A stretch of DNA of 63,574 nucleotides, filler included, from Rozella allomycis CSF55 (lineage: Eukaryota), in NCBI GenBank assembly GCA_000442015.1. It is 9 parts of 9 records of this genome, joined end to end, with 100 filler letters (N's around TTAATTAATTAA, not from the genome) between each part and the next. Parts side by side here need not be neighbours in the genome. Positions count along the whole stretch, not along the records: positions 1 to 28,599 come from KE560772.1; 8 more parts are not named here. The stretch is one strand, 5' to 3'. Made by a program: the position numbers and the translations under genes. This document shows positions 1 to 63,574 of the stretch, piece after piece. The notes under the pieces were generated by a model, which was given only the letters and a program-made list of their open reading frames with translations, did no database searches and had not been told where the DNA came from. Within the stretch, counting starts at the first letter, position 1. Every line of letters starts with the position of its first letter.

Positions 1-6
1 ATATTT

Positions 7-370
7 CTAAGTTGGTTCAGGGGCTCTTGAAACAATCATAGAGCCAAGGTGTTTTGCTAAGGAGACACTGATGCGTTCAATGAGGTGCTCTTTTTCTGTT
101 GAAAATGAAGGGCCGCGGCGAATGGACTTTAGCAACGCTACTTTCTGTGCCCATGAATGAAACCCCCCCCCCCAAGGCATCAAAAATAAGAGGAATAAAC
201 CCTGCACCTAACGCTGAAAGTTCTTCACTGTATTTTCTCTTTCTTTTTAATCGCAGCAAAATTAAGATGAGCTCCAATGTTTTCTGCTGCCTTTCCTAGG
301 TTGGATGAAGACAACATATACATCAAAAGCAGTAAATTCATCATTCCACCAGCAATTGTAAAATCATGAC
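7..370 (-). mobile_element. 3' fragment of a CRE/R2-type non-LTR retrotransposon (restriction-like endonuclease C-terminus), frameshifted
   Basis: Joining ORFs 77..277 and 7..207 across the G/C homopolymer at ~163-173 gives KRKYSEELSALGAGFIPLIFDALGG..H...HLIERISVSLAKHLGSMIVSR*. This matches from memory the K..KY...FIPL..E..GG....QR.SV.L pattern at the end of RLE-type LINEs. Confidence 0.6.
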
Positions 371-403
371 GTTTTTTAATTTTTGTCTATTGTTTACATT
401 TTT

Positions 404-528
404 ATCGGACGGGGAGGTACGACCGGACTCCAGGCACGATTATTGAAAATCGTGTTAACACCATTTTGACTTCAAATACAAATTCACTTTAAAGGATTTA
501 TACTGTTGACCAGGGTAGTTGTCGAATG
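404..528 (+). repeat. Diverged direct repeat, copy 1 (partner 2943-3066)
   Basis: Shared blocks GGACGGGG, ACGATTATTG, GTTAA, TCACTTTAA(A/G)GGATTTA, GTTGACCAG and GTTGTCGA in the same order in both copies. Confidence 0.8.
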
Positions 529-947
529 GTTTCTGTCTGTCTATTCTTTCATTGTACATCGTCCGATAAACAATATTCTTTTTGTTAGACTCTCCTTTGA
601 TTCAACTATTCAAGCAAATAGTCTACAAAAAGTATTTTGGCAAATGGCAATATGAATGAGAGTGAAGCCAGTACAAACCCTAACTATGGACAATGTGGTG
701 GGATCTGGAAACCCGGGCCCATGTGTGCTAACTTGCGCCAGAATCCGGATGAGCAAGCGATGACAACCTCTAGAAACAAAATGCTTTTCGTAGAGCGCAA
801 ATCGCAATTATGGAGTAAAGATGCCTATCAATTTATCAAATTGCGAAATCATACGATGCTTTGTGAAAAATAACGAACATATCTAATTTTTTAATGCGAT
901 CGAAGAGTTCAACCGCTAGTACCCTTGTGGTATCCAAGCCACTTTTC

Positions 948-1877
948 ATGGACTACAACAAACAAAAACTGGAAGCAGTGGAGCAAAAAATCGAGGCATT
1001 ACTGGACGATCATAAACTGCTTGAACTGAAGAAAAAGAAAAAGAAACGACAACTGGATGAAGATGGGGAAGCAGAACTCGAGCAGCTCTTGGAGAAGGTT
1101 GCCGAACTCAAGGACAGTGCTAAACGATGGTTTGAACTTGTGAAAATCACTACCAAGAAAGACGCAAAGATGGAAGAAGAAACCATTACGTTTGGAGATG
1201 CTACTGCAGAACAAATTCAAGCAGTCACAGGAGTCAAGTTTCCCATCCAGGATTTGGATGAGTTTCCATCGTATGAAGATGTTGTCCCATCTGATGATTT
1301 CATGGCCCAATATTTCAAGAATCGACAAGTGTGGTGTATAAACTCTGAGGCAAGTCAGAGGACTTACATTGACTTGTTTCTTCGGGATGTTGTTGCCAGG
1401 TTGGAATTTCAGCAGCGATTGAAAATCTTTTGTGAATTGAGCATGGGCGTTTCCAATGAGCAAGGAAGCAAGAAAATCAAGTTGTCTGGTAGATGTGACT
1501 ACACTATTGGTCACACAAGACCAACTGCGCTGGACTTTGGATCTCATCCGAATGATATTCATCTTTTGACAGTCGAGGCAAAAGAAGCTTGGATAAACAA
1601 AGATTGTTTACAATGCATTGCAGAGATGGCAACTGTGTACAAATCAAGAAAAGATGCTGGAAAGGAAAATTGTACTGTTTGGGGAATTTGGACCAATGCA
1701 TACTCATGGCAGTTCTTCTTAATTGACAATGATGGACAGGTTTATCGAACGGTCATGTACGTACTACAAAAGGACGATGATATTAAGAAGATTTATCGCT
1801 TCGTGTATCATTGCGTGAAACAAGCGTACAATGCATCTCCCACTGAAAGTTGTGCCCCCACGCCTGTTATTGTCTAA
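948..1877 (+). CDS. Crinkler-type protein: N-terminal coiled coil plus PD-(D/E)xK restriction-endonuclease-fold domain
   Basis: Intronless ORF (upstream ATG at 894 also possible). Motifs SEASQRTYIDLFL, LSGRCDYTIG, LLTVEAKE, QCIAEM and VWGIWTNAYSWQFFLID are typical of eukaryotic CR-REase domains. Confidence 0.7.
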   Translation: MDYNKQKLEAVEQKIEALLDDHKLLELKKKKKKRQLDEDGEAELEQLLEKVAELKDSAKRWFELVKITTKKDAKMEEETITFGDATAEQIQAVTGVKFPIQDLDEFPSYEDVVPSDDFMAQYFKNRQVWCINSEASQRTYIDLFLRDVVARLEFQQRLKIFCELSMGVSNEQGSKKIKLSGRCDYTIGHTRPTALDFGSHPNDIHLLTVEAKEAWINKDCLQCIAEMATVYKSRKDAGKENCTVWGIWTNAYSWQFFLIDNDGQVYRTVMYVLQKDDDIKKIYRFVYHCVKQAYNASPTESCAPTPVIV

Positions 1878-2124
1878 ATAAAAAAAATGCTGATGCCAAC
1901 ATTTAGCATTAAGCCTATCGAACGCGATTAATCAAGATGATCAATTGATTCATGACGCATTTGCTTTTATTCGTATAGCATCCATTTCCAATCGTTGTTT
2001 CATGGCCTTAGCAGTTACTTTTTCGTAATCAAATAAAATCAGGTTGCATTATGTTTGTATTTACAATTAGAAAATAAAAACATTACAATTATTGAGGCGT
2101 ACTTTTATTTAGGACGCGGCCGCA

Positions 2125-2840
2125 CTACGCAAACTTACGCACAACGTAGCCCTTATCGAATTCCAATAAGACATCGAAGCAAACAAATATATGAGCTGAT
2201 GAACCATCCGTATAGTCAATTGGCATGGTGTGGATGCTCATCATTAACTTGACCTCAGAAATTGTGTAGGAAGCAAGAGCAGCAGACCAGCAGTAGCGAA
2301 GACGCACAAATCTTGGGCATTTGACATATCTATTTCAAATGTAATTTTTCCACCAAGGAGATGCAAGGAACCAATTTGTTCATCCCTAGCATGCCAGTCC
2401 GCAAGTGTAACTGTAGACGGAGAGTATAGATTCTTGAAGATTGTGACCACGCCGTCAATTCAGTCGTTCCGTCGACTCCTTCATTCCAATAACTTGATTT
2501 ATCACCCGCAGCTGCCAATTGCTCCTCGCTCGCAGTCTCATTAAGGATTGTATGGAGCTCATTGTAATTTTGAATGTAATCAATTTGATTGCCGCCAATG
2601 GACACTCGTACTGCTGAAAATAAATTCCAATTTCCTTTACGAAATCGCCTAGTAGCGTCTGTTGGAGTCGGGTCCGGCACAACAGGCAAGACATATCGGA
2701 ATGCACGCAAGGCGGTACAGCGATTGAATCTTATAGGCTGTAGTGTAGACGAGTTCATGAAACGGTTTCGTACGTATTTAGATGGCATGAACTTGGCGGC
2801 AAAGGTGGTTGGGAATTTGAGCATAGAATCCAAAAATCAT
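2125..2840 (-). pseudogene. Degraded double-jelly-roll major capsid protein gene of Polinton-like virus/virophage type
   Basis: Three overlapping minus-strand ORFs join by single-base frameshifts into NLFSAVRVSIGGNQIDYIQNYNELHTILNE...TGMLGMNKLVP(L)HLLGGKITFEIDMSN...ASYTISEVKLMMSIHTMPIDY//AHIFVCFDVLLEFDKGYVVRKFA*. Motif recognition only, no search run. Confidence 0.72.
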
Positions 2841-2942
2841 CAAAGCAGAAGCGCGTACGGTCCTTCGATAACATTATAGTCTCTCCAAAAGTGATAATTT
2901 CAGCAAGAACGTTTGAAGCGGACTATTATTATAACAATTTAT

Positions 2943-3066
2943 TGGACGGGGTCGGTGAGTATACGACTTCAGAAACGATTATTGGCAAGTTGAGTTAATA
3001 CCGTTTTCACCTCGAATGCACACTCACTTTAAGGGATTTACATCGTTGACCAGTGGGGTTGTCGAG
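2943..3066 (+). repeat. Diverged direct repeat, copy 2 (partner 404-528)
   Basis: Same conserved blocks as copy 1. Confidence 0.8.
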
Positions 3067-3489
3067 TTTTTGCTTTGCATTGAAAGAAATAATGTTGCTC
3101 AATTAAAATCAGTGATAAATCATTACAACTAAGAAATTGAAAATAGGAAATGGAAAAAATTAGTTACTTCTATTGGTCACAAGTACTTTTCAATCAATCT
3201 ATTTCCAATACTAAAACGGATCCAAAAACACAAACTTGACATCACTACAAATATGTCCTGAACTGCTAGAAATACCCATGCCAAAGAGATGCAGAGGAAG
3301 AGTTTGTACAGATCAAAACCGAGGATTTAAAGAAAAATTTTATAAGTTTGTTCAAGAGAACCAGCTTGAATTTGAAGACTACTATTCTTTCACCAAAGAA
3401 GAGTCCTATTGGCGTTTTTACAATAAGCTACATCCAGCGGTAACAATCAAAGATTGAATAGTAAGTAACTAGGTACTATAAAAGAAGCG

Positions 3490-3759
3490 ATGAATGTTGA
3501 TTTTAAGCCCACGAACTACTTGGTTAAGAAAAAGACGTTTAAAATTTTGCGTTTTTCAGATAAAGAGATAATGATAGTATCTCATAACATATGCGGCACA
3601 GTTTCTTCTTTGCATAAATGGATTACGTTGAGTTTTCCTGATGTAAAGGTTGACAGAATTTTCGGGGTTGGAGAGAATGGGGAATTCAAAGAGTTGAATG
3701 ATGAAAATATCTCTAATTTTCAAAAGTATTTTGTTAACTTGGAAGGATTTGACAAGTAG
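3490..3759 (+). CDS. Small hypothetical protein (89 aa) with an inverted, frameshifted paralog immediately downstream
   Basis: ATG-started ORF. The minus-strand ORFs 3720..3944 and 3944..4225 encode near-identical peptides (KPTN.LVKKKTF, LHKWITLSFPD.KVDRIFGVG). Confidence 0.45.
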   Translation: MNVDFKPTNYLVKKKTFKILRFSDKEIMIVSHNICGTVSSLHKWITLSFPDVKVDRIFGVGENGEFKELNDENISNFQKYFVNLEGFDK

Positions 3760-4009
3760 AGTTGATCGGAATCTGGGATTAGTTTGATCGGCTGGACTGA
3801 CACTCTGCTCGTCAAAAACTTTCCTTTGAATTCCCGATTCCCTCCAACTCCGAAAATTCTATCAACCTTTATATCAGGAAAACTCAACGTAATCCATTTA
3901 TGCAATAAATTAACTGAGCCGCAAATAGTAGGTGATACTAGCATTATCTCTTTATCGCTAAATCGAAAATTCTAAACGTCTTTTTCTTAACCAAGCAGTT
4001 CGTGGGCTT
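3505..4009. repeat. Long inverted repeat: arms 3505-3691 and 3824-4009, spacer ~130 bp
   Basis: AAGCCCACGAAC...GAATTCAAAG on + is mirrored by CTTTGAATTC...GTTCGTGGGCTT with scattered substitutions. Confidence 0.9.
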
Positions 4010-5094
4010 TGGGTTAGCTCTTCTTATATGGTGAGAATATGCTTTGAAGGTAGACTCTATCAGATGCAGATGACTCGATAAGGTTTTCTTTACATTAATC
4101 ACTAAATCGTAAAATTCTAAACATCTTAATCTTATTTTTGTCGTTTTTCTTTTTCTCTGGAATAACTTCGAGTCCATGCACCTAAAAACAATTGGTCTTA
4201 TGCGAAAGTTTATGACTACTGGCACTCTTGATATGGATGTGAAGATGGAGTATGATTGGGAGGAAGGGAGGCGTTTTGATTTTGTGGATTTTTGTGGGGA
4301 GATTGTGTTTGAAGTTTGTGGAGTGGGAGGGGCTAGAGTATTTCAGTCGGGTGATGGTGAGAATGGTTTAACATTTGATGATTGTTTAGTTGGTAACAAA
4401 TTAACAATAGTCTTTGATGAAGTACACGGAACGTATTTTAAAGTGTTCACCTTATGGAGGATCAACAAATTAGAAATAGAGATTTAAGTTGGACAATATG
4501 CAGTTCAGGCATCAAGACAAATTGACAATAATGATAAATCTAAAATAAGGGTTCTTGACATTACTTTATTTAATTCCGTAAAGATTTCAAAGGAATGCCA
4601 ACGTTTTCCTTAGCACATTGAAAATATGATAGTGGCTTGTAGAACAGGCAGAACATTAGACGCACTTGCTTGAAGGGCTTGATTTATTAGCCGAAAAGTA
4701 TTATGATTCTGAAAAAGAGAGGTATTGAATACTACCATGACACTTTACATAACAAAGAGCCTCAAAAATTGGAATAAGAAAGACTATCCGAGTTTATGAG
4801 AATTTTCAAAGGCTTTTTCGCGAGGCTTCAGTCTAATGCAGTCGAGACAAAAAAGGTCTTAGAATCTTTGAATTTCCAGATAGCCAATCTTGATAATAGA
4901 TCCCAAATATATCATTTTGTTAGTATTCGTTCTCGACTGAAATTCTCTTTTGGGAGTAGTCTGCCATTTGATTCAATGATTCATCATCTTCTTTAGTCAC
5001 ATAATTTAATTAGTGGATAGGCCATGAGCGCCATGCAAAATAATGTTTATTGTTTCATTTTAATGTAATAAATGAAGGACGTAACTTTATTGTT

Positions 5095-7142
5095 TTATTT
5101 ATCGATTCTTTCGCAATAAGCCCTGGGAAATTCGCCCACTTTTCCCGTTCTTTTGTTCAAGCCAAAATACCATGAGCCATCGGGGTCGTTATCTACTCTT
5201 TCCTGGAGCACTGAAATAATATCACCTTCTAAAAAGGTAATTTCATCGCCGTTTTGTTTATCGTACGAATACAATCCGCGGACTTCAAAGTCAGCTCCGT
5301 CAAGGATTAACATTTGAACATAGTCTTTCGGGAAAAATCCGGACTTTCTTGTGCGGTAGTTTTCTCCTTTCCACCCAATTCAGTATCCTCAATCACGTTG
5401 ACGAGAAAATCACCCTCTTCGAGATCTATTTCATCAGCGTCATTAGCCGAATATTTAAATAAAGCTTTACATTTTTTAATTGTATCGAGTATTTCGCTTT
5501 TAGTGTTTGTGTTTGAATTTTTCAAGTGCAGAGCCAATTCGTCCTCATTTAATTGAATCGCAAAGATGGTCGGAAAGTCTCCAATTCGACCAGTTCGTAA
5601 ATTTTCACCATTCCACCATTCTTCATCTTGTGCCGACCTAACCTTGATTATATCTCCTGCTTTCAGCGGTAATTCAGAATCATCTGATACATCGTAGTCA
5701 TACAAAGCGCGCACTTTTAATTTCCTAAATTTTGAATTACCATATATCTCGACATTATTTAGTGCCATTTTATTCTCACCGACACCAGAGGGTACTTTTG
5801 GTATTTCCTGGTGAGATTCAGGGTTTACTACTACAGCAACAAATACTAACCTACTTCCATGGCTATGTAAAAGCTCAAAACATGAATTCATCCGATTGAG
5901 GATAGGTGTCATATATAGCCTTTTAAGAATCATTCCAAAATAATCCTACTGTAATCAAGTAAAATAAAGTACGCTTTTGATGTTTGAAGGATCGCCAAAG
6001 GACGGATTTTTAGAATATGATTCAATTAATACCTGTAATCCAGCAATTTCTTTGTCCAATTTTTGACAGTCTTTCAATAGCTCTTCCTTGTTTGTTATTA
6101 TGATTTGCATCTTATTAGATAGTGCAGATCTAGTAGCTTCATTAACGCTTATTGAAACCTTTTACAGAGCCTAATTTTGATTACCTCGGAACCAGTGATT
6201 TGAAGTGCCGGCATTTTTACGCGGGATTTATTAATACGGGATTGCTGTCTAAAATTTAATTGATCTTCTGTAGGATTTAATTGTTCAAGTGCATGCAAAA
6301 ATTGTTTGCTTTGAGCGTCATACTTCTCGCTCAAGGTAATTTGTGTTTTGAATATTTCGCCTACACATTCTTTCATTGTTTTAAATATATCGCCGTCGAT
6401 AAGCTACGTGCAGCAGAAATACTATAATTACAGATACAACTTCGGGGACAAAACAGTCCAAGTAGTGATTATAACTTTCTGAGAGCGACGAATTTGTTAA
6501 TATGTAATCATTTTTTACAAGGTGAGTATTATCTATTGATGAGAGCCATTTCTGTTTTAACTACATGAAATAATAAGGGCTTGAATACATTTTCTAGTTT
6601 TGTGGCTACATCAATTCTATCAAAAAATCCGGTTTTGGGGTTGTTACTTAGATCTTCGTATTTCTCTCGGCTTGTTTCTCTTATTTTAACCGATGCTAAG
6701 TAGAGTTTTTCGGCCTATTCATGAATTGATTCAAGCTTACTCGATCTTTTTCCTGCTGTGCCTTCATGAACTCCTCGTTGTATGCAACAATTACATCGAA
6801 CACTCTCTTTGCAGTCGCTTGTTTCTCTTTTATGGATTCTTTAAACATAGGGAACTTTTTAGCACAGTTCTCCGTGCGCTCAATATTGGCTTTGGCCTTC
6901 TCTAGTTCCCCGTCAAGGATTAACTGAATAAAATTATTTAGCATAGAATTCTTTTTCTTTGTGTTTGTATTAATACAGATTTTCTCCAGAGATCTGTAAT
7001 ATTCGTTCTCTAATTCTAACTTTCTTTTAAAAAATTCGCGTATTTGCTCGTAAGTGTAAAGATCGTCTTCATTTCTTAATGTTAACATATTATTTAAAGA
7101 CGATAATATTGTTTTCAACTCTTTCGCTTCAGTACTGGTCAT
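5095..7142 (-). CDS. F-BAR domain protein with three C-terminal SH3 domains (multi-exon)
   Basis: FCH-like segment FFKRKLELENEYYRSLEKI, then three SH3 repeats (VRALYDY..WWNGE..GDFP; CKALFKY..WKGE..GFFPKDYV; VRGLYSY..WYFG..GEFPRAY). Several short GT-AG introns and one apparent 1-nt frameshift at ~5373. Confidence 0.85.
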
Positions 7143-7264
7143 TACAAAAACAATAACAATGAAAAAAACCTAATCAAAGTTAATTGACATAGAAATACTA
7201 ATAGATAACCTAAAATAGTAAAATTAGTTCAAATGAAGCGAAACACGAACCTATTTTATTTTGC

Positions 7265-8046
7265 CTAATTTCTTCTTGGTGATTTCACTGGAGATCTAAT
7301 AATTGGATCGTAATGAACAACGGGATCAACTGAATGAAGTTTTCTTTTTTGGCCAATCAAGTCTACGGGACGAGGTACCTTTTTGGTTTTCTTAGGGGAA
7401 GGGAGTCTTTTCAAATCGCGCTTTTGTTTAAGCAAATCTTCAGATTTTATTTTATGAAGGGGATGGATGGATTTAAGGGCATCTTTTTTCTTCTTCAATT
7501 CACTAGGACTGAAAGGTACCGATCTTTTCCCTTTGGTTGGAGACTTAGGACGCTTTTCGTTCTCGGCAATACTCTTTGATGCCTTTCTTTTCTTAGATGA
7601 TAATCTTTGCTTAATTTTGGCGTCAGTCCAATGTTTCCATGACAACAAGCCCTTTTCAACGCTCTCCTTTTCAGTCGTTGCAATATAATGCATAAAGTTG
7701 AGCCATGCTTTAAAGAAAGTCTTTCTCAAAACTGGATATAACACTGTCTCGCCGCTCTTATGCAACTTTTTTTTCTTGGTAGCAACTAATGTTTCTATTT
7801 GCTTTAACAAATGATCGACATCTTTCACATCCGAAACTATAAAAGTAGGATAAAAGTAACCTTACCAGATTTGACTCCCAATTCTCTCAAATAAGAGAGA
7901 TAATCTGCTGGAATGTCAGGAAAGTCTTCAAAGATTTTATAGTACGGGTTGGATTTGCTAATTGACAGCTTCTTAGCTGGAGGATTATCATTGGAAGCAT
8001 CGCTTGAACTAGAGTTTCTTTTTTGGCGAAGATTGTATGATGGCAT
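7265..8046 (-). CDS. Lys-rich basic hypothetical protein (2 exons)
   Basis: ORFs 7837..8088 and 7265..7828 are joined in frame by a short GTAAG...ATAG intron at ~7837-7865. ATG at 8046. Confidence 0.6.
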
Positions 8047-8089
8047 TATCTCGGGATTTTGTTTACGTATTACCCTGGCGACAAACAAT

Positions 8090-9681
8090 ATGACTGGAGA
8101 AATTGAATCACCTGCACAGTTAAGCTATGCAGAAGCAGGCGAAGTAATTGAATATTTATCCACATTGGATTTGAGTGCATTTGGGAGTTTACCGTAAATT
8201 ATCCAAGTTAAACATATTGTAGCTGGTTGGAGAGACATGAGAATTTTGTGAAACTAAATATACAGGTACAAAAACAATTATCGAGCTTAATTCAAGGCTC
8301 ATCTGAATATTGCTAATAATCGTGATGAATATATTGCTGAATTAGTTTGTAAATCAGAAAAAGTAATACCAAATATTTTTGCGACAAAGTCCCATTTATT
8401 TTTGAACGAATTGTTGTTAAGTGAATGCTGGTCAAAAAGAGTGTTTCCAGAAATTGTTAAATCTGCAGACGAAAGAAACAGTGTCATTATATATTTTTCT
8501 GTATGAGCTTTTGAGAAAATATAGAGATAGCTATATCATGAAGCTACACTTGCCAATTTGTTTGATGTTTTCTGCGTGGAAAGTTCTTTTATTAGTAGTT
8601 TGGGAAATCATGTACTGGACTTAATAGACTATTGTCAAAGGTGCTTAAATAGATTAATAACAAAGTAAAAGTAAAAAAGAATTAAGATAGTGAATATAAT
8701 ATCTCAGAAATTCAAGCAATAGACTCTGCGAAAGGATCTCTCATTAATGTATAAAAATTTGACATTAATATTCAAGGAATCATACAACCAAAGCAAAGAA
8801 TTAGAATTTTCAATATCAATTTTTTCATTGTCTATACTTCGTTATCTAACAGACCATTTAGATATTTTGCCCATTAATTCTATTAGTCGATTAATTGACA
8901 CTCATGGTAAATGTAGATTGTTATCATTACAAAGATATAATCCAATCGTTGGTTTGCTTATTGAAACACGCACCTTGGATAAAGAAAGATAATTTAATAC
9001 CAGATAAGATCAAAGTCTTTGAAGACGGTCAATGGAGTTGGGTAGGGATTCCAGATTATGAAAAAGTTTCCAAAGCTGAAGCGCAAGTTTGGTTAACTCT
9101 GCTTAATATTGTAATAAACAAAGATTGTAGAAGAAAATACGAGGTGGATTATTATAGGAAAGAAACTCTTCTCCAAGTACGATCATTCCAGTATTTTTAG
9201 AAGATACGTCCACTTATGGAAAGAAAGAGTCTCTTAGATCAGATTCCAGTGCTTGAACATTTGCAGCGGGCTTTAGACGAAATCGCCATAATGAATGTCA
9301 ATGTTATTCCTTCCAATCAAGCGTTCATGATAAAGGAAATCTCTGAAACTGAATCATTCATTGACCACTATTGGACAAACAATTGCAAGACATTACTCAA
9401 ACAACAAATACAAGTATTTTCTGTTTACAATCATGAAAAACATGTCGAGATATCTAATAAGTAATTTATATCTTGATGTTTAATAATGATTTTCGCAAAT
9501 CTTTGATATTAACAAATTGGATCCAATTATTGCTCCACCGAAATGCTCAAAATGTGGAATGGCTGCTGAGAAGAGATGTTCACGTTGCAAGACAAGCTGG
9601 TATTGCAGTAGACAATGCCAAGTCTCACACTGGAATATGCATAAGAAACTTTGCGATTCAATAATCTCAACAATAAATTAA
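8090..9681 (+). CDS. ZMYND10: Zinc finger MYND domain protein 10 (BLU), axonemal dynein assembly factor
   Basis: WLERHENFVKLNIQAH, LYHEATLANL, KAEAQVWLTL and LLDQIPVLEHLQRAL motifs; C-terminal MYND finger CSKC...RCSRCKTSWYCSRQCQVSHWNMHKKLC; ~9 tiny introns. Confidence 0.92.
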
Positions 9682-9723
9682 TTCAGTATCATTCGATTTC
9701 GAAATTTCCATAAAACAAAATCA

Positions 9724-10029
9724 ATGTTGTATCGACTTATTGTCTTCAGAAACCCCCTAATTTCAATGTTTAATGCTATTCAGAAAAAAAACTTTTCGTT
9801 ACTTACCAATAGACTTTTAAAGCCAGCTCATTCGATAGGCAAAGTGCCATTTCTAGTCAACACCCAAATCCGACTCTTTCAGTGTCGAACATCAGTCAAG
9901 CGTGTTTGCATTCATTGTTATTTGACTAGACGCAAGGGAAGGTTATATAATTACTGTAAAGTGTATCCCAAGCACAAGCAAAAGCAGGGCAAGGGTGTAA
10001 AGGACCGCAGACAAAGGACAGGCTTTTAA
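9724..10029 (+). CDS. MRPL36: Mitochondrial ribosomal protein bL36m
   Basis: Basic presequence followed by [38 protein letters not shown] (L36 zinc ribbon). Confidence 0.9.
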
Positions 10030-10098
10030 ATTATACATAACGAGAAATAAAAACTTCCAGAAACGTGTTTGCTTTATTATGACAATAGCTAAATTTGT

Positions 10099-10508
10099 CT
10101 ATTTGACTTCATCTTCTTCCAGCAGCATATTAGGAATCCCATCTTTGATTGGATAAACATGCCCACAATTTTTACAAACCATTTCACCATCTATTATCTC
10201 TTTTTGCATCAAGATTCCATGCAGCAGCTTCAGTTCATCTTCAGTATAGCTTTCAATCTCCTTGTTCAAGTCGAACGGAATTTCTTCCATGATGTTTAAC
10301 TATAAAAAAATAATAAAGCGAATACTTGATTCATTGCGGCTTTAAGGGCATCAAAATCTAATCTGGGGATCATTCTTTCTATAAACTGTGGATGAAATTC
10401 AACTTCGCGGTCTTCAACGGTCATAACCTTGGCAAAATTCAAAGGAAAATTGTTTGTAGTGCATTTTTTAACATGGCACTGTAAAAGATTGTGTGTTAAA
10501 AGACGCAT
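10099..10508 (-). CDS. TRM112: Multifunctional methyltransferase activator Trm112
   Basis: MRLLTHNLLQCHVKKC...NFPL and CKNCGHVYPIKDGIPNMLL; one short GT-AG intron. Confidence 0.95.
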
Positions 10509-10663
10509 AAAAAAACGAGTGGCTGGGATATTAAGAAACCGGATGAATGGATAAAGAGCTAGTTTATATTGAATGCCAAAGTTTAACGAATCGGGTTTAA
10601 TGCAAGTCAAAAAATGGTAAATGAAATTGAAATTTTCGTATTGGAGAGTGTGACGTAATCGAA

Positions 10664-13600
10664 ATGCCTTTTGATCATCGGAATGAGTGTGCGTTTGAAA
10701 AGGCTGGGTTTATTTCAAGAATCTTTTATATGTGGACGAATGCGTTTGTGAATTATAGTTGGAAGAACAATCTAATGCCTTCTGATTTCCCACCCGTTGA
10801 GTAAGGTTTCATGATGAGATATATTAGTGCGGATATGGAAGCGCATAATTTGTTGGATAGATTTGAAACTGCGTGGACTAAAGAAAAGGCGAAGAGTAAC
10901 CCATCATTGATTAGGGCGGTGGTATGGTTTGTAATGTTTGCTAATTAGTGGAGTGTATTCAAGTGGCGTCATTTGTTAACAGGCTTCTATGGGGTACTTG
11001 AGAGTGTGTTCAAAATATCTGGAGCTGTGTTACTTGGCTTCTTGCTTAAATGGTTAAAGAACAATAATGGTGACATATTGCAAGGTAATGATTGTTGATA
11101 AGTTTGAGCATTAGGATGGTTGATTGTTGGATTTCTTTGTGCGAGTATGTTCCTTTATGGGATTGTGCACCATGTGTTATTTTTTTCATCGTATAGACTT
11201 GGAGTGTTTGTGAGGATAACGTTGTCTGCAGCGATTTATGAAAAGACGTTGAAATTGTCGACATCAACGTCGACTTCTACGGGGAAGATTATTAATATAG
11301 TATCTAATGATGTTCAAGTAGGATATTTATATAGCAAAAATAGGTTTTTGACATGGCGTCTCATTTTGCTCATTTTTTGTATGTAGGGCCGATTGAAGTT
11401 TTAATTTCTTATGGATTTCTTGTGTATTGGATTGGATGGTTAGCGTCATCTGCTGGATTGATTGTTATATTTTTGATGCTACCGTTGCAATGGGGGTTTG
11501 CCAAGAGATTTTCTAAACTGAGAGAGAAAATGGTTACTGCTAGGGATGATCGTGTGAGAATTCTGAGTGATTTATTTCATGGGATAATGATTGTAAAATA
11601 CTATTCATGGGAGGAGCCATTTTTGAAGTATATAAATGAAATAAGAAATAAAGAAACGAGATATTTGTTTAAAGCGTCTTGGATGAAGGCGATGAATGAA
11701 GCGCTGTTTTTTGCATCGCCAGTGATGATTTCGCTTGTTTCGTTTGGGACTGCATATTTAGCTGGAGAACAATTGGAGCCTTCTAGTATTTTTTCATCAT
11801 TGGCATTGTTGAATGTTATTAGATTAACAATGACCAATTTCTTTCCGTTGGCTGTGGAATCTGTGAGTGCGTCGCTGATATCTCTTGAGAGAATAAGAGA
11901 GATTCTGGTATCACCTGAAATAGGCATAGAAAATGCAGAGGAGAGCGATGAAGATTTGATTGTTGAGAATGCTTCATTTTCGTGGGGTGTTAATTCTTCT
12001 TCAAGTGGAGATGACAAGATGATTCCAATGCAAGAACATTCCGTGGCTCTAAGGGACTTGGATTTCAAAATAGGACAAGGCGAACTTTGCATTGTGATTG
12101 GAACATTTGGCAGTGGAAAATCATCATTGTTGTTGTCTATTATGGAAGAATTGAAGAAGATTTCAGGTATTACTAAAAAAGCATTTATAACCAGGGTGTT
12201 TAAAGAAGCCAAGGAGGATTAGATATGCGTCACAGAAGCCCTGGATTCTGTCTGGATCGATTAAAGAAAATATACTATTTGGTCAAACGTATGACGAAGA
12301 AGAGATGAATAGGGTTATAGAAGGATGTGCATTGAAGGAAGATTTGCTTAGATTTGATAATGGATTGGAAACAATGATAGGAGAGCAAGGATGTAATTTA
12401 TCAGGGGGACAAAAGGCGAGAATTACTTTAGCGAGAGCTATTTATAAGAGCAAAGATGTAGATTTAATTCTGCTTGATGATGTGATGAGTGCTGTTGATA
12501 ATAAAGTCGCGAATGTAATTTTTAAAACAATAAAAAGACTTGGCAAGATGTGTGTGTTGGCAACCCATCAATGGCAGTTTGTGGAGAAATCAGATAAAGT
12601 TTTAGTTTTGGATAATTCAAAACAAATATTTTTTGGTGGAATTGAAGAATTTTATAAATGGGATAATTTGATTGTTAAAAATGTGATTGAATATAAAGGA
12701 TCTAGATCTAAACAAGAAGAAAATGAAATTGATAAAGATGAAATAGATTTTAAAGGAGATGAAAATGAGAGAAATGAAATTATTAAAGAAGAAGATAGAA
12801 ATGTTGGATCTGTTTCTGGAAAAACTTATAAATATTTTGCTAAAAATGGAGGTAATCTATTTTTCAATCTATTTTTCAGGTGGCTTATCAGTAGTTCTAT
12901 TTTTAGTTTTTGCATTATCGATTGGACAAGCCTCAATAATAATATCAGATCGATGGTTAGCAATTTGGAGTGAATCTGTAGATCAAGAAAATTCAATGTA
13001 TATTATTGTATATTTTGGATTGTTTTTGATTGTGTTAATATTTTCTATAATTAGATCTGTGACATTTTTTAGATTTTGTTTGAAATCTTCGTGTAAAATA
13101 TTTGAATTGATGCTTGGGAGTGCCATGGGATCTAATTTGAATTTTTATCAATCTAATCCACATGGCAGAATATTGAATAGATTTACCAAAGATCAATCTC
13201 AAGCAGACGAAGAACTTCCAACAACATTCTTTGATGCCATTCAGTGCGTCTTTATTGTTCTTGGTGTAATCATTGTAATTTGCTACGTTAATTATTGGCT
13301 AATCATAACGCTTCCATTCATTTTATTTTCTTTTCTTTACGTTAGAAAAATTTATTTGAAATCTTCAAGAGAAATTAAAAGACTTGAAGCAATTTCACGT
13401 TCTCCAATCTATTCTCATCTTTCAATCACTCTGCAAGGGTTACCCATAATTAGATCTTCAAAAATGGAATCTAATTTTAAAAACACTTTTCTAAATTTTA
13501 TAAATGAAAATTCAAAATGTTATTTCGCTTTTATTTTCACTGCTCGATGGCTTGGCATTAGGTACTTTTAATAGATCTATTCCAATTAGATTAGATTTAC

Positions 13601-14616
13601 TTTCTAGTTTATTCTTTACTGTTTCTGTTATTGTTTGTGTTTTAATTAAAGATAAAATAGATCCTGGCCTAGTTGGCTTAGGCTTGGCTTATGTTATGCA
13701 ATTAATCTCTCTTGTTCAAGTAGAAATATTTCTATTTATTTAAAAGTGGTGCACTCGGCAATTAGCTGAAGTAGAAAATTTAATGACTTGCATTGAACGA
13801 ATGCTAGTTTACACTAAACTGCCCCAAGAGAATTGGACTTCTGAATCAAACATTCAGCCGCCCCCCAATTGGCCACAAAATGGTCAAATTGAATTTAATA
13901 ACATGTCTCTATCTTATCCAGAATCAAAATCACCAGCCTTGTCAAACATTAACTGCATCATAAAATCTAAACAGAAAGTCGGCATCGTGGGAACAACAGG
14001 CGCTGGAAAAAGTTCTTTCGTCACTTCCCTCTTCCGTTTCATAGAATCTACCCCTGAAAATTCAATTTCCATCGATAATATTCCAATCCAGAAAATAGAC
14101 TTGAAAACACTCCGTCAATCTCTCTCAATCATTCCTCAAGAATCATTTCTATTCAAAGGAACAGTCAGACTAAATCTAGATCCATTCAATCTGGAAACTG
14201 ACTCGAATCTATGGAGAGTCTTACAACTCGTCCAGCTAGAAAAACTAATAAAATCATTTCCCAATAAACTAGACCAAGAAATACACGAAAACGGTTCAAA
14301 TTTATCTATCGGCGAACGACAGTTAATCTGCCTCGCTCGCGCTATTCTCAGAAAACCCAAAATTCTTATAATGGACGAAGCAACCGCAAACATCGATTCT
14401 ACAACATCAAATCTAATCCAAAATTGCATTCATCAGGAATTTGCCAATTGCACAGTACTCACTATTGCTCACAGACTCAAGACTGTCATGCATTGCGATC
14501 TCATTTTGGTTCTTGATAAAGGCCACATTGTGGAGTCTGGGTCGCCATCCGCTCTCTTGGAAGCTAACGGTGCTTTTATAAAATTGTGCGATGAATTAAA
14601 TAAATCAATTGATTAA
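10664..14616 (+). CDS. ABCC/MRP-family (MRP4-like) full ABC transporter, multi-exon
   Basis: TMD1-NBD1 (GTFGSGKSS, LSGGQKARITLARA, ILLDD) then TMD2-NBD2 (GTTGAGKSS, NLSIGERQL, MDEATAN, TIAHRL); eight short GT-AG introns. Confidence 0.95.
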
Positions 14617-14734
14617 TTTTGGCAAAGTTAATAGCAGTTTTTGAAATCTTAAGGAATTTGCAACTTTGCATATATTCTTATGGATATTAAGAACTTCCCA
14701 CATTTAATTATGTATTTGAAAATGGTAGAAACAA

Positions 14735-14808
14735 GTTTCCATGGTGTAGTTGGTTATCACATCTGCTTAACACGCAGAAGGCCTCCAGTTCAAGTCTGGA
14801 TGGAAACA
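14735..14808 (+). tRNA. tRNA-Val(AAC)
   Basis: Acceptor stem GTTTCCA/TGGAAAC, D-arm TGGTGTAGTTGGTTATCAC, anticodon arm TCTGC-TTAACAC-GCAGA, T-arm TCCAG-TTCAAGT-CTGGA, followed by a TTTT Pol III terminator. Confidence 0.96.
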
Positions 14809-15146
14809 TTTTGTTCATTTTTACTTTTTTCTTTAAATGGTAATCACACTTTTTTTGTCAATATATTAAAATCACCGTCGAAGATATTATCATTACTTAA
14901 ATTTGCAACATTAATCCATTCCTGAAAAAAGTGTCAACTTTGTTCCATTAATAAGTCACACTTGCCTATCAAATATAAGCAATAAATTATTATCCTGCAA
15001 TCAAAAAACCAGGAGATAAACGCTGCAACCACCGGGTCTATTTGACTCGGTTGCGAAACTGGAGACCCAATTGATGAAACGATTTTTTTCGTCAATAATT
15101 TGATTCGCACACAGAAAAAATGTAATCTTCGTAATATTGTGCACAC

Positions 15147-17289
15147 AAAATGCTTCAAAGATAAAATGTCAAATTGGAATTCCCAACAATACATTTTGCA
15201 TCCTTTGACCGTCTTTTCAAGAGAAAACCTAAATTTAGCGTCTAATTATTATTTTGCATTACCTTCTATTTAATTTAAGGGACGATGGCGGAAGACATGG
15301 TTCACCTTTAATAAACGATTATAGTATCGGATTCTGAACCCGAAACACTTCAAAGACAAATGAGCATACCATATGTCCCAATTTTTAAGACGAATAGTTG
15401 GGTCTGCGGGTTACTCAACCCATGAAAATTTCGATTCTGTGCATCTCAAAATCGTTGTTCCGGACCACCTTACGAAAGCAGTTTTTCAATTTGCTGATGA
15501 TGCAATAAATGCTGTATGTCGCGCGACATGGGCAGGAGGGTTGTGCTAATGTTGGTGTTTGACTATGTTAATCTTGTAAAGGAAACTATTTATAGCTACT
15601 GCAGCTATAAGTAATGACAACACAGTCCTGGATAGTTATGTAGGTTCACATGAAATATTTAAAGCCTTACCATTTTGCTCGAAGGAATTTTGTCATTGGA
15701 GTTAAAATTATTGTAAACGGCAATATCTAAGACTGCTTGAACAACCGTCGTTCAATTTTGAAAATTATTTAAAATGAAAAGCTTTCTGAGTTACTCTCTC
15801 AGTTGAGAGAATTTGGTACCATAGTACATTTAACACACATCGATGACAATGCCAAAGTGTTGCAGAGATTAGACAACATTGAGACGACATTGGCAATAGA
15901 CCAAAAATCAAGCAGTGAGACTCATTTCAAACCATGAACGCCCTTAAAAACCGAGTCGCGACCATCGTAAATGAATTTGATCTACTTAATGAGCAGTAAA
16001 AACGAGGATAATGATGTGCCATCGGTTCATAGAGACAGAAATCGTGTGTCCCTATATTTTAGTTTACATTTGGCTACAGAACATTTGCAAAACTTTAAAC
16101 ACCTTAGGATTGTGTTACCACGAGACTTACAAAATTAGGTTTCCAGAATGAAGCAGCAAACTATGTTTGTAATATACTGCCTTGCACCGTTACGTGACGC
16201 AATAAATATTTGAATAAAGAATTTGGGGTTTGTCGTTTTGACATCCAAGAAACGACCACAGTAAAAATGTTGCATTCAGAGGTAAAACCATTAGCCGCAG
16301 ACATTAATGATAGGCATGTCGTAATAACAACAGCGTCAACAATATGCGCCTGTTTGCTGACTGTGAAAACAATGTCATTGATTATTGAAGCACGAAAATT
16401 ACTTTGCATTGTAAGTTTGCAAATTATTGCTCCATTAATTGCCTTAACACCATGGCATGATTGCAAAAGGGTATCGTGTGCTACACCAAGTGCAATATAG
16501 CAGATTGGTTTGAAATATATCCATTGAAGCAAAAGAGACAAAAAGACAAAATGTTAAAAAACGGTACAAAGTGACGACTGGCATATCAGTTAGGTTGATT
16601 GACAAAGATTCAAGCTTAATCGATAATATGGATAAGTATGGAAAGGTTGGGGACCCTTCAATAACACCAGATGATATGGCTGATTGTTTCATTCCAGACG
16701 ACGTCATTTTCCTGGCACATAATGCACTTCGTAATCTTCGGCATAATCTTTTAAAATAAATGTTTATTAAAAGACTGAACATAGTATTATATTTATAAAT
16801 TTGAATTATTTGCAGTTTATCAAATTGCTATTCCATCTTATTCTTTACAATGAACTTACTAGTTGTGTTTTGTTTTTCCGTTTCCATTTTGTGGGGGGGG
16901 GGGTTTGGATAGCCCATTTTGCATGTTGTCCTTTTCGCGCTTGGAAATAGTATTGTTATGTAGCATCAAAACATACAAACACTATTTCGAATGCCCAGGC
17001 TACTAAGGTGGTCTTGTTACAACCTTATGTTAAACACTTAAGACTTTTTCAAAAATGCTTCAAAGTAAACATGTCGAAATGGAATTCCCAACAATACATT
17101 TTACATTCTTTTACCGTATCGTTTTCAAAGAAAACCTAAATTTAGCGTCTAAGATTATGTTACATCACCTTCTAATTAATTTTAGAGCCTATGGCGGAAG
17201 ACATTATTGAGCTTTAATAACCGATTATAATATCGGACTCGGAAGTCAAAACACTTTAAAAACAAACGAACATGCCATATGTCCCAATT
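15147..17289 (+). repeat. Diverged ~240-bp direct repeat (15147-15383 and 17052-17289) inside the decayed inter-tRNA region
   Basis: Shared AAAATGCTTCAAAG, GGAATTCCCAACAATACATTTT, GAAAACCTAAATTTAGCGTCTAA, ATGGCGGAAGACAT and CCATATGTCCCAATT. Confidence 0.85.
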
Positions 17290-19844
17290 ATCCAAGACGT
17301 CGGCAGTAAAAGCTTAGTTAAAACTTATTTTAATTAATTGCCTCAAAGTCTTAGAGACTAATGATTTAGTTCAGTTTGCTAATAATGAAACATTGCAGTC
17401 AATGATACACGAAAATGCAATGCATGTCTATTTCTGTTGAAATGAGCTTTAATAATTCTTCTAATGCTTTCTTTGATTTTAACATACACATTTAACAGAA
17501 TTTCAAAACCTTGATCTATTTGACGACAACGCCTTTAAGCGCCAAAACATAATTCATATAGATGTTTAAACTATAATAAATCCAGAGACCATCACATGGG
17601 TTGACCCATATGTCGGGGTGATCAAATAGCAACATCGGGACTTCGAAAGCGGTAAAATATATCCAACCTTTGTAACTGGTGAGTTGTGAGAGACATGTTT
17701 GTTAACCTTAAATAATAACGCTGTTCCAATTCTCCCTACAATTTTAGAATCCGAAATTCCAAAATCATGTAGCAATGAAATCATAAACAAAACGACACAG
17801 CAGTTGCCTACAGTAAGAGAAAACAAAACCATACTCTTCACATTTTCGCAAAAGAAGAAATATATTTGTCGCCATAAATAAATAAGACATTGTAGGACTT
17901 CAAACACAGGATGATGTAGTTAGTCACCAGCTTACCAAATCTATGTCCGCTTTTGGTGATGGGTTTGATAATCGCAAATAGCTTGCGTCGAGACTTAAGG
18001 CGTAACCACCAGCGTTACGCCAGACGTCTATAATTTTGGCGAACATGTGTATCAAGTGAATGTACGTATGAGTATTGTTTGCACCAAAGTCATATTTTGT
18101 CCAAATGGACTTTCTGCTCTCATGGAGGTAAACATCTGGTTATTGTTGCACATGTTCTTACTGGCTGTTATCTGTGGTGCTTGCCAAGAACGTGCCCTAT
18201 GTCGATAAACGCAAAAACATATATGATGAATGTGTCGCGCATGGGAATCCATGAATGAACTGGATTGTATAATTTGTCGAGTTCATAGCCGGCACTTTGC
18301 ATAAGTTGAGTTATCGGACTGCTAGTTCATATAATGGGTGTTAACCACTTTACTCGCTGCCCAGGCAAACAAACGCAACCATTGGTCTCAAAAATGTTCA
18401 AGTTTTGCAGGTCACTACACGAATCGCGTTTCGCGAAATGCATCGCCGTCCCAACTTTCGTGTCTGTCAATGCTCATTATTAATGAATTATTCCAATTTT
18501 TAATGAGGACCACGATTTAAATGGCAACGTCGTGATACTCACCAGCCCCATTGTAACCCGATAGTACTAAATTTTTAACTCAGTTTTAATCTATGTGTTA
18601 AGTATGTCGCATGTGGTTCCGCTACAAGTTTGAAAACCGACGACATTCGTAAACATTTGTCACTGTGTTACCTCCTTGAAGTCGTCTGCAGCATGATTTC
18701 CAGGGCTTCAAAAAGTTCAATGCCTTGGATTGTTACACCTGCACCATGCACATTTAACGCAATTAATCACCTCGAATCTTGCCTGTGCCAACATGCATCG
18801 CAAATACCAACTCTCATTTAGGCGGAATAAGTTAAAGAACTTAATTATATTTTCTACTTTTCCAACATGATATATCGTTTTTCCACTAAAGCCTCTTAGA
18901 CGTTTTGAGATGATGCATCCATGATACATTATGGACTTCCACTGTCATTTTAAGACAAATGCAAGATCCAAAAAATATACTACACCTCCAAACATTAACA
19001 GATGTATATTATGTGTTTGTTTTTTTAAAAAATATAGAATGTGAAACTGGGGTTGCCGACAGAGGTCACACGTATCCGTTAAGAAATGTACTATGTTTTG
19101 GTCAAGGCAATTATCGCATTACTCTGTTAATATAACATATTTTCCGAAAACATATATTTCTCGTTTGGCAAATATCACTAATATTTATTTTATGAACGGA
19201 CGTTTAAGCTATAAACATAAAACTGAAGTAGAAAAGGAAAAGGCGCTGGTGATAATCATGAAATTTCAGATTAGGACATGACGGCGACACCTTCACATTA
19301 ACTAGAACACATGTAGATTAATGTACATTGAAGCACTCAACCACAGTTACCTCCACGAAACGTAACACACTATCAGTGAAAAACTAATAATTGAGTACAT
19401 GTGGGGCTATGCGCTTAACCCTTTATAAACGTTTAATGAATATCTATATTGGCATCGATGTAACACGGGAAGTTATATACCCTGCGCTTGAACTTTGTTT
19501 CAATGTCGTCACATGGTTACAATTAAAAATTGAATTGCCGATGTTGATTTACATAACTACGAAAGTGGGATTGTTGTGAAATATCAAAGTTCTTTTGGCT
19601 TCTAGTTTCTGTCTTTTTCATTTGAAGCAAGCCTTGTAAAATATATTTTTTATGAGTTTTGTAATATTTTGAGGGACAATCCCCGAAATAGTTGTAAAAT
19701 TCGTTGACCCTGAACACAAATATGACTTTGCGCCATATTTTAATAAGAAATCTTTCTATTTTGAATTTTTTCGTTTATAGCAACAGCCAGAGCTCGAACT
19801 GCCTTATCCAAATACAATTTCTCTCAAGAAAACGACAAATATAT

Positions 19845-19918
19845 GTTTCCATGGTGTAGTTGGTTATCACATCTGCTTAACACGCAGAAGGCCTCCAGTT
19901 CAAGTCTGGATGGAAACA
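19845..19918 (+). tRNA. tRNA-Val(AAC), identical second copy
   Basis: Sequence identical to 14735-14808, again followed by TTTT. Confidence 0.96.
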
Positions 19919-20087
19919 TTTTAAGACCACATGATTCCTTTTTCCTTAAAGTTTACGTTTCATTTTATAACAGTAATGGTTTAAAAATTTGAGAAAGATT
20001 ATAACAGTAATGGTTAAAAGTAAAAATTTGAGAAAAATTAGTTAATCGATCCATTTTCAGTTTTAGGAAAATTCAGCATTAATTTTC

Positions 20088-21717
20088 ATGAGCGATGACC
20101 ATGTAGTTCCCGTTAATGAAAACGTTTTACCATTAAAAAACGAGGTTAAATTACAAGCCGAAACTATACCCGAAAGAAAATCGAGTAAATCTGACAAGAA
20201 ATCCCTTTACAATCCATGGAAGGTTTTCCTTAATGACTTGGATCAACTTGATTACAGCAGTTCACAAGCTTTGAAAAGAGAAAGAGTGTATAACTTTCTT
20301 TTGATACCTAACCAACTTGAAAAAGTATCTTTGTTGCAGGCTTTATAGAAGGTTATGTGTTTTGGCTATTTCATATGCATGGATGCTTTTCTATATATGT
20401 TCACTATATTTCCCATTCGATTAATATTAGGACTATATGAATTAATTTTAAAGAAGTACATAGATTTAATAACACACATAGGAAATTGAGCATTGCAAGA
20501 AGATGCGATTTTCTTAAAGGTCTAATTATTTTTTGTGCCGTTTTATTGCTTCAAGAGATCAATTCTTCTATTCTATATCATTCAATTAGGGGGCAATCAG
20601 TGGTTAAACTTTATGTCATATTCAATGTATTAGAAGTAAGCACACTATGTCATGTTTAAATGATTTGTGATAAATTATGTTGTTCCTTCGGCCAGGATAT
20701 TCTGGATTCCTATTTGTCGAGCTTTTTGGATTTGCAAGATACAAAAATGGAAGAGCATCAGAAGTTAAGGCCTTTTACTCATTTCGTCTTGAGTGTAATT
20801 TACGTGTTTGTTCACGCGGTGGTATTTTTCTATCAATCCGTTTGCCTAAACGTAGCAATTAATTCGTATCATAATGCGTTGTTGACTCTTTTAATATCCA
20901 ATCAGTTTGTGGAAATAAAAGGAGCTGTGTTCAAAAGATTCGAAAAAGAAAATCTATTTCAGATGACGTGTAGTGGTACTTGACTTATTTTAGTTTATAA
21001 CAAGATATTGTTGAAAGAGTTCAACTCTCATTCTATTTGATTATAATCGGGCTAAGAAATATGATTGAAATGGGTGATAGTTTGAACAAATGGGACTACT
21101 TTTTCAATACTTTAGGTTTTCAGCTCTTGGTGGTTTTTGTCTGTGAAATATGTGTTGATTGGTTAAAGCATGCCTTTATTTGCAAATTCAATCTTATAAG
21201 GCCCATAATATATGGAAAATATCGCGATGTTTTGTCCAATGATTTGACAAAAGTGGACAAGCCTGTTGATAATTCGGCATTTGTTGCCCGTAGGATCGGA
21301 TTCGCATCAATTCCAGCTACTGCATTTGTAATTTAGGGTTAAATCTTTCAATTTTAGATCATCAGAGTAGCCATACAGCTTGGAAAAATGTTTGGGCTCA
21401 ATTCTCGAGAAATTGTTACTTATGGCCTTATACTTTTTCTTTGGTAAGACCTTAATTTATAATGTATGAAGCTTGTTATGTGTAAAACTATTACTCTCGC
21501 ATCTAATTTTACGTTGGGCAAACAATAATGTGCAGAAATATGAGAATCCAGGGCCCATAGTATCATTATATGCATCTTAAAATAGGAATTTTCATTTCCC
21601 CATGTTAAAGTCGGGCATCAGCTTGGAAAAGATTTTGATAATGCAAAAATTCAAGTTCCGGTACATACTCTTGAGAATATTGATAGATACACCTTAGTAA
21701 AATCCAGAATCCCGTAA
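20088..21717 (+). CDS. TAPT1: TAPT1/Emp65 (DUF747) ER membrane protein, multi-exon
   Basis: IRGQSVVKLYVIFNVLE, DKLCCSFGQD, LNVAINSYHNALLTLLISNQFVEIKGAVFKRFEKENLFQ, VDWLKHAFICKFN and terminal IDRYTLVKSRIP. Confidence 0.93.
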
Positions 21718-21819
21718 ATTCATTTCAATTGATTGTAAAATAAATTACTCTTGAACAATGATATGCCATATTTATTTTGAATGATATGTATTGGTTTAAA
21801 TGAATTTATACATTCAATT

Positions 21820-22689
21820 TCAAATAATGAACCAATCTTTACAAGAATTGCTTAACCCGTAATGATTTTGAACAGATTCCCTTACGAATTCGAGGGACCA
21901 GGGAATTCTTAAATGAAGGTTTCCTCTAACAGGCTTATTAAGAATTAAAGTTAAATTTTTGATGAAGTATGGTATTTCCCTATCGGTCACTTCTATTCCC
22001 AGATGAAAAAGCAAAGAAATGGTATAATGCGACAAATAGCTATGCATTTCACAGATGTGGTAAAAGTCATGATCTAACTTATTCTTATACATGAACTTTC
22101 TATATGTCTGTAGATCTAAAATTACCAAAGCAGAGTCCGATTCACATTCTATCCCAATGTTCACTAATTTTGCGATTACCCTTAACAATAAAGTAGTATA
22201 TTGGAACAATGCATGTGATATGTCGGTTGGCAGGATATCGAAACGATGGTTTTCTGGAACTTTTAAATTGAACAATTTGAAGTAGAACTTGCTAGGCTTT
22301 GTGATAAAGGTTGAAAGACGCTTTAGATTTTTAGAAACAACATCAAAATATATATTCATAACATCTGAATTCCTAAGTTCTAATTGTTTTTTAACCGAGC
22401 GCCCAGGTAACGGAGCTCTGAATCTGACTCTTTGAGCGATATTGAAATTATTCTCCTTCAAATTATTAACACATTCAATAAGATTATTCCTTTTAATGGT
22501 TTCATCTTTCACTAGCTTTTGGAAAAGATCTCTGCGAATAAGCAACTGATAGACTTGGACCAAGTTATGATTTTTTTGCACCACTTTACCTTTAATCCTA
22601 TTATGGTGTTTAAAATACGCGTACATTTCCTTGACACATGTAGAACAAATCATAAAATTTAATTCCTTACTACAATACTCGCATTCCAT
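21820..22689 (-). CDS. Hypothetical protein, possibly an Atg14/Vps38-like PI3K complex subunit
   Basis: N-terminal CEYC...CSTC pair followed by coiled coil and a C-terminal DWFII; in-frame 27-nt intron at ~22598-22624. Family call is tentative. Confidence 0.5.
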   Translation of the reverse strand: MECEYCSKELNFMICSTCVKEMYAYFKHHNRIKGKVVQKNHNLVQVYQLLIRRDLFQKLVKDETIKRNNLIECVNNLKENNFNIAQRVRFRAPLPGRSVKKQLELRNSDVMNIYFDVVSKNLKRLSTFITKPSKFYFKLFNLKVPENHRFDILPTDISHALFQYTTLLLRVIAKLVNIGIECESDSALVILDLQTYRKFMYKNKLDHDFYHICEMHSYLSHYTISLLFHLGIEVTDREIPYFIKNLTLILNKPVRGNLHLRIPWSLEFVRESVQNHYGLSNSCKDWFII

Positions 22690-22725
22690 AATCTGATTTG
22701 GCTTAGCTGAACAGGAGCTTAAATC

Positions 22726-23773
22726 ATGATGCAACAACAGAAATACTCCTTTAACTTTCTCGCAGATAAATTGGATAATTTTCCATCAGAAAAATATGAT
22801 AAATTGATATATCCCTTTTATCATAACGATATACTGATTGGTGCCGTCCGTGATCAGACCTGGCGTATAATAGCGTCGAATGCTACAAAAGACTTGTTAA
22901 CAGTTTTCACATTTAAGGAAAACAAAATTACATATGTCGGCCTAAATTTAAGCGAAGACCTGCGAGCATTAATTCACTTTTGCAAAGAAAAACAATTGTT
23001 TAGTGTACTCGATAAATGGCGAAATGAAGAATATATTATTTATGGACAAAGTAAATTTTGTTATTTCTACGTTAAAGAATGCCTATCTCATAACGAAGAC
23101 AATAATAATTACACCAAATGTTTGGTTAATGTAGGCACGGTGGAAAGATCTGCTGTTGGCTTATTTGGCTTTAAAAGTTATGGAGTACATTTGAATGCCT
23201 TCTTTTACTCATCGGATGGAGAATGTTTCATGTGGATAGGCCAACGTTCCCATACAAAGGACTTTTATCCTAATCACTACGACCAAATGGTATTATATGT
23301 AATAGGTAAACAAAAGGTTGCTGGAGGCCTTTGCGTTCCTTTGACGCCTTACCAGTGTTTGGTAAAGGAATGCAAGGAAGAAGCAAATTTGGACGTTTGT
23401 TCCATTGGCTCTGACTTGAAAGAAGTTGGTACAATAAGCTATATAAACAGTATTGAGGAAGGCATATACCCTGAAACCCAGTACATTTTCGATCTCGAAA
23501 TTGGTGATTCATTTGAACCACAAAATACAGACGGTGAGGTTTCAGCATTCCATTGTATGCCAATTAGAAAAGTAATCTTTTAAATTTAATATATTAATGG
23601 TTATTGATGAAGTTATTTCTGGAAAGTTCAAACCTAACTGCGCTGCTGTGATAATAGACTTTTGCCTTAGACATGGATACCTCAAAGCGCGAGAAATTCA
23701 AAACTCCGAAAGTATTCTAAAGCATATCTATTGCTTGAATTCACCATTAGACTTAATAAACCGCTTAAAATAA
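22726..23773 (+). CDS. Nudix hydrolase of the YJR142W/DUF4743 (thiamine-pyrophosphate-related) type, multi-exon
   Basis: KWRNEEY, ERSAVGLFGFKSYGVHLN, MWIGQRS...DQMVAGG, Nudix box KECKEEANL, NTDGEV and FKPNCAAVIIDFCLRHG. Confidence 0.9.
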
Positions 23774-23798
23774 ATTGTGGCTTACTTCTTGAAAGTTA

Positions 23799-24826
23799 AT
23801 GTCCCAAAATTCAACAACGGGTATTCCAGAAAATGCACCTTCTCGTATATTTTTTCTTTATTTTTTATTAGATTGTCCTGGTCCGTCAAGTGAAAAGGCC
23901 GGATATTCTTCTTCTTGCTCGGGATGTCCGAATCAAAAAGTATGTGCCACAGCACCAAAAGGACCAGATCCTGACATACCTTTGATTAATGAGAGAATGG
24001 AAAGTGTTAAAAGAAAAATATTGATTTTATCTGGCAAAGGAGGTGTTGGGAAAAGTACTGTAACATGTCAACTCGCGCATGCACTGTCCGAGAAAAAGGA
24101 TTTGGAGGTATAGATATGAATGTACTAATATAAGATTGCTGTTTTGGACATTGATGTATGCGGACCATCTGTCCCACAAATGTTTGGCATCAACAATGAA
24201 AATGTACACGCCTCCAACTTTGGATGGACCCCAATTTATGTGAAAGATAATTTAGCTGTTATGTCAGTTGGGCTTCTTTTAGAAGATAAAGATTCCGCCA
24301 TTATTTGGAGGGGGCAAAAAAAGAATGGCATGATCAAGCAGTTTTTGAAAGATGTTGAATGGGGTAACGTCGATATCATGCTTGTTGATACTCCACCAGG
24401 AACATCAGATGAACACATTTCAATTATCCAGCTATTAAAAGAGTGCGGTGTAGACGGGGCTGTTATCGTTACCACACCACAAGAAATATCCCTGCAAGAT
24501 GTTAGAAAAGAAGTAGACTTTTGTCATAAAGTGGGGATACGTGTATTAGGAGTTGTTGAAAACATGGGTCAATTTTCCTGTCCAAAGTGCAAAGTAAACA
24601 CGTTAAATTTTTGTTTTAGAATACATCATATATATTTCCACCATCTTCTGGAGGGGCTCGAAAAATGGCAGAAGAATTAAATATCCCTTTTTTAGAATCT
24701 ATTCCATTGGATCCACTAATAGGAAGGTCTAGTGACTTTGGAGAATCTTTGAAGGAATCTCAAAATTCAATTGCCAATTTGATCTATTCTAAGATGGTTG
24801 ATAATGTTTTATCTTTAATAAACTGA
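23799..24826 (+). CDS. NBP35: Cytosolic Fe-S cluster assembly factor Nbp35/NUBP1
   Basis: N-terminal [21 protein letters not shown]-loop [29 protein letters not shown] and ENM..FSCPKC; three GT-AG introns. Confidence 0.96.
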
Positions 24827-24828
24827 TT

Positions 24829-25218
24829 TTGTTAGTATTTGGAATATTTAAAAATAGAATGCAACTAAATATATTTGTTGTCACTAAAGTGGCGGGTTCA
24901 AGTATGAACAAAAACATCGAAATCGAAGGCCAATCGATCAACGATAGAATGCATGATGCGGCATATAATATTGTCATGGAAATGATCAGCAGTGTCGCAC
25001 ACGTGAAAAATCAAAAGTCGGCATTTACTATCAAACTTAGTTCGTCTAAGTGCAACTCTAAAAAGCTAAAATTTAGACCAAATTCAAAAAACAAGAAAGA
25101 TAGATCTAGCGCCCTGGAATTTCTTGAGCTAATTGAAAGGTCTGAAAGAGAACTATTACAACAAGAATTACAAAGAGATTTCGGCAAGCGACGAAAGCAT
25201 CAAAAAGTGAAACAATGA
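24829..25218 (+). CDS. Hypothetical protein
   Basis: 129-aa ORF filling the gap between genes; no recognisable motif, start codon uncertain. Confidence 0.4.
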   Translation: MLVFGIFKNRMQLNIFVVTKVAGSSMNKNIEIEGQSINDRMHDAAYNIVMEMISSVAHVKNQKSAFTIKLSSSKCNSKKLKFRPNSKNKKDRSSALEFLELIERSERELLQQELQRDFGKRRKHQKVKQ

Positions 25219-25672
25219 AATAAATATTAGTCCAGAATATTAAACTTCTTTGATGCCTTAAAGTAGGCGTCTTCAAAGTAGAATGTATCAATACCTACAT
25301 TTTAAAAGTTAAAACATTCAAAGTCGGTTTGGTATCGTTCTTTGATTAACACATTTGACAACACGATGTCTTGAATGGTCATTGTCAAAAAAGGTAGCAA
25401 AAGTTGGTGGGCGTCACATGGCTGTACTGCAATGCCAAGGACACCCTTGAGTTTATCCGAAGCAAGCCTCGAATAAACTCCCAGGAGACAAATTAATTTG
25501 AAAGTTGATGACTCCAGTGGAGTCACTTTAGCTTTCAAACTAAAGAGAACAGATACTACACTTGATCTAAGCCAGAGGCTTGAGATTGGTGACCTTAGTG
25601 AAATTTACAAAACTTAAAGGTAAATTGTTTTGAAAATTCATCCTTGTGGGTTTCAACTGTTTAATGTAAAAA

Positions 25673-26830
25673 TTATTTATTTAAAGTGCTAGCATGTTTT
25701 TTTCTTAATCTTTTCGTGTCTCCAACTCCAAGCCTAATTTTTATTATGAAAATGTTTTACATTGGAAGACCCTTATTAAGACCCTCTAAAAGGACGCAGG
25801 CTTTGCAAACTTTATTACTAGAAATATAGCCACATCGTTCGCAGATCATTTGAGTAGGAGTTTTAACATTCTCCTTTATCTCAAAGGCTTCCCCGGAATA
25901 AATTATATCTGTAACAATAAAAAAATCAGATTACCAAGTATTATAGAAGGCCTTATTGCTTCGAGTTCTTTAAGATATGTTCTGGCGAACCCTCTGTATG
26001 CCATTGGTGAATAAATGCATTCAGTAGAAAAATAATCAAGTTTTTTGAAATAAGCATACATAACTATTTCCTTTTCATATGTGTATTTGAATGGTTTTGA
26101 TCTAGGTACGGTTACTCCACCGTTTTCGTCGCATGTTGATATAGCAGTGCATCGCCCTAATCTGGATATATCTCCTCGTAAAACTATTTCTCATAATAAA
26201 TGTTTTTACTGTTCATTAACACAGTTTCCGCAACATCGTCCGCATTGTGCCCAGTAACGATATGATCAACGTTTAATAGGGCAGCCCCTCTGTCTAATGC
26301 CTGCCTTCTAAAGACACCACAAAAAGTACCTATTTATTTACAAAACTCATCACATTACAGTTATTTTTAAGCCCGACTTGCTTCACGATTTCATCCATTG
26401 TCCAACCATATAATTCTTCGTACGAAACAATTTTTAATGGTAAATCATATTGTAGCTGGTTTCTTTTGACAGTCTAAAATATTGTATGGCTATTTTATAC
26501 CTCTAATGAATCATCTCTGTATCCAGTGATTCCTTCATCAACTGACAATAGAAACAGGTCTAGGCCGTAATCATATCGCTCATTTAAAAGCTTTAAAACA
26601 TAAGCTAATACAGTAGAGTCTAATCTATCTCATTAATTCTGAATACCTTTGCCACCAGACGCACCAATGGCAATTTTGTCTCCGCGCTTAAATAGATTTG
26701 TTTGAACAATTGTTTGATGGATCTCAGTTTCAAAAACAAAAAAGAAGCATTCTTTGCAAATAGCTTGTGCAGTTTTAGGTCGCTTTATAATGGCTCTATG
26801 CTCACCACAAAGTTCACAAAGTTTTGCCAT
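25673..26830 (-). CDS. NCS6: Cytoplasmic tRNA 2-thiolation protein 1 (Ncs6/CTU1), multi-exon
   Basis: CELC...[65 protein letters not shown] and C-terminal CERCG...CKAC; six GT-AG introns. Confidence 0.96.
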
Positions 26831-26864
26831 TGTGGCTTAGGACAAAGTAGAACAGAAAATAGAT

Positions 26865-28370
26865 TTATTCGATTGAAATAAGAGAATTAATAGTTTTTCG
26901 GCGATTATTTAAACTTTTGTCATCTTTTTGGGATTGAGGTGAAGTGAATAGAAATGAGGAAGCAAATTCAGGTTCATCGTCAACAACTTTTCTATCCGCA
27001 GATTCGGCAGCGGCAGGTTTTTCTGCAATTTTCGTTTCTTTTAATACTTCTAATTCCTTTTGGGGTGAGCTTTTTCCTGGATTTGCAGAAGAGTTTCCAT
27101 TTTCAACAGTAGATCTGATATGAGCTATAAGGTCATTAATGGCACCCTCACTTACAACTTTCTGGATAACTTTTGTAATCAATTCCTCAACATTTTCACT
27201 GCCACTTTGCTTTATTAGATCTTTCATTTGATTAATTTCTGGAAGTGGAGACGTCTTAGTGTTTGACAATAAAGACTCGATTTCATTTACCGCCTTAATT
27301 GAAAAGAATTGGCCTTCATTAAGGCAATCGACTTCAATAATATTAGATGAGACTGCTTCCAAAATAAACAATTGCCAGGAAGAAAATGGGCTGGATTTTA
27401 GGAAACGATGCAAATGAGGAAGAGCGCCCATCTGAGAAGACGACACTGGAAGTTTTGTAGTTTTCAGTAATTCCCTCGCAAAATCTGAAATTAAAGACAC
27501 TAATGATTCATCTTTCTTAAATGGAGACAAAGAAATATAGCAAATCGTTCCTTGGTGATCCAGAAAAATCCTTTTAAGACAGCAGGCATGATAAAAGAAT
27601 CTGATCAATTTTTTGTAACCAAATTTCATAATTTCTTCTCTTACATTTCCTGGGAGAGCATTCGCGACGTTAACAATCGTGTCAGAGCCTTTTCCTGCCA
27701 AGTACTTTTCTAACCAGGATATTACAGTGTCCATCATACACGGAAAATCAGTTATGGTAGGAATATCGTCCAAATCTGAAGCCTTTACCTTTTTCTTTTT
27801 GGAGCTCGGTTCATTGGGATCTTCTAACGCGCGTTTTTGATTTAAACTTGTATTTGGCGGTGGTAAATTTTGCAGTTTGTCAACAACGTCACTGGGATAC
27901 TCAATATCGCCAGGGGGAGCTGGTCTAAAAGCCCAATCTTTCTTTTCTGAATCATATCGGCCAACCAAAACACGAGCAGCAAACCCTCCAAAAATGAAAT
28001 CTTTGAAACTTTTGAATTTGCAAAGATCTATTCTTTGGCTCATTTTACTGCCAATATCTTTTAGCCAATTATCTTCGGTTTTCCTCAGCTGGACAATCAA
28101 GGGTAGAAACGGTTGAGCATCTTCTAAATCTATATCGCCAGGAAGTGCAAAGATCCATTCTCCATTATGGTAAATAGCGTCTGTGTATCCCCTGGCCATA
28201 GCGTCCATTAAAAATAGAGACTGCTTCTTGTAAACATTGGATGGTATTTCCTTTGGGTATAACGTGTTAAATTTTTGAAGTAGAATACTTAATGTCGGCT
28301 TTTCAGATATAGGAAAGGTGTTCAACACATCCAAGACCTTTAGGAAAAGTTGTGCTTTTGTTCCAACCAT
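26865..28370 (-). CDS. Hypothetical intronless protein with putative tandem OST-HTH/LOTUS-like repeats
   Basis: Long ORF (likely ATG at 28370) with four similar segments ending YKKQSLFLMDA, FKSFKDFIFGG, FGYKKLIRFF and FSSWQLFILEA. Domain call is inference. Confidence 0.65.
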   Translation of the reverse strand: MVGTKAQLFLKVLDVLNTFPISEKPTLSILLQKFNTLYPKEIPSNVYKKQSLFLMDAMARGYTDAIYHNGEWIFALPGDIDLEDAQPFLPLIVQLRKTEDNWLKDIGSKMSQRIDLCKFKSFKDFIFGGFAARVLVGRYDSEKKDWAFRPAPPGDIEYPSDVVDKLQNLPPPNTSLNQKRALEDPNEPSSKKKKVKASDLDDIPTITDFPCMMDTVISWLEKYLAGKGSDTIVNVANALPGNVREEIMKFGYKKLIRFFYHACCLKRIFLDHQGTICYISLSPFKKDESLVSLISDFARELLKTTKLPVSSSQMGALPHLHRFLKSSPFSSWQLFILEAVSSNIIEVDCLNEGQFFSIKAVNEIESLLSNTKTSPLPEINQMKDLIKQSGSENVEELITKVIQKVVSEGAINDLIAHIRSTVENGNSSANPGKSSPQKELEVLKETKIAEKPAAAESADRKVVDDEPEFASSFLFTSPQSQKDDKSLNNRRKTINSLISIE

Positions 28371-28403
28371 GTGGCTTGACCAAAAGCAAGAGACAGATGT
28401 ATA

Positions 28404-28535
28404 TTTTTTTAAATATATCAACATTTTTTATTGATTAAAAATAGTACAAAATTCGTTTTCCACGAAGTGAAATCTTCCGTGTCGAGGAGAATTGTACAAG
28501 TAAAGTGCCTGTGAATTAGGGTTTCTGGGAAAAAT
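28404..28535 (-). repeat. 3' end of a poly(A)-tailed LINE-derived repeat (other copies ~51105-51228 and 51339-51432)
   Basis: TTCCCAGAAAC...CACGGAAGATTTCA...CTTCGTGGAAAACGAATTT is shared by all three copies; the ...ATGTTGATATATTTAAAAAAA tail is shared with the ~51105-51228 copy. Confidence 0.75.
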
Positions 28536-28699
28536 ATTATATATAGACCAAAGTCTTTATCAACTCAAGAATTTAGAAGCATCATCAATCAATTAAGTTN
28601 NNNNNNNNNNNNNNNNNNNNNNNNNNNNNNNNNNNNNNNNNNNTTAATTAATTAANNNNNNNNNNNNNNNNNNNNNNNNNNNNNNNNNNNNNNNNNNNN

Positions 28700-30129
28700 A
28701 TTGTGTCATTGACTTCATTTGACACTTTATCAACTTCAAAGGACAAGTTTATAATCTTGTGTCCATATTTGATCCCTGTTCCCACATAAATATCAAATAG
28801 TTTTTTAACTTCATCAAGTTCCCATGGAGGCAAAAATACTCTCAATCCTTCTTTTAATAGTTTATAGGAATGTTTCTCGTTTGGCGACGTAGTGATTACC
28901 ACCTTTGTTAGTTTTGCCAAGTAGACTGACTTCATACATCCATCAATTAGAAGATAAACATCGTTATTCCTCCACACTTCATTTTCCCAAAGGCCAGAAT
29001 CTTCAAAGACGCCATTGTAGTAAATCCATTGGCCACTTTCCAACACTAGAAACACTTTCTTCTGTTTCGACTTTAATCGAAAATATAAATCCCTCAGAAA
29101 CATGCTTTTCCCTATCCCTGCGTCACCAATCACTGCAATATTCATGTCATCACTAAAGCGCTCAATGTATTCGTGAATCTTCTCATAACATGGTCTTCTC
29201 CAAATGATTTCCGTAGGAAGAAATTCGCTTTCTTTTTTAAAAGACTGCACTTTATAAAATTCATTTATTTCATCTACAACAACATCTTTAATAAGCGCAA
29301 CCTTAACTCCAGAGGGCACCCGATACTTCACCCAATTCTGAAAGCATTTACTAAATCGCTCTTCAAAATATGTGTCTCCAAATTTCCATTCTTTTTTCAG
29401 ATAGGCTTTCAGCATTGCCATATCTCTTTCAGTCGGATCTTCCAACAATTTCAAAGCCAAAGGCCTTATTATCTTATCCCTATCCATATTGTCCATGTAC
29501 CTAAGTATGGGATTAAATATTCTCTCAAACAGCTCCTTCTTTTTCATCGCCTTCTCCTGTCTTTGCTTCTCTTGTCTTTTTATTTCCTCCTGTCTTTCCT
29601 TCTCCTCTAGTCTTTCCTTTTCCTCTAGTCTTTGCTTCTCCTCTAGTCNCTCTTCAAAATATGTGTCTCCAAATTTCCATTCTTTTTTCAGATAGGCTTT
29701 CAGCATTGCCATATCTCTTTCAGTCGGATCTTCCAACAATTTCAAAGCCAAAGGCCTTATTATCTTATCCCTATCCATATTGTCCATGTACCTAAGTATG
29801 GGATTAAATATTCTCTCAAACAGCTCCTTCTTTTTCATCGCCTTCTCCTGTCTTTGCTTCTCTTGTCTTTTTATTTCCTCCTGTCTTTCCTTCTCCTCTA
29901 GTCTTTCCTTTTCCTCTAGTCTTTGCTTCTCCTCTAGTCTTTCCTTTTCCTCTAGTCTTTGCTTCTCCTCTAGTCTTTCCTTCTCTAGTCTTTCCTTTTC
30001 CTCTCGTCTTTCCTTTTCCTCTAGTCTTTGCTTTTCCTCTAGTCTTTGCTTCAACTTTTTTATCTCTAATTTCTTTTCCTCAGCTATTAATGCATTGTAT
30101 TCGTCATCTAGTTGCTGCAGATCTTGCAT
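28700..30129 (-). CDS. Crinkler/RHS-type P-loop NTPase with N-terminal EEK(Q/E)RL repeat coiled coil; 3' end in a gap, internal duplication at the N join
   Basis: IIWRRPCY, Walker A GDAGIGKS, Walker B YLLIDG, VITTSPN and VFLPPWELDE, as in CR-NTPase proteins. Confidence 0.75.
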
Positions 30130-30609
30130 GTCTGACCTGACTAGGGTATTGGACCTTAAATTTCCAAACCTTCAAAAACCTTAAACCTAACTTTCTATAA
30201 ATCAAATTTCACACTGGCAAATGTATCATGAATGCGTATATGACATGTCGCTAAGCGTCTCAGATGTGGGTAGATGTCTTTTCGTTTTATCCTCGCCTTA
30301 ATCAGGAGCCACTTTCAGTCTATGTTCATTCTATGGAAAAACAATATTCAATCATTCAATGCGAATGCGTGTGGCCGAGTGCAATTTCTTTGCAGCCGCC
30401 AACCGGGCTATTCTCTAAAGGGAATAATCATGTGAAGAACATATCCACGAAATAGGGAGCTAATATGCTTTAAGTTATCGAGTACAAAGTCAACAGCTTG
30501 ACTGTATCGAAACGTTCCGTGCACTATAAACGTTTTTCTCTTCGCAGCCCGAATCTCGATTATCTTGATCTAATATATAGATGCCTAAAATATTTATCTT
30601 CTAATTAAT

Positions 30610-30645
30610 ACAAGTCTCGCAGTGCTCGTTAAATCGGACGAGGAG
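30610..30645 (+). repeat. ~35-bp dispersed micro-element, copy A
   Basis: ACAAGTCTCGCAGTGCTCGTTAAATCGGACGAGGAG; near-identical copies at 48587, 50902 (opposite strand) and 51711. Confidence 0.9.
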
Positions 30646-31426
30646 TTTAAAATAAATTTCGTCACACAAACAACTGTTTTCTATCTTTATCATTCTTTGA
30701 CATTAGTGTGATTTCGTCTAAAATAGAATCGATATCTATTTTCAAAAACATTCAGGATTTCATTTTACCTCTTTCTTCTATCGCTCGTGACTTTCATTGA
30801 ATCATTTACTTACCGAGTGAACTTCATTTACCGTTTCCCAGTTTCCTCTTGCGAATCCCGAATCCCCATTATCTTTTTCTGATAAATAAATGTATATATG
30901 TATGTATATTTTATCTTTTAATTAATATATATGTTTAATCGATTGTATACTTTTTCAGGATTTGCTACACTATGGGATTCAAACCGACAAACAATACAAA
31001 CACAAATAAAATACAACTCAAATTTATTTAATCAACGTGACGTGATAGATTGCCTCTCNGTCGTTTACTTATGATCGATTATAAAAACAATGTGATAGGT
31101 GCAATGCAAATCAATTCAATATTAATAGTATTAACTTTTAATCTTTCAAGATTTAACAATAACCCATTAACCACATAAGAAAATAAAGAATTTTTTCATC
31201 ATTATGAATGCGTATGTGACATGTCTTTAAGCGTCTCTGATGTGGGTAAATATCATTTCATTTTATCCTCGCCTTAATCTGGAGCCACTTTCAGTCTATG
31301 TTCAGTCTATGGAAGAACAATACATTACAAGTCTACAGGACCTGAAAATAGAAATTATTTGAATATTGCAACGCCGCCCGACAAAAAATACAAACACAAA
31401 TATAAATACAACTCAAATTTATTTAA

Positions 31427-34400
31427 TCAACGTGACGTGATAGATTGCCTCTCAATCACAGAATGCTGATTATTATCTCTGGCGACTCTCCAATAATAGT
31501 CAACGTAATCAGATTGACCGAGCAGCCTCACAAACTCTTCATCGTGGGTGATAACAATGAGCTGAAAATTCGCCTGCTGCCGCTTAGTTTTGATAATGCT
31601 AGATTATTGGCGTGTGTGTAGAGTACTCTGAGAGTGATCTGGCTAGAGACTCGATGTTTGCTTGATCCAGGTTGGTTGTTGGCTCGTCGAGTGCGAGGAT
31701 GCCGCAATTGGCGCCGAATGATTCAGCTAGTGCTAGGCGGATTATTATGGAGGCTAGGACTCTTTGGCCAGCGGATGAACGGCCGCGCATGTCTAGTTCG
31801 GTTGTGCCTTTGAGCATGACTACTCTGTAATTGTAGGATCTATTTCCTTTATCTAGAGTGAGAATGATATTTACCTGTTGAAGATTGTAGAAAGTTGCTT
31901 TACCTTTGCATTCTTTTTCAGATCTAATTTCCACAGTGTCAATATCAGTCCCTTTGTGATATAATACTTTTAATTACCTAATTTTATGATAGAATGTTTC
32001 ATTTACCTTGATAAGTGTTTGTCCATAATTCACAAATGATTTTATTGATTTNCTATAATACTTTTGTTTAATTTACCTTGATAAGTGTTTGTCCATAGTT
32101 CACAAATGATTTTATTAATTTCTTTCATTTTGACTGAATGATATTTCATGATTGCTGAATCCAAAGCCTTTCCATATTTATCTAAATCACTTTGAGATAA
32201 TTCCAAAGACTAGAAAAAAACTATTTAGAATTCATTACAGTGACTTTGATTAATTGTTCAGAATATTTTTCTCTAACATTTTTATAGTCAGATTTTAGTT
32301 CCAGACTATAAGAATTCTTTTGTATTTCTAATTGTTTCAATTCACCAAAAATGACAGACTTTTGAGAAATTAGATTTGTAATTTCAGATTCTAATTTGTT
32401 CTTTTTATTTAGATCAAATTTAAATTTTGAAAATTCTAATTTTAGTTTATCAATTTCTATTTTTAGATCATTTAATCTTTTGATTTGATTTCTCAATCTT
32501 AAATTATCTAAAATTGTTCTCTCAGCTGAATCAACTTTTCTAAATTTCTGAATTGAAAATTGAATTTTTTGATTTATTTCTTCAATTTTGTCTAAATTTT
32601 GTTTTATTTTTGAATTTATTTCTTCAACTTTTTTTTCAATCTCTGAAATTTCTAAATCTATTTTTGAATTTTGAAATCTATTTTTAGATTAGTAAATTTC
32701 ATACTTTTCACAATCAAATTTTAGTTCTCTTAAAGAATTTAAATGTTTGGAATAGAAATTGATTTGATTATTTATTTCTTGTTGTTTTAAAGAATAATCA
32801 CTAGTTATTTCATTCTTCTTTTGTTTCAACTTTAATAAATTTGGTTCAAATTCAATTTGTTTCTGTAAAAGATCGTTTAATTCATTTTGTATTAAATTTA
32901 TTTGAATTGAAAGATTTGAATTTTCTAATTTTAGATTATTTTTCTTTTCTAGTTGAACTTTGATTGAATTTAGACTGGATTGATCCTTGTTTATTAAAGA
33001 TTCAAGATTTGAAATTAATTTAATCTTGTCCCTCAATTCTAAATTTAGTTTATTTATTTTTTTGTTATTTTCATCAAAAGAGTTTTTAGATTTGTTGAAA
33101 GATTCATTTAATTCTTCTAATGACCAGGGTATCCCTTGAGAAAGATCTAAATTTAGATTTTGAATTTCTTTTTCCAAATTTTTGATTTCATTAAATCTTT
33201 TAAAAATTAATTCGCAATCTTTAACAAGATTAGAAATTGTTTCCAATTCTTTTTTCTTTTCTAAACATTTTAGATCTATTTCTGAAATTTCATCTTTTAG
33301 ATTGAAAATTTCTTTTTTAATTTTTTCTAAATCTAATAAATCTTTTTTGATTAAAGAAAATAGATCTTTAATTTTTGGAATTAAATGAGAATTGAGCTAA
33401 AAATAGATTAATAAATTTCAAATACCTTTAATTTGTTTAATAAATTATTTTGAGATTCAAATTCTCTTTGTTTTAAAACTAAATTTGATGGTAAATTTAA
33501 AATGAAATTCTTTAATTTATTTTCAAAACAATTTTCTTCTTTTAGATTATTAAACTTTCTTGAACATAAAGGACAATCCTTTTTCAATTCAAATTCTTTA
33601 ATAAATTTTTGAAAAGAAATTCTCATTGAATCTCCATTCGTTAATTCATTTCTCAATTCTTCTACATTTTCTTCTACATTTCTTAAAACATTTTTAAATT
33701 CTTTATCAAAGTTTAAAACTATTTCATCTGAACTCAAATCATCCAAATCAATTGTTAATGTTTTTGAAATATCCAAAATGTTTTTATTCTCAAATTCATT
33801 TATAATATTTTCAATTTTATTTTTACATTTTCTAAATTCTTCTCTTCTATTTTTTAAATTTTCTTCAATTAAATCTTTCGTTGTAATTTTTCCAGAAATT
33901 TCATAATTTTTTTCTTTTAATTCGTTTTCTATTTTTAGAAATTCTTTTTCAATTTTTCTTTTGTTTTCTCTACTTTCAAATTCTAAATTTTCATAAACTG
34001 GAAATGTTCCAAACTTTAAAATAAATTCACTCTTTTCTGTCAATGTTTGAATCTCCAAATGTTTCTCTTGTCGCTCCCTCTTCTTCACTTCCAACTTTGC
34101 TACCTTTTCTGTCTTTTTACTAATCAAATTCAAATTAAACGACGTTTGCTTCATCTTCTCTTCAATCTCTTTATTTTCAAACTCAATCTTTCTTATCTCC
34201 TTTTCAATCTCCACTGTTTCAAATCCCTGCTTAACCATTTCCAATTCACTCTGCTTTTCTTTCATTCTCTTCCCAATCTCTACATATTCTACCTCATCAA
34301 CTTTAATCAAATTCATCTCTCTCTCATTTTCATTCATNGTTTTCAAACTCTATCTTTCTTATCTCCTTTTCAATCTCCACTGTTTCAAACCCCTGCTTAA

Positions 34401-35958
34401 CCATTTCCAATTCACTCTGCTTTTCTTTCAATCTCTTCCCAATCTCTACATACTCTACCTCATCAACTTTAATCAAATTCATCTCTCTCTCATTTTCATT
34501 CATCTTTTCTTGAAATCTCTCCATATTCTTCTTCTTTTCTCTCTTAATCTCATTCATCGATCCTTGCATCGCTTCTATCTGTCCAATCTCTCTTTGCACC
34601 TCTCTCTCACTCTCATAAAACTCATTCTTATTTCTCTCACTGCTCTTTCCATTCCTTTCAATCTCCTCTTCAATCATCTTTATTACATTGTCACATTCTT
34701 CATCTTTCACTTCAGGTAATCTTTCCGAAATTTCATAAATCATTTCTTTCATCTTCTTTTCTCTTTCTTTCTGCATTTGAATCATTCCACTAATTTCTCC
34801 CTTTTGCTGGAAATATTCATTCTTCTTTTCATTCAGTCTCTTATTTTCTTGCTCTATTTCACTCTTCTCTATCTCCATCTCTTCAACACTCCTTCTAGCC
34901 TCCAATACACTCTCTCTCAAATTACTCAATCTCTTTTCCAACTCTTCATCACTCTCATTATACACTTTTTGCAACGTTGATTCCAATTCTTCCTTATTCC
35001 TCTCCACCATCCGCTCTTCATTCTGAACACTTTCAATCTTCTGCTGCAATATCATCGCTTCATTCATCTCTTTATTCATATCTTCCAATCTATCCAAAAC
35101 ATTCAATCATCTTACTCTCTCCTAGCTTCAATCAACCTCCCCTCAATCTCTTCATTCCTTCCCCCAATACTCTCAATCTTCCTCTTAATCCCCTCCATCC
35201 CAATCTGTATCTTTTCCGCCTTCTCGTTCTTCTCCATAAAATGATCCAGCTTCACCTTCTCCACCTGTATCTCTCCCTTAATCCCCTTGCTCACACTCTT
35301 AATCGCATCAAGCGCCTTTGCATATCTCGTTGCCGCAAATATATCATCAAACTTTCTCTTCAACACAGCAGGCTCACTCAGCGGCCACAACGAATCCTCC
35401 TGATGGCAAAATATCACATTCTCCAAAATAGCCGCACTAACCCCCATATGCATCGGTATCTCCGCATCAAAATCAGCACACCGACTACTCAGCGTCATTT
35501 TCTATCATCACAACCCAGTCCCTCTTACCTGGTTCGTCTGCGGATCACGGAACGTCAGCAACGCCTCCAGCGTCTTCATCTCCAATTTCACCTTCTTTTG
35601 CGTACTCTGCAACGAGCGGATCAGCACCAACTGCTGCTGATTCAGATTCTTAAACTTTAGCTTTATCTGCGCCTTCACCTCGCTTTCGTGCGCCAACTAC
35701 TCTACATCGCAATGATCAGTCACCTTGGGATCATGGATAAACGCACCGCCTTTGCTGTTCGGCGGAAGCTCGCCAGTAGTGGCATACTTGAGACACTCTA
35801 TGATCGTCTGCTTTAGTTTTGCAAACTCGCGTTACTGTTTTGCCAGATCCATTCAAACCAACTATAAGCGTCAGAGGTGTGTAAAACTCTATCACGGATG
35901 GCTGCTGGGGACTGAATGAGCGGATCCCTTGGATAGACAATTTTTCAATGGAACTCAT
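31427..35958 (-). CDS. RAD50: DNA repair protein Rad50, multi-exon, with assembly duplications at the N joins (32052, 34338)
   Basis: [39 protein letters not shown], zinc hook [38 protein letters not shown] and QLIVITHDE. Confidence 0.97.
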
Positions 35959-36552
35959 TTTTGGTGGCAAAGTCGCTTTTTGGTTGAATTAAGATTACTA
36001 CCTTTTAGAAAATAATTCATTCAAATTCTTTATTTTCTTAGTTGGTTAATGGGTTATTGTTAAATCTTGTTATATTGAATTGATTTGCAATGCACATATC
36101 ACATTGTTTTATAATCCATCATAATTAAACGTTGCCAGTTGCAAGTCTAATAAGGTTTGCCCTTTAATTGAACTCAGGGGTGTGGCCTTTGAAGAGTAAC
36201 AAGCAAATATTACCATCCAAAAAATGAAGGTAGATTAGGTGCTAACTTTGCAAGTTTACCTTTGGTGATACTTGAATGAAAAATAGACTTTAAAGCTTAC
36301 TTTATTCAGGCTGTACTTATCGTGTTCCCTGTGCATTAATTGACCTAAGCTTAATTAATAGGCAACCTTGAGTCTGCCGAGTCGGCCAATAAGAAGAAAA
36401 GATTTTGAATTAAATTTGATTTATAGAAAGTTAGGTTTAAGGTTTTTGAAGNNNNNNNNNNNNNNNNNNNNNNNNNNNNNNNNNNNNNNNNNNNNTTAAT
36501 TAATTAANNNNNNNNNNNNNNNNNNNNNNNNNNNNNNNNNNNNNNNNNNNNG

Positions 36553-39500
36553 TTATAAGAATATCGTTATGGTATAGGTAGTAGTTTTGTTTAATCGGTA
36601 ACGTGGGAATATAATGTACTATGGTTGTTAGTGTGGCCGCTTTGGCTAGTTGATCGGCTAGCTCGTTTAGTTCTATACCTGAATGACCCTTTACATGTTC
36701 AAAGATAATTGAGCCTGCGAATTGTGATCGGAGGTACAGGGCATGGTCAATAATATCCAGGTTAGGCGTTTTAGTGGGTTTTAGTGTGTGGTAAGGAAAC
36801 TTTGAAAAAATGGTGTTCATAATTGTAAGAGCATTTTGTGAGTCACTAAATACTTTGATGTTGGCATTTGCCGGGCATTGTGTTAATCCGCTGATAATGG
36901 CAAATAGTTCGGGCCTTGTAGAGGACGGTTGTCCGAGTATTCTGCCAGAAATATTCATTTGTGTTTGACAGGTTTTATTAATAATAATGGATGCATAGCC
37001 AAGATTGTTATTCATGAGGGAGCCATCGCACCATATTTCAAAACGCTGGATATCCGTAGTGGGAGTTAAAAAGGAGATCTTTATTGGTAGAGAGCTGAAT
37101 GCACGTTGTGATGCCGTGGACCTGGTCGTTCTATGTCTGGTTTTGGTACTACAGAATTTACGTTTTAGTGGCAATTTAGTAGCAAGATTTATTGTTGGTA
37201 TCTTGGAATGGCTTAATGCGCGAAGTATTAAGTCAATGGGTTTTGGAATGATCTTATTATGTATATTTAGCGCGCCGCTTTTGCAGCTATGCTGGATTAA
37301 ATCCATATAGGATTTGGTATGCAGTCCAGAGGCATCAATATATGTTTCTATTTGGGGAATTTTAGATGTTAGGGACTTGTATTCCGCAAAGTCGTTCGCG
37401 TCCATTTCATATAGGATATCTTTTCTTAATGGCATATTAGGTCTTAACTGCAGTTGGTGATTGAGTAATGTCTTTGATAAATGCAAGATGTAGTAATTAT
37501 TGGCTTTGCGTTTGTAATCAAATGGTAGTTCAAGTAAATGACCCGGATGTTTGACGGTGGTTGTAATTATGTGGTGTGCGGCCTGGAATATTTGGCCAGG
37601 AAGGTTGTTATTTCGTAAGTGCCAAAAGGCATCGTGAATCCATTGTTTTTTCATATGCTCACCGAAGTTGTTGAGGCCCGTGTTTGGCAGACCCCAGAGT
37701 ATGTCATTGTGGAAATTTTTAGGAAGTTGTAATTTGGCCTTTACGAATTGAACAAGAAGTTTGTCAAATTTGTGCAGTTGAACATCAGTCATTGGTGTAA
37801 GTCTTAGGCGGTAAGTCAGTTTGGGGATGATGACTGTATTGCAAATTTCAATTGCAATAGGGCCTGATATAGATTTCCGAGACACTAAGTATAAAAGTTG
37901 TTTCAGTTCAGAGTATGCGTGGTCAATGGTGGCTAGCGAACAACTTGCCATTGTTCGGAACATACCAAGTGTGCGAAACACATGGTCTGAATCAAATTTG
38001 TGGGTTATTGGTTGATGTGCAACGTGGATATATCCAGGAAGTAAATTTTGGAGAACTTCATTTGTTACATTCGCAATGGTGGCACATTTTGGTGGTTGCA
38101 TTGTCATGCGATTATGAAGCAGGAAGTCGTGGGTAATGTCAAAACTAACTTGCAATTTGGTAGGCGAATCTGATATTATTGTTATATCGTCTGCAGAACC
38201 TACAACGGCTATGTTAATTGTTTCGGAAACGGTAAACCCTAGTTGGGAGTTTTGTAGTTTACACAGGAGTGGGTCATAGAAAATAGTCCATAATATGGGC
38301 GATATGGGGTCTCCCTGCGGCACGCCGCGTTTAACTGTGAATGCTTTTGTGTAGCCGTAATATGACTCGATCATTACTGTGCGGTTGGCCTCCAGACCGA
38401 GGATGAGTTCGATAAATTGGTGGGGTAATTTGAGCCTGGTAAGTGATCCCCGGATAGCTTCGGGTGGTACAGTGTCGAAAGCTTTGGCGACGTCGACTAG
38501 ACCCAGCCAGATTTGTCGTTTTTGAAAGTTAGCGATGTCGATAGTGTTTGTTAAAATAGAAAGGGAATCAAATGTTGACATATTTTGGCGAAATCCGAAG
38601 TTAGGACCTTGTAGGATGGAGTGTTGTTCAAGTGTTGATGTTAGTCGTTTAGTTATAATAGAGGTAAACAGTTTTCGAAAAGTTTCTAGTAATGTAATTG
38701 GTCTTAATTTGTCTAGTTCTCCAGCCCAGTCATTAATCTTTGGTAAGAGAATGATTTTTCCAGTGTTGACTTTATTTGGGAGAAAACCTGTTTTCATAGT
38801 AATATTAAATAGGTTGACTATAATTTGCAATGGAAGCTGTGGCAAATGTTTCCAAATCTCGTTAGTTAAACCAGTCATGCCAGGCGCTTTCTTCTTTGGA
38901 CTGTCGGAGATAGTGGCTTGAAGTTCCAGAATTGTAATTGGTTGCATTAAAGATGAATAGATAGTTGGATTAATGTCCTCAAGTGGCGGAAAATTGTCAT
39001 GCCAGAATGTTGTAATATGGCCCGTGTTGTCATCATAATTCGTAGGGGCGAAAAGGCTTTCAAAGTGGTGTGCAACATTAAGTAGCACCTGATCTGGATC
39101 GTCTGTAAGTTTACCGTTGGTCTTGGTAATATTCACGCCATTGAAGTCATTTGTGCGATTTAATATTGAATTCAGAATATGTTTTTTATTGTTAAGATAA
39201 TTACAAAGGCGATGATTGTTGAGTCGTTCNGTAAATGTTGGGATTAATGTGTTCAAGTGGTGGGAAATTGTCATGCCAGTAAGCTTGAATACTTCCAGTG
39301 TTTTCATCATAATTCGTAGGGGCGAAAAGGCTTTCGAAGTGGTTTGAGACATTAAAAAGCACCTGATCCGGATCGTCAGTAAGTTTACCGTTGGCCTTGG
39401 TAATGTTCACACCATTGAAGTCATTAGTGCGATTCAATATTGAATTCAAAATTTGTTTTTTATTGTTAAGATAGTTACAAAGGCGATGATTNTAAATGCA

Positions 39501-42500
39501 ATGTTTTTCAAGTGTCGTTGTTAATCGTTGTGTAATAATAGAGGTAAACAATTTTCGAAAGGTTTCGAGTAACGTAATTGGTCTTAATTTATCTAGTTCA
39601 CCAGCCCAGTTATTGATCTTTGGTAAGAGAATAATTTTTCCAGTGTTAACTTTATTTGGGAGAAAACCTGTCTTCATAGTAATATTAAAAAGGTTGACAA
39701 TAATTTGCAATGGAAGAGGTGGTAAATGTTTCCAAATCTCGTTAGTTAAGCCTGTCAAGCCAGGCGCTTTCTTCTTAGGACTGTCGGATATAGTGGCTTG
39801 TAGTTCAAGAATTGTAACTGGTTGCATTAATGTTGAGTAAATGTTGGGATTAATGTGTTCAAGTGGTGGGAAATTGTCATGCCAGTAAGCTTGAATACTT
39901 CCAGTGTTTTCATCATAATTCGTAGGGGCGAAAAGGCTTTCGAAGTGGTTTGAGACATTAAAAAGCACCTGATCCGGATCGTCAGTAAGTTTACCGTTGG
40001 CCTTGGTAATGTTCACACCATTGAAGTCATTAGTGCGATTCAATATTGAATTCAAAATTTGTTTTTTATTGTTAAGATAGTTACAAAGGCGATGATTGTT
40101 GAGTCGTTGAAAGTAATCTGATATGTGCTTCTTGGAAAACCGTTTTATGATTTTATTAATTATATTCAGATCTACGACTGTATCGATTTGTGTGCATATG
40201 TTTTGGAGAGACGCCATATCTTCTTCGCTTAAGTTAATATCATGTTTTAACTTTGCTTTAATAGGTAAGAGTATATTGCGTAGTGTTTTGATACCTTGAA
40301 TCGAAATGTGTTTTGTGCGCAATGCGTTTTCGGGATGGTGCGGTGTATGGTAAATGTTTTTTTGCCCGTTTGCGAATGGTATTCAAAAGGACGTTCGTAT
40401 ATTCGTTCATCAAATGCTGAGTTTGGTTTTCTTGTGTGTCAATGTGACTTATTTTTTGCTTAATACCCTGAAGGGTGGTGTCGTTTGCAATTGAATGTGA
40501 AAATGAAACTATTTGTTCTGGCGAGCACATGTCCCACGATATTTTGTAACGGTTGTAATCAATAAATTGTTGTCTGCGTTGGGGTAGTAAAATACGCAAA
40601 GTTATTGCTTTATGGTCCGTATCAATCAACATGTCCTTAAGGATGTCGCACTCACTAACCGCCAGTAAAGCCCGGGTATTAATAAGAAAATAATCAAGTC
40701 GAGCTTCAAATATGGTGTCTTTATTTCTGTGGCTAAACGTAAAATCTTGATGGAGCGAGTGTAAATGTCTAAACGGGTCATAAAACTTTTTCCGCATTAG
40801 CTTGTGTATTTGTTTTAGTTCTGGAATTTGTGATGTGTCGTTGTTAGTTCTATCAAGCAGTGGGTTCAATACGGAATTCCAATCTCCCCTCAACATAATT
40901 ATAGTAGTACGAGGCATTTTGTTTATGGTTGTTTCAATGAAGTCAAATAGCCTTTGAGTTTCGAGTCTNGTCCAAAATGGTGTGTGTATTTCTGTGACTA
41001 AACGTAAAATCTTGTTGGAGCGAGTATAAATGTCTGAACGAGTCTTAAAACTTTTTGCGCATTAGCTTGTGTATTTGTTTTAGTTCTGGAATTTGTGATG
41101 TGTCGTTGTTAGTTCTATCAAGCAGTGGGTTCAATACGGAATTCCAATCTCCCCTCAACATAATTATAGTAGTACGAGGCATTTTGTTTATGGTTGTTTC
41201 AATGAAGTCAAATAGCCTTTGAGTTTCGAGTCTTTAGTCTACAGTTTTTGGGTTGCTGGGCACATAAATGGACCCTAGAAAATATATTTTATCTTTTATA
41301 TTTAATTGCAGAAGGACCGCTCGATCAGGATATTCCCAGTGACGTTGGACGTGTGGATTTAGGTGTTTATTAATCATAATGCAGGTACCTTTGCCCTTGG
41401 TATTTGTATTTATTGCGTTATGTGGGTGTATCTGTATAACAATGCACTAGTTTGGACAAACCGGAAGTTCTGAGCCAATGTTGGATATCCTTATCATTAC
41501 TCCAGGTTTCTTGAAAGAAGTATACATTATAGGTATCTTGCCTGATAAGTTCATCAATTTGGTGTTTTTTGAAATCAGATCTGTTTTGAAGGATAAAACT
41601 CTGAACATTTTGGAAGTAGATATATAGTGAGGGTGACTGGGTTTCTCCCGGTGGATCTTCGAGTTTGACTATAATTTGCAATGGAAGAGATGGTAAATGT
41701 TTCCAAATCTCGTTAGTTAGGCCTGTCAATCCAAGCGCTTTCTTTTTAGGACTGTCGGATATAGTGGCTTGTAGTTCACGAATTATAACTGGTTGCATTA
41801 ATGTTGAATAAATGTTGGGATTAATGTGTTCAAGTGGTGGGAAATTGTCATGCCAGTAAGCTTGAATACTTCCAGTGTTTTCATCATAATTCGTAGGGGC
41901 GAAAAGGCTTTCGAAGTGGTTTGAGACATTAAAAAGCACCTGATCCGGATCGTCAGTAAGTTTACCGTTGGCCTTGGTAATGTTCACACCATTGAAGTCA
42001 TTAGTGCGATTCAATATTGAATTCAAAATTTGTTTTTTATTGTTAAGATAGTTACAAAGGCGATGATTGTTGAGTCGTTGAAAGTAATCTGATATGTGCT
42101 TCTTGGAAAACCGTTTTATGATTTTATTAATTATATTCAGATCTACGACTGTATCGATTTGTGTGCATATGTTTTGGAGAGACGCCATATCTTCTTCGCT
42201 TAAGTTAATATCATGTTTTAACTTTGCTTTAATAGGTAAGAGTATATTGCGTAGTGTTTTGATACCTTGAATCGAAATGTGTTTTGTGCGCAATGCGTTT
42301 TCGGGATGGTGCGGTGTATGGTAAATGTTTTTTTGCCCGTTTGCGAATGGTATTCAAAAGGACGTTCGTATATTCGTTCATCAAATGCTGAGTTTGGTTT
42401 TCTTGTGTGTCAATGTGACTTATTTTTTGCTTAATACCCTGAAGGGTGGTGTCGTTTGCAATTGAATGTGNGAGTCGTTCAAAGTATTCAGATATGTGCT

Positions 42501-45500
42501 TTTTCGAAAACCGTTTGATGATGTTATTAATTATATTCAGGTTTAAAGAGGAAGGTACACTCCAATCCCTATCGATTTGTGTGCAAACGTTTTGGAGCGA
42601 CGAAATATCGTCTTCGCTCAAGTTCATATCTTGTTTAAACTTTGCCTTAATAGGTAAGAGTATAGTGCGTAGTGTTTTAAGACCTTGAATAGAGATTTGT
42701 TTTGTGCGAGCCTTACCTTTTCTGGATGGTGCAGTGTATGGTAAATGTTTTTTTGCGCGTTTGCGGATGGTATACATAAGGGTGTTGGTATATTCGTTCA
42801 TCAAATCATGAAATTGGTTTTCGTCTGTATTAATGTGACGACTTTTTTGCTCAATACCCTGCAGGGTATGGTCGGTTGCAATTGAATGTGAGAAGGATAC
42901 TATTTGTTCCGGCGAGCACAAGTCCCAAGATATTTTGTAACGGTTGTAATCAATAAATTGGTTTCTGCGTTTTGGTAGTAAGATGCGAAGCGATATTGCT
43001 TTATGGTCCGTATCAATATACATGTCGTTAAGGATGTCGCAATCAATGACCCCCAGTAACGCTCGGGTATTTATTAGAAAATAATCAAGTCGCGCTTCAA
43101 AAATTGTGTTTTGATTTCTGTGGCTAAACGTATAATCTCGGCGGAGCGTGTGTAAATGTCTGAACGGGTCATAAAACCTTTTGCGCATAAGCTTGTGTAT
43201 TTGTTTTAGTTCGGGGATTTGTGATATGTTATTGTTACTTCTATCAAGCATTGGGTTCAACACAGAGTTCCAGTCTCCCCCTAGTACAATTATAGTTGTA
43301 AGAGGCAAATTTTTGATTGTTGTCTCAATAAAGTCAAACAGTGTTTGCGTTTCGTGTCTTTGTTCAATAGTGTTCGGGTTGCTAGGCACGTAAATGGACC
43401 CCAAGAGGTATATTTTATCTTTTATATTTAATTGCAAAAGAACCGCTCTGTCTGGAAATTCCCAGTGACGTTGGACGTGTGGATGTAGGCATTTATTAAT
43501 CATAATGCAGGCACCTTTGCCTTTTGTGTGTGCATTAGTTGCGTTAGTAGGTGTATCTGTATAGCAGTGAACTGCTTTGGACAAACCAGAAGTTTTTAAC
43601 CAATGTTGGATGTCATGGTCATTACTCCATGTTTCTTGAAAAAAGTAGACATTGTAGGTTTCTTGCCTAATCAACTCATTGATTTGGTGTTTTTTAAAAT
43701 CGGATCTATTTTGAAGGTTGAAACTGTGGACATTTTGGGAAAAGATATATAAGGAGGACAATTGGGTGTCTCCCGGTGGCGAGCGGGGTTCGTGTTTTAA
43801 GTTTGTGTTTTTACATGGGTTCGACTTTTGACTTTCGGAATCATCAGTAAGGTTACTGATAAGGATACTCATGCTAAGACTGAATTTGAGTTTCCAATTA
43901 GACTTGGATTTGTATTGATAGTTGTTGTGCCCATAGTGACTGTATAGTTGATTTACATGAAGGCGGAGCAATCTGGCAAGAAAATTTGTGAAGGATATTA
44001 TTTGAAAGGTCTGCGAATAAAGTTCATTATGTTCATTTATTTTTGGTTTTTTTGCACTTGGAGAATCATCTTGTGCGGTAGTAGGTTGATCATCTTCTTT
44101 ATCAGTGTTGGCATTGGTGTCATCAACGAAGTCAGACATTTCCATTTCTTCGTACGTCGGAGTCTTCATAATATTGTTTTCGTCACATAAGATGGAGTTC
44201 GCTTCATTTTTTTTCAAATTGTCATCATGTATTTCGCTTGCCGGGGGTGGCTTGGAGATAGTGATGGGACTTTCGGATGGGGGTTGAAGTTCCGGAAAGG
44301 CTTTGTCGATGCTTGAAGTCATTGGTGGTTGCAGCTCCGTTTGTTTTGTATCTTGTGCTTTCAGTTTCATTCTTAATTCATCAGCTAGGATTTGCATTGA
44401 ACATGGGTTGTTTGATGAGGACCCACCTACATAGTACCAATTAGTTTTAAACAACGTGCCACCGTTTTTAATATGGCTCAATATTTTTGAGGAGGCTTCA
44501 AACGACTTTGTTTCAAGAAACAATTTTGAAGGTGGGATGCGACGAATGTTTACAACTCCAATCTTGACAAGTTCTTCTTTGGTTTTACGCTCGAAGAAGT
44601 CCGTTCTAACAGATGACAAAGATTTTTCAAGAATAAGATGATTCGGCGCTAATGCGTGAAGTCTTTCCCAAGAGCTGGCAACTTGAAGGGAGTTACCTGA
44701 TCCATCCACAACTCTTCGAACTAAAGGCATAGTTGCAATATCAACTGCTTGATACAGATTCAGCGGCGTGATTTTAAAAAAGGCAGTGCCCGGTTTCTTA
44801 GTATTGTATTTCTTAATCGCGAATACTCCTAGATTGCTATTACCTGAAGTGGCATCTCTCAGCTCGCGTTTCATATGAGCAGATAGTTCTTGGGTTGTTT
44901 TAATTTTTGTAAACGAGCAGTCAATGAGAATTTCGTCCAGATCCGAGACGGACGTATGGTGTCTAGCGGATGCCGTAGCTTCTTGAATGTATTTTACTAT
45001 CAATCTTCGTGTATCAGGGGAGCATTCTGCTTCGACGTCTTCGAAAATGACACTCAAGCGGTTTTCATCATCACGGTAGAGAAAATATTTGTTGAACCTA
45101 ACGGCTCTGTTCACAGCGCTAACGATAACTTCCTTTTGGTTGGTGTCTTCGATGGTGACTTTGACTTTCATTTCAATTGCAAATCCAGGGTTGAAAATTT
45201 TCACGAATTTGACAAATTTAGCGTTTTTATTTGGTAAATTTATTAGTTCGGGAGGTTGCCGGCACTCCAGGATGAATTTGATTGGTTGATTCTTTGGTTT
45301 CACGGTAATTGGAGTAGATTTATTCAAAGTTGTTGTTTTTTCATTTTGCGATTCGGATAGAAGCAGATAATGTTTTTTCCATCTCGCATGTTCATGTTCG
45401 GGTGTCTGGTGAGTCTCTCCAAAACCCACTGAATGAGTTAATATAAAAAGGTTCTTGTTATTGTAAAATATTAATATTGTTACTATATCTAAGGGACCCG

Positions 45501-45528
45501 AAGGCCAATGAAAGCCCGAAGGNGCTAG
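36553..45528 (-). mobile_element. Non-LTR retrotransposon (N-terminal extension, APE endonuclease, reverse transcriptase, RNase H), assembled as a mosaic of several copies
   Basis: APE motifs SQNV, FFQETW, SIYVP, GGDWN, RLDYFL and TDH in 42229..45549. RT motifs KAPG, RPITLLE, GFR, DVAKAFDTV, GVPQGDPISP and SADD, plus RNase H (WCDGS, RPELFAI, SDSQ, HVKGHSGIELNELADQLA), in 36553..39229. Repeated fragments lie between. Confidence 0.95.
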
Positions 45529-45573
45529 ACAGAATAAATAAGCTAACATATTAGATAATGCATTTATATATTA

Positions 45574-46871
45574 TCATGAAACATCGTCCGCTTTAATCTT
45601 TTTCGTAGAATGTTTGGATTCCTCACGCTGCTCCCAGTTTTCTTGAATAACTGGTTGAAGTTTTAAAAGCTAAATAAGGAAAAAACTGTAAATATACTTT
45701 ATCCTTTGTTATATTATGTGTGATGCTTCGAATGATTTTGTCGACGATGGAGAAATCATTTGGAGTATCTTTATCAGTCCTAACCCTCATAAATTTCCAT
45801 CCTCCTTTGTCCTCATAATAGGAATTTTTGTCAAAATCAAAACCTTTAGTTATTTTCTCCTTATCGAAATAACATTCAATTATACAAGACTCATTATTGT
45901 TATGGGAAACCCTAGAAACATTAAGAGTATTCAATACCAGTCTAAAAACTCATCATCAGGTGAATAGAAAGCATAAAACATTGGCATGCCTTTTTGATTG
46001 CAATACAAATTATAGACATCATGTTCATGGTCAAAAGTGACAATGAAATCTACAGTGTTCATCTCAGGACTTTTCCATTTCAATACTTTTGAAGAAGTTC
46101 CAAAAATGTATGGCTCATTAACTGGCGTGAAAATCAAGCCGTCGTTGCCGTGGCGAAGGTTAGGTAAGACTTCATCAAATTGCTTTTGTAGTTCAATAAC
46201 TTTTTTCATTCGCTTTAGATAGACACTTTCGATAGTAAATTCACAATTTACCCGAATGGTGAATTAGCTTGATAAGCTTTTGAATTTCTTATTGGCTTGA
46301 CTATGAACACCTCGGCTTTTCCTAGACGAACAAGAAGATTTCTTGAGGTAACGTTTTGGCCACAAAGCATTAGGCAATCAAATATTAAATATCTAAGTCT
46401 TCTCTATCTAAACTATCAACTGTTCGTGTACGATATTTCCAGGTTCTATATCTACCACAAATTCGCCGTCCACTATAGTTTCATTATGAAATTCTGATGT
46501 TTCTGTGGGAAACCAAATGTTTTCGGCTCTACGGATTTCATTCTTCCTATCCATCTTTTAAGTAGAGACAGAAAATCATACCAGATATGTTCTGGGCTTC
46601 CCTCCGTAAAACAAAAGAACAAGCAATGATCGAATACCATCGCTTTTTTCACAAACTAAATAATCTTCGTTTAGCAAGAAGGAAATGTTTTGTTTGTCCA
46701 TACTGACGGGTTGCATTCCTGGAAACCTAAATCTTGTAGGTGTTATTCTTGCTACTGGTTCTTTCGTTTCAGTTCAAGCTTGTTTTTAATAAAACTTAAT
46801 ACCACCTGAGACTCCCTATAATCAACGAGATGCGAAAACTTGTCAAGATCGGGAAGGGTGTGTGTCGACAT
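45574..46871 (-). CDS. CEG1: mRNA capping enzyme, guanylyltransferase subunit, multi-exon
   Basis: FPGMQPVSM, motif I VCEKSDGIR, DGEFVVD, YLIFDCL, HGNDGLIFTP, motif V LKWKSPEMNTVDF, IIECYF and WKFMRVRTDKDTPN. Confidence 0.93.
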
Positions 46872-46976
46872 TATTCAACCTGAAAAATACAAAAGAAAAA
46901 TGTTGATAAATACGAAATTTAATGCAGGAACAAAATATTTTCCTGAAATAGTTCCTTAATTCCCCGAGTGCTAGAG

Positions 46977-48517
46977 ATGTTGGATGAAGAAATTGATAAA
47001 ATATTTGCTAAGCTACCAGGGAAGGTGATATATAAGTTATATTCTAAATAAAGGAGGACTCGAATGTGGTTGCCTCATTTAAGAAATTGTTCCCCCGTCT
47101 TCAACAGCAAAATATTTATTTATTTATTGCTTTCTTTTGTATACCGTAGATGGGCCCTCAAGNTAAGTTTGTTGTAGATTATGACTCTAGGAGTGCCAGA
47201 AATAAAAAACGGATAGTTGTTGTAAAAAAGAAATTTCATCCTACAGCAAAATATCAAACAGATGTTTCGGACATACAAGCACGCTTATAGAGGCGAAGAA
47301 ATTGTTTCCAAAATGATCGACAATAAAATATCAGAATCAAGAGTAGAGGCTGAGAACTTATTGCAAAAAATGCAAGATGCGCATCTTGTATTTAATGCAG
47401 CATCATCCAAAGAGGCATGCAAAGACAAGCATAAGAGCATTGTTTCCTTGACATTAAAAGGAAAAATAATATTGTTCGACGATGCTTTTTTAATGAAAAG
47501 TTTAGATCATTTGGATGCAACTTACGAGGATCAAGATGTGACCCAGGAGGATTTATTGGCATTTACTCATCATCAATTTCAAATCATCAATGTGTATAAA
47601 TTAAGTCAAGAATCAAGCTGTGGACCTGAAACATACGGATTGCTTCTCCAAAGAATGGCCTTCGTTCCAGATGTATTTCTTTCTGAATTTTCTGATCATC
47701 TGAATATACAAAATAATACTGGGTTGAGCATGGATTTGAAAGATAGAATAATCAGACTTCGTAACCTTAAGAATACGTTTTGTGGGTTCGAAGCTGTGGA
47801 GTGGTTACTTGATAACACAGACATTGAGACTAGGGAGCAAGGATCTTTACTGATGACAGTACTTTTAAAGCGAAATCTAATCTTTCCAGTCAACAAGGAA
47901 GAAGACAAATTCCTTGATTCCAAAGATTGTATCTATATGTTTCCGGCGATTGCTATGAAGACAATTTTAGCAAAGCCAAACGAACAGATCGACGAAAAGA
48001 TAGAAACCAGCGAGGAAGACTCTGCAGCTCAGGCCGCGCTGATCGCCAATTCAAAAAATATTGTTTTACAAAATATCATTGATAACGCTGAGACCTGTAA
48101 GGTATTCAAGGACTTTCTTGGTAATGACATCCTGATTTGATTTATTTAGCCACCATGTATTGTACCGAGAATTTAGACTTCTATTTGATTACCAAACGGT
48201 ATGCCGAACTGTTTGATTCAAATGGTGTCACTGACAAAAATGAAGAAGTTTCTTCGCTTGCAAAAGAAATATGGTCAACTTTTTTGGAAAATAAAGAGCT
48301 AAATGTTGAAGATTCATTGTGGAAGTTGGTCCAGAAGCAGGTACAAAATTTAGAATTTACATTTGATCTCTATCGTAGTATGCAGAAGCACATATTTGGC
48401 ATGATGGTAACAGATTCTTTGGCTAAATTCACCAAAACAAGAGGATTCAGGGAAATTCAAGACAAACTCATTTTCATGTCCATGGTATCAAGCAAGCACA
48501 GAAAACAAAGCATTTAG
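46977..48517 (+). CDS. Regulator of G-protein signalling with two DEP domains (Sst2/FlbA-like architecture)
   Basis: DEP segments FRTYKHAYRGEEIV and LKNTFCGFEAVEWLL; RGS domain FKDFL..MYCTENLDFY...ELNV...MVTDSLAKF. 5' exons are uncertain because of the N join at 47163. Confidence 0.85.
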
Positions 48518-48586
48518 CCTTTAGTAATAAATACAATTTAACAGATATATATATACATGTATAAACAATTCATACATTTATTGCAT

Positions 48587-48621
48587 ACAAGTCTCGCAGT
48601 GCTCGTTAACTGGACGGGGAG
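48587..48621 (+). repeat. ~35-bp dispersed micro-element, copy B
   Basis: ACAAGTCTCGCAGTGCTCGTTAACTGGACGGGGAG. Confidence 0.9.
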
Positions 48622-48659
48622 GTGTTTGAGGTGAAGTTCATACCATTGATTAATTGATT

Positions 48660-49300
48660 TATAACAATAGCAATATTTATAATGGTAGATAATGTGATCA
48701 TTGATCACATTAATTGTACCAATTGAAGAAATAATTTGTCGCCAATAAGTCTATTGGTCGAAATCATCCCAATGGACTTTCAAGTGTAACAATGATATTT
48801 TCCCTGTTATTGACTAGTGTTTAGATCGTAATTATGTTTATGGACGTGAATATCCGTGCTATCAAGGACCCTTTAGTAGACATCACCCCCTTCCAATAGC
48901 TGGAGGCGTTGATAATATTTTAATAGTGNTCTAGTCACAACAGTTGAGAAATAATTATATATACAATTGAATGAAGTGTTAATGTGATGTTTGATCACAT
49001 TAAATGTCCTGAAAGTGGAAATTAGTTACCTTCATCATAGGTAGTCACTTAAGTTCATGCCAATTGTTAATTAGTTTATAATGTTAGAATTTAGTTATTA
49101 TATTGAATAATGTGATCATTGATCACATTGCTTATCCTGATTGCCGACATAAGTTAGCTTCATCATGGGTAGTCATCGAAGTAATCCAAATGAACCTATG
49201 GTTATAATAATGACATATTTCGTGTAAATGACTAGTGTTTAGATCGTTATTATGTTTATGGACGTGATTATCCGTGCTATCGTCAAGGACCTTAAGTAGG
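48660..49300. repeat. Degenerate non-coding tandem repeat containing the 21-bp palindrome AATGTGATCATTGATCACATT
   Basis: Palindrome at 48691-48711 and 49109-49129, variant at 48981-49001; TGACTAGTGTTTAGATCGT..TATGTTTATGGACGTG repeated at ~48811 and ~49229. Confidence 0.75.
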
Positions 49301-49429
49301 TCTGGTATGACANGCGCGCTGAAAGAAAGGGTTGAGCACGAGTACAAAGAGAATTCGTCTGCGTTTCTTTTGGTTTTGTAATTGAAACTGGCATTGTTTT
49401 CTTGCGTTTTTGCAAGCGTTATATTTTAG

Positions 49430-49990
49430 TTTTGCCTTTCCGCATTGGTGTGAGATCGTGGAAGTCCGTTTCTTTCACCCATTGATTGTTTGATGGATCA
49501 TGTGCTTTCCCCTTTACCAAATATTCTGTTGTATTGTCAGCATTAAGTCCGTGTTCTAATATTTTCTCGACTTAAACAGCTTTGCTGTTTGGATCCTCGT
49601 CAACTGGGGTGCCATAGAATAATTTCAATGTATGAGGAGGACAAGTATATATGGTGCCAACTGGACCCAAAAGTTCATAAGCGCCTCCCTTGTTTCGTCT
49701 GATTATTTTGAATGGCCCATTCAGATTTCGTTGTTCGCAATCCGTTCTTGACATTGACATATGCTACTGGTTGAAAATGAATAATTCTGTTATATTTAAA
49801 GACTTTACCCTCTTCCAGTGTCGCGTTTGTCTTAGACAATTCATTAATTTCAGGATACACAATCGATGTCATATAGTTAAGAGACTCCAACTCTTTTGGT
49901 GATAAAGACGTTAAGTCTTTTTGATCATTATAATTCTTGAAAAAGATAGGAGCCCTTGCGAAAATCAAAGAAAATGGTGTAGATTTGTTG
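49430..49990 (-). mobile_element. Degraded Ty3/Gypsy (chromovirus-like) integrase C-terminus plus chromodomain
   Basis: TPFSLIFARAP, GPFKIIRRNKGGAYEL, then VEKILEH...EYLVK..HDPSNNQWVKETDF; stops and frameshifts. Confidence 0.8.
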
Positions 49991-50038
49991 TGTCAGAAAC
50001 TTTTAGATAGGGTCCCTATCTAAAAATCATAGGGATAT

Positions 50039-50190
50039 TAACGACTCGGCTACCTGGCCCTCAGATTGTCCCCGGCTCGGCTGGGCGAAATTGCGGCTCG
50101 AGCCGCGGCTAAGCCGGCCCTTGTGGCGTGACCCGGCTTATTCGGCTCGGCTGGGCTAAGTTTTAGCCGAATCGAGCCGCGGCGTCGTTA
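50039..50190. repeat. GC-rich MITE-like element with short inverted ends and many CGGCT/AGCCG motifs
   Basis: Begins TAACGACTCGGCT and ends AGCCGCGGCGTCGTTA; sharply GC-rich against the AT-rich background. Confidence 0.6.
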
Positions 50191-50901
50191 GCCNAAATTG
50201 TGAAGTTCCATTTTCAGTTTATGAAGATTCTCAACGTAGATCATTCTTTTCCAAATTTATGCCAAAAAAGAAACAAACCAGTGTTTACGACTCTGATAAA
50301 ATAAATGATCACGAGTCAGTCTTATTAATTCAAAAAGAATTCCCTTAATTTATCCAGGCGGTATTTTATAATATTGATTTTCTTGTTAAGGATAGCGGCT
50401 TCATTTCCNNNNNNNNNNNNNNNNNNNNNNNNNNNNNNNNNNNNNNNNNNNNTTAATTAATTAANNNNNNNNNNNNNNNNNNNNNNNNNNNNNNNNNNNN
50501 NNNNNNNNAGTTAATATTTGAATTAGATGAAACTTTTTTATTGAATTTCTTTAGAGAGATTTCTAGGAAATTAGAAAACCCTAAATCATTTGATTTTACC
50601 ATGGGTTTTAAAGCCTTTGGTCAATCAATTTGTTAAAATTTTTGAAAAGATTAAAATTGATGAAAATCTTATAGAGCGATTTAGATCTTGCAATAATGGG
50701 AATCACATCCTGAAAGGTTTTGAATATCCCTGGAATATTTGGGAATTTAATACTAAAGTTACTAGTTAGAAATTCCAGGAGAATGCTAATGAAGAATTCA
50801 GGATTGATGAAATCACTATTAGTTCATGAAGGTGAAACTCCTCATTCAATGCAAGAAATTAATATATTAACTTCAAGAAAAATCTGGGAAGGAATTTGGG
50901 N

Positions 50902-50937
50902 CTCCCCGTCCGATTTAACGAGCACTGCGAGACTTGT
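50902..50937 (-). repeat. ~35-bp dispersed micro-element, copy C
   Basis: CTCCCCGTCCGATTTAACGAGCACTGCGAGACTTGT on +, the reverse complement of the other copies. Confidence 0.9.
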
Positions 50938-51710
50938 TTAAATTAATGTATGCTATGTTTTAAATTTTGAACTTTCTTTTTTTGTTATCCTTCACACTAA
51001 TAAAAGATTTGCAAGGTTTAGTGACGTTTCTGCAATGTGCTCAAAATGCCAAGTNTCATAGATTTTTCGATTGCGAATCTCTTTCAAAAAGATTTTGGTC
51101 TACATTATTCCCAGAAACTCCTAACTCACGGGCATTGTACTTGTTTCTTCTTGAAACGGAAGATTTCATGAACCTTCGTGGAAAACGAATTTAATTAATC
51201 AATAATGTTGATATATTTAAAAAAAAATTAATGAATTTCATTTAGAAGAGTTTAATTGGAAAATTGGTAGATCGAGAGTGTATAGGATTAAATCCTTTAC
51301 CAGTTGTAGATCTGCCATTTCAGAATGATATATTTANGATTTTTCCCAGAAACTCCTAATTCACAGGTACTTTACTTGTTTCTTCTCGACACGGAAGATT
51401 TCATCAACCTTCGTGGAAAACGAATTTTGTAGTACTACATTCATGAAGCCTTCAAGAAAAATTTGTCGCAGAATCAGGTCATAGCCTTGATCAACTCAGA
51501 AAATTTAANCTTGCAAAAAAATTCAATCGATGTCTAAAAGAATATCATGTAATTAATTGTCATTTGTCTAGTTATTTGATATTTCATTCGATTTTATATG
51601 AAATGAATATTGAATTTACATTGAACTTCCAGGATANGTGTTCTTTGAATGACAAATTTTTTGAATGTCCAGGAGTTAGTATACCGTTTTGGACTGATTT
51701 CATAAAGAAT

Positions 51711-51745
51711 ACAAGTCTCGCAGTGCTCGTTAACTGGACGGGGAG
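51711..51745 (+). repeat. ~35-bp dispersed micro-element, copy D
   Basis: Identical to copy B; directly follows, and apparently interrupts, a FFECPGVSIPFWTDFIKN LINE-like fragment. Confidence 0.9.
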
Positions 51746-52807
51746 GTATTCTAATAAATATCGAAACATAATAGTTTTGTAATATGAATAATCATTTTAT
51801 ATATTGCCCCGATTGCCCNCTACCTCTTACAATGACTATGCATTTTTTGGAGAGTTCTATAAGAAAATTTAATATCTTAAAAAGCATAATATATTAGTAG
51901 TTAAAGATTTAATAGAAGNNNNNNNNNNNNNNNNNNNNNNNNNNNNNNNNNNNNNNNNNNNNTTAATTAATTAANNNNNNNNNNNNNNNNNNNNNNNNNN
52001 NNNNNNNNNNNNNNNNNNAGTCTTGTATAGGCGACATAGCGAAATTTACAGGTTCTGTCTTCTGTGAATCTCCGTTCCTCGAAACAAGTGAAATTTGAAA
52101 ATAAAGATTGATTAAAAAGGATATTAATCGAAATGAATATTTTGCTCAAAGTTGATGCTACCCAAACTTTCAAATTGCAAATGTCTAGAGGGTTGGAATA
52201 ATTCAATTCTAATCTGAATCAGGAACTTCACGTCGCTAAAATTATCTAAATATAATTAATAAAATAATTAACGTCATTATTTCAACCCAATCGAGTAGAA
52301 ATTTCTCATTTGTATTGGAAATGTTATCTAGACGCCTGCTGGCCAATGCATTACCCAGTTTTCATTCTAAAAACTTAAGATTATATCATTCCTCCAAAAT
52401 CAATTTTAAAGTGATGCCTTTTTTGTTAGCGGATATTGGCGAGGGCATAACAGAAGTTCAAATTGTTCAATGGTAAAGAATAGATCGAAATATTATCAGG
52501 TTTGTGAAGAATGGAGATAAAGTTGCACAATTCCAAAAGATTGCTGAAGTACAAAGCGATAAGGCGGCTGTAGAAATAACGTCTAAATATGATGGTGTTG
52601 TCGTGAAGACATATTACAAGGAAAATGAAACTGCTAAAGTTGGACAACCATTGTGTGATATAGACACATTTGATTCTCCAGAAGAGGAATCTGTCAAAAC
52701 AAAGAACGATTCCAAGAATTTGGATCAGACTGGNACTAATAATTAATAAAATAATTAACGTCATTATTTTAAACCAGTCGAGTAGAAATTTCTCATTTAT
52801 ATTGTAA

Positions 52808-54732
52808 ATGTTATCTCGACGCTTTCTGGCCAATGCATTGCCCAGTTTTCATTCGAAAAACTTACGATTATATCATTCATCCAAAATCAATTTTAAAGTA
52901 ATGCCTTTTTTGTTAGCGGATATTGGCGAGGGCATAACAGAAGTTCAAATTGTTCAATGGTAAAGAATAGATCGAAATATTATCAGGTTTGTGAAGAATG
53001 GAGATAAAGTTGCACAATTCCAAAAGATTGCTGAAGTACAAAGCGATAAGGCGGCTGTAGAAATAACGTCTAAATATGATGGTGTTGTCGTGAAGACATA
53101 TTACAAGGAAAATGAAACTGCTAAAGTTGGAAAACCATTGTGTGATATAGATACATTTGATTCTCTAGATGAGGAATCTGTCAAAACAAAGAACGATTCC
53201 AAGAATTTGGATCAGACTGGTGGCCAAACTGAAAAAGCAAAGGAAACCTCAAAATCTATGTTAATGATTGATAATGACCCCAATTTAGGAATTTTGGCGA
53301 CTCCTGCCATTAGAAGAATAGCCAAAGAGAATTCCATTGATTTATCCAAGATAAAAGGAACAGGGAAAGACGGGAGAATAATGAAGGAAGATGTTTTGAT
53401 GCTAGCCTCTAATAATATTCGTGAAGAAATTAAGCCTCAAAAAATAACACAATTACCAACTGATCGGACTTTGCCAGTGGAAACAAAGCCTTTGAATGGA
53501 GTTCAAAAAGCCATGATAAAGAGCATGACAAACGCACTTAAAGTCCCACATTTTGGTTACTACGATGAATTTTGTTTAGATCAATTGAAATCAATAAAGA
53601 AAGAGCTCGTAGATATCTTAGATGAACCTTCAACAAAGCTATCGTTTATGCCATTTTTTATAAAGGCGGCATCAGTAGCTCTAAAGAAGTTTCCGATCAT
53701 GAATGCTAGTTTAGATTTAGAGAATAACCAAGTTATATATCACCATTATCATAACATTGGAGTNGGAAGATGTTTTGATGCTAGCCTCTAATACCATAAG
53801 TGAAGAAATTAAGCCTCAAAAAACAACACAATTACCAATTGATCGGACTTTGCCAGTGGAAACAAAGCCTTTGAATGGAGTTCAAAAAGNAGAGGATGTT
53901 TTGATGCTAGCCTCTAATAATATTCGTGAAGAAATTAAGCCTCAAAAAATAACACAATTACCAACTGATCGGACTTTGCCAGTGGAAACAAAGCCTTTGA
54001 ATGGAGTTCAAAAAGCCATGATAAAGAGCATGACAAACGCGCTTAAAGTCCCACATTTTGGTTACTACGATGAAATTTGTTTAGATCAATTGAAATCAAT
54101 AAAGAAAGAGCTCGTAGATATCTTAGATGAACCTTCAACAAAGCTATCGTTTATGCCATTTTTTATAAAGGCGGCATCAGTAGCACTAAAGGAATTTCCG
54201 ATAATGAATGCTAGTTTGGATTTAGAGAATAACCAAGTTATATATCACCATTATCATAACATTGGAGTTGCAATCGACTCGCCGCAAGGGCTTGTTGTTC
54301 CGAACATAAAGAACGTTCAAGATAAAAGCGTGGTAGAAATAGCAAAAGATTTGAATAAACTGATCGAAGCTGCGAAACAAAATCAATTGAAACCAGCAGT
54401 GAATATTATCTATTATTTTTTTCTTAGGATTTTGCAAATGGGACATTCACTCTTTCTAATGTGGGGACTGTTGGAGGAACTTACACAAGTCCTATTCTTG
54501 TATTGCCTGAAGTAATCATCATTGATTTTCAACAAAGGTTGTCATTGGGGCCCTTGGAAAGGCACAAACCTTACCACGCTTTGATGAAAGCGGCCAAGTA
54601 TATCCTTCCTTGATTGCAAAGATTTCTTGGTCAGCTGACCACCGAATTATTGATGGAGCCTCATTGGCCAGGTTTTCAAACAAGTGGAAATCTTACATTG
54701 AAAATCCAAAAAGAATGATTCTCGACTTTTAA
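52808..54732 (+). CDS. DBT: Branched-chain alpha-keto acid dehydrogenase E2 (dihydrolipoamide acyltransferase); partial duplicate at 52321-52733 and internal N-join duplications
   Basis: Lipoyl domain [11 protein letters not shown]...[14 protein letters not shown]3-binding ATPAIRRIA...GTGKDGRI, catalytic [24 protein letters not shown] and [10 protein letters not shown]. Confidence 0.93.
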
Positions 54733-54775
54733 ATAAACGTTTTTTTCAATAAATTTTGTTACTTTTAAGTTTTAT

Positions 54776-55375
54776 TTATATGTCAGATTCTGTTTCCACA
54801 AGGATTTCTTCCTCATGGTACGCGCCAGGGCTGCAATCATTAATGCAAGTGAAAATATGAATAGTGCCAAACTCCATTCCAAAAGTCTCAAGAACACTTT
54901 TTTTCTTTTCTTTTGATTCATTTTCTGCATATTCTTCAACAGGCAAGATTGACAAAAGCGATGGCATCAATTGCATTTCATGAACTCTTGGGCAATTGCA
55001 AATTGGGCATTTTCTGGCTTTATTTATCTTTGTCTTATTTTTTGAAGAATACAAAAGTGGTTCTGGATTATTGAACTTGTATCTTTTTATTCAAGAAATC
55101 ATTTTATACCTTAAACATTGCGTGGGATTAAAACTAACTTTTGCTTGAAACATAATAAACGACTTGTCCAATTTTGATCTCTCATAACCTTCTTTGGACC
55201 AATCTATTCCATCGTTAGAAGGCAATGGCGCTTTATCATAACTTTTTTTCAAAGAATCAATATGTTGCTCAATGCTGTCCGAAGATGGTATTTGCTCTTC
55301 ATCAACCTCCATGAAATACCCTGGAAAATGAAGGGGATATAATTCATCATAAAAAGTATCGTTTAATTCATCACA
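54776..55375 (-). CDS. PDCD2/Tsr4-family protein, C-terminal part (5' end in gap)
   Basis: EGYE...FQAKVSFNPTQCLRY, CPICNCPRVHEMQLMPSLL and MEFGTIHIFTCINDC (PDCD2_C pattern). Confidence 0.88.
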
Positions 55376-55536
55376 NNNNNNNNNNNNNNNNNNNNNNNNN
55401 NNNNNNNNNNNNNNNNNNNTTAATTAATTAANNNNNNNNNNNNNNNNNNNNNNNNNNNNNNNNNNNNNNNNNNNNAGATCATCTGCTAAGCCACTCCCAT
55501 CATGTATTTGATATTCACATTAAAAAGCAAAGAAAT

Positions 55537-56601
55537 TTATTTTTGAACCATATAATTGAGAAATCCTTTGCCATATTCTTGCCGAAAATCCAAGTCGGAC
55601 AAACTTTCGAAAGGGCAAAGGCCATGGGAATGCGAATTCACTGAGTAATTTCCAATAACCAAAATTTTTGGCAATTGTGCAAGCCATTCTTTAGGAAGGT
55701 TCTTAATGACTTCCTTCGTCATTCGCAAGTGTCTTGTCAATCGTATCGATGTTATGGCTCGTTGTGCTATTTTTAAGGCATTAATTTCTAGCTCCTCTTT
55801 ATCATTAAAAAGGGTTTTGATATTCCTTTGAATGAGTTCTCCCTTGGGGGTCATAATTTCTATGACACATTTTTCACAGCAATTTTCACAATAATTGATT
55901 TTCTCTCCATCAAATAAATACGATTCAAACCCATAATCTCCATTAATGATAACTTGCGGGCTCATCCACTTTCTGAAATGCGCAAATGTCTTGAAAATCC
56001 AATCCCTCCTTTTCAAAACCACAAGATTTTCACAGCTAAATAGACTGCACAATTCTTTGAAATCATAGTTCGTCAGTTGTTCAAAGTCGTGACAATGGCT
56101 TAAGAAAGAGTTATTTTCAATTATTCCCTCGACAAATATAACTAGATTTTTGGGCGTGCCTACACTTTTTTTAGTTTGCCTGAACTCTTTAACATTGTTT
56201 CCGCTTATTAAGGTCTTATTGACTGCTTCATAAGACAATTGTGCAATGGCGTCCTGGAAATTCGGTTTTATGTCGTCCTTGCAACTGAATATCGTTTCCG
56301 TATTGAAAACCTTTGTATGAAAGTCGTCATAGTGGTCGCCCTCATTAAGCCATGAAATATAGGTCTTTTTCTTTTCAATCGTGACAAGAAGAGTGGAACC
56401 GATTAATTTGGGCTTTGCATATGAGTCATCAAAAGGATTCGGTGAATCTGGATTTGGAGCTGCGTGACATTTGTCGTGGGAACCATACAGCCTTAAAACA
56501 GGCTTAGTTGAACATTTTTCAATTGTCTTAGTTGTTGAACCTAGTATATACATCGGATAAAGAAAAAAGTAGAAAAGTCTCATCTCAGGTCTCAGCCTCA
56601 T
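55537..56601 (-). CDS. Hypothetical protein (354 aa), possible N-terminal signal peptide
   Basis: Long intact intronless ORF with hydrophobic N-terminus MRLFYFFLYPMYILG; no family recognised. Confidence 0.65.
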   Translation of the reverse strand: MRLRPEMRLFYFFLYPMYILGSTTKTIEKCSTKPVLRLYGSHDKCHAAPNPDSPNPFDDSYAKPKLIGSTLLVTIEKKKTYISWLNEGDHYDDFHTKVFNTETIFSCKDDIKPNFQDAIAQLSYEAVNKTLISGNNVKEFRQTKKSVGTPKNLVIFVEGIIENNSFLSHCHDFEQLTNYDFKELCSLFSCENLVVLKRRDWIFKTFAHFRKWMSPQVIINGDYGFESYLFDGEKINYCENCCEKCVIEIMTPKGELIQRNIKTLFNDKEELEINALKIAQRAITSIRLTRHLRMTKEVIKNLPKEWLAQLPKILVIGNYSVNSHSHGLCPFESLSDLDFRQEYGKGFLNYMVQK

Positions 56602-56982
56602 CTATTAAAATTTAAAATCGGCGTGCAAGAATAGTATCTCGCTCTAATGGCTTTATTATTTAAATTACTAATTTATTAAATATTTTGTCATAGTTGAAGT
56701 ATTTTATGCAAACATCAAGTGACAAAAGTGACACTTGAAGATCGATGGCACCCGATAGAGCGGCGTGGTTGGCAGCGGGGATGATCGGTTTACTTCTTTT
56801 GCTTTTATGTTACTCTTTACCAGTACATCGCCCCTTGCCTTTTGATTCAGTTAAAGGGGCCGTTATTGTTATTTCACTTTGGAGAACTTGTGCATTGGTT
56901 ATTGCTTCCCCTTCCGATGAAAGGTTATTAATTGTTATATATGTATCTTAGGGATATAACGATAATATCAATTGAAAAATCG

Positions 56983-57278
56983 ATGGACAACATTTTTGGC
57001 GCCATATTTAATGCCGTCGAAACAGCAGTTCAAAGTGTTTCAAGCGCTGCGGAAAAAGTGATAAATTCGGCGAAAAAGGTAATTGAACTTGTATCCAACT
57101 TACATACGCTGAAATTCAAGCATGTGAATTTCGGTTTCGTTTGGAATGAAAATAACAAGATCGTTGACTTTGACGTTGAATTTTCGATCAAGGAAAAACC
57201 AATTGGCTTCAAGTTTTCTTTTGATTTTAACAATATCTTTAACAGCATTTATAGTTTTTTTAAAAATGCAGTTCAAAA
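56983..57278 (+). CDS. Hypothetical protein fragment running into a gap
   Basis: ORF MDNIFGAIFNAVETAV... open until the Ns. Confidence 0.35.
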
Positions 57279-57405
57279 NNNNNNNNNNNNNNNNNNNNNN
57301 NNNNNNNNNNNNNNNNNNNNNNTTAATTAATTAANNNNNNNNNNNNNNNNNNNNNNNNNNNNNNNNNNNNNNNNNNNNACAAAATTCACATATACAGCAG
57401 CTCTG

Positions 57406-58575
57406 ATGAATAAGACCAGGGTACTAGCTGCCATAGACACAATGTCAAACGTGTCTTGCATTTCCCCAGACTTAGCCACTCAATTGAATGTAAAGGTCCA
57501 CCCTGTGCAAGGAAAGTTAGAATTAGCTGAAGGAGGAACCGAGGTGAATAGAGTTGGAGTGACTGAACCAATAGAGATCAATCATAATGGAAAAGTTGTT
57601 AAACATCAATTTGAAATTCTTTACATGGGCTTTGATATAAGCCGCCCGATAAATGTTCTCTTTGGATTAGATTTACATGCGAAAATTGGAATAGGCATAA
57701 CTGGGTTAACATCAAAATTTAACGATGAATCTGACATAAGTTCAAAGAATAATGCTGGAGACACCCAGGAGGAACCAACGGTAACTGAAGAGCTCAACAT
57801 TCCTGTTACCCAAGTGGTGAAGGAATTGGACGACTCAAATAAAACACCTGTTGAACCTTATCTGTCTTCCTTAATTAATACTTTTGCATCACATTTAATA
57901 TCTACAATCCAACCCTTAATTGATAGCAACACTCAACTCAAAGGATTTTGTAATTTACCAGATATGANCTACACTGGCAGTTATCCTCCAGTATAATGTC
58001 TAAAAAGACTCTTTGACAGAATCGAGGTTGTTGATCAACATACTTAATGACAGGATATTGGATCAGTTANGATGGTCACTGAAGAGCTACACATTCCTAG
58101 TACGCAAGTAACAAAGGAATGACTCTCAAATAAAACGCCCCTTGATCCTTATCGTATTCTTAAATTGATCATATTTCATCACATTTAAATCTTCGATTCA
58201 ATCCTTATGTGACGGCATCACTCAACTCAAAGAATTCTACACTGGCAGTAACCCTCCAGTACAATATCTAAAAAGACTCTTTGATTTAATCGAGGTTGTT
58301 TATCAACATACTTAATGACAGGATATTGGATCAGTTAAAGAAAAATTTCCTTGGAATGATTCTTTATTACTTGTTCCGAAAACAGATTTTGTTAGAAAAG
58401 TTAAAAGTTAAAGGTTGATGCATTTCCATTAACCAACGACATTTATAGAAGGAACCTAACGATATCTATCCATTACCATTAATGACGGTCATAATTGAAT
58501 CATAAAAGATTAATCAAATACCATTTGACTGCATGGAGATGTAACAGAGATAGAGCGCATTCTCAATCATAGACN
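57406..58575 (+). mobile_element. Degraded LTR retrotransposon: aspartic protease and start of RT
   Basis: AAIDTMSNVSCIS (D-T-G-like), VLFGLDL, later PWNDSLLLVPK and DIYPLP remnants with many stops. Confidence 0.75.
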
Positions 58576-58730
58576 NNNNNNNNNNNNNNNNNNNNNNNNN
58601 NNNNNNNNNNNNNNNNNNTTAATTAATTAANNNNNNNNNNNNNNNNNNNNNNNNNNNNNNNNNNNNNNNNNNNNAACTGTTTTGTTATTATATCTTTATC
58701 ATTTTTTGACATAAGTTTGAAAAAATTGTG

Positions 58731-59127
58731 TTACAAATTCATTTTACCGCTTTCTTCTATCAGCTTCGGTCCATACATTACTCCCCAAACATTCAAATCC
58801 TTTCCTTATTAATCAGAATCATTAAATCTTACCATCCCTTGATAGTCTGCTTAACACAACCAGACACGGAATTTGAAACAGCAATTCGGTCAAAACAAAA
58901 AACTGGAACCACATTGGACTTTTCATAAGGAATGGATCGCTTGAATTGTTTACATAGCTGTCATGCATCAGTCTTATCGAACTTGGGAACCAATGCGTTG
59001 GAAACAGAGCCTGCGATTGGACAAGTAGGATCCACAGAATTTGAAATAGAAAGTAGGTCAAGAATCTATATACAAAAATTGTAATACTTAAAACTTGTTC
59101 ATTGCCGTTTCTATGTTTCCAAAGCAT
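58731..59127 (-). CDS. EXPERA/TMEM97-like membrane protein, apparently truncated
   Basis: QALFP..FP...DSYVNNSSDPFLMKSPMWFQFFVLTELLFQIP, then a GT-AG intron and WGVMYG; start uncertain. Confidence 0.65.
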
Positions 59128-59611
59128 AATCAGAAAGCTTATTTAAGCCATCGAGAAATGGCGGATAGTGAGCATTGATTTTGCTACGAGTTCGAAAAAA
59201 AGCATCCAATTTAATAACCTAAGGCATATTGAACAATCCTTTTATAATTTCAAGTTGCACGAGCAAACGTGATAATTCAAACGAGTCATTAATTAATTTA
59301 ATATTCTTGACATGTTCGAAGCTTTAATCAAAGCATCCCAAGCATTCTCAATCACCAAGCAAAAATGTACAAAATCGATTAATCTATAAGATGTAAACGT
59401 CATTTTTCAGTTTGATGCTAAATCTGAATAAGGAGGCATCTCCACATGGATTGTTGATCAAAAAGGAAAAGCAGAACTCAGAAGTAACTAAAGCCTAAAG
59501 GAAAATTAAACCATGCAAGCGATTGTAAGGTCAATCAAGGGAATTACACCATGAAGTTATAAGGTTGACAACTTGAGTAGAACCTTAAACCTTAAACAGC
59601 TCTTTTAGAAC

Positions 59612-60996
59612 ATGACGACTACAACAAGGTCAAGAGGTAGCGGGGCGAATTCTCAACAGGAACCAAATGAAAATGTTACTAAACTAAAGATTTTAAAAAA
59701 ATTGAAGACCGAAAATAAGTTAAAGACTGAAAAGAAACCAAAGAGCAAAAATAAACAAAAGAATAAATGGGAAAAAGAAACAAAGAATAAAAAAGCTCCA
59801 AAGACGATAGAAACTGAAGGTAGTTCAAAAACAAAAGCTACTCAAGATGTTGGACGGAAGAAAGTAAAGATCGAGAATTCTATGATGGATACTCCAACGG
59901 AAAGGAAAGCTTATGATTCTAAAGCCGAACAAATAATGGAACAAATTCGTGAGTTGACAGAAGAAGAATATGGATACATTAGCACTTTAATCGCAACGGA
60001 AAAGAGAAGTCAAGACGACATTAAGAACAAATTTAGTGATATCTTGGAATTTTCAACAATTCCTAAAGAAAATTCAGCATTAAGGGAGTATCGACAACGA
60101 GCTCTCCTATGCTCCAAAGATGAAAAAGTCATTGAAATGGAAAGCATTCTTGAAGGCAAGACCCCTTTTGTGTTTATGCATGCATCTTCTGGACACGGAA
60201 AAACACAAATGGCGTTTAATCTGCAGGCGAAGGGACTCCGGGTTCTTTACGTTGTATGTTCTAATGGTGGTGAGAATTCGCAAAATATCTATAAAGCTTT
60301 TGCAGATCGACAAGTAGTATTTGAAAATAGTTTGAAGGCAGATATGAATACGATTTCATATTTCGATGTGGGAAGTATAAAGAGAGATTTGAAGAAGGGG
60401 TTTGTTTATGGTTTTATTGGAGCTTTGTTGCTTAACAANCGTTAATTTAAAGTTAATATGTGGAATTTCAGACATTGACATAGCAAGCAATATACCAACC
60501 ATCTTGTACCTAATCCATAAAGACGAAAATGGTGCCACTCAGTGTTTGAAGAGCATCCGGAATTCTGGATCGCTATTCAAGCTCATAACTCTCTTAATTT
60601 TAATAAATTGGTTTTCTTTTAATGGATTGATTTGGTTATTCTTATTACTTATTAATCAATTAATAAAGAAACTTATTAAAACTTGTAAAGAGTTGAGATT
60701 AGTAACGATTTGATTTGAATNCTCTAATGGTGGTGAGAATTCGCAAAATATATACAAAGCTTTTGCCGATCGACAAGGAGTATTTGAAAATTGTTTGAAG
60801 GCAGACATGAATACGATTTCATATTTCGATGTGGAAAGTATAAAGAGAGATTTGAAGAAGGGGTTTGTTTATGGTTTTATTGGAGCTTTGTTGCTTAACA
60901 AGGATAAAGTTGAAAGAAAGCTAAAGAGAAGTGAATTACTGGAAATATTAAAGAAGAAGAAACGTAAACCAGTCGTATTTCTGGACGAGTTCCCTC
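59612..60996 (+). CDS. Crinkler-type P-loop NTPase with Lys-rich N-terminus, fragmented by assembly
   Basis: Walker A HASSGHGKTQ in 59612..60439; an overlapping copy at 60722..60996 continues to Walker B VVFLDEFP. Confidence 0.6.
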
Positions 60997-61355
60997 ANNN
61001 NNNNNNNNNNNNNNNNNNNNNNNNNNNNNNNNNNNNNNNNNTTAATTAATTAANNNNNNNNNNNNNNNNNNNNNNNNNNNNNNNNNNNNNNNNNNNNCCC
61101 CTGTTTGTGAATATTAATGATGATGATCAACCAATACTTTCTTGTCCTATGACTGGTTCGTTCTTTATGAGAAATTTCAAGCTATCGGTTTGCATCCAGC
61201 TTTCTTTGGAGCGCATTCGTTCCGCAAAGGAGGTGTACAGTTTTTCAAAAAGAAGGGTTTAAGTGTGTTGTCAGTTATTGAATGGGCCGGTTAGTCTCCC
61301 AAACTTAATGAAGGTGTTATCTTACGATATTTGAAGAACGAAGGGCAGAGTAAGN

Positions 61356-61858
61356 GTACGGTACCTTTTCGTAAGACCAATCGTACAAATGATCGTACAA
61401 AGATTAAATATTTTTCATATAGAAATGCAATGTTTTCCATTGGTGAGGGCTGCGAAGGAAAATATTCATTTATGTCCCGTTACGTGGTTCAATATTTGGA
61501 CATACAAGTTTGGGCAAAAAGAAGAACCCCTGTTTGTGAATATTAATGATGATGATCAACCAATACTTTCTTGTCCTATGACTGGTTCGTTCTTTATGAG
61601 AAATTTCAAGCTATCGGTTTGCATCCAGCTTTCTTTGGAGCGCATTCGTTCCGCAAAGGAGGTGTACAGTTTTTCAAAAAGAAGGGTTTAAGTGTGTTGT
61701 CAGTTATTGAATGGGCCGGTTAGTCTCCCAAACTTAATGAAGGTGTTATCTTACGATATTTGAAGAACGAAGGGCAGAGTAAGGTTGATGGAGTGAAGCT
61801 TCTGCGTAAACTGGAACTTGGCAAATACTTAATAAACAATACGTTTCTCAAATTATGA
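61356..61858 (+). pseudogene. Tyrosine recombinase (Crypton/DIRS-type) C-terminal half, degraded; duplicate at 61098-61354
   Basis: FRKTN, HLCPVTWF, EEPLFVNI, then in another frame GLHPAFFGAHSFRKGGVQF...EWAG*S...VILRYL: H-x-x-R, W mutated to TAG, and the catalytic Y. The key frame is absent from the ORF track. Confidence 0.8.
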
Positions 61859-62522
61859 CTTTATTGATTAACGATGTCTTAATCTTTTGTCTCACATACA
61901 TACCAACAGTCGTGTCGGGCTTATTTGTAACGACCTTTCTCGCATTTAGGCAGCTCACTATTTCACAATTAGATGCATCAGTTTGTCGTGGGCATGTTAT
62001 CATTGTAGCTTTCCATTCATTTTCACATAGTGATTGAAAATACAATTCCCATTCCTTTTTCATAAATCTTTGAAGTAACTACGTTGTAAAGACAAAAACA
62101 TATTACCATAAGTGGCTCACTTGGACATTCATCAAAACTATTATACAGTCTAATACATCCTTCTTGTGGATAGACAACAGCTAATTGCCAATGCGAAGCA
62201 TAATGAACTGGAGCCAACAGTATGTCCTTTTCAAAAATTGCTATTCGTTTGACAAATGGGAGTGTATTTTCGAACCCCGCTTCTTCCATAAACACGAGCA
62301 TAAAAGTCGTAATTGACGCAACATTTTCATTTTCCTCCTCCAAGAGCTTAAAGTATTTGTTGATAATCTATTTACTTCTTGTAAATTTCGTTCCTGATCG
62401 TCAAGCCATGCACAATCAGAGTCGAGTGCTGACAACCAACTGAAATCCTCTCGATATTCGTCCTCACGAGATGCCTGTGACAAATCAATAACATTGCTGT
62501 CTTCTGGTTTTCTTTTTTTCAA
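61848..62522 (-). pseudogene. Ulp1/C48-family cysteine protease, frameshifted
   Basis: WLDDQ, DILLAPVHYASHWQLAVV...LYNS, short intron, CPRQTDASNCEI; catalytic D replaced by N and DCG by NCE. Confidence 0.75.
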
Positions 62523-63124
62523 TGTCGTGCTGCCTGACGGATTCTATCGTAACTAGATACTTTATGCAGAACTAAAAATTTGTCATAAGTTTCAAATGAT
62601 TTGATATAAAAATATACCGCCTGTGCTGCTTCATATGAACTTTTTAACTTTGACGTCTTGTTAACCCACGTTTTACACCACTACAAAGGTGGAATAAGAA
62701 CATCATTTGGAAACCCATGCTTGGAATTAATTTTTGCTTCATCAAAAGTATGTCCATTTTCAAAAATATAACTTCGAAATATAGCGATATGAGATGTCAC
62801 ATTTGTTGGATAAGAGGAAATAATTTTCTTGTAAATTGGAAAAACTGGTTTGTAATTTGGATATTTTTGACAAAGACATTCAATATTATTGCATACATAT
62901 TTGCTCCTTCCTCGCCGAGCACCCTTTTGAATTTTTGTTGTCCTCATCTAAATAGCTTCAGGCGTTGGCGGTGGGGTTGGCGGAGGCGTAATATCATCAT
63001 TAATGATCTTAAACGTTTTCAAAGTTTTAGACACTGCATTTGTAACAATATTGTAGATTGCACAAGAGTTCAAGACCCCTGTCCCTTCGCTGATTTCCGA
63101 AATTTCTTATTTGTTCTTTGTAGT

Positions 63125-63382
63125 TAATTTTCACAAATTTTTTGAATGTCCTGTAGTCAGTGCACCATATTGGTTACAATTTATAGGTTACATTAATGAT
63201 AAATTCAACATTCAATTAAAAGAATCTAGTTTATCGGCTTATATCATGTTCTTTGAAACATTAAATCTAGGGAAGCCTTCGAAGGAAGAAATAGACATCC
63301 TCATGGCACATTCCTATGCTCTTGAAGTTTTGAAGAAAAATTTACTTATTAAATAAATTCTTTTAACTTTTTAAAAAAAAAA
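63125..63382 (+). mobile_element. 5'-truncated LINE 3' end (zf-RVT-like C-terminus plus poly(A))
   Basis: HKFFECPVVSAPYWLQF resembles the H.FF.C....W end of LINE zinc knuckles, and the stop is followed by an A run at 63373-63382. Related peptides at ~51060 and ~51655. Confidence 0.55.
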
Positions 63383-63574
63383 CCTCGGTAAGTCCAGTTT
63401 TTTTCACTGTTCCTAAGAAAAACAAGTTTATAAACCAACGTTATGTATGAATGATTAGAAATTTATCGAATGCGTGACTAAACATTACAAAATTCCCATC
63501 TCTCTTATCTAATAATCAAATACAAATATGTTTATCAAGGAGATCCATTGTCACCACATCTATATAATATTGTT

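Follow-up and report, generated by a model that had tools for sequence, protein, structure and literature searches.

Candidate ultra-short introns ending in TG in the genome of Rozella allomycis

TG acceptors and ultra-short introns in other organisms

Few signals in eukaryotic genes are as constant as the AG at the end of introns. The ultra-short introns of microsporidia, Paramecium and nucleomorphs, which are about 20-30 nt long and have the branch point near the 3' end, also end in AG, and we know of no TG class described for them. The introns of Rozella allomycis considered here are similarly tiny, whereas a few of them appear to end in TG.

TG 3' splice sites of the U2 type occur in human genes. 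In the parts of Szafranski et al. (2007, PMC2374985) drawn on here, they are alternative sites only, never the sole acceptor, and they are found in 36 genes genome-wide. An AG always lies within 28 nt, and a pyrimidine is preferred at position -3 (PMC2374985). In the human mutants treated in those parts, change of an acceptor AG into TG abolished splicing at this position and other AGs were activated (PMC2374985). GNAS and TSPYL2 are mentioned in connection with human TG 3' splice sites in the relevant passage of PMC4176328.

The subject of this study is a candidate intron at positions 9461-9488 of a 63,574-nt stretch of R. allomycis CSF55 DNA (assembly GCA_000442015.1), hereafter the window. 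It resembles the human sites in its GT donor, its U2-type context and the replacement of AG by TG at the intron end. Unlike the human sites, it has no internal AG, and the nearest AG lies 81 nt downstream, outside the 28-nt range. Instead of a pyrimidine, A occupies position -3 in all three candidate TG introns of Rozella. The frequencies differ as well: 36 genes per human genome, as against about three cases in 60 introns of one window.

In the fungus Ganoderma lingzhi, 22 GT-TG junctions (0.024%) are given in Table 1 of PMC11590231, together with 22 GT-AA and 38 GT-GG junctions. Since GT-TG junctions in that table are no commoner than GT-AA and rarer than GT-GG, they look like noise-level variants. 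To the extent of that table, GT-TG introns exist in fungi, as they appear to do in Rozella; in contrast to G. lingzhi, TG is the only homology-supported non-AG ending in the Rozella window, where it makes up a few percent. Among the papers listed by full-text searches, none was found on Rozella splice-site usage; passages from papers that mention Rozella report no more than the presence of introns or their density (2.5 per kb). GT-TG introns as such are known; new here would be TG as the sole acceptor, the AATG ending and a frequency at the percent level.

The candidate last intron of the ZMYND10-like gene

The DNA of the window is compact and AT-rich (33-40% G+C), and its stop codons are standard. 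A phmmer search with the public protein P0001 as query yielded 711 homologues at E<=1e-3, including 16 at E<=1e-30. From a reading of the homologues, and in agreement with the earlier note, we take the family to be ZMYND10. ZMYND10 is a dynein-arm assembly factor that acts in cilium assembly. The eight ordinary introns of the gene (Table 1) are all of the form GTA...AG and have lengths of 24-31 nt. The gene had been said to have eight introns altogether. This count has to be raised to nine, because 8364-8390 is an in-frame 27-nt intron without a stop codon; it is spliced out in P0001.

P0001 (R. allomycis CSF55, 290 aa) is identical to our model across exon 9 and terminates in ...HVEISNK, without the MYND exon. 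It skips several internal exons of the 445-codon model, so that on the whole the gene is poorly annotated in public records. The gene for a mitochondrial-type ribosomal protein L36 (9724-10026, plus strand; PF00444 match, E 3e-14) begins 45 nt past the ZMYND10-like stop codon, and thus the genes are tightly packed. Two tRNA-Val(AAC) genes with equal Rfam scores were found at 14735-14808 and 19845-19918, both on the plus strand.

Table 1. Features of the ZMYND10-like gene, the candidate TG-ending introns and the U2 snRNA gene (window coordinates)
Feature	Position	Strand	Details
ZMYND10-like gene	8090-9681	+	10 exons, 445 codons; ATG 8090, stop TAA 9679-9681
Intron 1 of ZMYND10-like gene	8194-8222	+	29 nt, GT-AG
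Ordinary intron of ZMYND10-like gene	8266-8296	+	GT-AG
Ordinary intron of ZMYND10-like gene	8364-8390	+	GT-AG
Ordinary intron of ZMYND10-like gene	8501-8530 (or -8524)	+	GT-AG
Ordinary intron of ZMYND10-like gene	8665-8690	+	GT-AG
Ordinary intron of ZMYND10-like gene	8749-8776	+	GT-AG
Ordinary intron of ZMYND10-like gene	8907-8934	+	GT-AG
Ordinary intron of ZMYND10-like gene	9177-9203 (or -9200)	+	GT-AG
Candidate intron 9 (last) of ZMYND10-like gene	9461-9488	+	28 nt, GTAATT...TTTAATAATG, phase 2, TG end
In-frame TAA; protein end if intron retained; public model stop	9462-9464	+	frame reading
Last exon with MYND zinc finger (about 9544-9654)	9489-9681	+	all eight Cys/His ligands
Second candidate TG-ending intron, DUF747 (TAPT1/EMP65-type) gene	20636-20662	+	27 nt, GTAAGC...GTTTAAATG, phase 0
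Third candidate TG-ending intron, Nudix-type gene	23572-23599	+	28 nt, GTAATC...ATATTAATG, phase 0
U2 snRNA gene	25402-25592	-	Rfam RF00004, 139 bits, full length

The complete element at 9461-9488 is GTAATTTATATCTTGATGTTTAATAATG; it starts with GTAA and ends with AATG. The frame of the upstream exon reads ...TCT AAT AA|G and, if unspliced, runs directly into TAA, whereas TAA TAA TGA at 9481-9489 blocks the frame of the downstream exon, so that both frames are closed within the element. The element contains no AG. The first one starts at 9569, already within the MYND finger. In a search for the shortest open path, any GT..AG intron was allowed within a size range of 15-60 nt, and again within one of 18-36 nt; no path passed the TAA ending at 9464. 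When 9461-9488 was added to the search, a single open frame extended to the terminal TAA of the gene. The predicted spliced junction is ...TCTAATAA|ATTTTCG, where AA|A gives a lysine codon. The earlier note had built its case on the unspliced stop, the lack of an AG before about 9569, the typical local size of a 28-nt intron and the restoration of the frame by its removal, and all four points hold.

In other respects the element has the appearance of a local intron. It opens with GTAATT, and its length fits those of the 63 introns of the window used for training (24-31 nt, mode 26-29). Two possible branch sites of the YTRAY kind are present, TTGAT and TTAAT, in which the A would lie 12 and 5 nt, respectively, before the intron end; the local introns, however, have no strong branch consensus. 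Minor, U12-type introns have the extended 5' consensus [AG]TATCCTT, and the 5' end of the element, GTAATTTA, does not conform to it. It departs from the local introns at the 3' end, with TG where they have AG.

One possibility is that the exons are joined in some other way: with the register displaced to 9462-9489 (TA..GA) or to 9460-9487 (AG..AT), through a 31- or 34-nt intron of the GT..TT or GT..TC kind, through a 115-nt GT-AG intron reaching 9575, or through translational recoding. Indeed, the TA..GA register yields the same protein, with Lys encoded by AAG instead of AAA, the 31- and 34-nt versions retain the frame, and an intron at 9461-9575, with its AG at 9574, is in frame. However, the 63 training introns, each selected for a GTA start, do not exceed 31 nt. 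The 115-nt version removes the first Cys pair of the finger, and the 31- and 34-nt versions remove residues that align with homologues. As for recoding, a +1 frameshift at the TAA meets the TAA TAA TGA series mentioned above. Taken as a group, these other joinings are very unlikely.

Ciliate readings were rejected, whether they take the element for an internal eliminated sequence or suppose a variant genetic code: TAA ends both the ZMYND10-like and the L36 genes, and an identical public protein comes from Rozella.

The exon exposed by removal of the element encodes a MYND zinc finger. Its Pfam match (PF01753, E 6.5e-12) spans 9490-9677 and covers residues 19-55 of the 62-aa translation. We aligned the spliced model with 24 of the 39 best homologues, namely those of 380-520 aa. 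There is no gap across the 9460|9489 junction, and the finger occupies the same C-terminal place in 19 of these 24 homologues, as counted by eye. The earlier description of the MYND finger as the conserved C-terminus of ZMYND10 is thereby borne out by both the profile match and the homologues. The C-terminal finger joins the ZMYND10-like protein only when 9461-9488 is removed.

On the other hand, the acceptor could simply be broken. The intron would then be retained and the truncated protein (290-445-aa type) ending in ...HVEISNK would be made, with the MYND exon a recent relic or the entire gene a pseudogene. The public gene model does stop at the same TAA, and no protein of at least 110 aa in a collection of 5.8 billion proteins contains the MYND exon. 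Splicing failure at TG in the human AG>TG mutants treated in the part of PMC2374985 drawn on here agrees with this reading. However, a relic would hardly be expected to look as this exon does: it is an open frame of 63 codons that has kept all its zinc ligands and matches its family with the E-value given above. Truncation is also opposed by the recurrence of the same AATG change in a further two conserved genes of the 63-kb window, and by the failure of the window analysis to find any homology-supported donor defects or other acceptor variants. Random decay should leave mixed lesions, and therefore the uniformity of the AATG lesions argues against it. We consider the broken acceptor unlikely.

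Further candidate TG introns and the scan of the window

The second candidate TG intron interrupts a DUF747 gene. Its sequence is GTAAGCACACTATGTCATGTTTAAATG, with an in-frame TAA inside and AAATG at the end. The DUF747 Pfam profile runs on over the junction, the upstream exon ending at profile position 50 and the downstream exon starting at 51. We scanned metagenome contigs with the DUF747 exon and obtained 75 related loci, the closest of which share about 62% identity along its entire length. The intron position could be scored at 55 of them, where both flanking motifs were found. The same codon boundary is interrupted in 39 of these 55 relatives, in every case by a GT...AG intron (30-87 nt), and is contiguous in the other 16. 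Given these 39 introns, the element at 20636-20662 is at an old and widely kept intron position. By this comparison it appears to be an intron whose AG became TG.

The third candidate, GTAATCTTTTAAATTTAATATATTAATG, ends in TTAATG and lies in a Nudix-type gene. The upstream exon matches PDB entry 3dup (E 2e-20), and no PDB match was found for the downstream exon. With the 28-nt TG intron removed, the model aligns without gaps with both of the two homologues. The public model P0152 has instead a 55-nt GT-AG intron at 23572-23626, which drops nine residues of conserved length. An AG that is out of frame starts at 23611, only 12 nt past the TG. Simple scanning would prefer this AG, and thus the third intron counts against choice by proximity.

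The ATG contained in AATG might suggest a start codon. This reading was rejected: the ATG is out of frame at 9461-9488. It is in frame at 20636-20662 and 23572-23599, as any phase-0 intron demands.

For comparison with ordinary introns we built a model from the 63 GTA...AG training introns of the window; it takes into account the length of the intron, positions 3-8 of the donor and positions -14 to -3. These introns start with GTA by selection, most commonly with GTAA. Without its last two bases, the element at 9461-9488 scores 5.16; the median of the training introns is 4.99. The 99th percentile of all 47,808 GT..NN candidates is 5.3 and exceeds the score of the element. Splice signals in this genome are thus weak, and the score shows likeness to local introns rather than the necessity of an intron.

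Both strands of the window were then scanned with this donor (GTA) and length range (24-31 nt) for all 15 non-AG endings. A candidate was kept if it closed both reading frames, if the open frames on either side ran for 30 codons or more and had positive coding scores, and if no GT-AG intron of 20-36 nt could take its place. This left 40 candidates at about 21 loci. Many are shifted copies of ordinary introns or fall within retroelement-like repeats at 36500-45570. Three loci are supported by homology, and all three end in TG, and indeed in AATG. No other non-AG ending with homology support was found in the window scan, with Pfam applied to 26 of the 62 distinct flank peptides. This set consisted mainly of non-shifted loci, with few flanks from shifted copies and without peptides that differ little except in register. 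The 26 peptides, which came from the non-TG candidates and from a weaker pair of TG candidates on the minus strand (1737-1764 and 21721-21748), matched no Pfam family with the exception of one Trm112p match (10102-10296, minus strand). The latter was rejected, because the intron next to it is an ordinary GT-AG one in a shifted copy.

TG makes up 319 of the 4041 background non-AG candidates; the probability that three of three supported loci end in TG by chance is thus about 5e-4. Among the 63 ordinary introns, AAAG endings occur in 12 and A at position -3 in 19. In the three TG introns, both -3 and -4 are A without exception. The contrast between AATG in 3/3 and AAAG in 12/63 suggests a specific AAUG signal and not random decay of AG. 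The recurrence of AATG, seen in few cases (n=3, one window), points to the same preference for a specific signal over decay. The window has about three TG introns against about 60 AG introns (61 AG introns in the canonical parse).

A plain count of gaps between open frames over all 256 terminal pairs gave 1025 gaps, including 879 without a GT-AG solution, and was swamped by chance open frames; a codon-usage filter was of little help. A Viterbi gene finder in which acceptors other than AG carried a penalty passed over 9461-9488, since it is cheaper there to terminate the gene and begin anew at an ATG. At penalties of 8-10 bits it picked only 53732-53759, with a TG end, and 39177-39204, a GT..AT candidate within the retroelement-like repeats. 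The 'introns' of the GT..AT and GT..TT kinds that the gene finder places in 36500-45570 are probably noise from decayed copies.

Several other features of the window were observed. The element at 53732-53762 (plus strand) has an unusual GTT donor and may end in TG (28 nt) or AG (31 nt) in the same frame, with an N 2 nt downstream. In the region 36500-45570 (minus strand), long open frames that resemble retroelements follow one another in repeated copies, interrupted by frame breaks and single N's; the stretches 40267-40294 and 42238-42265 in it are identical. Single N's are many and scattered beyond 29649. The scaffold gaps, at 28600-28699 and nine other places, have the form of 44 N, TTAATTAATTAA and 44 N, and this spacer stops all six frames.

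The sequence of the element itself could be in error, with a true ending in AG (for example, ...AATAG or ...AAAG). The only clearly independent DNA run, X5, comes from another study; its contig spans 6941-10937 and differs there from the window by a substitution at 10795 and by a one-letter insertion somewhere in the span. Among the pieces listed, that of X3 ends at 9406, before the element. However, the X1 contig (4584 letters, 5433-10016) is identical to the window, though the assembly may itself derive from X1. No difference at 9461-9488 was found among those listed for the DNA runs, which comprise 12 of the 26 indels and all but 94 of the substitutions. Moreover, the same A>T mistake would be needed at three separate loci, which is improbable. 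To our knowledge, A>T substitutions of such kind are not a typical artefact of sequencing platforms. An assembly base error is very unlikely as an account of the TG end. No RNA run was listed as covering 5000-14999, and the metatranscriptome run X13 gave only four scraps of 18-47 letters, none of them at the junction.

In the same DNA runs, contig depth rises 10-50-fold over two stretches, 1-667 and 2669-3335, and joints and strand switches occur within 1-5400. This end of the window looks like repeated DNA.

A proposed mechanism for the choice of the 3' splice site in Rozella

The element at 9461-9488 is likely to be a genuine ultra-short intron of the U2 type with UG as its sole 3' splice site. 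The earlier note had proposed TG as an obligatory 3' splice site; this is still an inference, and the best explanation of the locus, given that there is no canonical route through it and that two more AATG introns lie in the window. More generally, R. allomycis probably splices at TG routinely, as far as can be judged from the genomic sequence.

The following mechanism may be suggested. Firstly, introns this short would leave no more than about 5-12 nt between the branch point and their 3' end. The candidate branch distances in the element, 12 and 5 nt, fall within the spread of local introns. The U2 snRNA gene of the window carries the canonical GUAGUA box that binds the branch site, and thus branch-site pairing is expected to be conventional. 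Secondly, the second catalytic step would take an N-G pair at the permitted distance instead of searching for an AG. The last intron G pairs with the first intron G in cryo-EM structures of the spliceosome; in the proposed mechanism the last G would be kept for this contact, and U would be tolerated at position -2 where AA precedes it (AAUG). Finally, TG would act as the sole and constitutive acceptor, and splicing in the ZMYND10-like gene would join AA|A into the lysine codon and attach the MYND-finger exon to the rest of the protein.

We lean slightly towards a broader reading, in which AAUG would be a second, constitutive class of 3' splice sites; a few percent of the 24-31-nt introns would have it as their sole acceptor and would lack an AG in the vicinity. 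If such a class exists, the 3' end would be chosen by its distance from the branch point and not by recognition of AG. Altered or lost AG-reading factors, of the type of the U2AF small subunit, Slu7 or Prp18, may accompany it.

Public Rozella gene models would then be wrong wherever TG introns occur, as in the ZMYND10-like protein, which lacks its zinc finger, and the Nudix-type protein, which lacks nine residues. Gene finders for the phylum of Rozella should permit GT..AATG introns. If TG is the sole acceptor in several percent of introns, Rozella would offer a natural experiment on how the site for the second splicing step is chosen. As the microsporidia are its sister lineage, the TG trait would also bear on the evolution of their reduced spliceosomes.

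What the first reader, a model, noticed from the sequence alone, without database searches (positions are those of the whole stretch)
20636..20662. Non-canonical GT...AATG intron #2 (TAPT1/EMP65)
Seen: ...TTA GAA|GTAAGCACACTATGTCATGTTTAAATG|ATT TGT GAT AAA. The donor is a perfect GTAAG, an in-frame TAA forces splicing, and the next AG (~20695) would delete ICDKLCCSFGQ. Known: the family motif is N.LE(V/I).D(R/K)L..SFGQD, which the 27-nt TG-ending intron restores exactly. Same AATG end as the other two cases.
Basis: partly seen in the sequence, partly recalled or inferred. Interest (0 to 1): 0.8.

Follow-up and report, generated by a model that had tools for sequence, protein, structure and literature searches.

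The report
Tiny intron ending in TG
A conserved membrane-protein gene of the fungus-like parasite Rozella allomycis is interrupted, at a spot where many other fungi carry an ordinary intron, by a 27-base intron that ends in TG instead of the near-universal AG, and two neighbouring genes show the same oddity, but no RNA data could be found to prove that the cell splices there.

Summary
Window 20636-20662 (+) is a 27-nt insert, GTAAG...AAATG, with an in-frame TAA. It lies inside the TAPT1/EMP65 (Pfam DUF747) gene of Rozella allomycis CSF55. Removing exactly these 27 nt joins Pfam profile position 50 to 51 and restores the family motif without a gap. No other pair of boundaries gives the same mRNA.

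New evidence: of 63 informative TAPT1 loci from metagenomes, 44 carry an intron at exactly this codon boundary (43 GT-AG, 1 GC-AG). The Rozella insert is therefore most likely the ortholog of a widely shared intron that now ends in TG.

The only AG alternative, at 20694-95, gives a 60-nt intron where the mode is 26-27 nt. It also deletes 11 residues kept in at least 111 of 119 homologs.

Two more AATG-ending mini-introns lie in the same 28.6-kb contig: a NUDIX-like gene (supported by homolog spacing) and a ZMYND10-like gene (supported by domain architecture). All three public gene models are wrong at these sites.

No RNA or independent DNA reads could be obtained, so actual splicing at TG is inferred.

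This scan had already noted TG-ending introns on other pieces of this genome.

Verdict: probably a real GT-TG intron whose TG is the only productive acceptor, a new variant of the TG acceptors known from human genes.

The parts
20088..20324 (+). TAPT1/EMP65 exon 1 (starts at the ATG)
   Evidence: Matches the N-terminus of public model P0001.
20325..20348 (+). Intron 1, 24 nt, GT-AG
   Evidence: Restores the frame into the exon 2 block that homologs conserve (KVMCFGYFICMDAF...).
20349..20455 (+). Exon 2, missing from the public model
   Evidence: Aligns to homologs (LFGYF.CLDSFL...). Absent from P0001.
20456..20481 (+). Intron 2, 26 nt, GT-AG
20482..20635 (+). Exon 3, ends ...NVLE; missing from the public model
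   Evidence: PF05346 profile positions 4-50, E 2.2e-16.
20636..20662 (+). The finding: a 27-nt mini-intron, GTAAG...AAATG, phase 0, in-frame TAA at 20657-59, ends in TG
   Evidence: Same position and phase as the intron in 44 of 63 informative metagenome TAPT1 loci.
20663..20975 (+). Exon 4, begins ICDKLCCSFGQD
   Evidence: PF05346 profile positions 51-148, E 7.6e-44.
20976..21004 (+). Intron 4, 29 nt, GT-AG
   Evidence: used by the public model.
21005..21327 (+). Exon 5
   Evidence: PF05346 profile positions 150-257, E 8.6e-30.
21328..21357 (+). Intron 5, 30 nt, GT-AG
21358..21443 (+). Exon 6
21444..21471 (+). Intron 6, 28 nt, GT-AG. It holds an internal AATG at 21 nt and a TATG at 25 nt, and neither is used.
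   Evidence: The public model and homologs require the AG at 21471.
21472..21559 (+). Exon 7
21560..21585 (+). Intron 7, 26 nt, GT-AG
21586..21720 (+). Exon 8 with TAA stop. The spliced model is 479 aa.
   Evidence: one terminal stop only. The C-terminus ...DRYTLVKSRIP is shared with homologs.
23572..23599 (+). Second TG-ending mini-intron, 28 nt, GTAATC...TTAATG, in the NUDIX-like gene
   Evidence: The TG model gives 19 residues between two anchor motifs, as in 55 of the 67 homologs that hold both anchors. The public 55-nt AG model gives 10, seen in 0 of 67.
9461..9488 (+). Third TG-ending mini-intron candidate, 28 nt, GTAATT...TAATAATG, in a ZMYND10-like gene
   Evidence: It joins the 86-codon upstream frame to the zf-MYND exon 9490-9678 (PF01753, E 6.8e-12). 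Public model P0272 stops at the TAA inside the donor and lacks the finger. Atlas neighbours are ZMYND10 clusters that carry zf-MYND.
28422..28447 (-). Uncertain fourth AATG-ending candidate, 26 nt
   Evidence: ORF-joining only. No Pfam or homolog support. The downstream ORF may simply start at its own ATG.

Best explanation
Window 20636-20662 is a genuine U2-type spliceosomal mini-intron of the Rozella allomycis TAPT1/EMP65 gene. It descends from an intron that many fungi carry at the same codon boundary, and its 3' end is now TG (context AAATG) instead of AG. For the cell to make a normal TAPT1 protein, the spliceosome must ligate exon 3 to exon 4 at that TG. TG is therefore the only productive acceptor here, not a minor alternative. 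Proposed mechanism (inferred): the intron is recognised through its GTAAG donor and an A/T-rich branch region. Introns in this genome are confined to about 22-33 nt, so the second catalytic step can choose an acceptor only within a very narrow window. An AG is taken when one lies in that window. When none does, an A-A-U-G is accepted, with U at position -2 standing in for A. Shown: the sequence, the exact restoration of the protein, the shared intron position, and the modal length. Inferred: that RNA is really cut there, how efficiently, and the rule by which the acceptor is chosen.
For: (1) Exact junction. Pfam PF05346 profile position 50 ends exon 3 and position 51 starts exon 4. The alignment with homologs has no gap at NVLE|ICDKL. 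The motif is contiguous in 106 of 119 homologs.
(2) Boundaries are unique.
(3) Orthologous intron. Of 75 metagenome TAPT1 loci, 63 are informative. 44 of them have an intron at exactly this site and phase, with 37 distinct intron sequences, 9 flanking-motif groups and lengths of 30-91 nt. 19 are uninterrupted.
(4) Length. 27 nt is the mode of the window's GTA...AG introns: 111 of 122 are 22-33 nt, with peaks at 26 and 27 nt. The AG alternative would be 60 nt.
(5) The AG alternative deletes 11 residues that are present in at least 111 of 119 homologs.
(6) The gene is otherwise intact. The spliced ORF is 479 aa with a single terminal stop and six ordinary GT-AG introns.
(7) Recurrence in the same 28.6-kb N-free contig. 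A 28-nt ...TTAATG intron in the NUDIX-like gene restores the 19-residue spacing found in 55 of 67 homologs. A 28-nt ...TAATAATG intron is needed to attach the MYND finger of a ZMYND10-like gene. All three end in AATG.
(8) Earlier notes of this scan report TG-ending mini-introns on other pieces of this genome. I did not check those.
Against: There is no RNA evidence. No RNA holder was listed, and the one run with the species label gave only 18-47-nt chance pieces. There are no independent genomic reads, so the T at 20661 rests on the deposited assembly. In humans, TG acceptors are never the sole 3' site, depend on an AG within 28 nt, prefer a pyrimidine at -3, and AG>TG mutations do not splice at TG (PMC2374985, abstract and section 12). 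Here the next AG is 33 nt away and position -3 is A. Within the same gene, intron 6 passes over an AATG (at 21 nt) and a TATG (at 25 nt) to use an AG at 28 nt, so TG is not generally preferred. TG is not visibly depleted upstream of canonical AGs (4-10 observed per position; about 6 expected, my own arithmetic from the intron base composition). That intron set is contaminated by false predictions, however.
Confidence: 0.8

Rival explanations
1. Damaged or poorly spliced gene. The ancestral AG acceptor mutated to TG. The transcript now retains the intron (premature TAA) or uses the AG at 20695. This TAPT1 copy would then be a young pseudogene or make a crippled protein lacking ICDKLCCSFGQ.
For: In human genes, AG>TG mutations activate neighbouring AGs rather than the TG (PMC2374985 section 12). 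An in-frame AG exists 33 nt downstream. Rozella is a reduced parasite, and from my own knowledge yeast EMP65 is not essential.
Against: The rest of the gene is intact: 479 codons, six good introns and all conserved blocks. The 11 codons that the AG route would discard still encode the family motif perfectly. The same AATG ending recurs in two other intact conserved genes of the same contig. A 60-nt intron is an outlier in this genome.
Confidence: 0.1
2. Sequence error or strain-private variant. The real base at 20661 is A, so the intron ends in an ordinary ...AAAG.
For: No independent reads could be examined. Other contigs of the window carry scattered single N bases, so the assembly is not perfect.
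Against: The finding lies in a 28,599-nt contig without any N. Homology fixes the acceptor position in two genes, and both read AATG. A third gene, with no AG option, also has AATG at the modal length. Random errors would not hit position -2 of three introns with the same A>T change. Two GenBank protein records (EPZ35710.1 and RKP21467.1) carry the identical odd model that skips this region. That is weak evidence the underlying DNA agrees, because the two records may share one assembly.
Confidence: 0.06
3. Split gene with stop-restart. The 27 nt stay in the mRNA, translation ends at the TAA, and it restarts at the adjacent in-frame ATG (TAAATG). The result would be two polypeptides.
For: The stop TAA (20657-59) is followed directly by an in-frame ATG (20660-62). 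The NUDIX-like case also ends in an in-frame ATG.
Against: In the ZMYND10-like case the terminal ATG is out of frame with the downstream exon. This idea does not explain the GTAAG exactly at the homology break, the modal intron length, or the orthologous intron at the same site in 44 of 63 informative loci. No homolog has an extra residue at the junction.
Confidence: 0.02
4. Translated insert under a variant genetic code. TAA would be read as an amino acid and the 27 nt would encode nine extra residues.
For: The insert is a multiple of three.
Against: TAA ends this gene at 21718-20, and the spliced exons hold no in-frame TAA, TAG or TGA. Homologs have no nine-residue insert there.
Confidence: 0.01

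Closest known systems
TG 3' splice sites of human U2-type introns (Szafranski et al. 2007, PMC2374985; GNAS and TSPYL2 as named in PMC4176328)
   Same: A GT donor with a TG in place of AG at the acceptor, in an otherwise U2-like intron. The last base, G, is kept.
   Different: The human TG sites are always alternatives to an AG no more than 28 nt away. They are never the sole site, and they prefer a pyrimidine at -3 (abstract and section 12). Here TG is the only acceptor that yields the conserved protein. The nearest AG is 33 nt downstream inside conserved coding sequence. Position -3 is A (AATG in 3 of 3 cases). The intron is only 27 nt. The human cases are RNA-verified and this one is not.
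The ordinary GT-AG mini-introns of Rozella allomycis (this window)
   Same: A GTA donor, 27 nt at the length mode, an A/T-rich interior with a TTTAA-like motif, and stop codons inside.
   Different: Position -2 is T instead of A.
The orthologous intron of TAPT1/EMP65 genes in environmental eukaryotes (metagenome loci L004-L072)
   Same: Exactly the same position and phase, between N.L[ED] and [IV].D[RK]L, in 44 of 63 informative loci.
   Different: All 44 end in AG even though my search also allowed TG. They are 30-91 nt long, against 27 nt in Rozella.
U12-type (AT-AC / GT-AG) minor introns
   Same: A class of spliceosomal introns that can have non-AG ends.
   Different: The 5' end here is GTAAGC, not the [AG]TATCCTT box (a motif I recall from memory), and there is no TCCTTAAC-like branch box (read directly). 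This is not a U12-type intron.

Membership tests
U2-type spliceosomal intron | 5' end GT with a GTRAGT-like donor | tested here: met
   GTAAGC at 20636-41. All 111 core introns of the window were selected for GTA.
U2-type spliceosomal intron | 3' end AG | tested here: not met
   The intron ends in TG at 20661-62. There is no AG between 20641 and 20693.
U2-type spliceosomal intron | Removal restores an uninterrupted, conserved reading frame | tested here: met
   Pfam profile position 50 joins to 51. The alignment has no gap at the junction.
U2-type spliceosomal intron | Intron position shared with orthologs | tested here: met
   44 of 63 informative metagenome loci have an intron at the same site and phase.
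U2-type spliceosomal intron | Branch point upstream of the acceptor | tested here: inconclusive
   Candidate A-rich motifs (CACTAT, TTTAAA) can be read. No branch consensus could be established from the contaminated intron set.
U2-type spliceosomal intron | Absent from mature RNA | not testable with these tools
   No RNA holder was listed. Run X1 laid only 18-47-nt pieces.
Human-type TG alternative 3' splice sites (Szafranski 2007) | TG used as the acceptor dinucleotide | tested here: met
   By homology only.
Human-type TG alternative 3' splice sites (Szafranski 2007) | Always paired with a functional AG acceptor within 28 nt; never the sole site | tested here: not met
   The nearest AG is 33 nt downstream, and using it deletes 11 conserved residues. 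The criterion comes from PMC2374985.
Human-type TG alternative 3' splice sites (Szafranski 2007) | Pyrimidine preferred at -3 | tested here: not met
   Position -3 is A here and in the two other cases.
U12-type intron | [AG]TATCCTT 5' box (motif recalled from memory) | tested here: not met
   The 5' end is GTAAGCAC.
TAPT1/EMP65 family (Pfam PF05346, DUF747), the host gene | Match to the family profile above the gathering score | tested here: met
   Three exons score 60.8-151.1 bits against a cut-off of 25. The top named hit is the Rozella allomycis CSF55 DUF747 protein, and the fungal homologs include Emp65p.

The most novel reading that the evidence does not exclude
Rozella allomycis routinely uses A-A-U-G as a true 3' splice site that is the only productive one, in a few percent of its roughly 27-nt introns. 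There are three cases in one 28.6-kb contig, and earlier scan notes report more on other contigs. Its spliceosome would then have a re-tuned second-step acceptor recognition: either U tolerated at -2, or the A at -3 taking the place of the usual A with the U bulged out. The acceptor would be chosen mainly by distance from the donor and branch region. This would be the first organism in which non-AG acceptors are a regular class that is the only productive site, and it would mean that a sizeable share of the reference Rozella proteome is mis-annotated.
Probability: 0.55. Interest if true: 0.8.

Novelty: new variant of a known kind. Interest (0 to 1): 0.65.

Why it matters
The AG at the 3' end of spliceosomal introns is one of the most rigid signals in eukaryotic gene expression. 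The only well-documented TG acceptors, in humans, work solely as alternatives beside an AG. A fungus-like parasite whose 27-nt introns sometimes end in TG, with no usable AG nearby, would be a natural system for asking how the second catalytic step recognises the acceptor, and whether a ruler-like mechanism can override the AG rule.

There is also a practical point. Rozella is a key taxon in fungal and microsporidian phylogenomics, and all three public gene models at these sites are wrong. The TAPT1 model lacks 98 residues. The NUDIX-like model lacks 9. The ZMYND10-like model lacks its MYND finger. Gene finders that insist on AG are systematically damaging this proteome.

Tried and rejected
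- **RNA evidence.** The look-up of sequencing runs listed no RNA holder. It gave only run X1, a metatranscriptome with the same species label and a word share of 0.00. Laying X1 on 8590-28589 at 90% likeness placed 5 records as 18-47-nt pieces, with no joints. No RNA holder listed; nothing can be said about expression.
- **Whole genome.** None is held for this window. A genome-wide census and a search for splicing factors such as U2AF35, Slu7 and Prp18 were therefore not possible.
- **Unbiased census of AG-less junctions.** I tried ORF-joining scans and a home-made Viterbi gene finder. These were too noisy. Antisense and chance ORFs gave hundreds of spurious junctions. The gene finder preferred long AG 'rescues' or a stop plus restart. 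Its intron set also contains false calls, for example 21290-21316 inside a conserved TAPT1 block. I use it only for the length distribution and rough base frequencies.
- **Pfam scans.** A scan of the first 150 of 625 ORFs of at least 40 aa and of 16 large ORFs found few junctions inside profiles. I abandoned it after the first 150.
- **My first reading of intron 6** as a 21-nt AATG intron was wrong. Homology and the public model require the 28-nt AG form.
- **IES-like excision bounded by TA repeats.** Rejected on reading the sequence: the possible TA...TA pair gives a 20-nt, out-of-frame deletion.
- **Candidate at 28422-28447 (-).** No Pfam or homolog support. Left as uncertain.
- **Literature.** Searches for 'Rozella allomycis'+intron+'splice site' (5 papers), Rozella+introns+spliceosome (10 papers), 'Rozella allomycis'+transcriptome (80 papers, 12 listed) and GT-TG+'splice site'+intron (20 papers, 15 listed) turned up no listed title or abstract about TG acceptors in Rozella. 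I read passages of PMC8476143 and PMC6349667 and neither mentions it. The 2013 genome paper is not held. I did not read the additional data files of PMC2374985.

Full report
**What is there.**
The window is a chain of contigs joined by artificial N44-TTAATTAATTAA-N44 linkers. The finding lies in the first contig (1-28599), which has no N. The organism is Rozella allomycis CSF55. The translation of 20663-20974 is 99% identical to the NCBI protein 'DUF747-domain-containing protein [Rozella allomycis CSF55]' (P0001; accessions EPZ35710.1 and RKP21467.1).

At 20636-20662 (+) the sequence reads GTAAGCACACTATGTCATGTTTAAATG, between ...TTA GAA and ATT TGT GAT AAA. The in-frame TAA is at 20657-59. The only AGs from 20636 to 20700 are inside GTAAG and at 20694-95.

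**The gene.**
I built a model of eight exons and seven introns (20088-21720, + strand). It gives a 479-aa protein with a single terminal stop. Six introns are ordinary GT-AG introns of 24-30 nt. My first reading of intron 6 as a 21-nt AATG intron was wrong: the public model and the homologs require the 28-nt AG form, 21444-21471.

Pfam PF05346 (DUF747, the TAPT1/EMP65 family) matches three exons:
- exon 3: profile positions 4-50
- exon 4: profile positions 51-148
- exon 5: profile positions 150-257

The 27 nt therefore sit between two consecutive profile positions. In the alignment with 11 homologs the junction NVLE|ICDKLCCSFG has no gap. It is identical to the Paraphysoderma protein over NVLEICDKLCCSFG.

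Of the 119 other homologs returned:
- 106 hold the contiguous motif;
- five more hold it with M in place of L;
- five of the remaining eight still hold the downstream block.

The boundaries cannot be slid, because the flanking bases differ. GT...TG is the only solution that gives this mRNA.

**The AG alternative.**
Using the AG at 20695 gives an in-frame 60-nt intron that removes ICDKLCCSFGQ. Among the 122 GTA...AG introns on my Viterbi paths, 111 are 22-33 nt long, with peaks at 26 and 27 nt. The 60-nt and 58-nt members are the AG 'rescues' of this case and of the NUDIX-like case. That set contains some false calls.

The public model does something worse. It jumps from NQLEK (20324) to DILDS (20696), a 371-nt intron, and loses 98 residues that homologs conserve.

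**An orthologous intron.**
A scan of metagenome contigs with the exon 4 protein returned 75 TAPT1 loci. I asked, by motif, whether N.L[ED] and [IV].D[RK]L are contiguous or separated by a GT/GC...AG-or-TG intron.

| Result at the site | Loci (of 75) |
|---|---|
| Contiguous, no intron | 19 |
| Intron at exactly this codon boundary, phase 0 | 44 |
| Uninformative | 12 |

Of the 44 introns, 43 are GT-AG and 1 is GC-AG, and all end in AG. They comprise 37 distinct intron sequences in nine flanking-motif groups, 30-91 nt long. Some loci are surely the same species seen twice.

The Rozella insert thus occupies a widely shared intron position. This is strong evidence that it is the same intron, shortened to 27 nt, with its acceptor changed to TG.

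**Recurrence in the same contig.**

*NUDIX-like gene.* A 28-nt GTAATC...TTAATG insert lies at 23572-23599. The public model (P0121) instead uses a 55-nt GT-AG intron (23572-23626) and lacks nine residues. Of 150 homologs from an exhaustive HMMER search, 67 hold both anchor motifs. In those 67, the spacing between the anchors is:
- 19 residues in 55 (the TG model's value);
- 17-21 residues in 65;
- 10 residues in none (the public model's value).

*ZMYND10-like gene.* A 28-nt GTAATT...TAATAATG insert lies at 9461-9488. The public model P0272 (290 aa) ends at the TAA inside the donor. Directly downstream is an exon with a MYND finger and no start of its own (PF01753, E 6.8e-12). The nearest Atlas clusters are ZMYND10 proteins of 376-452 aa. 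The clusters at feature ranks 2 and 3 and at structure row 2 carry zf-MYND in 85-97% of members, while the top cluster lists no common family (this is a lead, not a test). Only an AG-less intron can join the two parts. TG at 28 nt is the modal-length solution, and the other frame-compatible end (31 nt) is TT.

All three cases end in AATG. In the window's GTA...AG set, A is at -3 in 32 of 111 introns and at -4 in 41 of 111. AA before the TG three times running is therefore unlikely by chance (roughly 0.1 per case, from a contaminated set).

A fourth candidate, 28422-28447 (-), has no support beyond ORF joining.

**What could not be done.**
No whole genome is held. No RNA holder was listed for the gene. 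The one run carrying the species label gave only 18-47-nt pieces when laid on 8590-28589. Splicing at TG is therefore inferred, and the T at 20661 rests on the deposited assembly.

**How it probably works.**
The intron has a strong donor and the modal length. I infer that recognition and the first step proceed normally. In introns this short, the second step can only pick an acceptor within a few bases. An AG wins when one is present: intron 6 skips an AATG at 21 nt and a TATG at 25 nt for an AG at 28 nt. AAUG is accepted when no AG is in reach.

From general knowledge of spliceosome structures (recalled, not tested here), the last G pairs with the first G of the intron, and the A at -2 contacts the branch adenosine. 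A U at -2, or the A at -3 with the U bulged out, might serve instead. That last idea is speculation.

**Comparison with what is known.**
Human U2-type TG acceptors (PMC2374985; abstract and section 12 read) differ in three ways:
- they are always alternatives to an AG within 28 nt;
- they are never the sole site;
- they prefer a pyrimidine at -3.

In addition, human AG>TG mutations do not splice at TG.

In Rozella the TG is the only productive acceptor, the next AG is 33 nt away in conserved coding sequence, and -3 is A. The resemblance is in the dinucleotide. The behaviour, if real, is a new variant.

It is not a U12-type intron: the 5' end is GTAAGC.

My searches found nothing in print about TG acceptors in Rozella (titles and abstracts of the listed papers; passages of PMC8476143 and PMC6349667). 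The 2013 genome paper is not held.

**Earlier notes of this scan.**
Several notes on other pieces of the same genome report TG-ending mini-introns (PEPCK, aprataxin, myosin V, TERT and others), all without RNA. I did not re-test those. They gave me the organism name, which I confirmed, and the pointer to the 2007 paper, which I read.

**Rivals.**
- A recently broken acceptor, giving a pseudogene or a crippled product: 0.10.
- A base error at 20661: 0.06.
- Stop-restart at TAAATG: 0.02. The terminal ATG is out of frame in the ZMYND10-like case.
- A variant genetic code: 0.01. TAA ends this gene.

**Verdict.**
This is most likely a real spliceosomal mini-intron whose TG is the only productive acceptor (0.8). 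It sits at an ancestral intron position and is one of at least two, probably three, in a 28.6-kb contig. It is a new variant of a known kind, and one RT-PCR would settle it.

Noticed in passing
window 20325-20695 (public model P0001 = EPZ35710.1 / RKP21467.1): The public TAPT1 model uses a 371-nt GT-AG intron and lacks 98 conserved residues: exons 2 and 3 and the first 11 codons of exon 4. Some other fungal models in the homolog list also look truncated at the same place (P0029, P0036 and P0058 read ...AFEK|IFDRL).
   Followed up: yes
window 23572-23626 and 9461-9678: The public NUDIX-like model (P0121) drops nine residues by using a 55-nt intron. The public ZMYND10-like model (P0272, 290 aa) stops at the TAA inside a donor and lacks its MYND finger exon (9490-9678).
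   Followed up: yes
window 28600-28699, 36452-36551, 50409-50508, 51919-52018, 55376-55475, 57279-57378, 58575-58674, 60998-61097: The window is a concatenation of at least nine contigs joined by identical artificial linkers (44 N, TTAATTAATTAA, 44 N). Contigs after the first carry scattered single N bases.
   Followed up: partly
window 31952-32061 (-), context 31930-32090: Three predicted GTA...AG units of 55, 29 and 26 nt abut head to tail. The string AAACACTTATCAAG followed by GTAAAT occurs twice about 60 nt apart. This looks like tandem duplication of an exon end plus mini-intron, as earlier scan notes describe elsewhere in this genome.
   Followed up: partly
window 36554-45522 (-): Large ORFs carry reverse transcriptase (RVT_1, E 3.3e-28), RNase H (E 5.2e-16) and an endonuclease/exonuclease/phosphatase domain (E 1.2e-08). 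This is a non-LTR (LINE-like) retrotransposon. Identical 28-34-nt strings recur about 2 kb apart (40365-40392 = 42336-42363; 40261-40294 = 42232-42265).
   Followed up: partly
window 52252-54191 (+): Direct repeats of 300 nt at 96-99% identity, spaced 487 and 505 nt apart, lie inside a 2-oxoacid dehydrogenase E2-like gene (Biotin_lipoyl, E3_binding and 2-oxoacid_dh domains). An identical 27-nt intron occurs at 52473-52499 and 52960-52986. This is either a recent tandem duplication of domain plus intron or an assembly artefact.
   Followed up: partly
window 14735-14808 and 19844-19919 (+): Two tRNA-Val(AAC) genes. The second lies about 170 nt upstream of the TAPT1 start codon.
   Followed up: no
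loci L028, L045, L052, L053, L055, L056 (metagenome contigs): Some environmental TAPT1 genes carry very short (30-31 nt) GT-AG introns at the same site as the Rozella TG intron (GTAC...ACATAG or GTAC...TTTTAG). Mini-introns at this position are therefore not unique to Rozella.
   Followed up: no
window 21444-21471 (+): Canonical intron 6 of TAPT1 contains an AATG ending at 21 nt and a TATG ending at 25 nt. Both are passed over for the AG at 28 nt. TG is evidently not used when an AG follows within a few bases, or when the intron would be too short.
   Followed up: partly

What the first reader, a model, noticed from the sequence alone, without database searches (positions are those of the whole stretch)
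23572..23599. Non-canonical GT...AATG intron #3 (Nudix gene): a recurring alternative 3' splice-site class
Seen: ...AGA AAA|GTAATCTTTTAAATTTAATATATTAATG|GTT ATT GAT GAA. There is an in-frame stop, and the nearest AG (23611-23612) is out of phase for this donor. The 28-nt TG-ending intron gives FHCMPIRKVIDEVISGKFKPNC with family-typical spacing. About 3 of roughly 50 introns I traced end in (T/A)AATG, all 27-28 nt, in three unrelated conserved genes. Known: TG acceptors are normally rare alternatives beside an AG. Inference: the spliceosome may define tiny introns by length and accept TG constitutively, which would cause systematic mis-annotation.
Basis: partly seen in the sequence, partly recalled or inferred. 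Interest (0 to 1): 0.85.

Follow-up and report, generated by a model that had tools for sequence, protein, structure and literature searches.

The report
Tiny introns ending in TG
In the fungus-like parasite Rozella allomycis, three conserved genes only make sense if a 27-28-base intron ending in TG instead of the near-universal AG is cut out, and the public gene models get all three genes wrong.

Summary
The window is Rozella allomycis CSF55. The public protein model uses that AG, giving a 55-nt intron that drops nine residues.

A profile of 111 homologues prefers the 28-nt GT..TG removal: 212.8 bits, against 193.8 for the public model. It also ranks top among 1242 motif-blind deletions.

The two sister cases are real:
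- 20636-20662 (DUF747/TAPT1) sits where 23 of 23 inspected orthologous introns from other eukaryotes are GT-AG.
- 9461-9488 is the only way to attach a MYND zinc-finger exon, and no GT..AG solution exists there.

All three lengths (28, 27, 28 nt) fall in the window's intron class of 26-29 nt. All three end AATG. All three are mis-modelled in the public annotation.

No RNA evidence could be obtained, and reading-frame statistics alone do not single out TG.

Verdict: probably real constitutive GU-UG introns, making up roughly 6-10% of introns here. This is a new variant of spliceosomal intron and still needs transcript proof.

The parts
23572..23599 (+). Proposed 28-nt GT..TG intron (third intron of the DUF4743/NUDIX gene), phase 0, ends TATTAATG
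   Evidence: Sequence. Best HMM score of four models (212.8 bits). Top of 1242 motif-blind deletions, and the only GT-starting member of the tied top group. Its length lies in the 26-29 nt class.
23600..23626 (+). 27 nt coding for nine residues (V-I-D-E-V-I-S-G-K) that the public model P0001 treats as intron
   Evidence: P0001 maps to 22729-23571 and then 23624-23770. Homologues carry 12-13 residues here, and the TG model aligns with a one-residue gap while the public model has a 10-column gap.
22729..23773 (+). DUF4743/NUDIX hydrolase gene. Exons are 22729-23050, 23078-23289, 23317-23571 and 23600-23770, with stop TAA at 23771-73. Canonical 27-nt GT..AG introns lie at 23051-23077 and 23290-23316.
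20636..20662 (+). 27-nt GT..TG intron in the DUF747 (TAPT1/EMP65-type) gene, phase 0, with an in-frame TAA, ends GTTTAAATG
   Evidence: Pfam DUF747 profile positions 4-50 and 51-148 abut exactly across it. It is top of 1170 deletions. tblastn of P0122 shows a 9-residue gap exactly here. Its position is shared with GT-AG introns in 36 of 46 environmental homologues, of which 23 of 23 inspected are GT..AG.
9461..9488 (+). 28-nt GT..TG intron joining the N-terminal part of a MYND-finger protein (ZMYND10-like; that name is recalled) to its MYND exon, phase 2, ends TTTAATAATG
   Evidence: Stop TAA at 9462-64, and three stops (TAA TAA TGA) at 9481-89 in the downstream frame. No GT..AG model among 893. 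The joined model aligns without a gap to HMM positions 298-440.
9489..9681 (+). MYND zinc-finger exon with no start codon of its own, absent from the public model P0241
   Evidence: zf-MYND at 45.7 bits. P0241 ends at the stop that overlaps the donor. 6 of 9 top homologues carry a C-terminal zf-MYND.
25402..25592 (-). U2 snRNA gene with the standard branch-point-binding GUAGUA box
   Evidence: Rfam RF00004 at 139.2 bits, full length, with the alignment shown.

Best explanation
23572-23599 is a genuine major-spliceosome (U2-type) intron of Rozella allomycis, of the organism's ultra-short 26-29-nt class. Its last two bases are UG instead of AG. It belongs to a small recurrent subclass (three in this window) that ends AAUG and must be removed constitutively to give the conserved protein.

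Inferred mechanism: in these minimal introns the 3' cut site is fixed mainly by its distance from the 5' splice site and branch region. The terminal G is kept, and position -2 is tolerated as U. The three 3' ends are one A-to-U change away from the common ...UAAAAG / UUAAAG type of end seen in canonical introns here.

What is shown: the sequence, the length class, the homology fit, one conserved intron position and the mis-annotation. What is inferred: excision in RNA, constitutive use and the ruler mechanism.
For: 1. Of four explicit models, TG28 scores 212.8 bits against a profile of 111 homologues. A 1-nt frameshift with no intron scores 202.5, the public 55-nt GT..AG model 193.8, and the 58-nt GT..AG model 187.2.
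2. In a motif-blind test, 1242 stop-free in-frame deletions were scored. The top score is shared by eight 28-nt deletions that give the same protein, and only 23572 starts with GT.
3. The GTA..AG solutions that bridge ORF pairs peak sharply at 26, 27, 28 and 29 nt (8, 8, 5 and 5). Other lengths from 15 to 57 nt give 0-2, the same level as control dinucleotides. 55 nt therefore lies outside the class and 28 nt inside it.
4. Sister case DUF747: the Pfam profile abuts at positions 50|51 across the 27 nt, and this deletion is top of 1170 models. Of 46 environmental homologues in which both flanking exons aligned, 36 have an intron at this exact spot. I inspected 23 of those 36 (13 apparent duplicates dropped), and all 23 are GT..AG.
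5. Sister case MYND gene: none of 893 models is GT..AG. The 28-nt deletions score 132.8-133.6 and align without a gap. 6 of 9 top homologues have the C-terminal MYND finger that only this splice provides.
6. All three public models fail at these sites.
7. All three share a GTAA donor, 27-28 nt length, an AATG end and high A+T content (0.67-0.89).
8. In yeast lacking Prp18, non-YAG 3' sites including BG (B = C, G or U) are used, especially close to the branch point (PMC10711555, passages read). UG is therefore chemically usable.
Against: - There is no RNA evidence. The only listed run held next to none of the stretch, and laying it gave five spurious pieces.
- By reading frames alone TG is not enriched: 1 junction at ORF score >=8 and 2 at >=5, while AA, TA and TT give 11-18 at the lax threshold.
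- For the NUDIX gene an in-phase GT..AG alternative exists (55 nt). The 28-mer ends in TATTAAT, one of the best branch-site-like heptamers in the set (score 8.0). This could mean branch site plus downstream AG rather than a 3' end.
- Homology cannot fix the borders to the nucleotide. 31-nt and 19-nt deletions score within 2 bits, and a one-base-shifted AG..AT reading gives the same or a slightly better protein in all three genes.
- The sample is three introns from one assembly, and that assembly has single Ns at two frame breaks.
- In humans TG acceptors are never the sole site (PMC2374985, abstract and section 12).
Confidence: 0.74

Rival explanations
1. The public model is right for this gene. 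The intron is the canonical 55-nt GT(23572)..AG(23626), the TATTAAT at 23592-98 is its branch site, and the Rozella enzyme simply lacks nine residues.
For: It has canonical ends and is in phase. It is used by the deposited annotation (P0001). TATTAAT scores 8.0 as a branch-site-like motif, and the same heptamer is internal to the canonical intron at 33425.
Against: It scores 19 bits lower against 111 homologues, with a 10-column gap in a conserved helix-like stretch. 55 nt is outside the 26-29-nt class, with counts at background level. The first AG after that motif (23611-12) is out of phase. The same rescue is impossible at 9461 (no GT..AG model among 893) and at 20636 (the next AG gives 61 nt, out of frame, by direct reading).
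Confidence: 0.1
2. The T at position -2 is not what the organism splices. It is either an assembly or base-call error for A, or a recent mutation in the sequenced strain, so the introns are, or recently were, ordinary ...AAAG introns.
For: Each of the three ends becomes a common canonical end (TAAAG / TAAAAG type, seen at 23051, 46581, 55109 and 6184) by a single T-to-A change. The scaffold contains single Ns that coincide with frame breaks at 34338 and 53764.
Against: It needs three independent substitutions, each at the same functional position, in called (non-N) bases. Indels cannot explain them, because the lengths already fit both frame and class. Null splice mutations in three conserved genes with otherwise intact exons are unlikely: the MYND exon scores 45.7 bits and the DUF747 exons 59.8 and 152.3 bits.
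Confidence: 0.07
3. TG is used only as a minor alternative next to a dominant AG, as in vertebrate TG-AG tandems. The functional isoform is rare or regulated.
For: At this intron, AGs lie 13 and 27 nt downstream of the TG. That is within the 28-nt limit reported for human tandems (PMC2374985 section 12).
Against: At 9461 no AG follows within about 80 nt (direct reading), and at 20636 the next AG is 34 nt away and out of frame. Position -3 is A in 3 of 3 here, whereas human TG sites prefer a pyrimidine. Without the TG junction no full-length conserved product exists for any of the three genes.
Confidence: 0.05
4. There is no intron. A one-base error in the T/A runs (23578-23587) creates a false frameshift, and the gene reads straight through.
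For: A one-base deletion model is open and scores 202.5 bits.
Against: It scores 10 bits below the TG model and adds a nine-residue insert that no homologue has. The 28 nt are 89% A+T like introns. It does not explain the other two sites, which carry in-frame stops.
Confidence: 0.02

Closest known systems
TG alternative 3' splice sites of vertebrate U2-type introns (Szafranski et al. 2007, PMC2374985; abstract and section 12 read)
   Same: A GT donor and a TG acceptor in an otherwise U2-type intron. At the NUDIX intron an AG lies within 28 nt downstream.
   Different: The human sites are never the sole acceptor, always sit in a TG-AG tandem and prefer a pyrimidine at -3. Here the TG junction is the only one that gives the conserved protein in three genes, one case has no AG within about 80 nt, and -3 is A in 3 of 3.
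Non-YAG ('BG') 3' splice sites activated in S. cerevisiae lacking Prp18 (Roy et al. 2023, PMC10711555; abstract and passages read)
   Same: UG-type ends are used by a U2-type spliceosome, favoured close to the branch point. Prp18 is described there as a ruler and fidelity factor.
   Different: In yeast this is a mutant phenotype producing minor aberrant isoforms. Here it would be the wild-type, productive route. Whether Rozella has Prp18 or Slu7 could not be tested.
Ultra-short intron systems (Paramecium and Nyctotherus about 25 nt, PMC5014332, listing and abstract only; microsporidian short introns and the ~30-nt R. allomycis S23 introns, PMC6349667, passages read)
   Same: A very narrow length class (26-29 nt here), weak branch-site consensus and very compact genes.
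   Different: I am not aware that those systems have a recurrent non-AG acceptor. That is recall, and my searches found none.
U12-type (minor spliceosome) introns with non-canonical termini
   Same: Tolerance of unusual terminal dinucleotides and a short branch-to-3' distance.
   Different: The 5' ends here are GTAATC, GTAATT and GTAAGC, not the extended U12 donor box (consensus recalled). They match the window's 26 of 26 canonical GTA donors.

Membership tests
U2-type (major) spliceosomal intron | GT at the 5' end with the organism's donor consensus | tested here: met
   The donor is GTAATC. All 26 canonical introns compiled have GTA, with A or T at +4 in 24 of 26.
U2-type (major) spliceosomal intron | AG at the 3' end | tested here: not met
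   The intron ends in TG. 26 of 26 canonical introns in the window end in AG.
U2-type (major) spliceosomal intron | Length within the species' intron length class | tested here: met
   It is 28 nt long. The GTA..AG solutions peak at 26-29 nt (26 solutions), with 0-2 at other lengths up to 57 nt.
U2-type (major) spliceosomal intron | Branch site able to pair with U2 GUAGUA upstream of the 3' site | tested here: inconclusive
   The U2 gene in the window has the standard box. The best heptamer, TATTAAT, ends only 2 nt before the cut, and a weaker TTTAAT lies 10 nt upstream. Many canonical introns here also lack a clear motif.
U2-type (major) spliceosomal intron | Removal restores the conserved reading frame and family alignment | tested here: met
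   212.8 bits, the top of 1242 models.
U2-type (major) spliceosomal intron | Excision seen in RNA | not testable with these tools
   The only listed run (X1) does not hold the stretch.
Vertebrate-type TG-AG tandem acceptor | TG used only as an alternative beside an AG within 28 nt | tested here: not met
   The AG distances are 13 and 27 nt here, but about 80 nt or more at 9461 and 34 nt at 20636. Isoform ratios could not be tested.
Vertebrate-type TG-AG tandem acceptor | Pyrimidine preferred at -3 | tested here: not met
   A at -3 in 3 of 3. The human preference comes from PMC2374985 section 12.
U12-type intron | Extended conserved 5' donor box (consensus recalled, not from a call) | tested here: not met
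   The donors are GTAATC, GTAATT and GTAAGC.
DUF4743 + NUDIX hydrolase (host gene) | N-terminal DUF4743 followed by the NUDIX fold | tested here: met
   As single exons both Pfam hits are below their cut-offs (17.3 against 25, and 15.6 against 21.1). The whole gene scores 212.8 bits against a profile of 111 homologues, most of which carry PF15916 and/or PF00293.

The most novel reading that the evidence does not exclude
Rozella allomycis splices several per cent of all its 26-29-nt introns at AAUG instead of AG. Its spliceosome places the 3' cut by a molecular ruler and has relaxed reading of position -2, perhaps through loss or change of second-step fidelity factors (Prp18, Slu7, Prp22, the Prp8 alpha-finger) or of U2AF35. 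That would make it the first eukaryote known to me with constitutive, productive GU-UG major-type introns at per-cent frequency, and hundreds of its published gene models would be truncated or have exons skipped.
Probability: 0.45. Interest if true: 0.8.

Novelty: new variant of a known kind. Interest (0 to 1): 0.68.

Why it matters
The AG at the 3' end of major-type introns is among the most invariant signals in eukaryotic gene expression. A lineage that productively uses UG in a few per cent of its introns would be a natural experiment on how the second catalytic step reads the 3' site. It would also show how intron miniaturisation changes that reading.

There is a practical side too. Rozella is the reference genome for Cryptomycota and is used in phylogenomics of fungi and microsporidia. 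Here 3 of 3 affected public proteins are wrong: one lacks nine residues, one lacks about 105 residues of membrane domain, and one lacks its zinc finger. Gene-content and domain-loss inferences for this lineage may therefore be biased.

Tried and rejected
- **RNA evidence.** No RNA holder was listed. The look-up of sequencing runs gave one metatranscriptome (X1) with next to none of the words. Laying it on 8800-28599 gave five short, partly fitting pieces and no joints. This is no evidence either way.
- **Own genome.** None is held, so U2AF1, Prp8, Slu7 and Prp18 and a genome-wide tally could not be examined.
- **ORF-only statistics.** These do not single out TG.
- **Other AATG-ended candidates** were rejected after reading. 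For 28447-28422 and 52782-52810 the ATG is a likely start codon. 21748-21721 is in an intergenic or 3'-end context. 16402-16376 lies in an open antisense frame.
- **Apparent unsolved junctions** at 622-870/867-1874, 24823/24805 and 3454/3469 are gene boundaries. Those at 53764 and 34338 coincide with single Ns. The GT..AA candidate at 11601-11575 lies in antisense-overlapping ORFs and was not followed.
- **Close relatives in metagenomes.** No near relative of Rozella turned up (best segment identities 61-74%), so conservation of the TG itself could not be tested. Only the conserved position could.
- **IRE1/XBP1-type or archaeal BHB-type excision** was considered and set aside on reading only, with no formal test. 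The ends are GTA donors like all other introns here.
- **Literature.** James et al. 2013 is not held. The RNA-seq in PMC6699826 is of Trachipleistophora, not Rozella. PMC13644364 and PMC7072748 hold no mention of GT-TG or Rozella. Supplements were not opened.
- **Prior report.** Searches found no paper linking Rozella with non-canonical splice sites. This covers the held library only.

Full report
**What the window is.** The best database match to the gene around the finding is a Rozella allomycis CSF55 protein. P0001 (locus tag ROZALSC1DRAFT_27132) is 93% identical over 100% of a read-through translation of 22729-23571. Two other genes in the window also hit R. allomycis proteins at 99-100% identity. 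G+C is about 35%. Genes are packed 25-40 nt apart. No whole genome is held for this window.

**The observation.** The 28 nt at 23572-23599 start GTAATC, end TTAATG and are 89% A+T. The upstream frame meets TAA at 23581-83, and the downstream exon (23600-23770, stop at 23771-73) is in the +1 frame. The AG at 23611-12 is indeed out of phase (41 nt).

It is in phase (55 nt) and is the acceptor used by the deposited model. P0001 maps to 22729-23571 and then 23624-23770, and it lacks nine residues.

**Which model fits the family.** The gene is a DUF4743 + NUDIX hydrolase. I built a profile from 111 homologues (P0001 excluded, lengths 270-420) and scored four explicit models:

| Model | Score (bits) |
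|---|---|
| 28-nt GT..TG | 212.8 |
| One-base frameshift, no intron | 202.5 |
| Public 55-nt GT..AG | 193.8 |
| 58-nt GT 23555..AG 23612 | 187.2 |

The TG model aligns with a single-residue gap. The public model leaves ten profile columns empty.

To avoid assuming any motif, I enumerated every deletion that starts at 23530-23599, is 1-89 nt long, restores the frame and is stop-free. That gave 1242 models. The top score is shared by eight 28-nt deletions starting at 23571-23578, all of which encode the same protein, and only 23572 starts with GT. Resolution is limited, because 31-nt and 19-nt deletions score within 2 bits.

**The length class.** I took ORF pairs with positive coding score and asked which GTA..AG segments bridge them. 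The solutions peak at 26, 27, 28 and 29 nt (8, 8, 5 and 5). Every other length from 15 to 57 nt gives 0-2, the same as control dinucleotides. That approach gave 25 candidate canonical introns at 23 junctions.

With five more placed by homology or reading (23051, 23290, 20325, 20456, 23845), I count at least 28 GT..AG introns, all 26-29 nt. Internal AGs closer than about 24 nt to the donor are skipped in several of them. A 55-nt intron would be an outlier, and 28 nt is typical.

**The two sister introns.** A scan for GT...AATG segments with open flanks found 9461-9488 (28 nt) and 20636-20662 (27 nt), plus others that I rejected on reading.

(a) *20636-20662* lies in a DUF747 (TAPT1/EMP65-type) gene.
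- The exon before it matches Pfam profile positions 4-50 and the exon after it positions 51-148.
- Of 1170 motif-blind deletions, the GT..TG 27-mer is top at 282.3 bits, tied with a one-base shift that gives the same protein.
- A Paraphysoderma homologue (P0122) aligns with nine-residue gaps exactly at this element and at a canonical 27-nt intron at 20325-20351.
- Among 75 environmental loci encoding relatives, 46 had both flanking exons aligned. Of these, 36 have an intron of 30-91 nt at this exact codon boundary and 10 have none. I inspected 23 of the 36, dropping 13 apparent duplicates, and all 23 are GT..AG.

The Rozella element therefore occupies an old, widely shared intron position.

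(b) *9461-9488* follows a donor that overlaps a TAA. It is followed by three stops in the downstream frame, and then by a 63-codon exon encoding a MYND finger (45.7 bits) with no start codon before the first cysteines.
- The relatives of the upstream part are mostly 400-500 residues long.
- 6 of the 9 tested carry a C-terminal zf-MYND.
- Of 893 deletion models none is GT..AG. The 28-nt deletions score 132.8-133.6 bits and align without a gap to profile positions 298-440.

**The public annotation.** All three sites are mis-modelled:
- P0001 drops nine residues.
- P0121 jumps from 20324 to about 20693 and loses roughly 105 conserved residues, including two correctly spliceable canonical introns.
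- P0241 stops at the TAA on the donor and has no MYND domain.

**Shared features.**
- All three start GTAA, follow an exon ending in AA, and are 27-28 nt long.
- All three end AATG.
- Position -3 is A in 3 of 3, against 9 of 26 canonical introns.
- Each end is one T-to-A change away from a common canonical end of the ...TAAAG / TAAAAG type.
- Two of them end in strong branch-site-like heptamers followed by G (TAATAAT, TATTAAT). I cannot explain this, and it also feeds the main rival for the NUDIX gene.
- A U2 snRNA gene in the window (25402-25592, minus strand) has the standard branch-binding box.

**What speaks against.**
- No transcript evidence exists here.
- ORF statistics alone do not lift TG above other dinucleotides.
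- The NUDIX gene has a canonical in-phase alternative.
- Homology cannot fix borders to the base, and a one-base-shifted AG..AT reading gives equal scores.
- The sample is three introns from one scaffold, and that scaffold has single Ns at two frame breaks.
- Three independent A-to-T errors or mutations at -2 would also explain the data. I judge that unlikely because the exons are intact and conserved.

**Comparison with what is known.**
- In humans TG acceptors exist but only beside an AG within 28 nt, never as the sole site, and with a pyrimidine at -3 (PMC2374985, abstract and section 12). The Rozella cases differ on all three counts in at least one intron.
- In yeast, removing Prp18 unleashes non-YAG sites, including C/G/U-G, near the branch point. 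Prp18 is described there as a ruler that imposes a minimum branch-to-3' distance, and some eukaryotes lack Prp18 and Slu7 (PMC10711555, passages). That offers a concrete, untested mechanism.
- Short (~30 nt) R. allomycis introns lacking clear motifs have been noted in passing (PMC6349667, passage), as has an intron density of 2.5 per kb (PMC8476143, passage).
- My searches found no paper linking Rozella with non-canonical splice sites. The genome paper is not held, and supplements were closed.

**Verdict.** The reading is partly supported. It is a new variant of a known kind, of clear interest to splicing and annotation specialists, and it needs RNA proof.

Noticed in passing
window 25402-25592 (-): A full-length U2 snRNA gene (Rfam 139.2 bits) with the standard GUAGUA branch-binding box lies between protein genes.
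   Followed up: partly
window 20325-20692 (+): The public DUF747 model (P0121) skips about 105 conserved residues. The skipped stretch holds two ordinary 26-27-nt GT..AG introns (20325-20351 and 20456-20481), apparently because the third intron ends in TG.
   Followed up: yes
L001-L075 (metagenome loci), position equivalent to window 20635/20663: The phase-0 intron between the ...L-E and I-x-D codons of DUF747/TAPT1 is present in 36 of 46 environmental eukaryotic homologues, with lengths of 30-91 nt. It is an old, conserved intron position.
   Followed up: partly
window 28600-61097 (nine blocks) and about 25 single positions: A repeated N pattern (44 N, 12 bases, 44 N) occurs nine times, and there are many single Ns. 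The single Ns at 34338 and 53764 coincide with reading-frame breaks in otherwise long ORFs.
   Followed up: partly
window 36503-45949 (-): A very large minus-strand ORF array (pieces of 968, 393, 267, 311 and 1113 codons) has strong GC skew and internal near-duplicate segments (for example 40280-40308 and 42251-42279). It is probably one giant repetitive gene, and its frame junctions were not resolved.
   Followed up: no
window 53660-53720 and 54165-54225 (+): Two similar copies of a 2-oxoacid dehydrogenase E2 catalytic-domain segment lie about 500 nt apart. This is either a tandem paralogue or an assembly duplication.
   Followed up: no
window 14735-14808 and 19844-19919 (+): Two tRNA-Val(AAC) genes with identical Rfam scores (63.2 bits) lie 5 kb apart.
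   Followed up: no
window 9483-9488 and 23592-23598 (+): Two of the three TG introns end in a strong branch-site-like heptamer immediately followed by the terminal G (TAATAAT-G and TATTAAT-G). The same TATTAAT is an internal motif in the canonical intron at 33425-33397. This is unexplained.
   Followed up: partly
window 11601-11575 (-): A 27-nt GTA..AA segment (74% A+T) bridges two minus-strand ORFs that overlap a stronger plus-strand ORF. It is either a chance solution or another non-AG intron.
   Followed up: no
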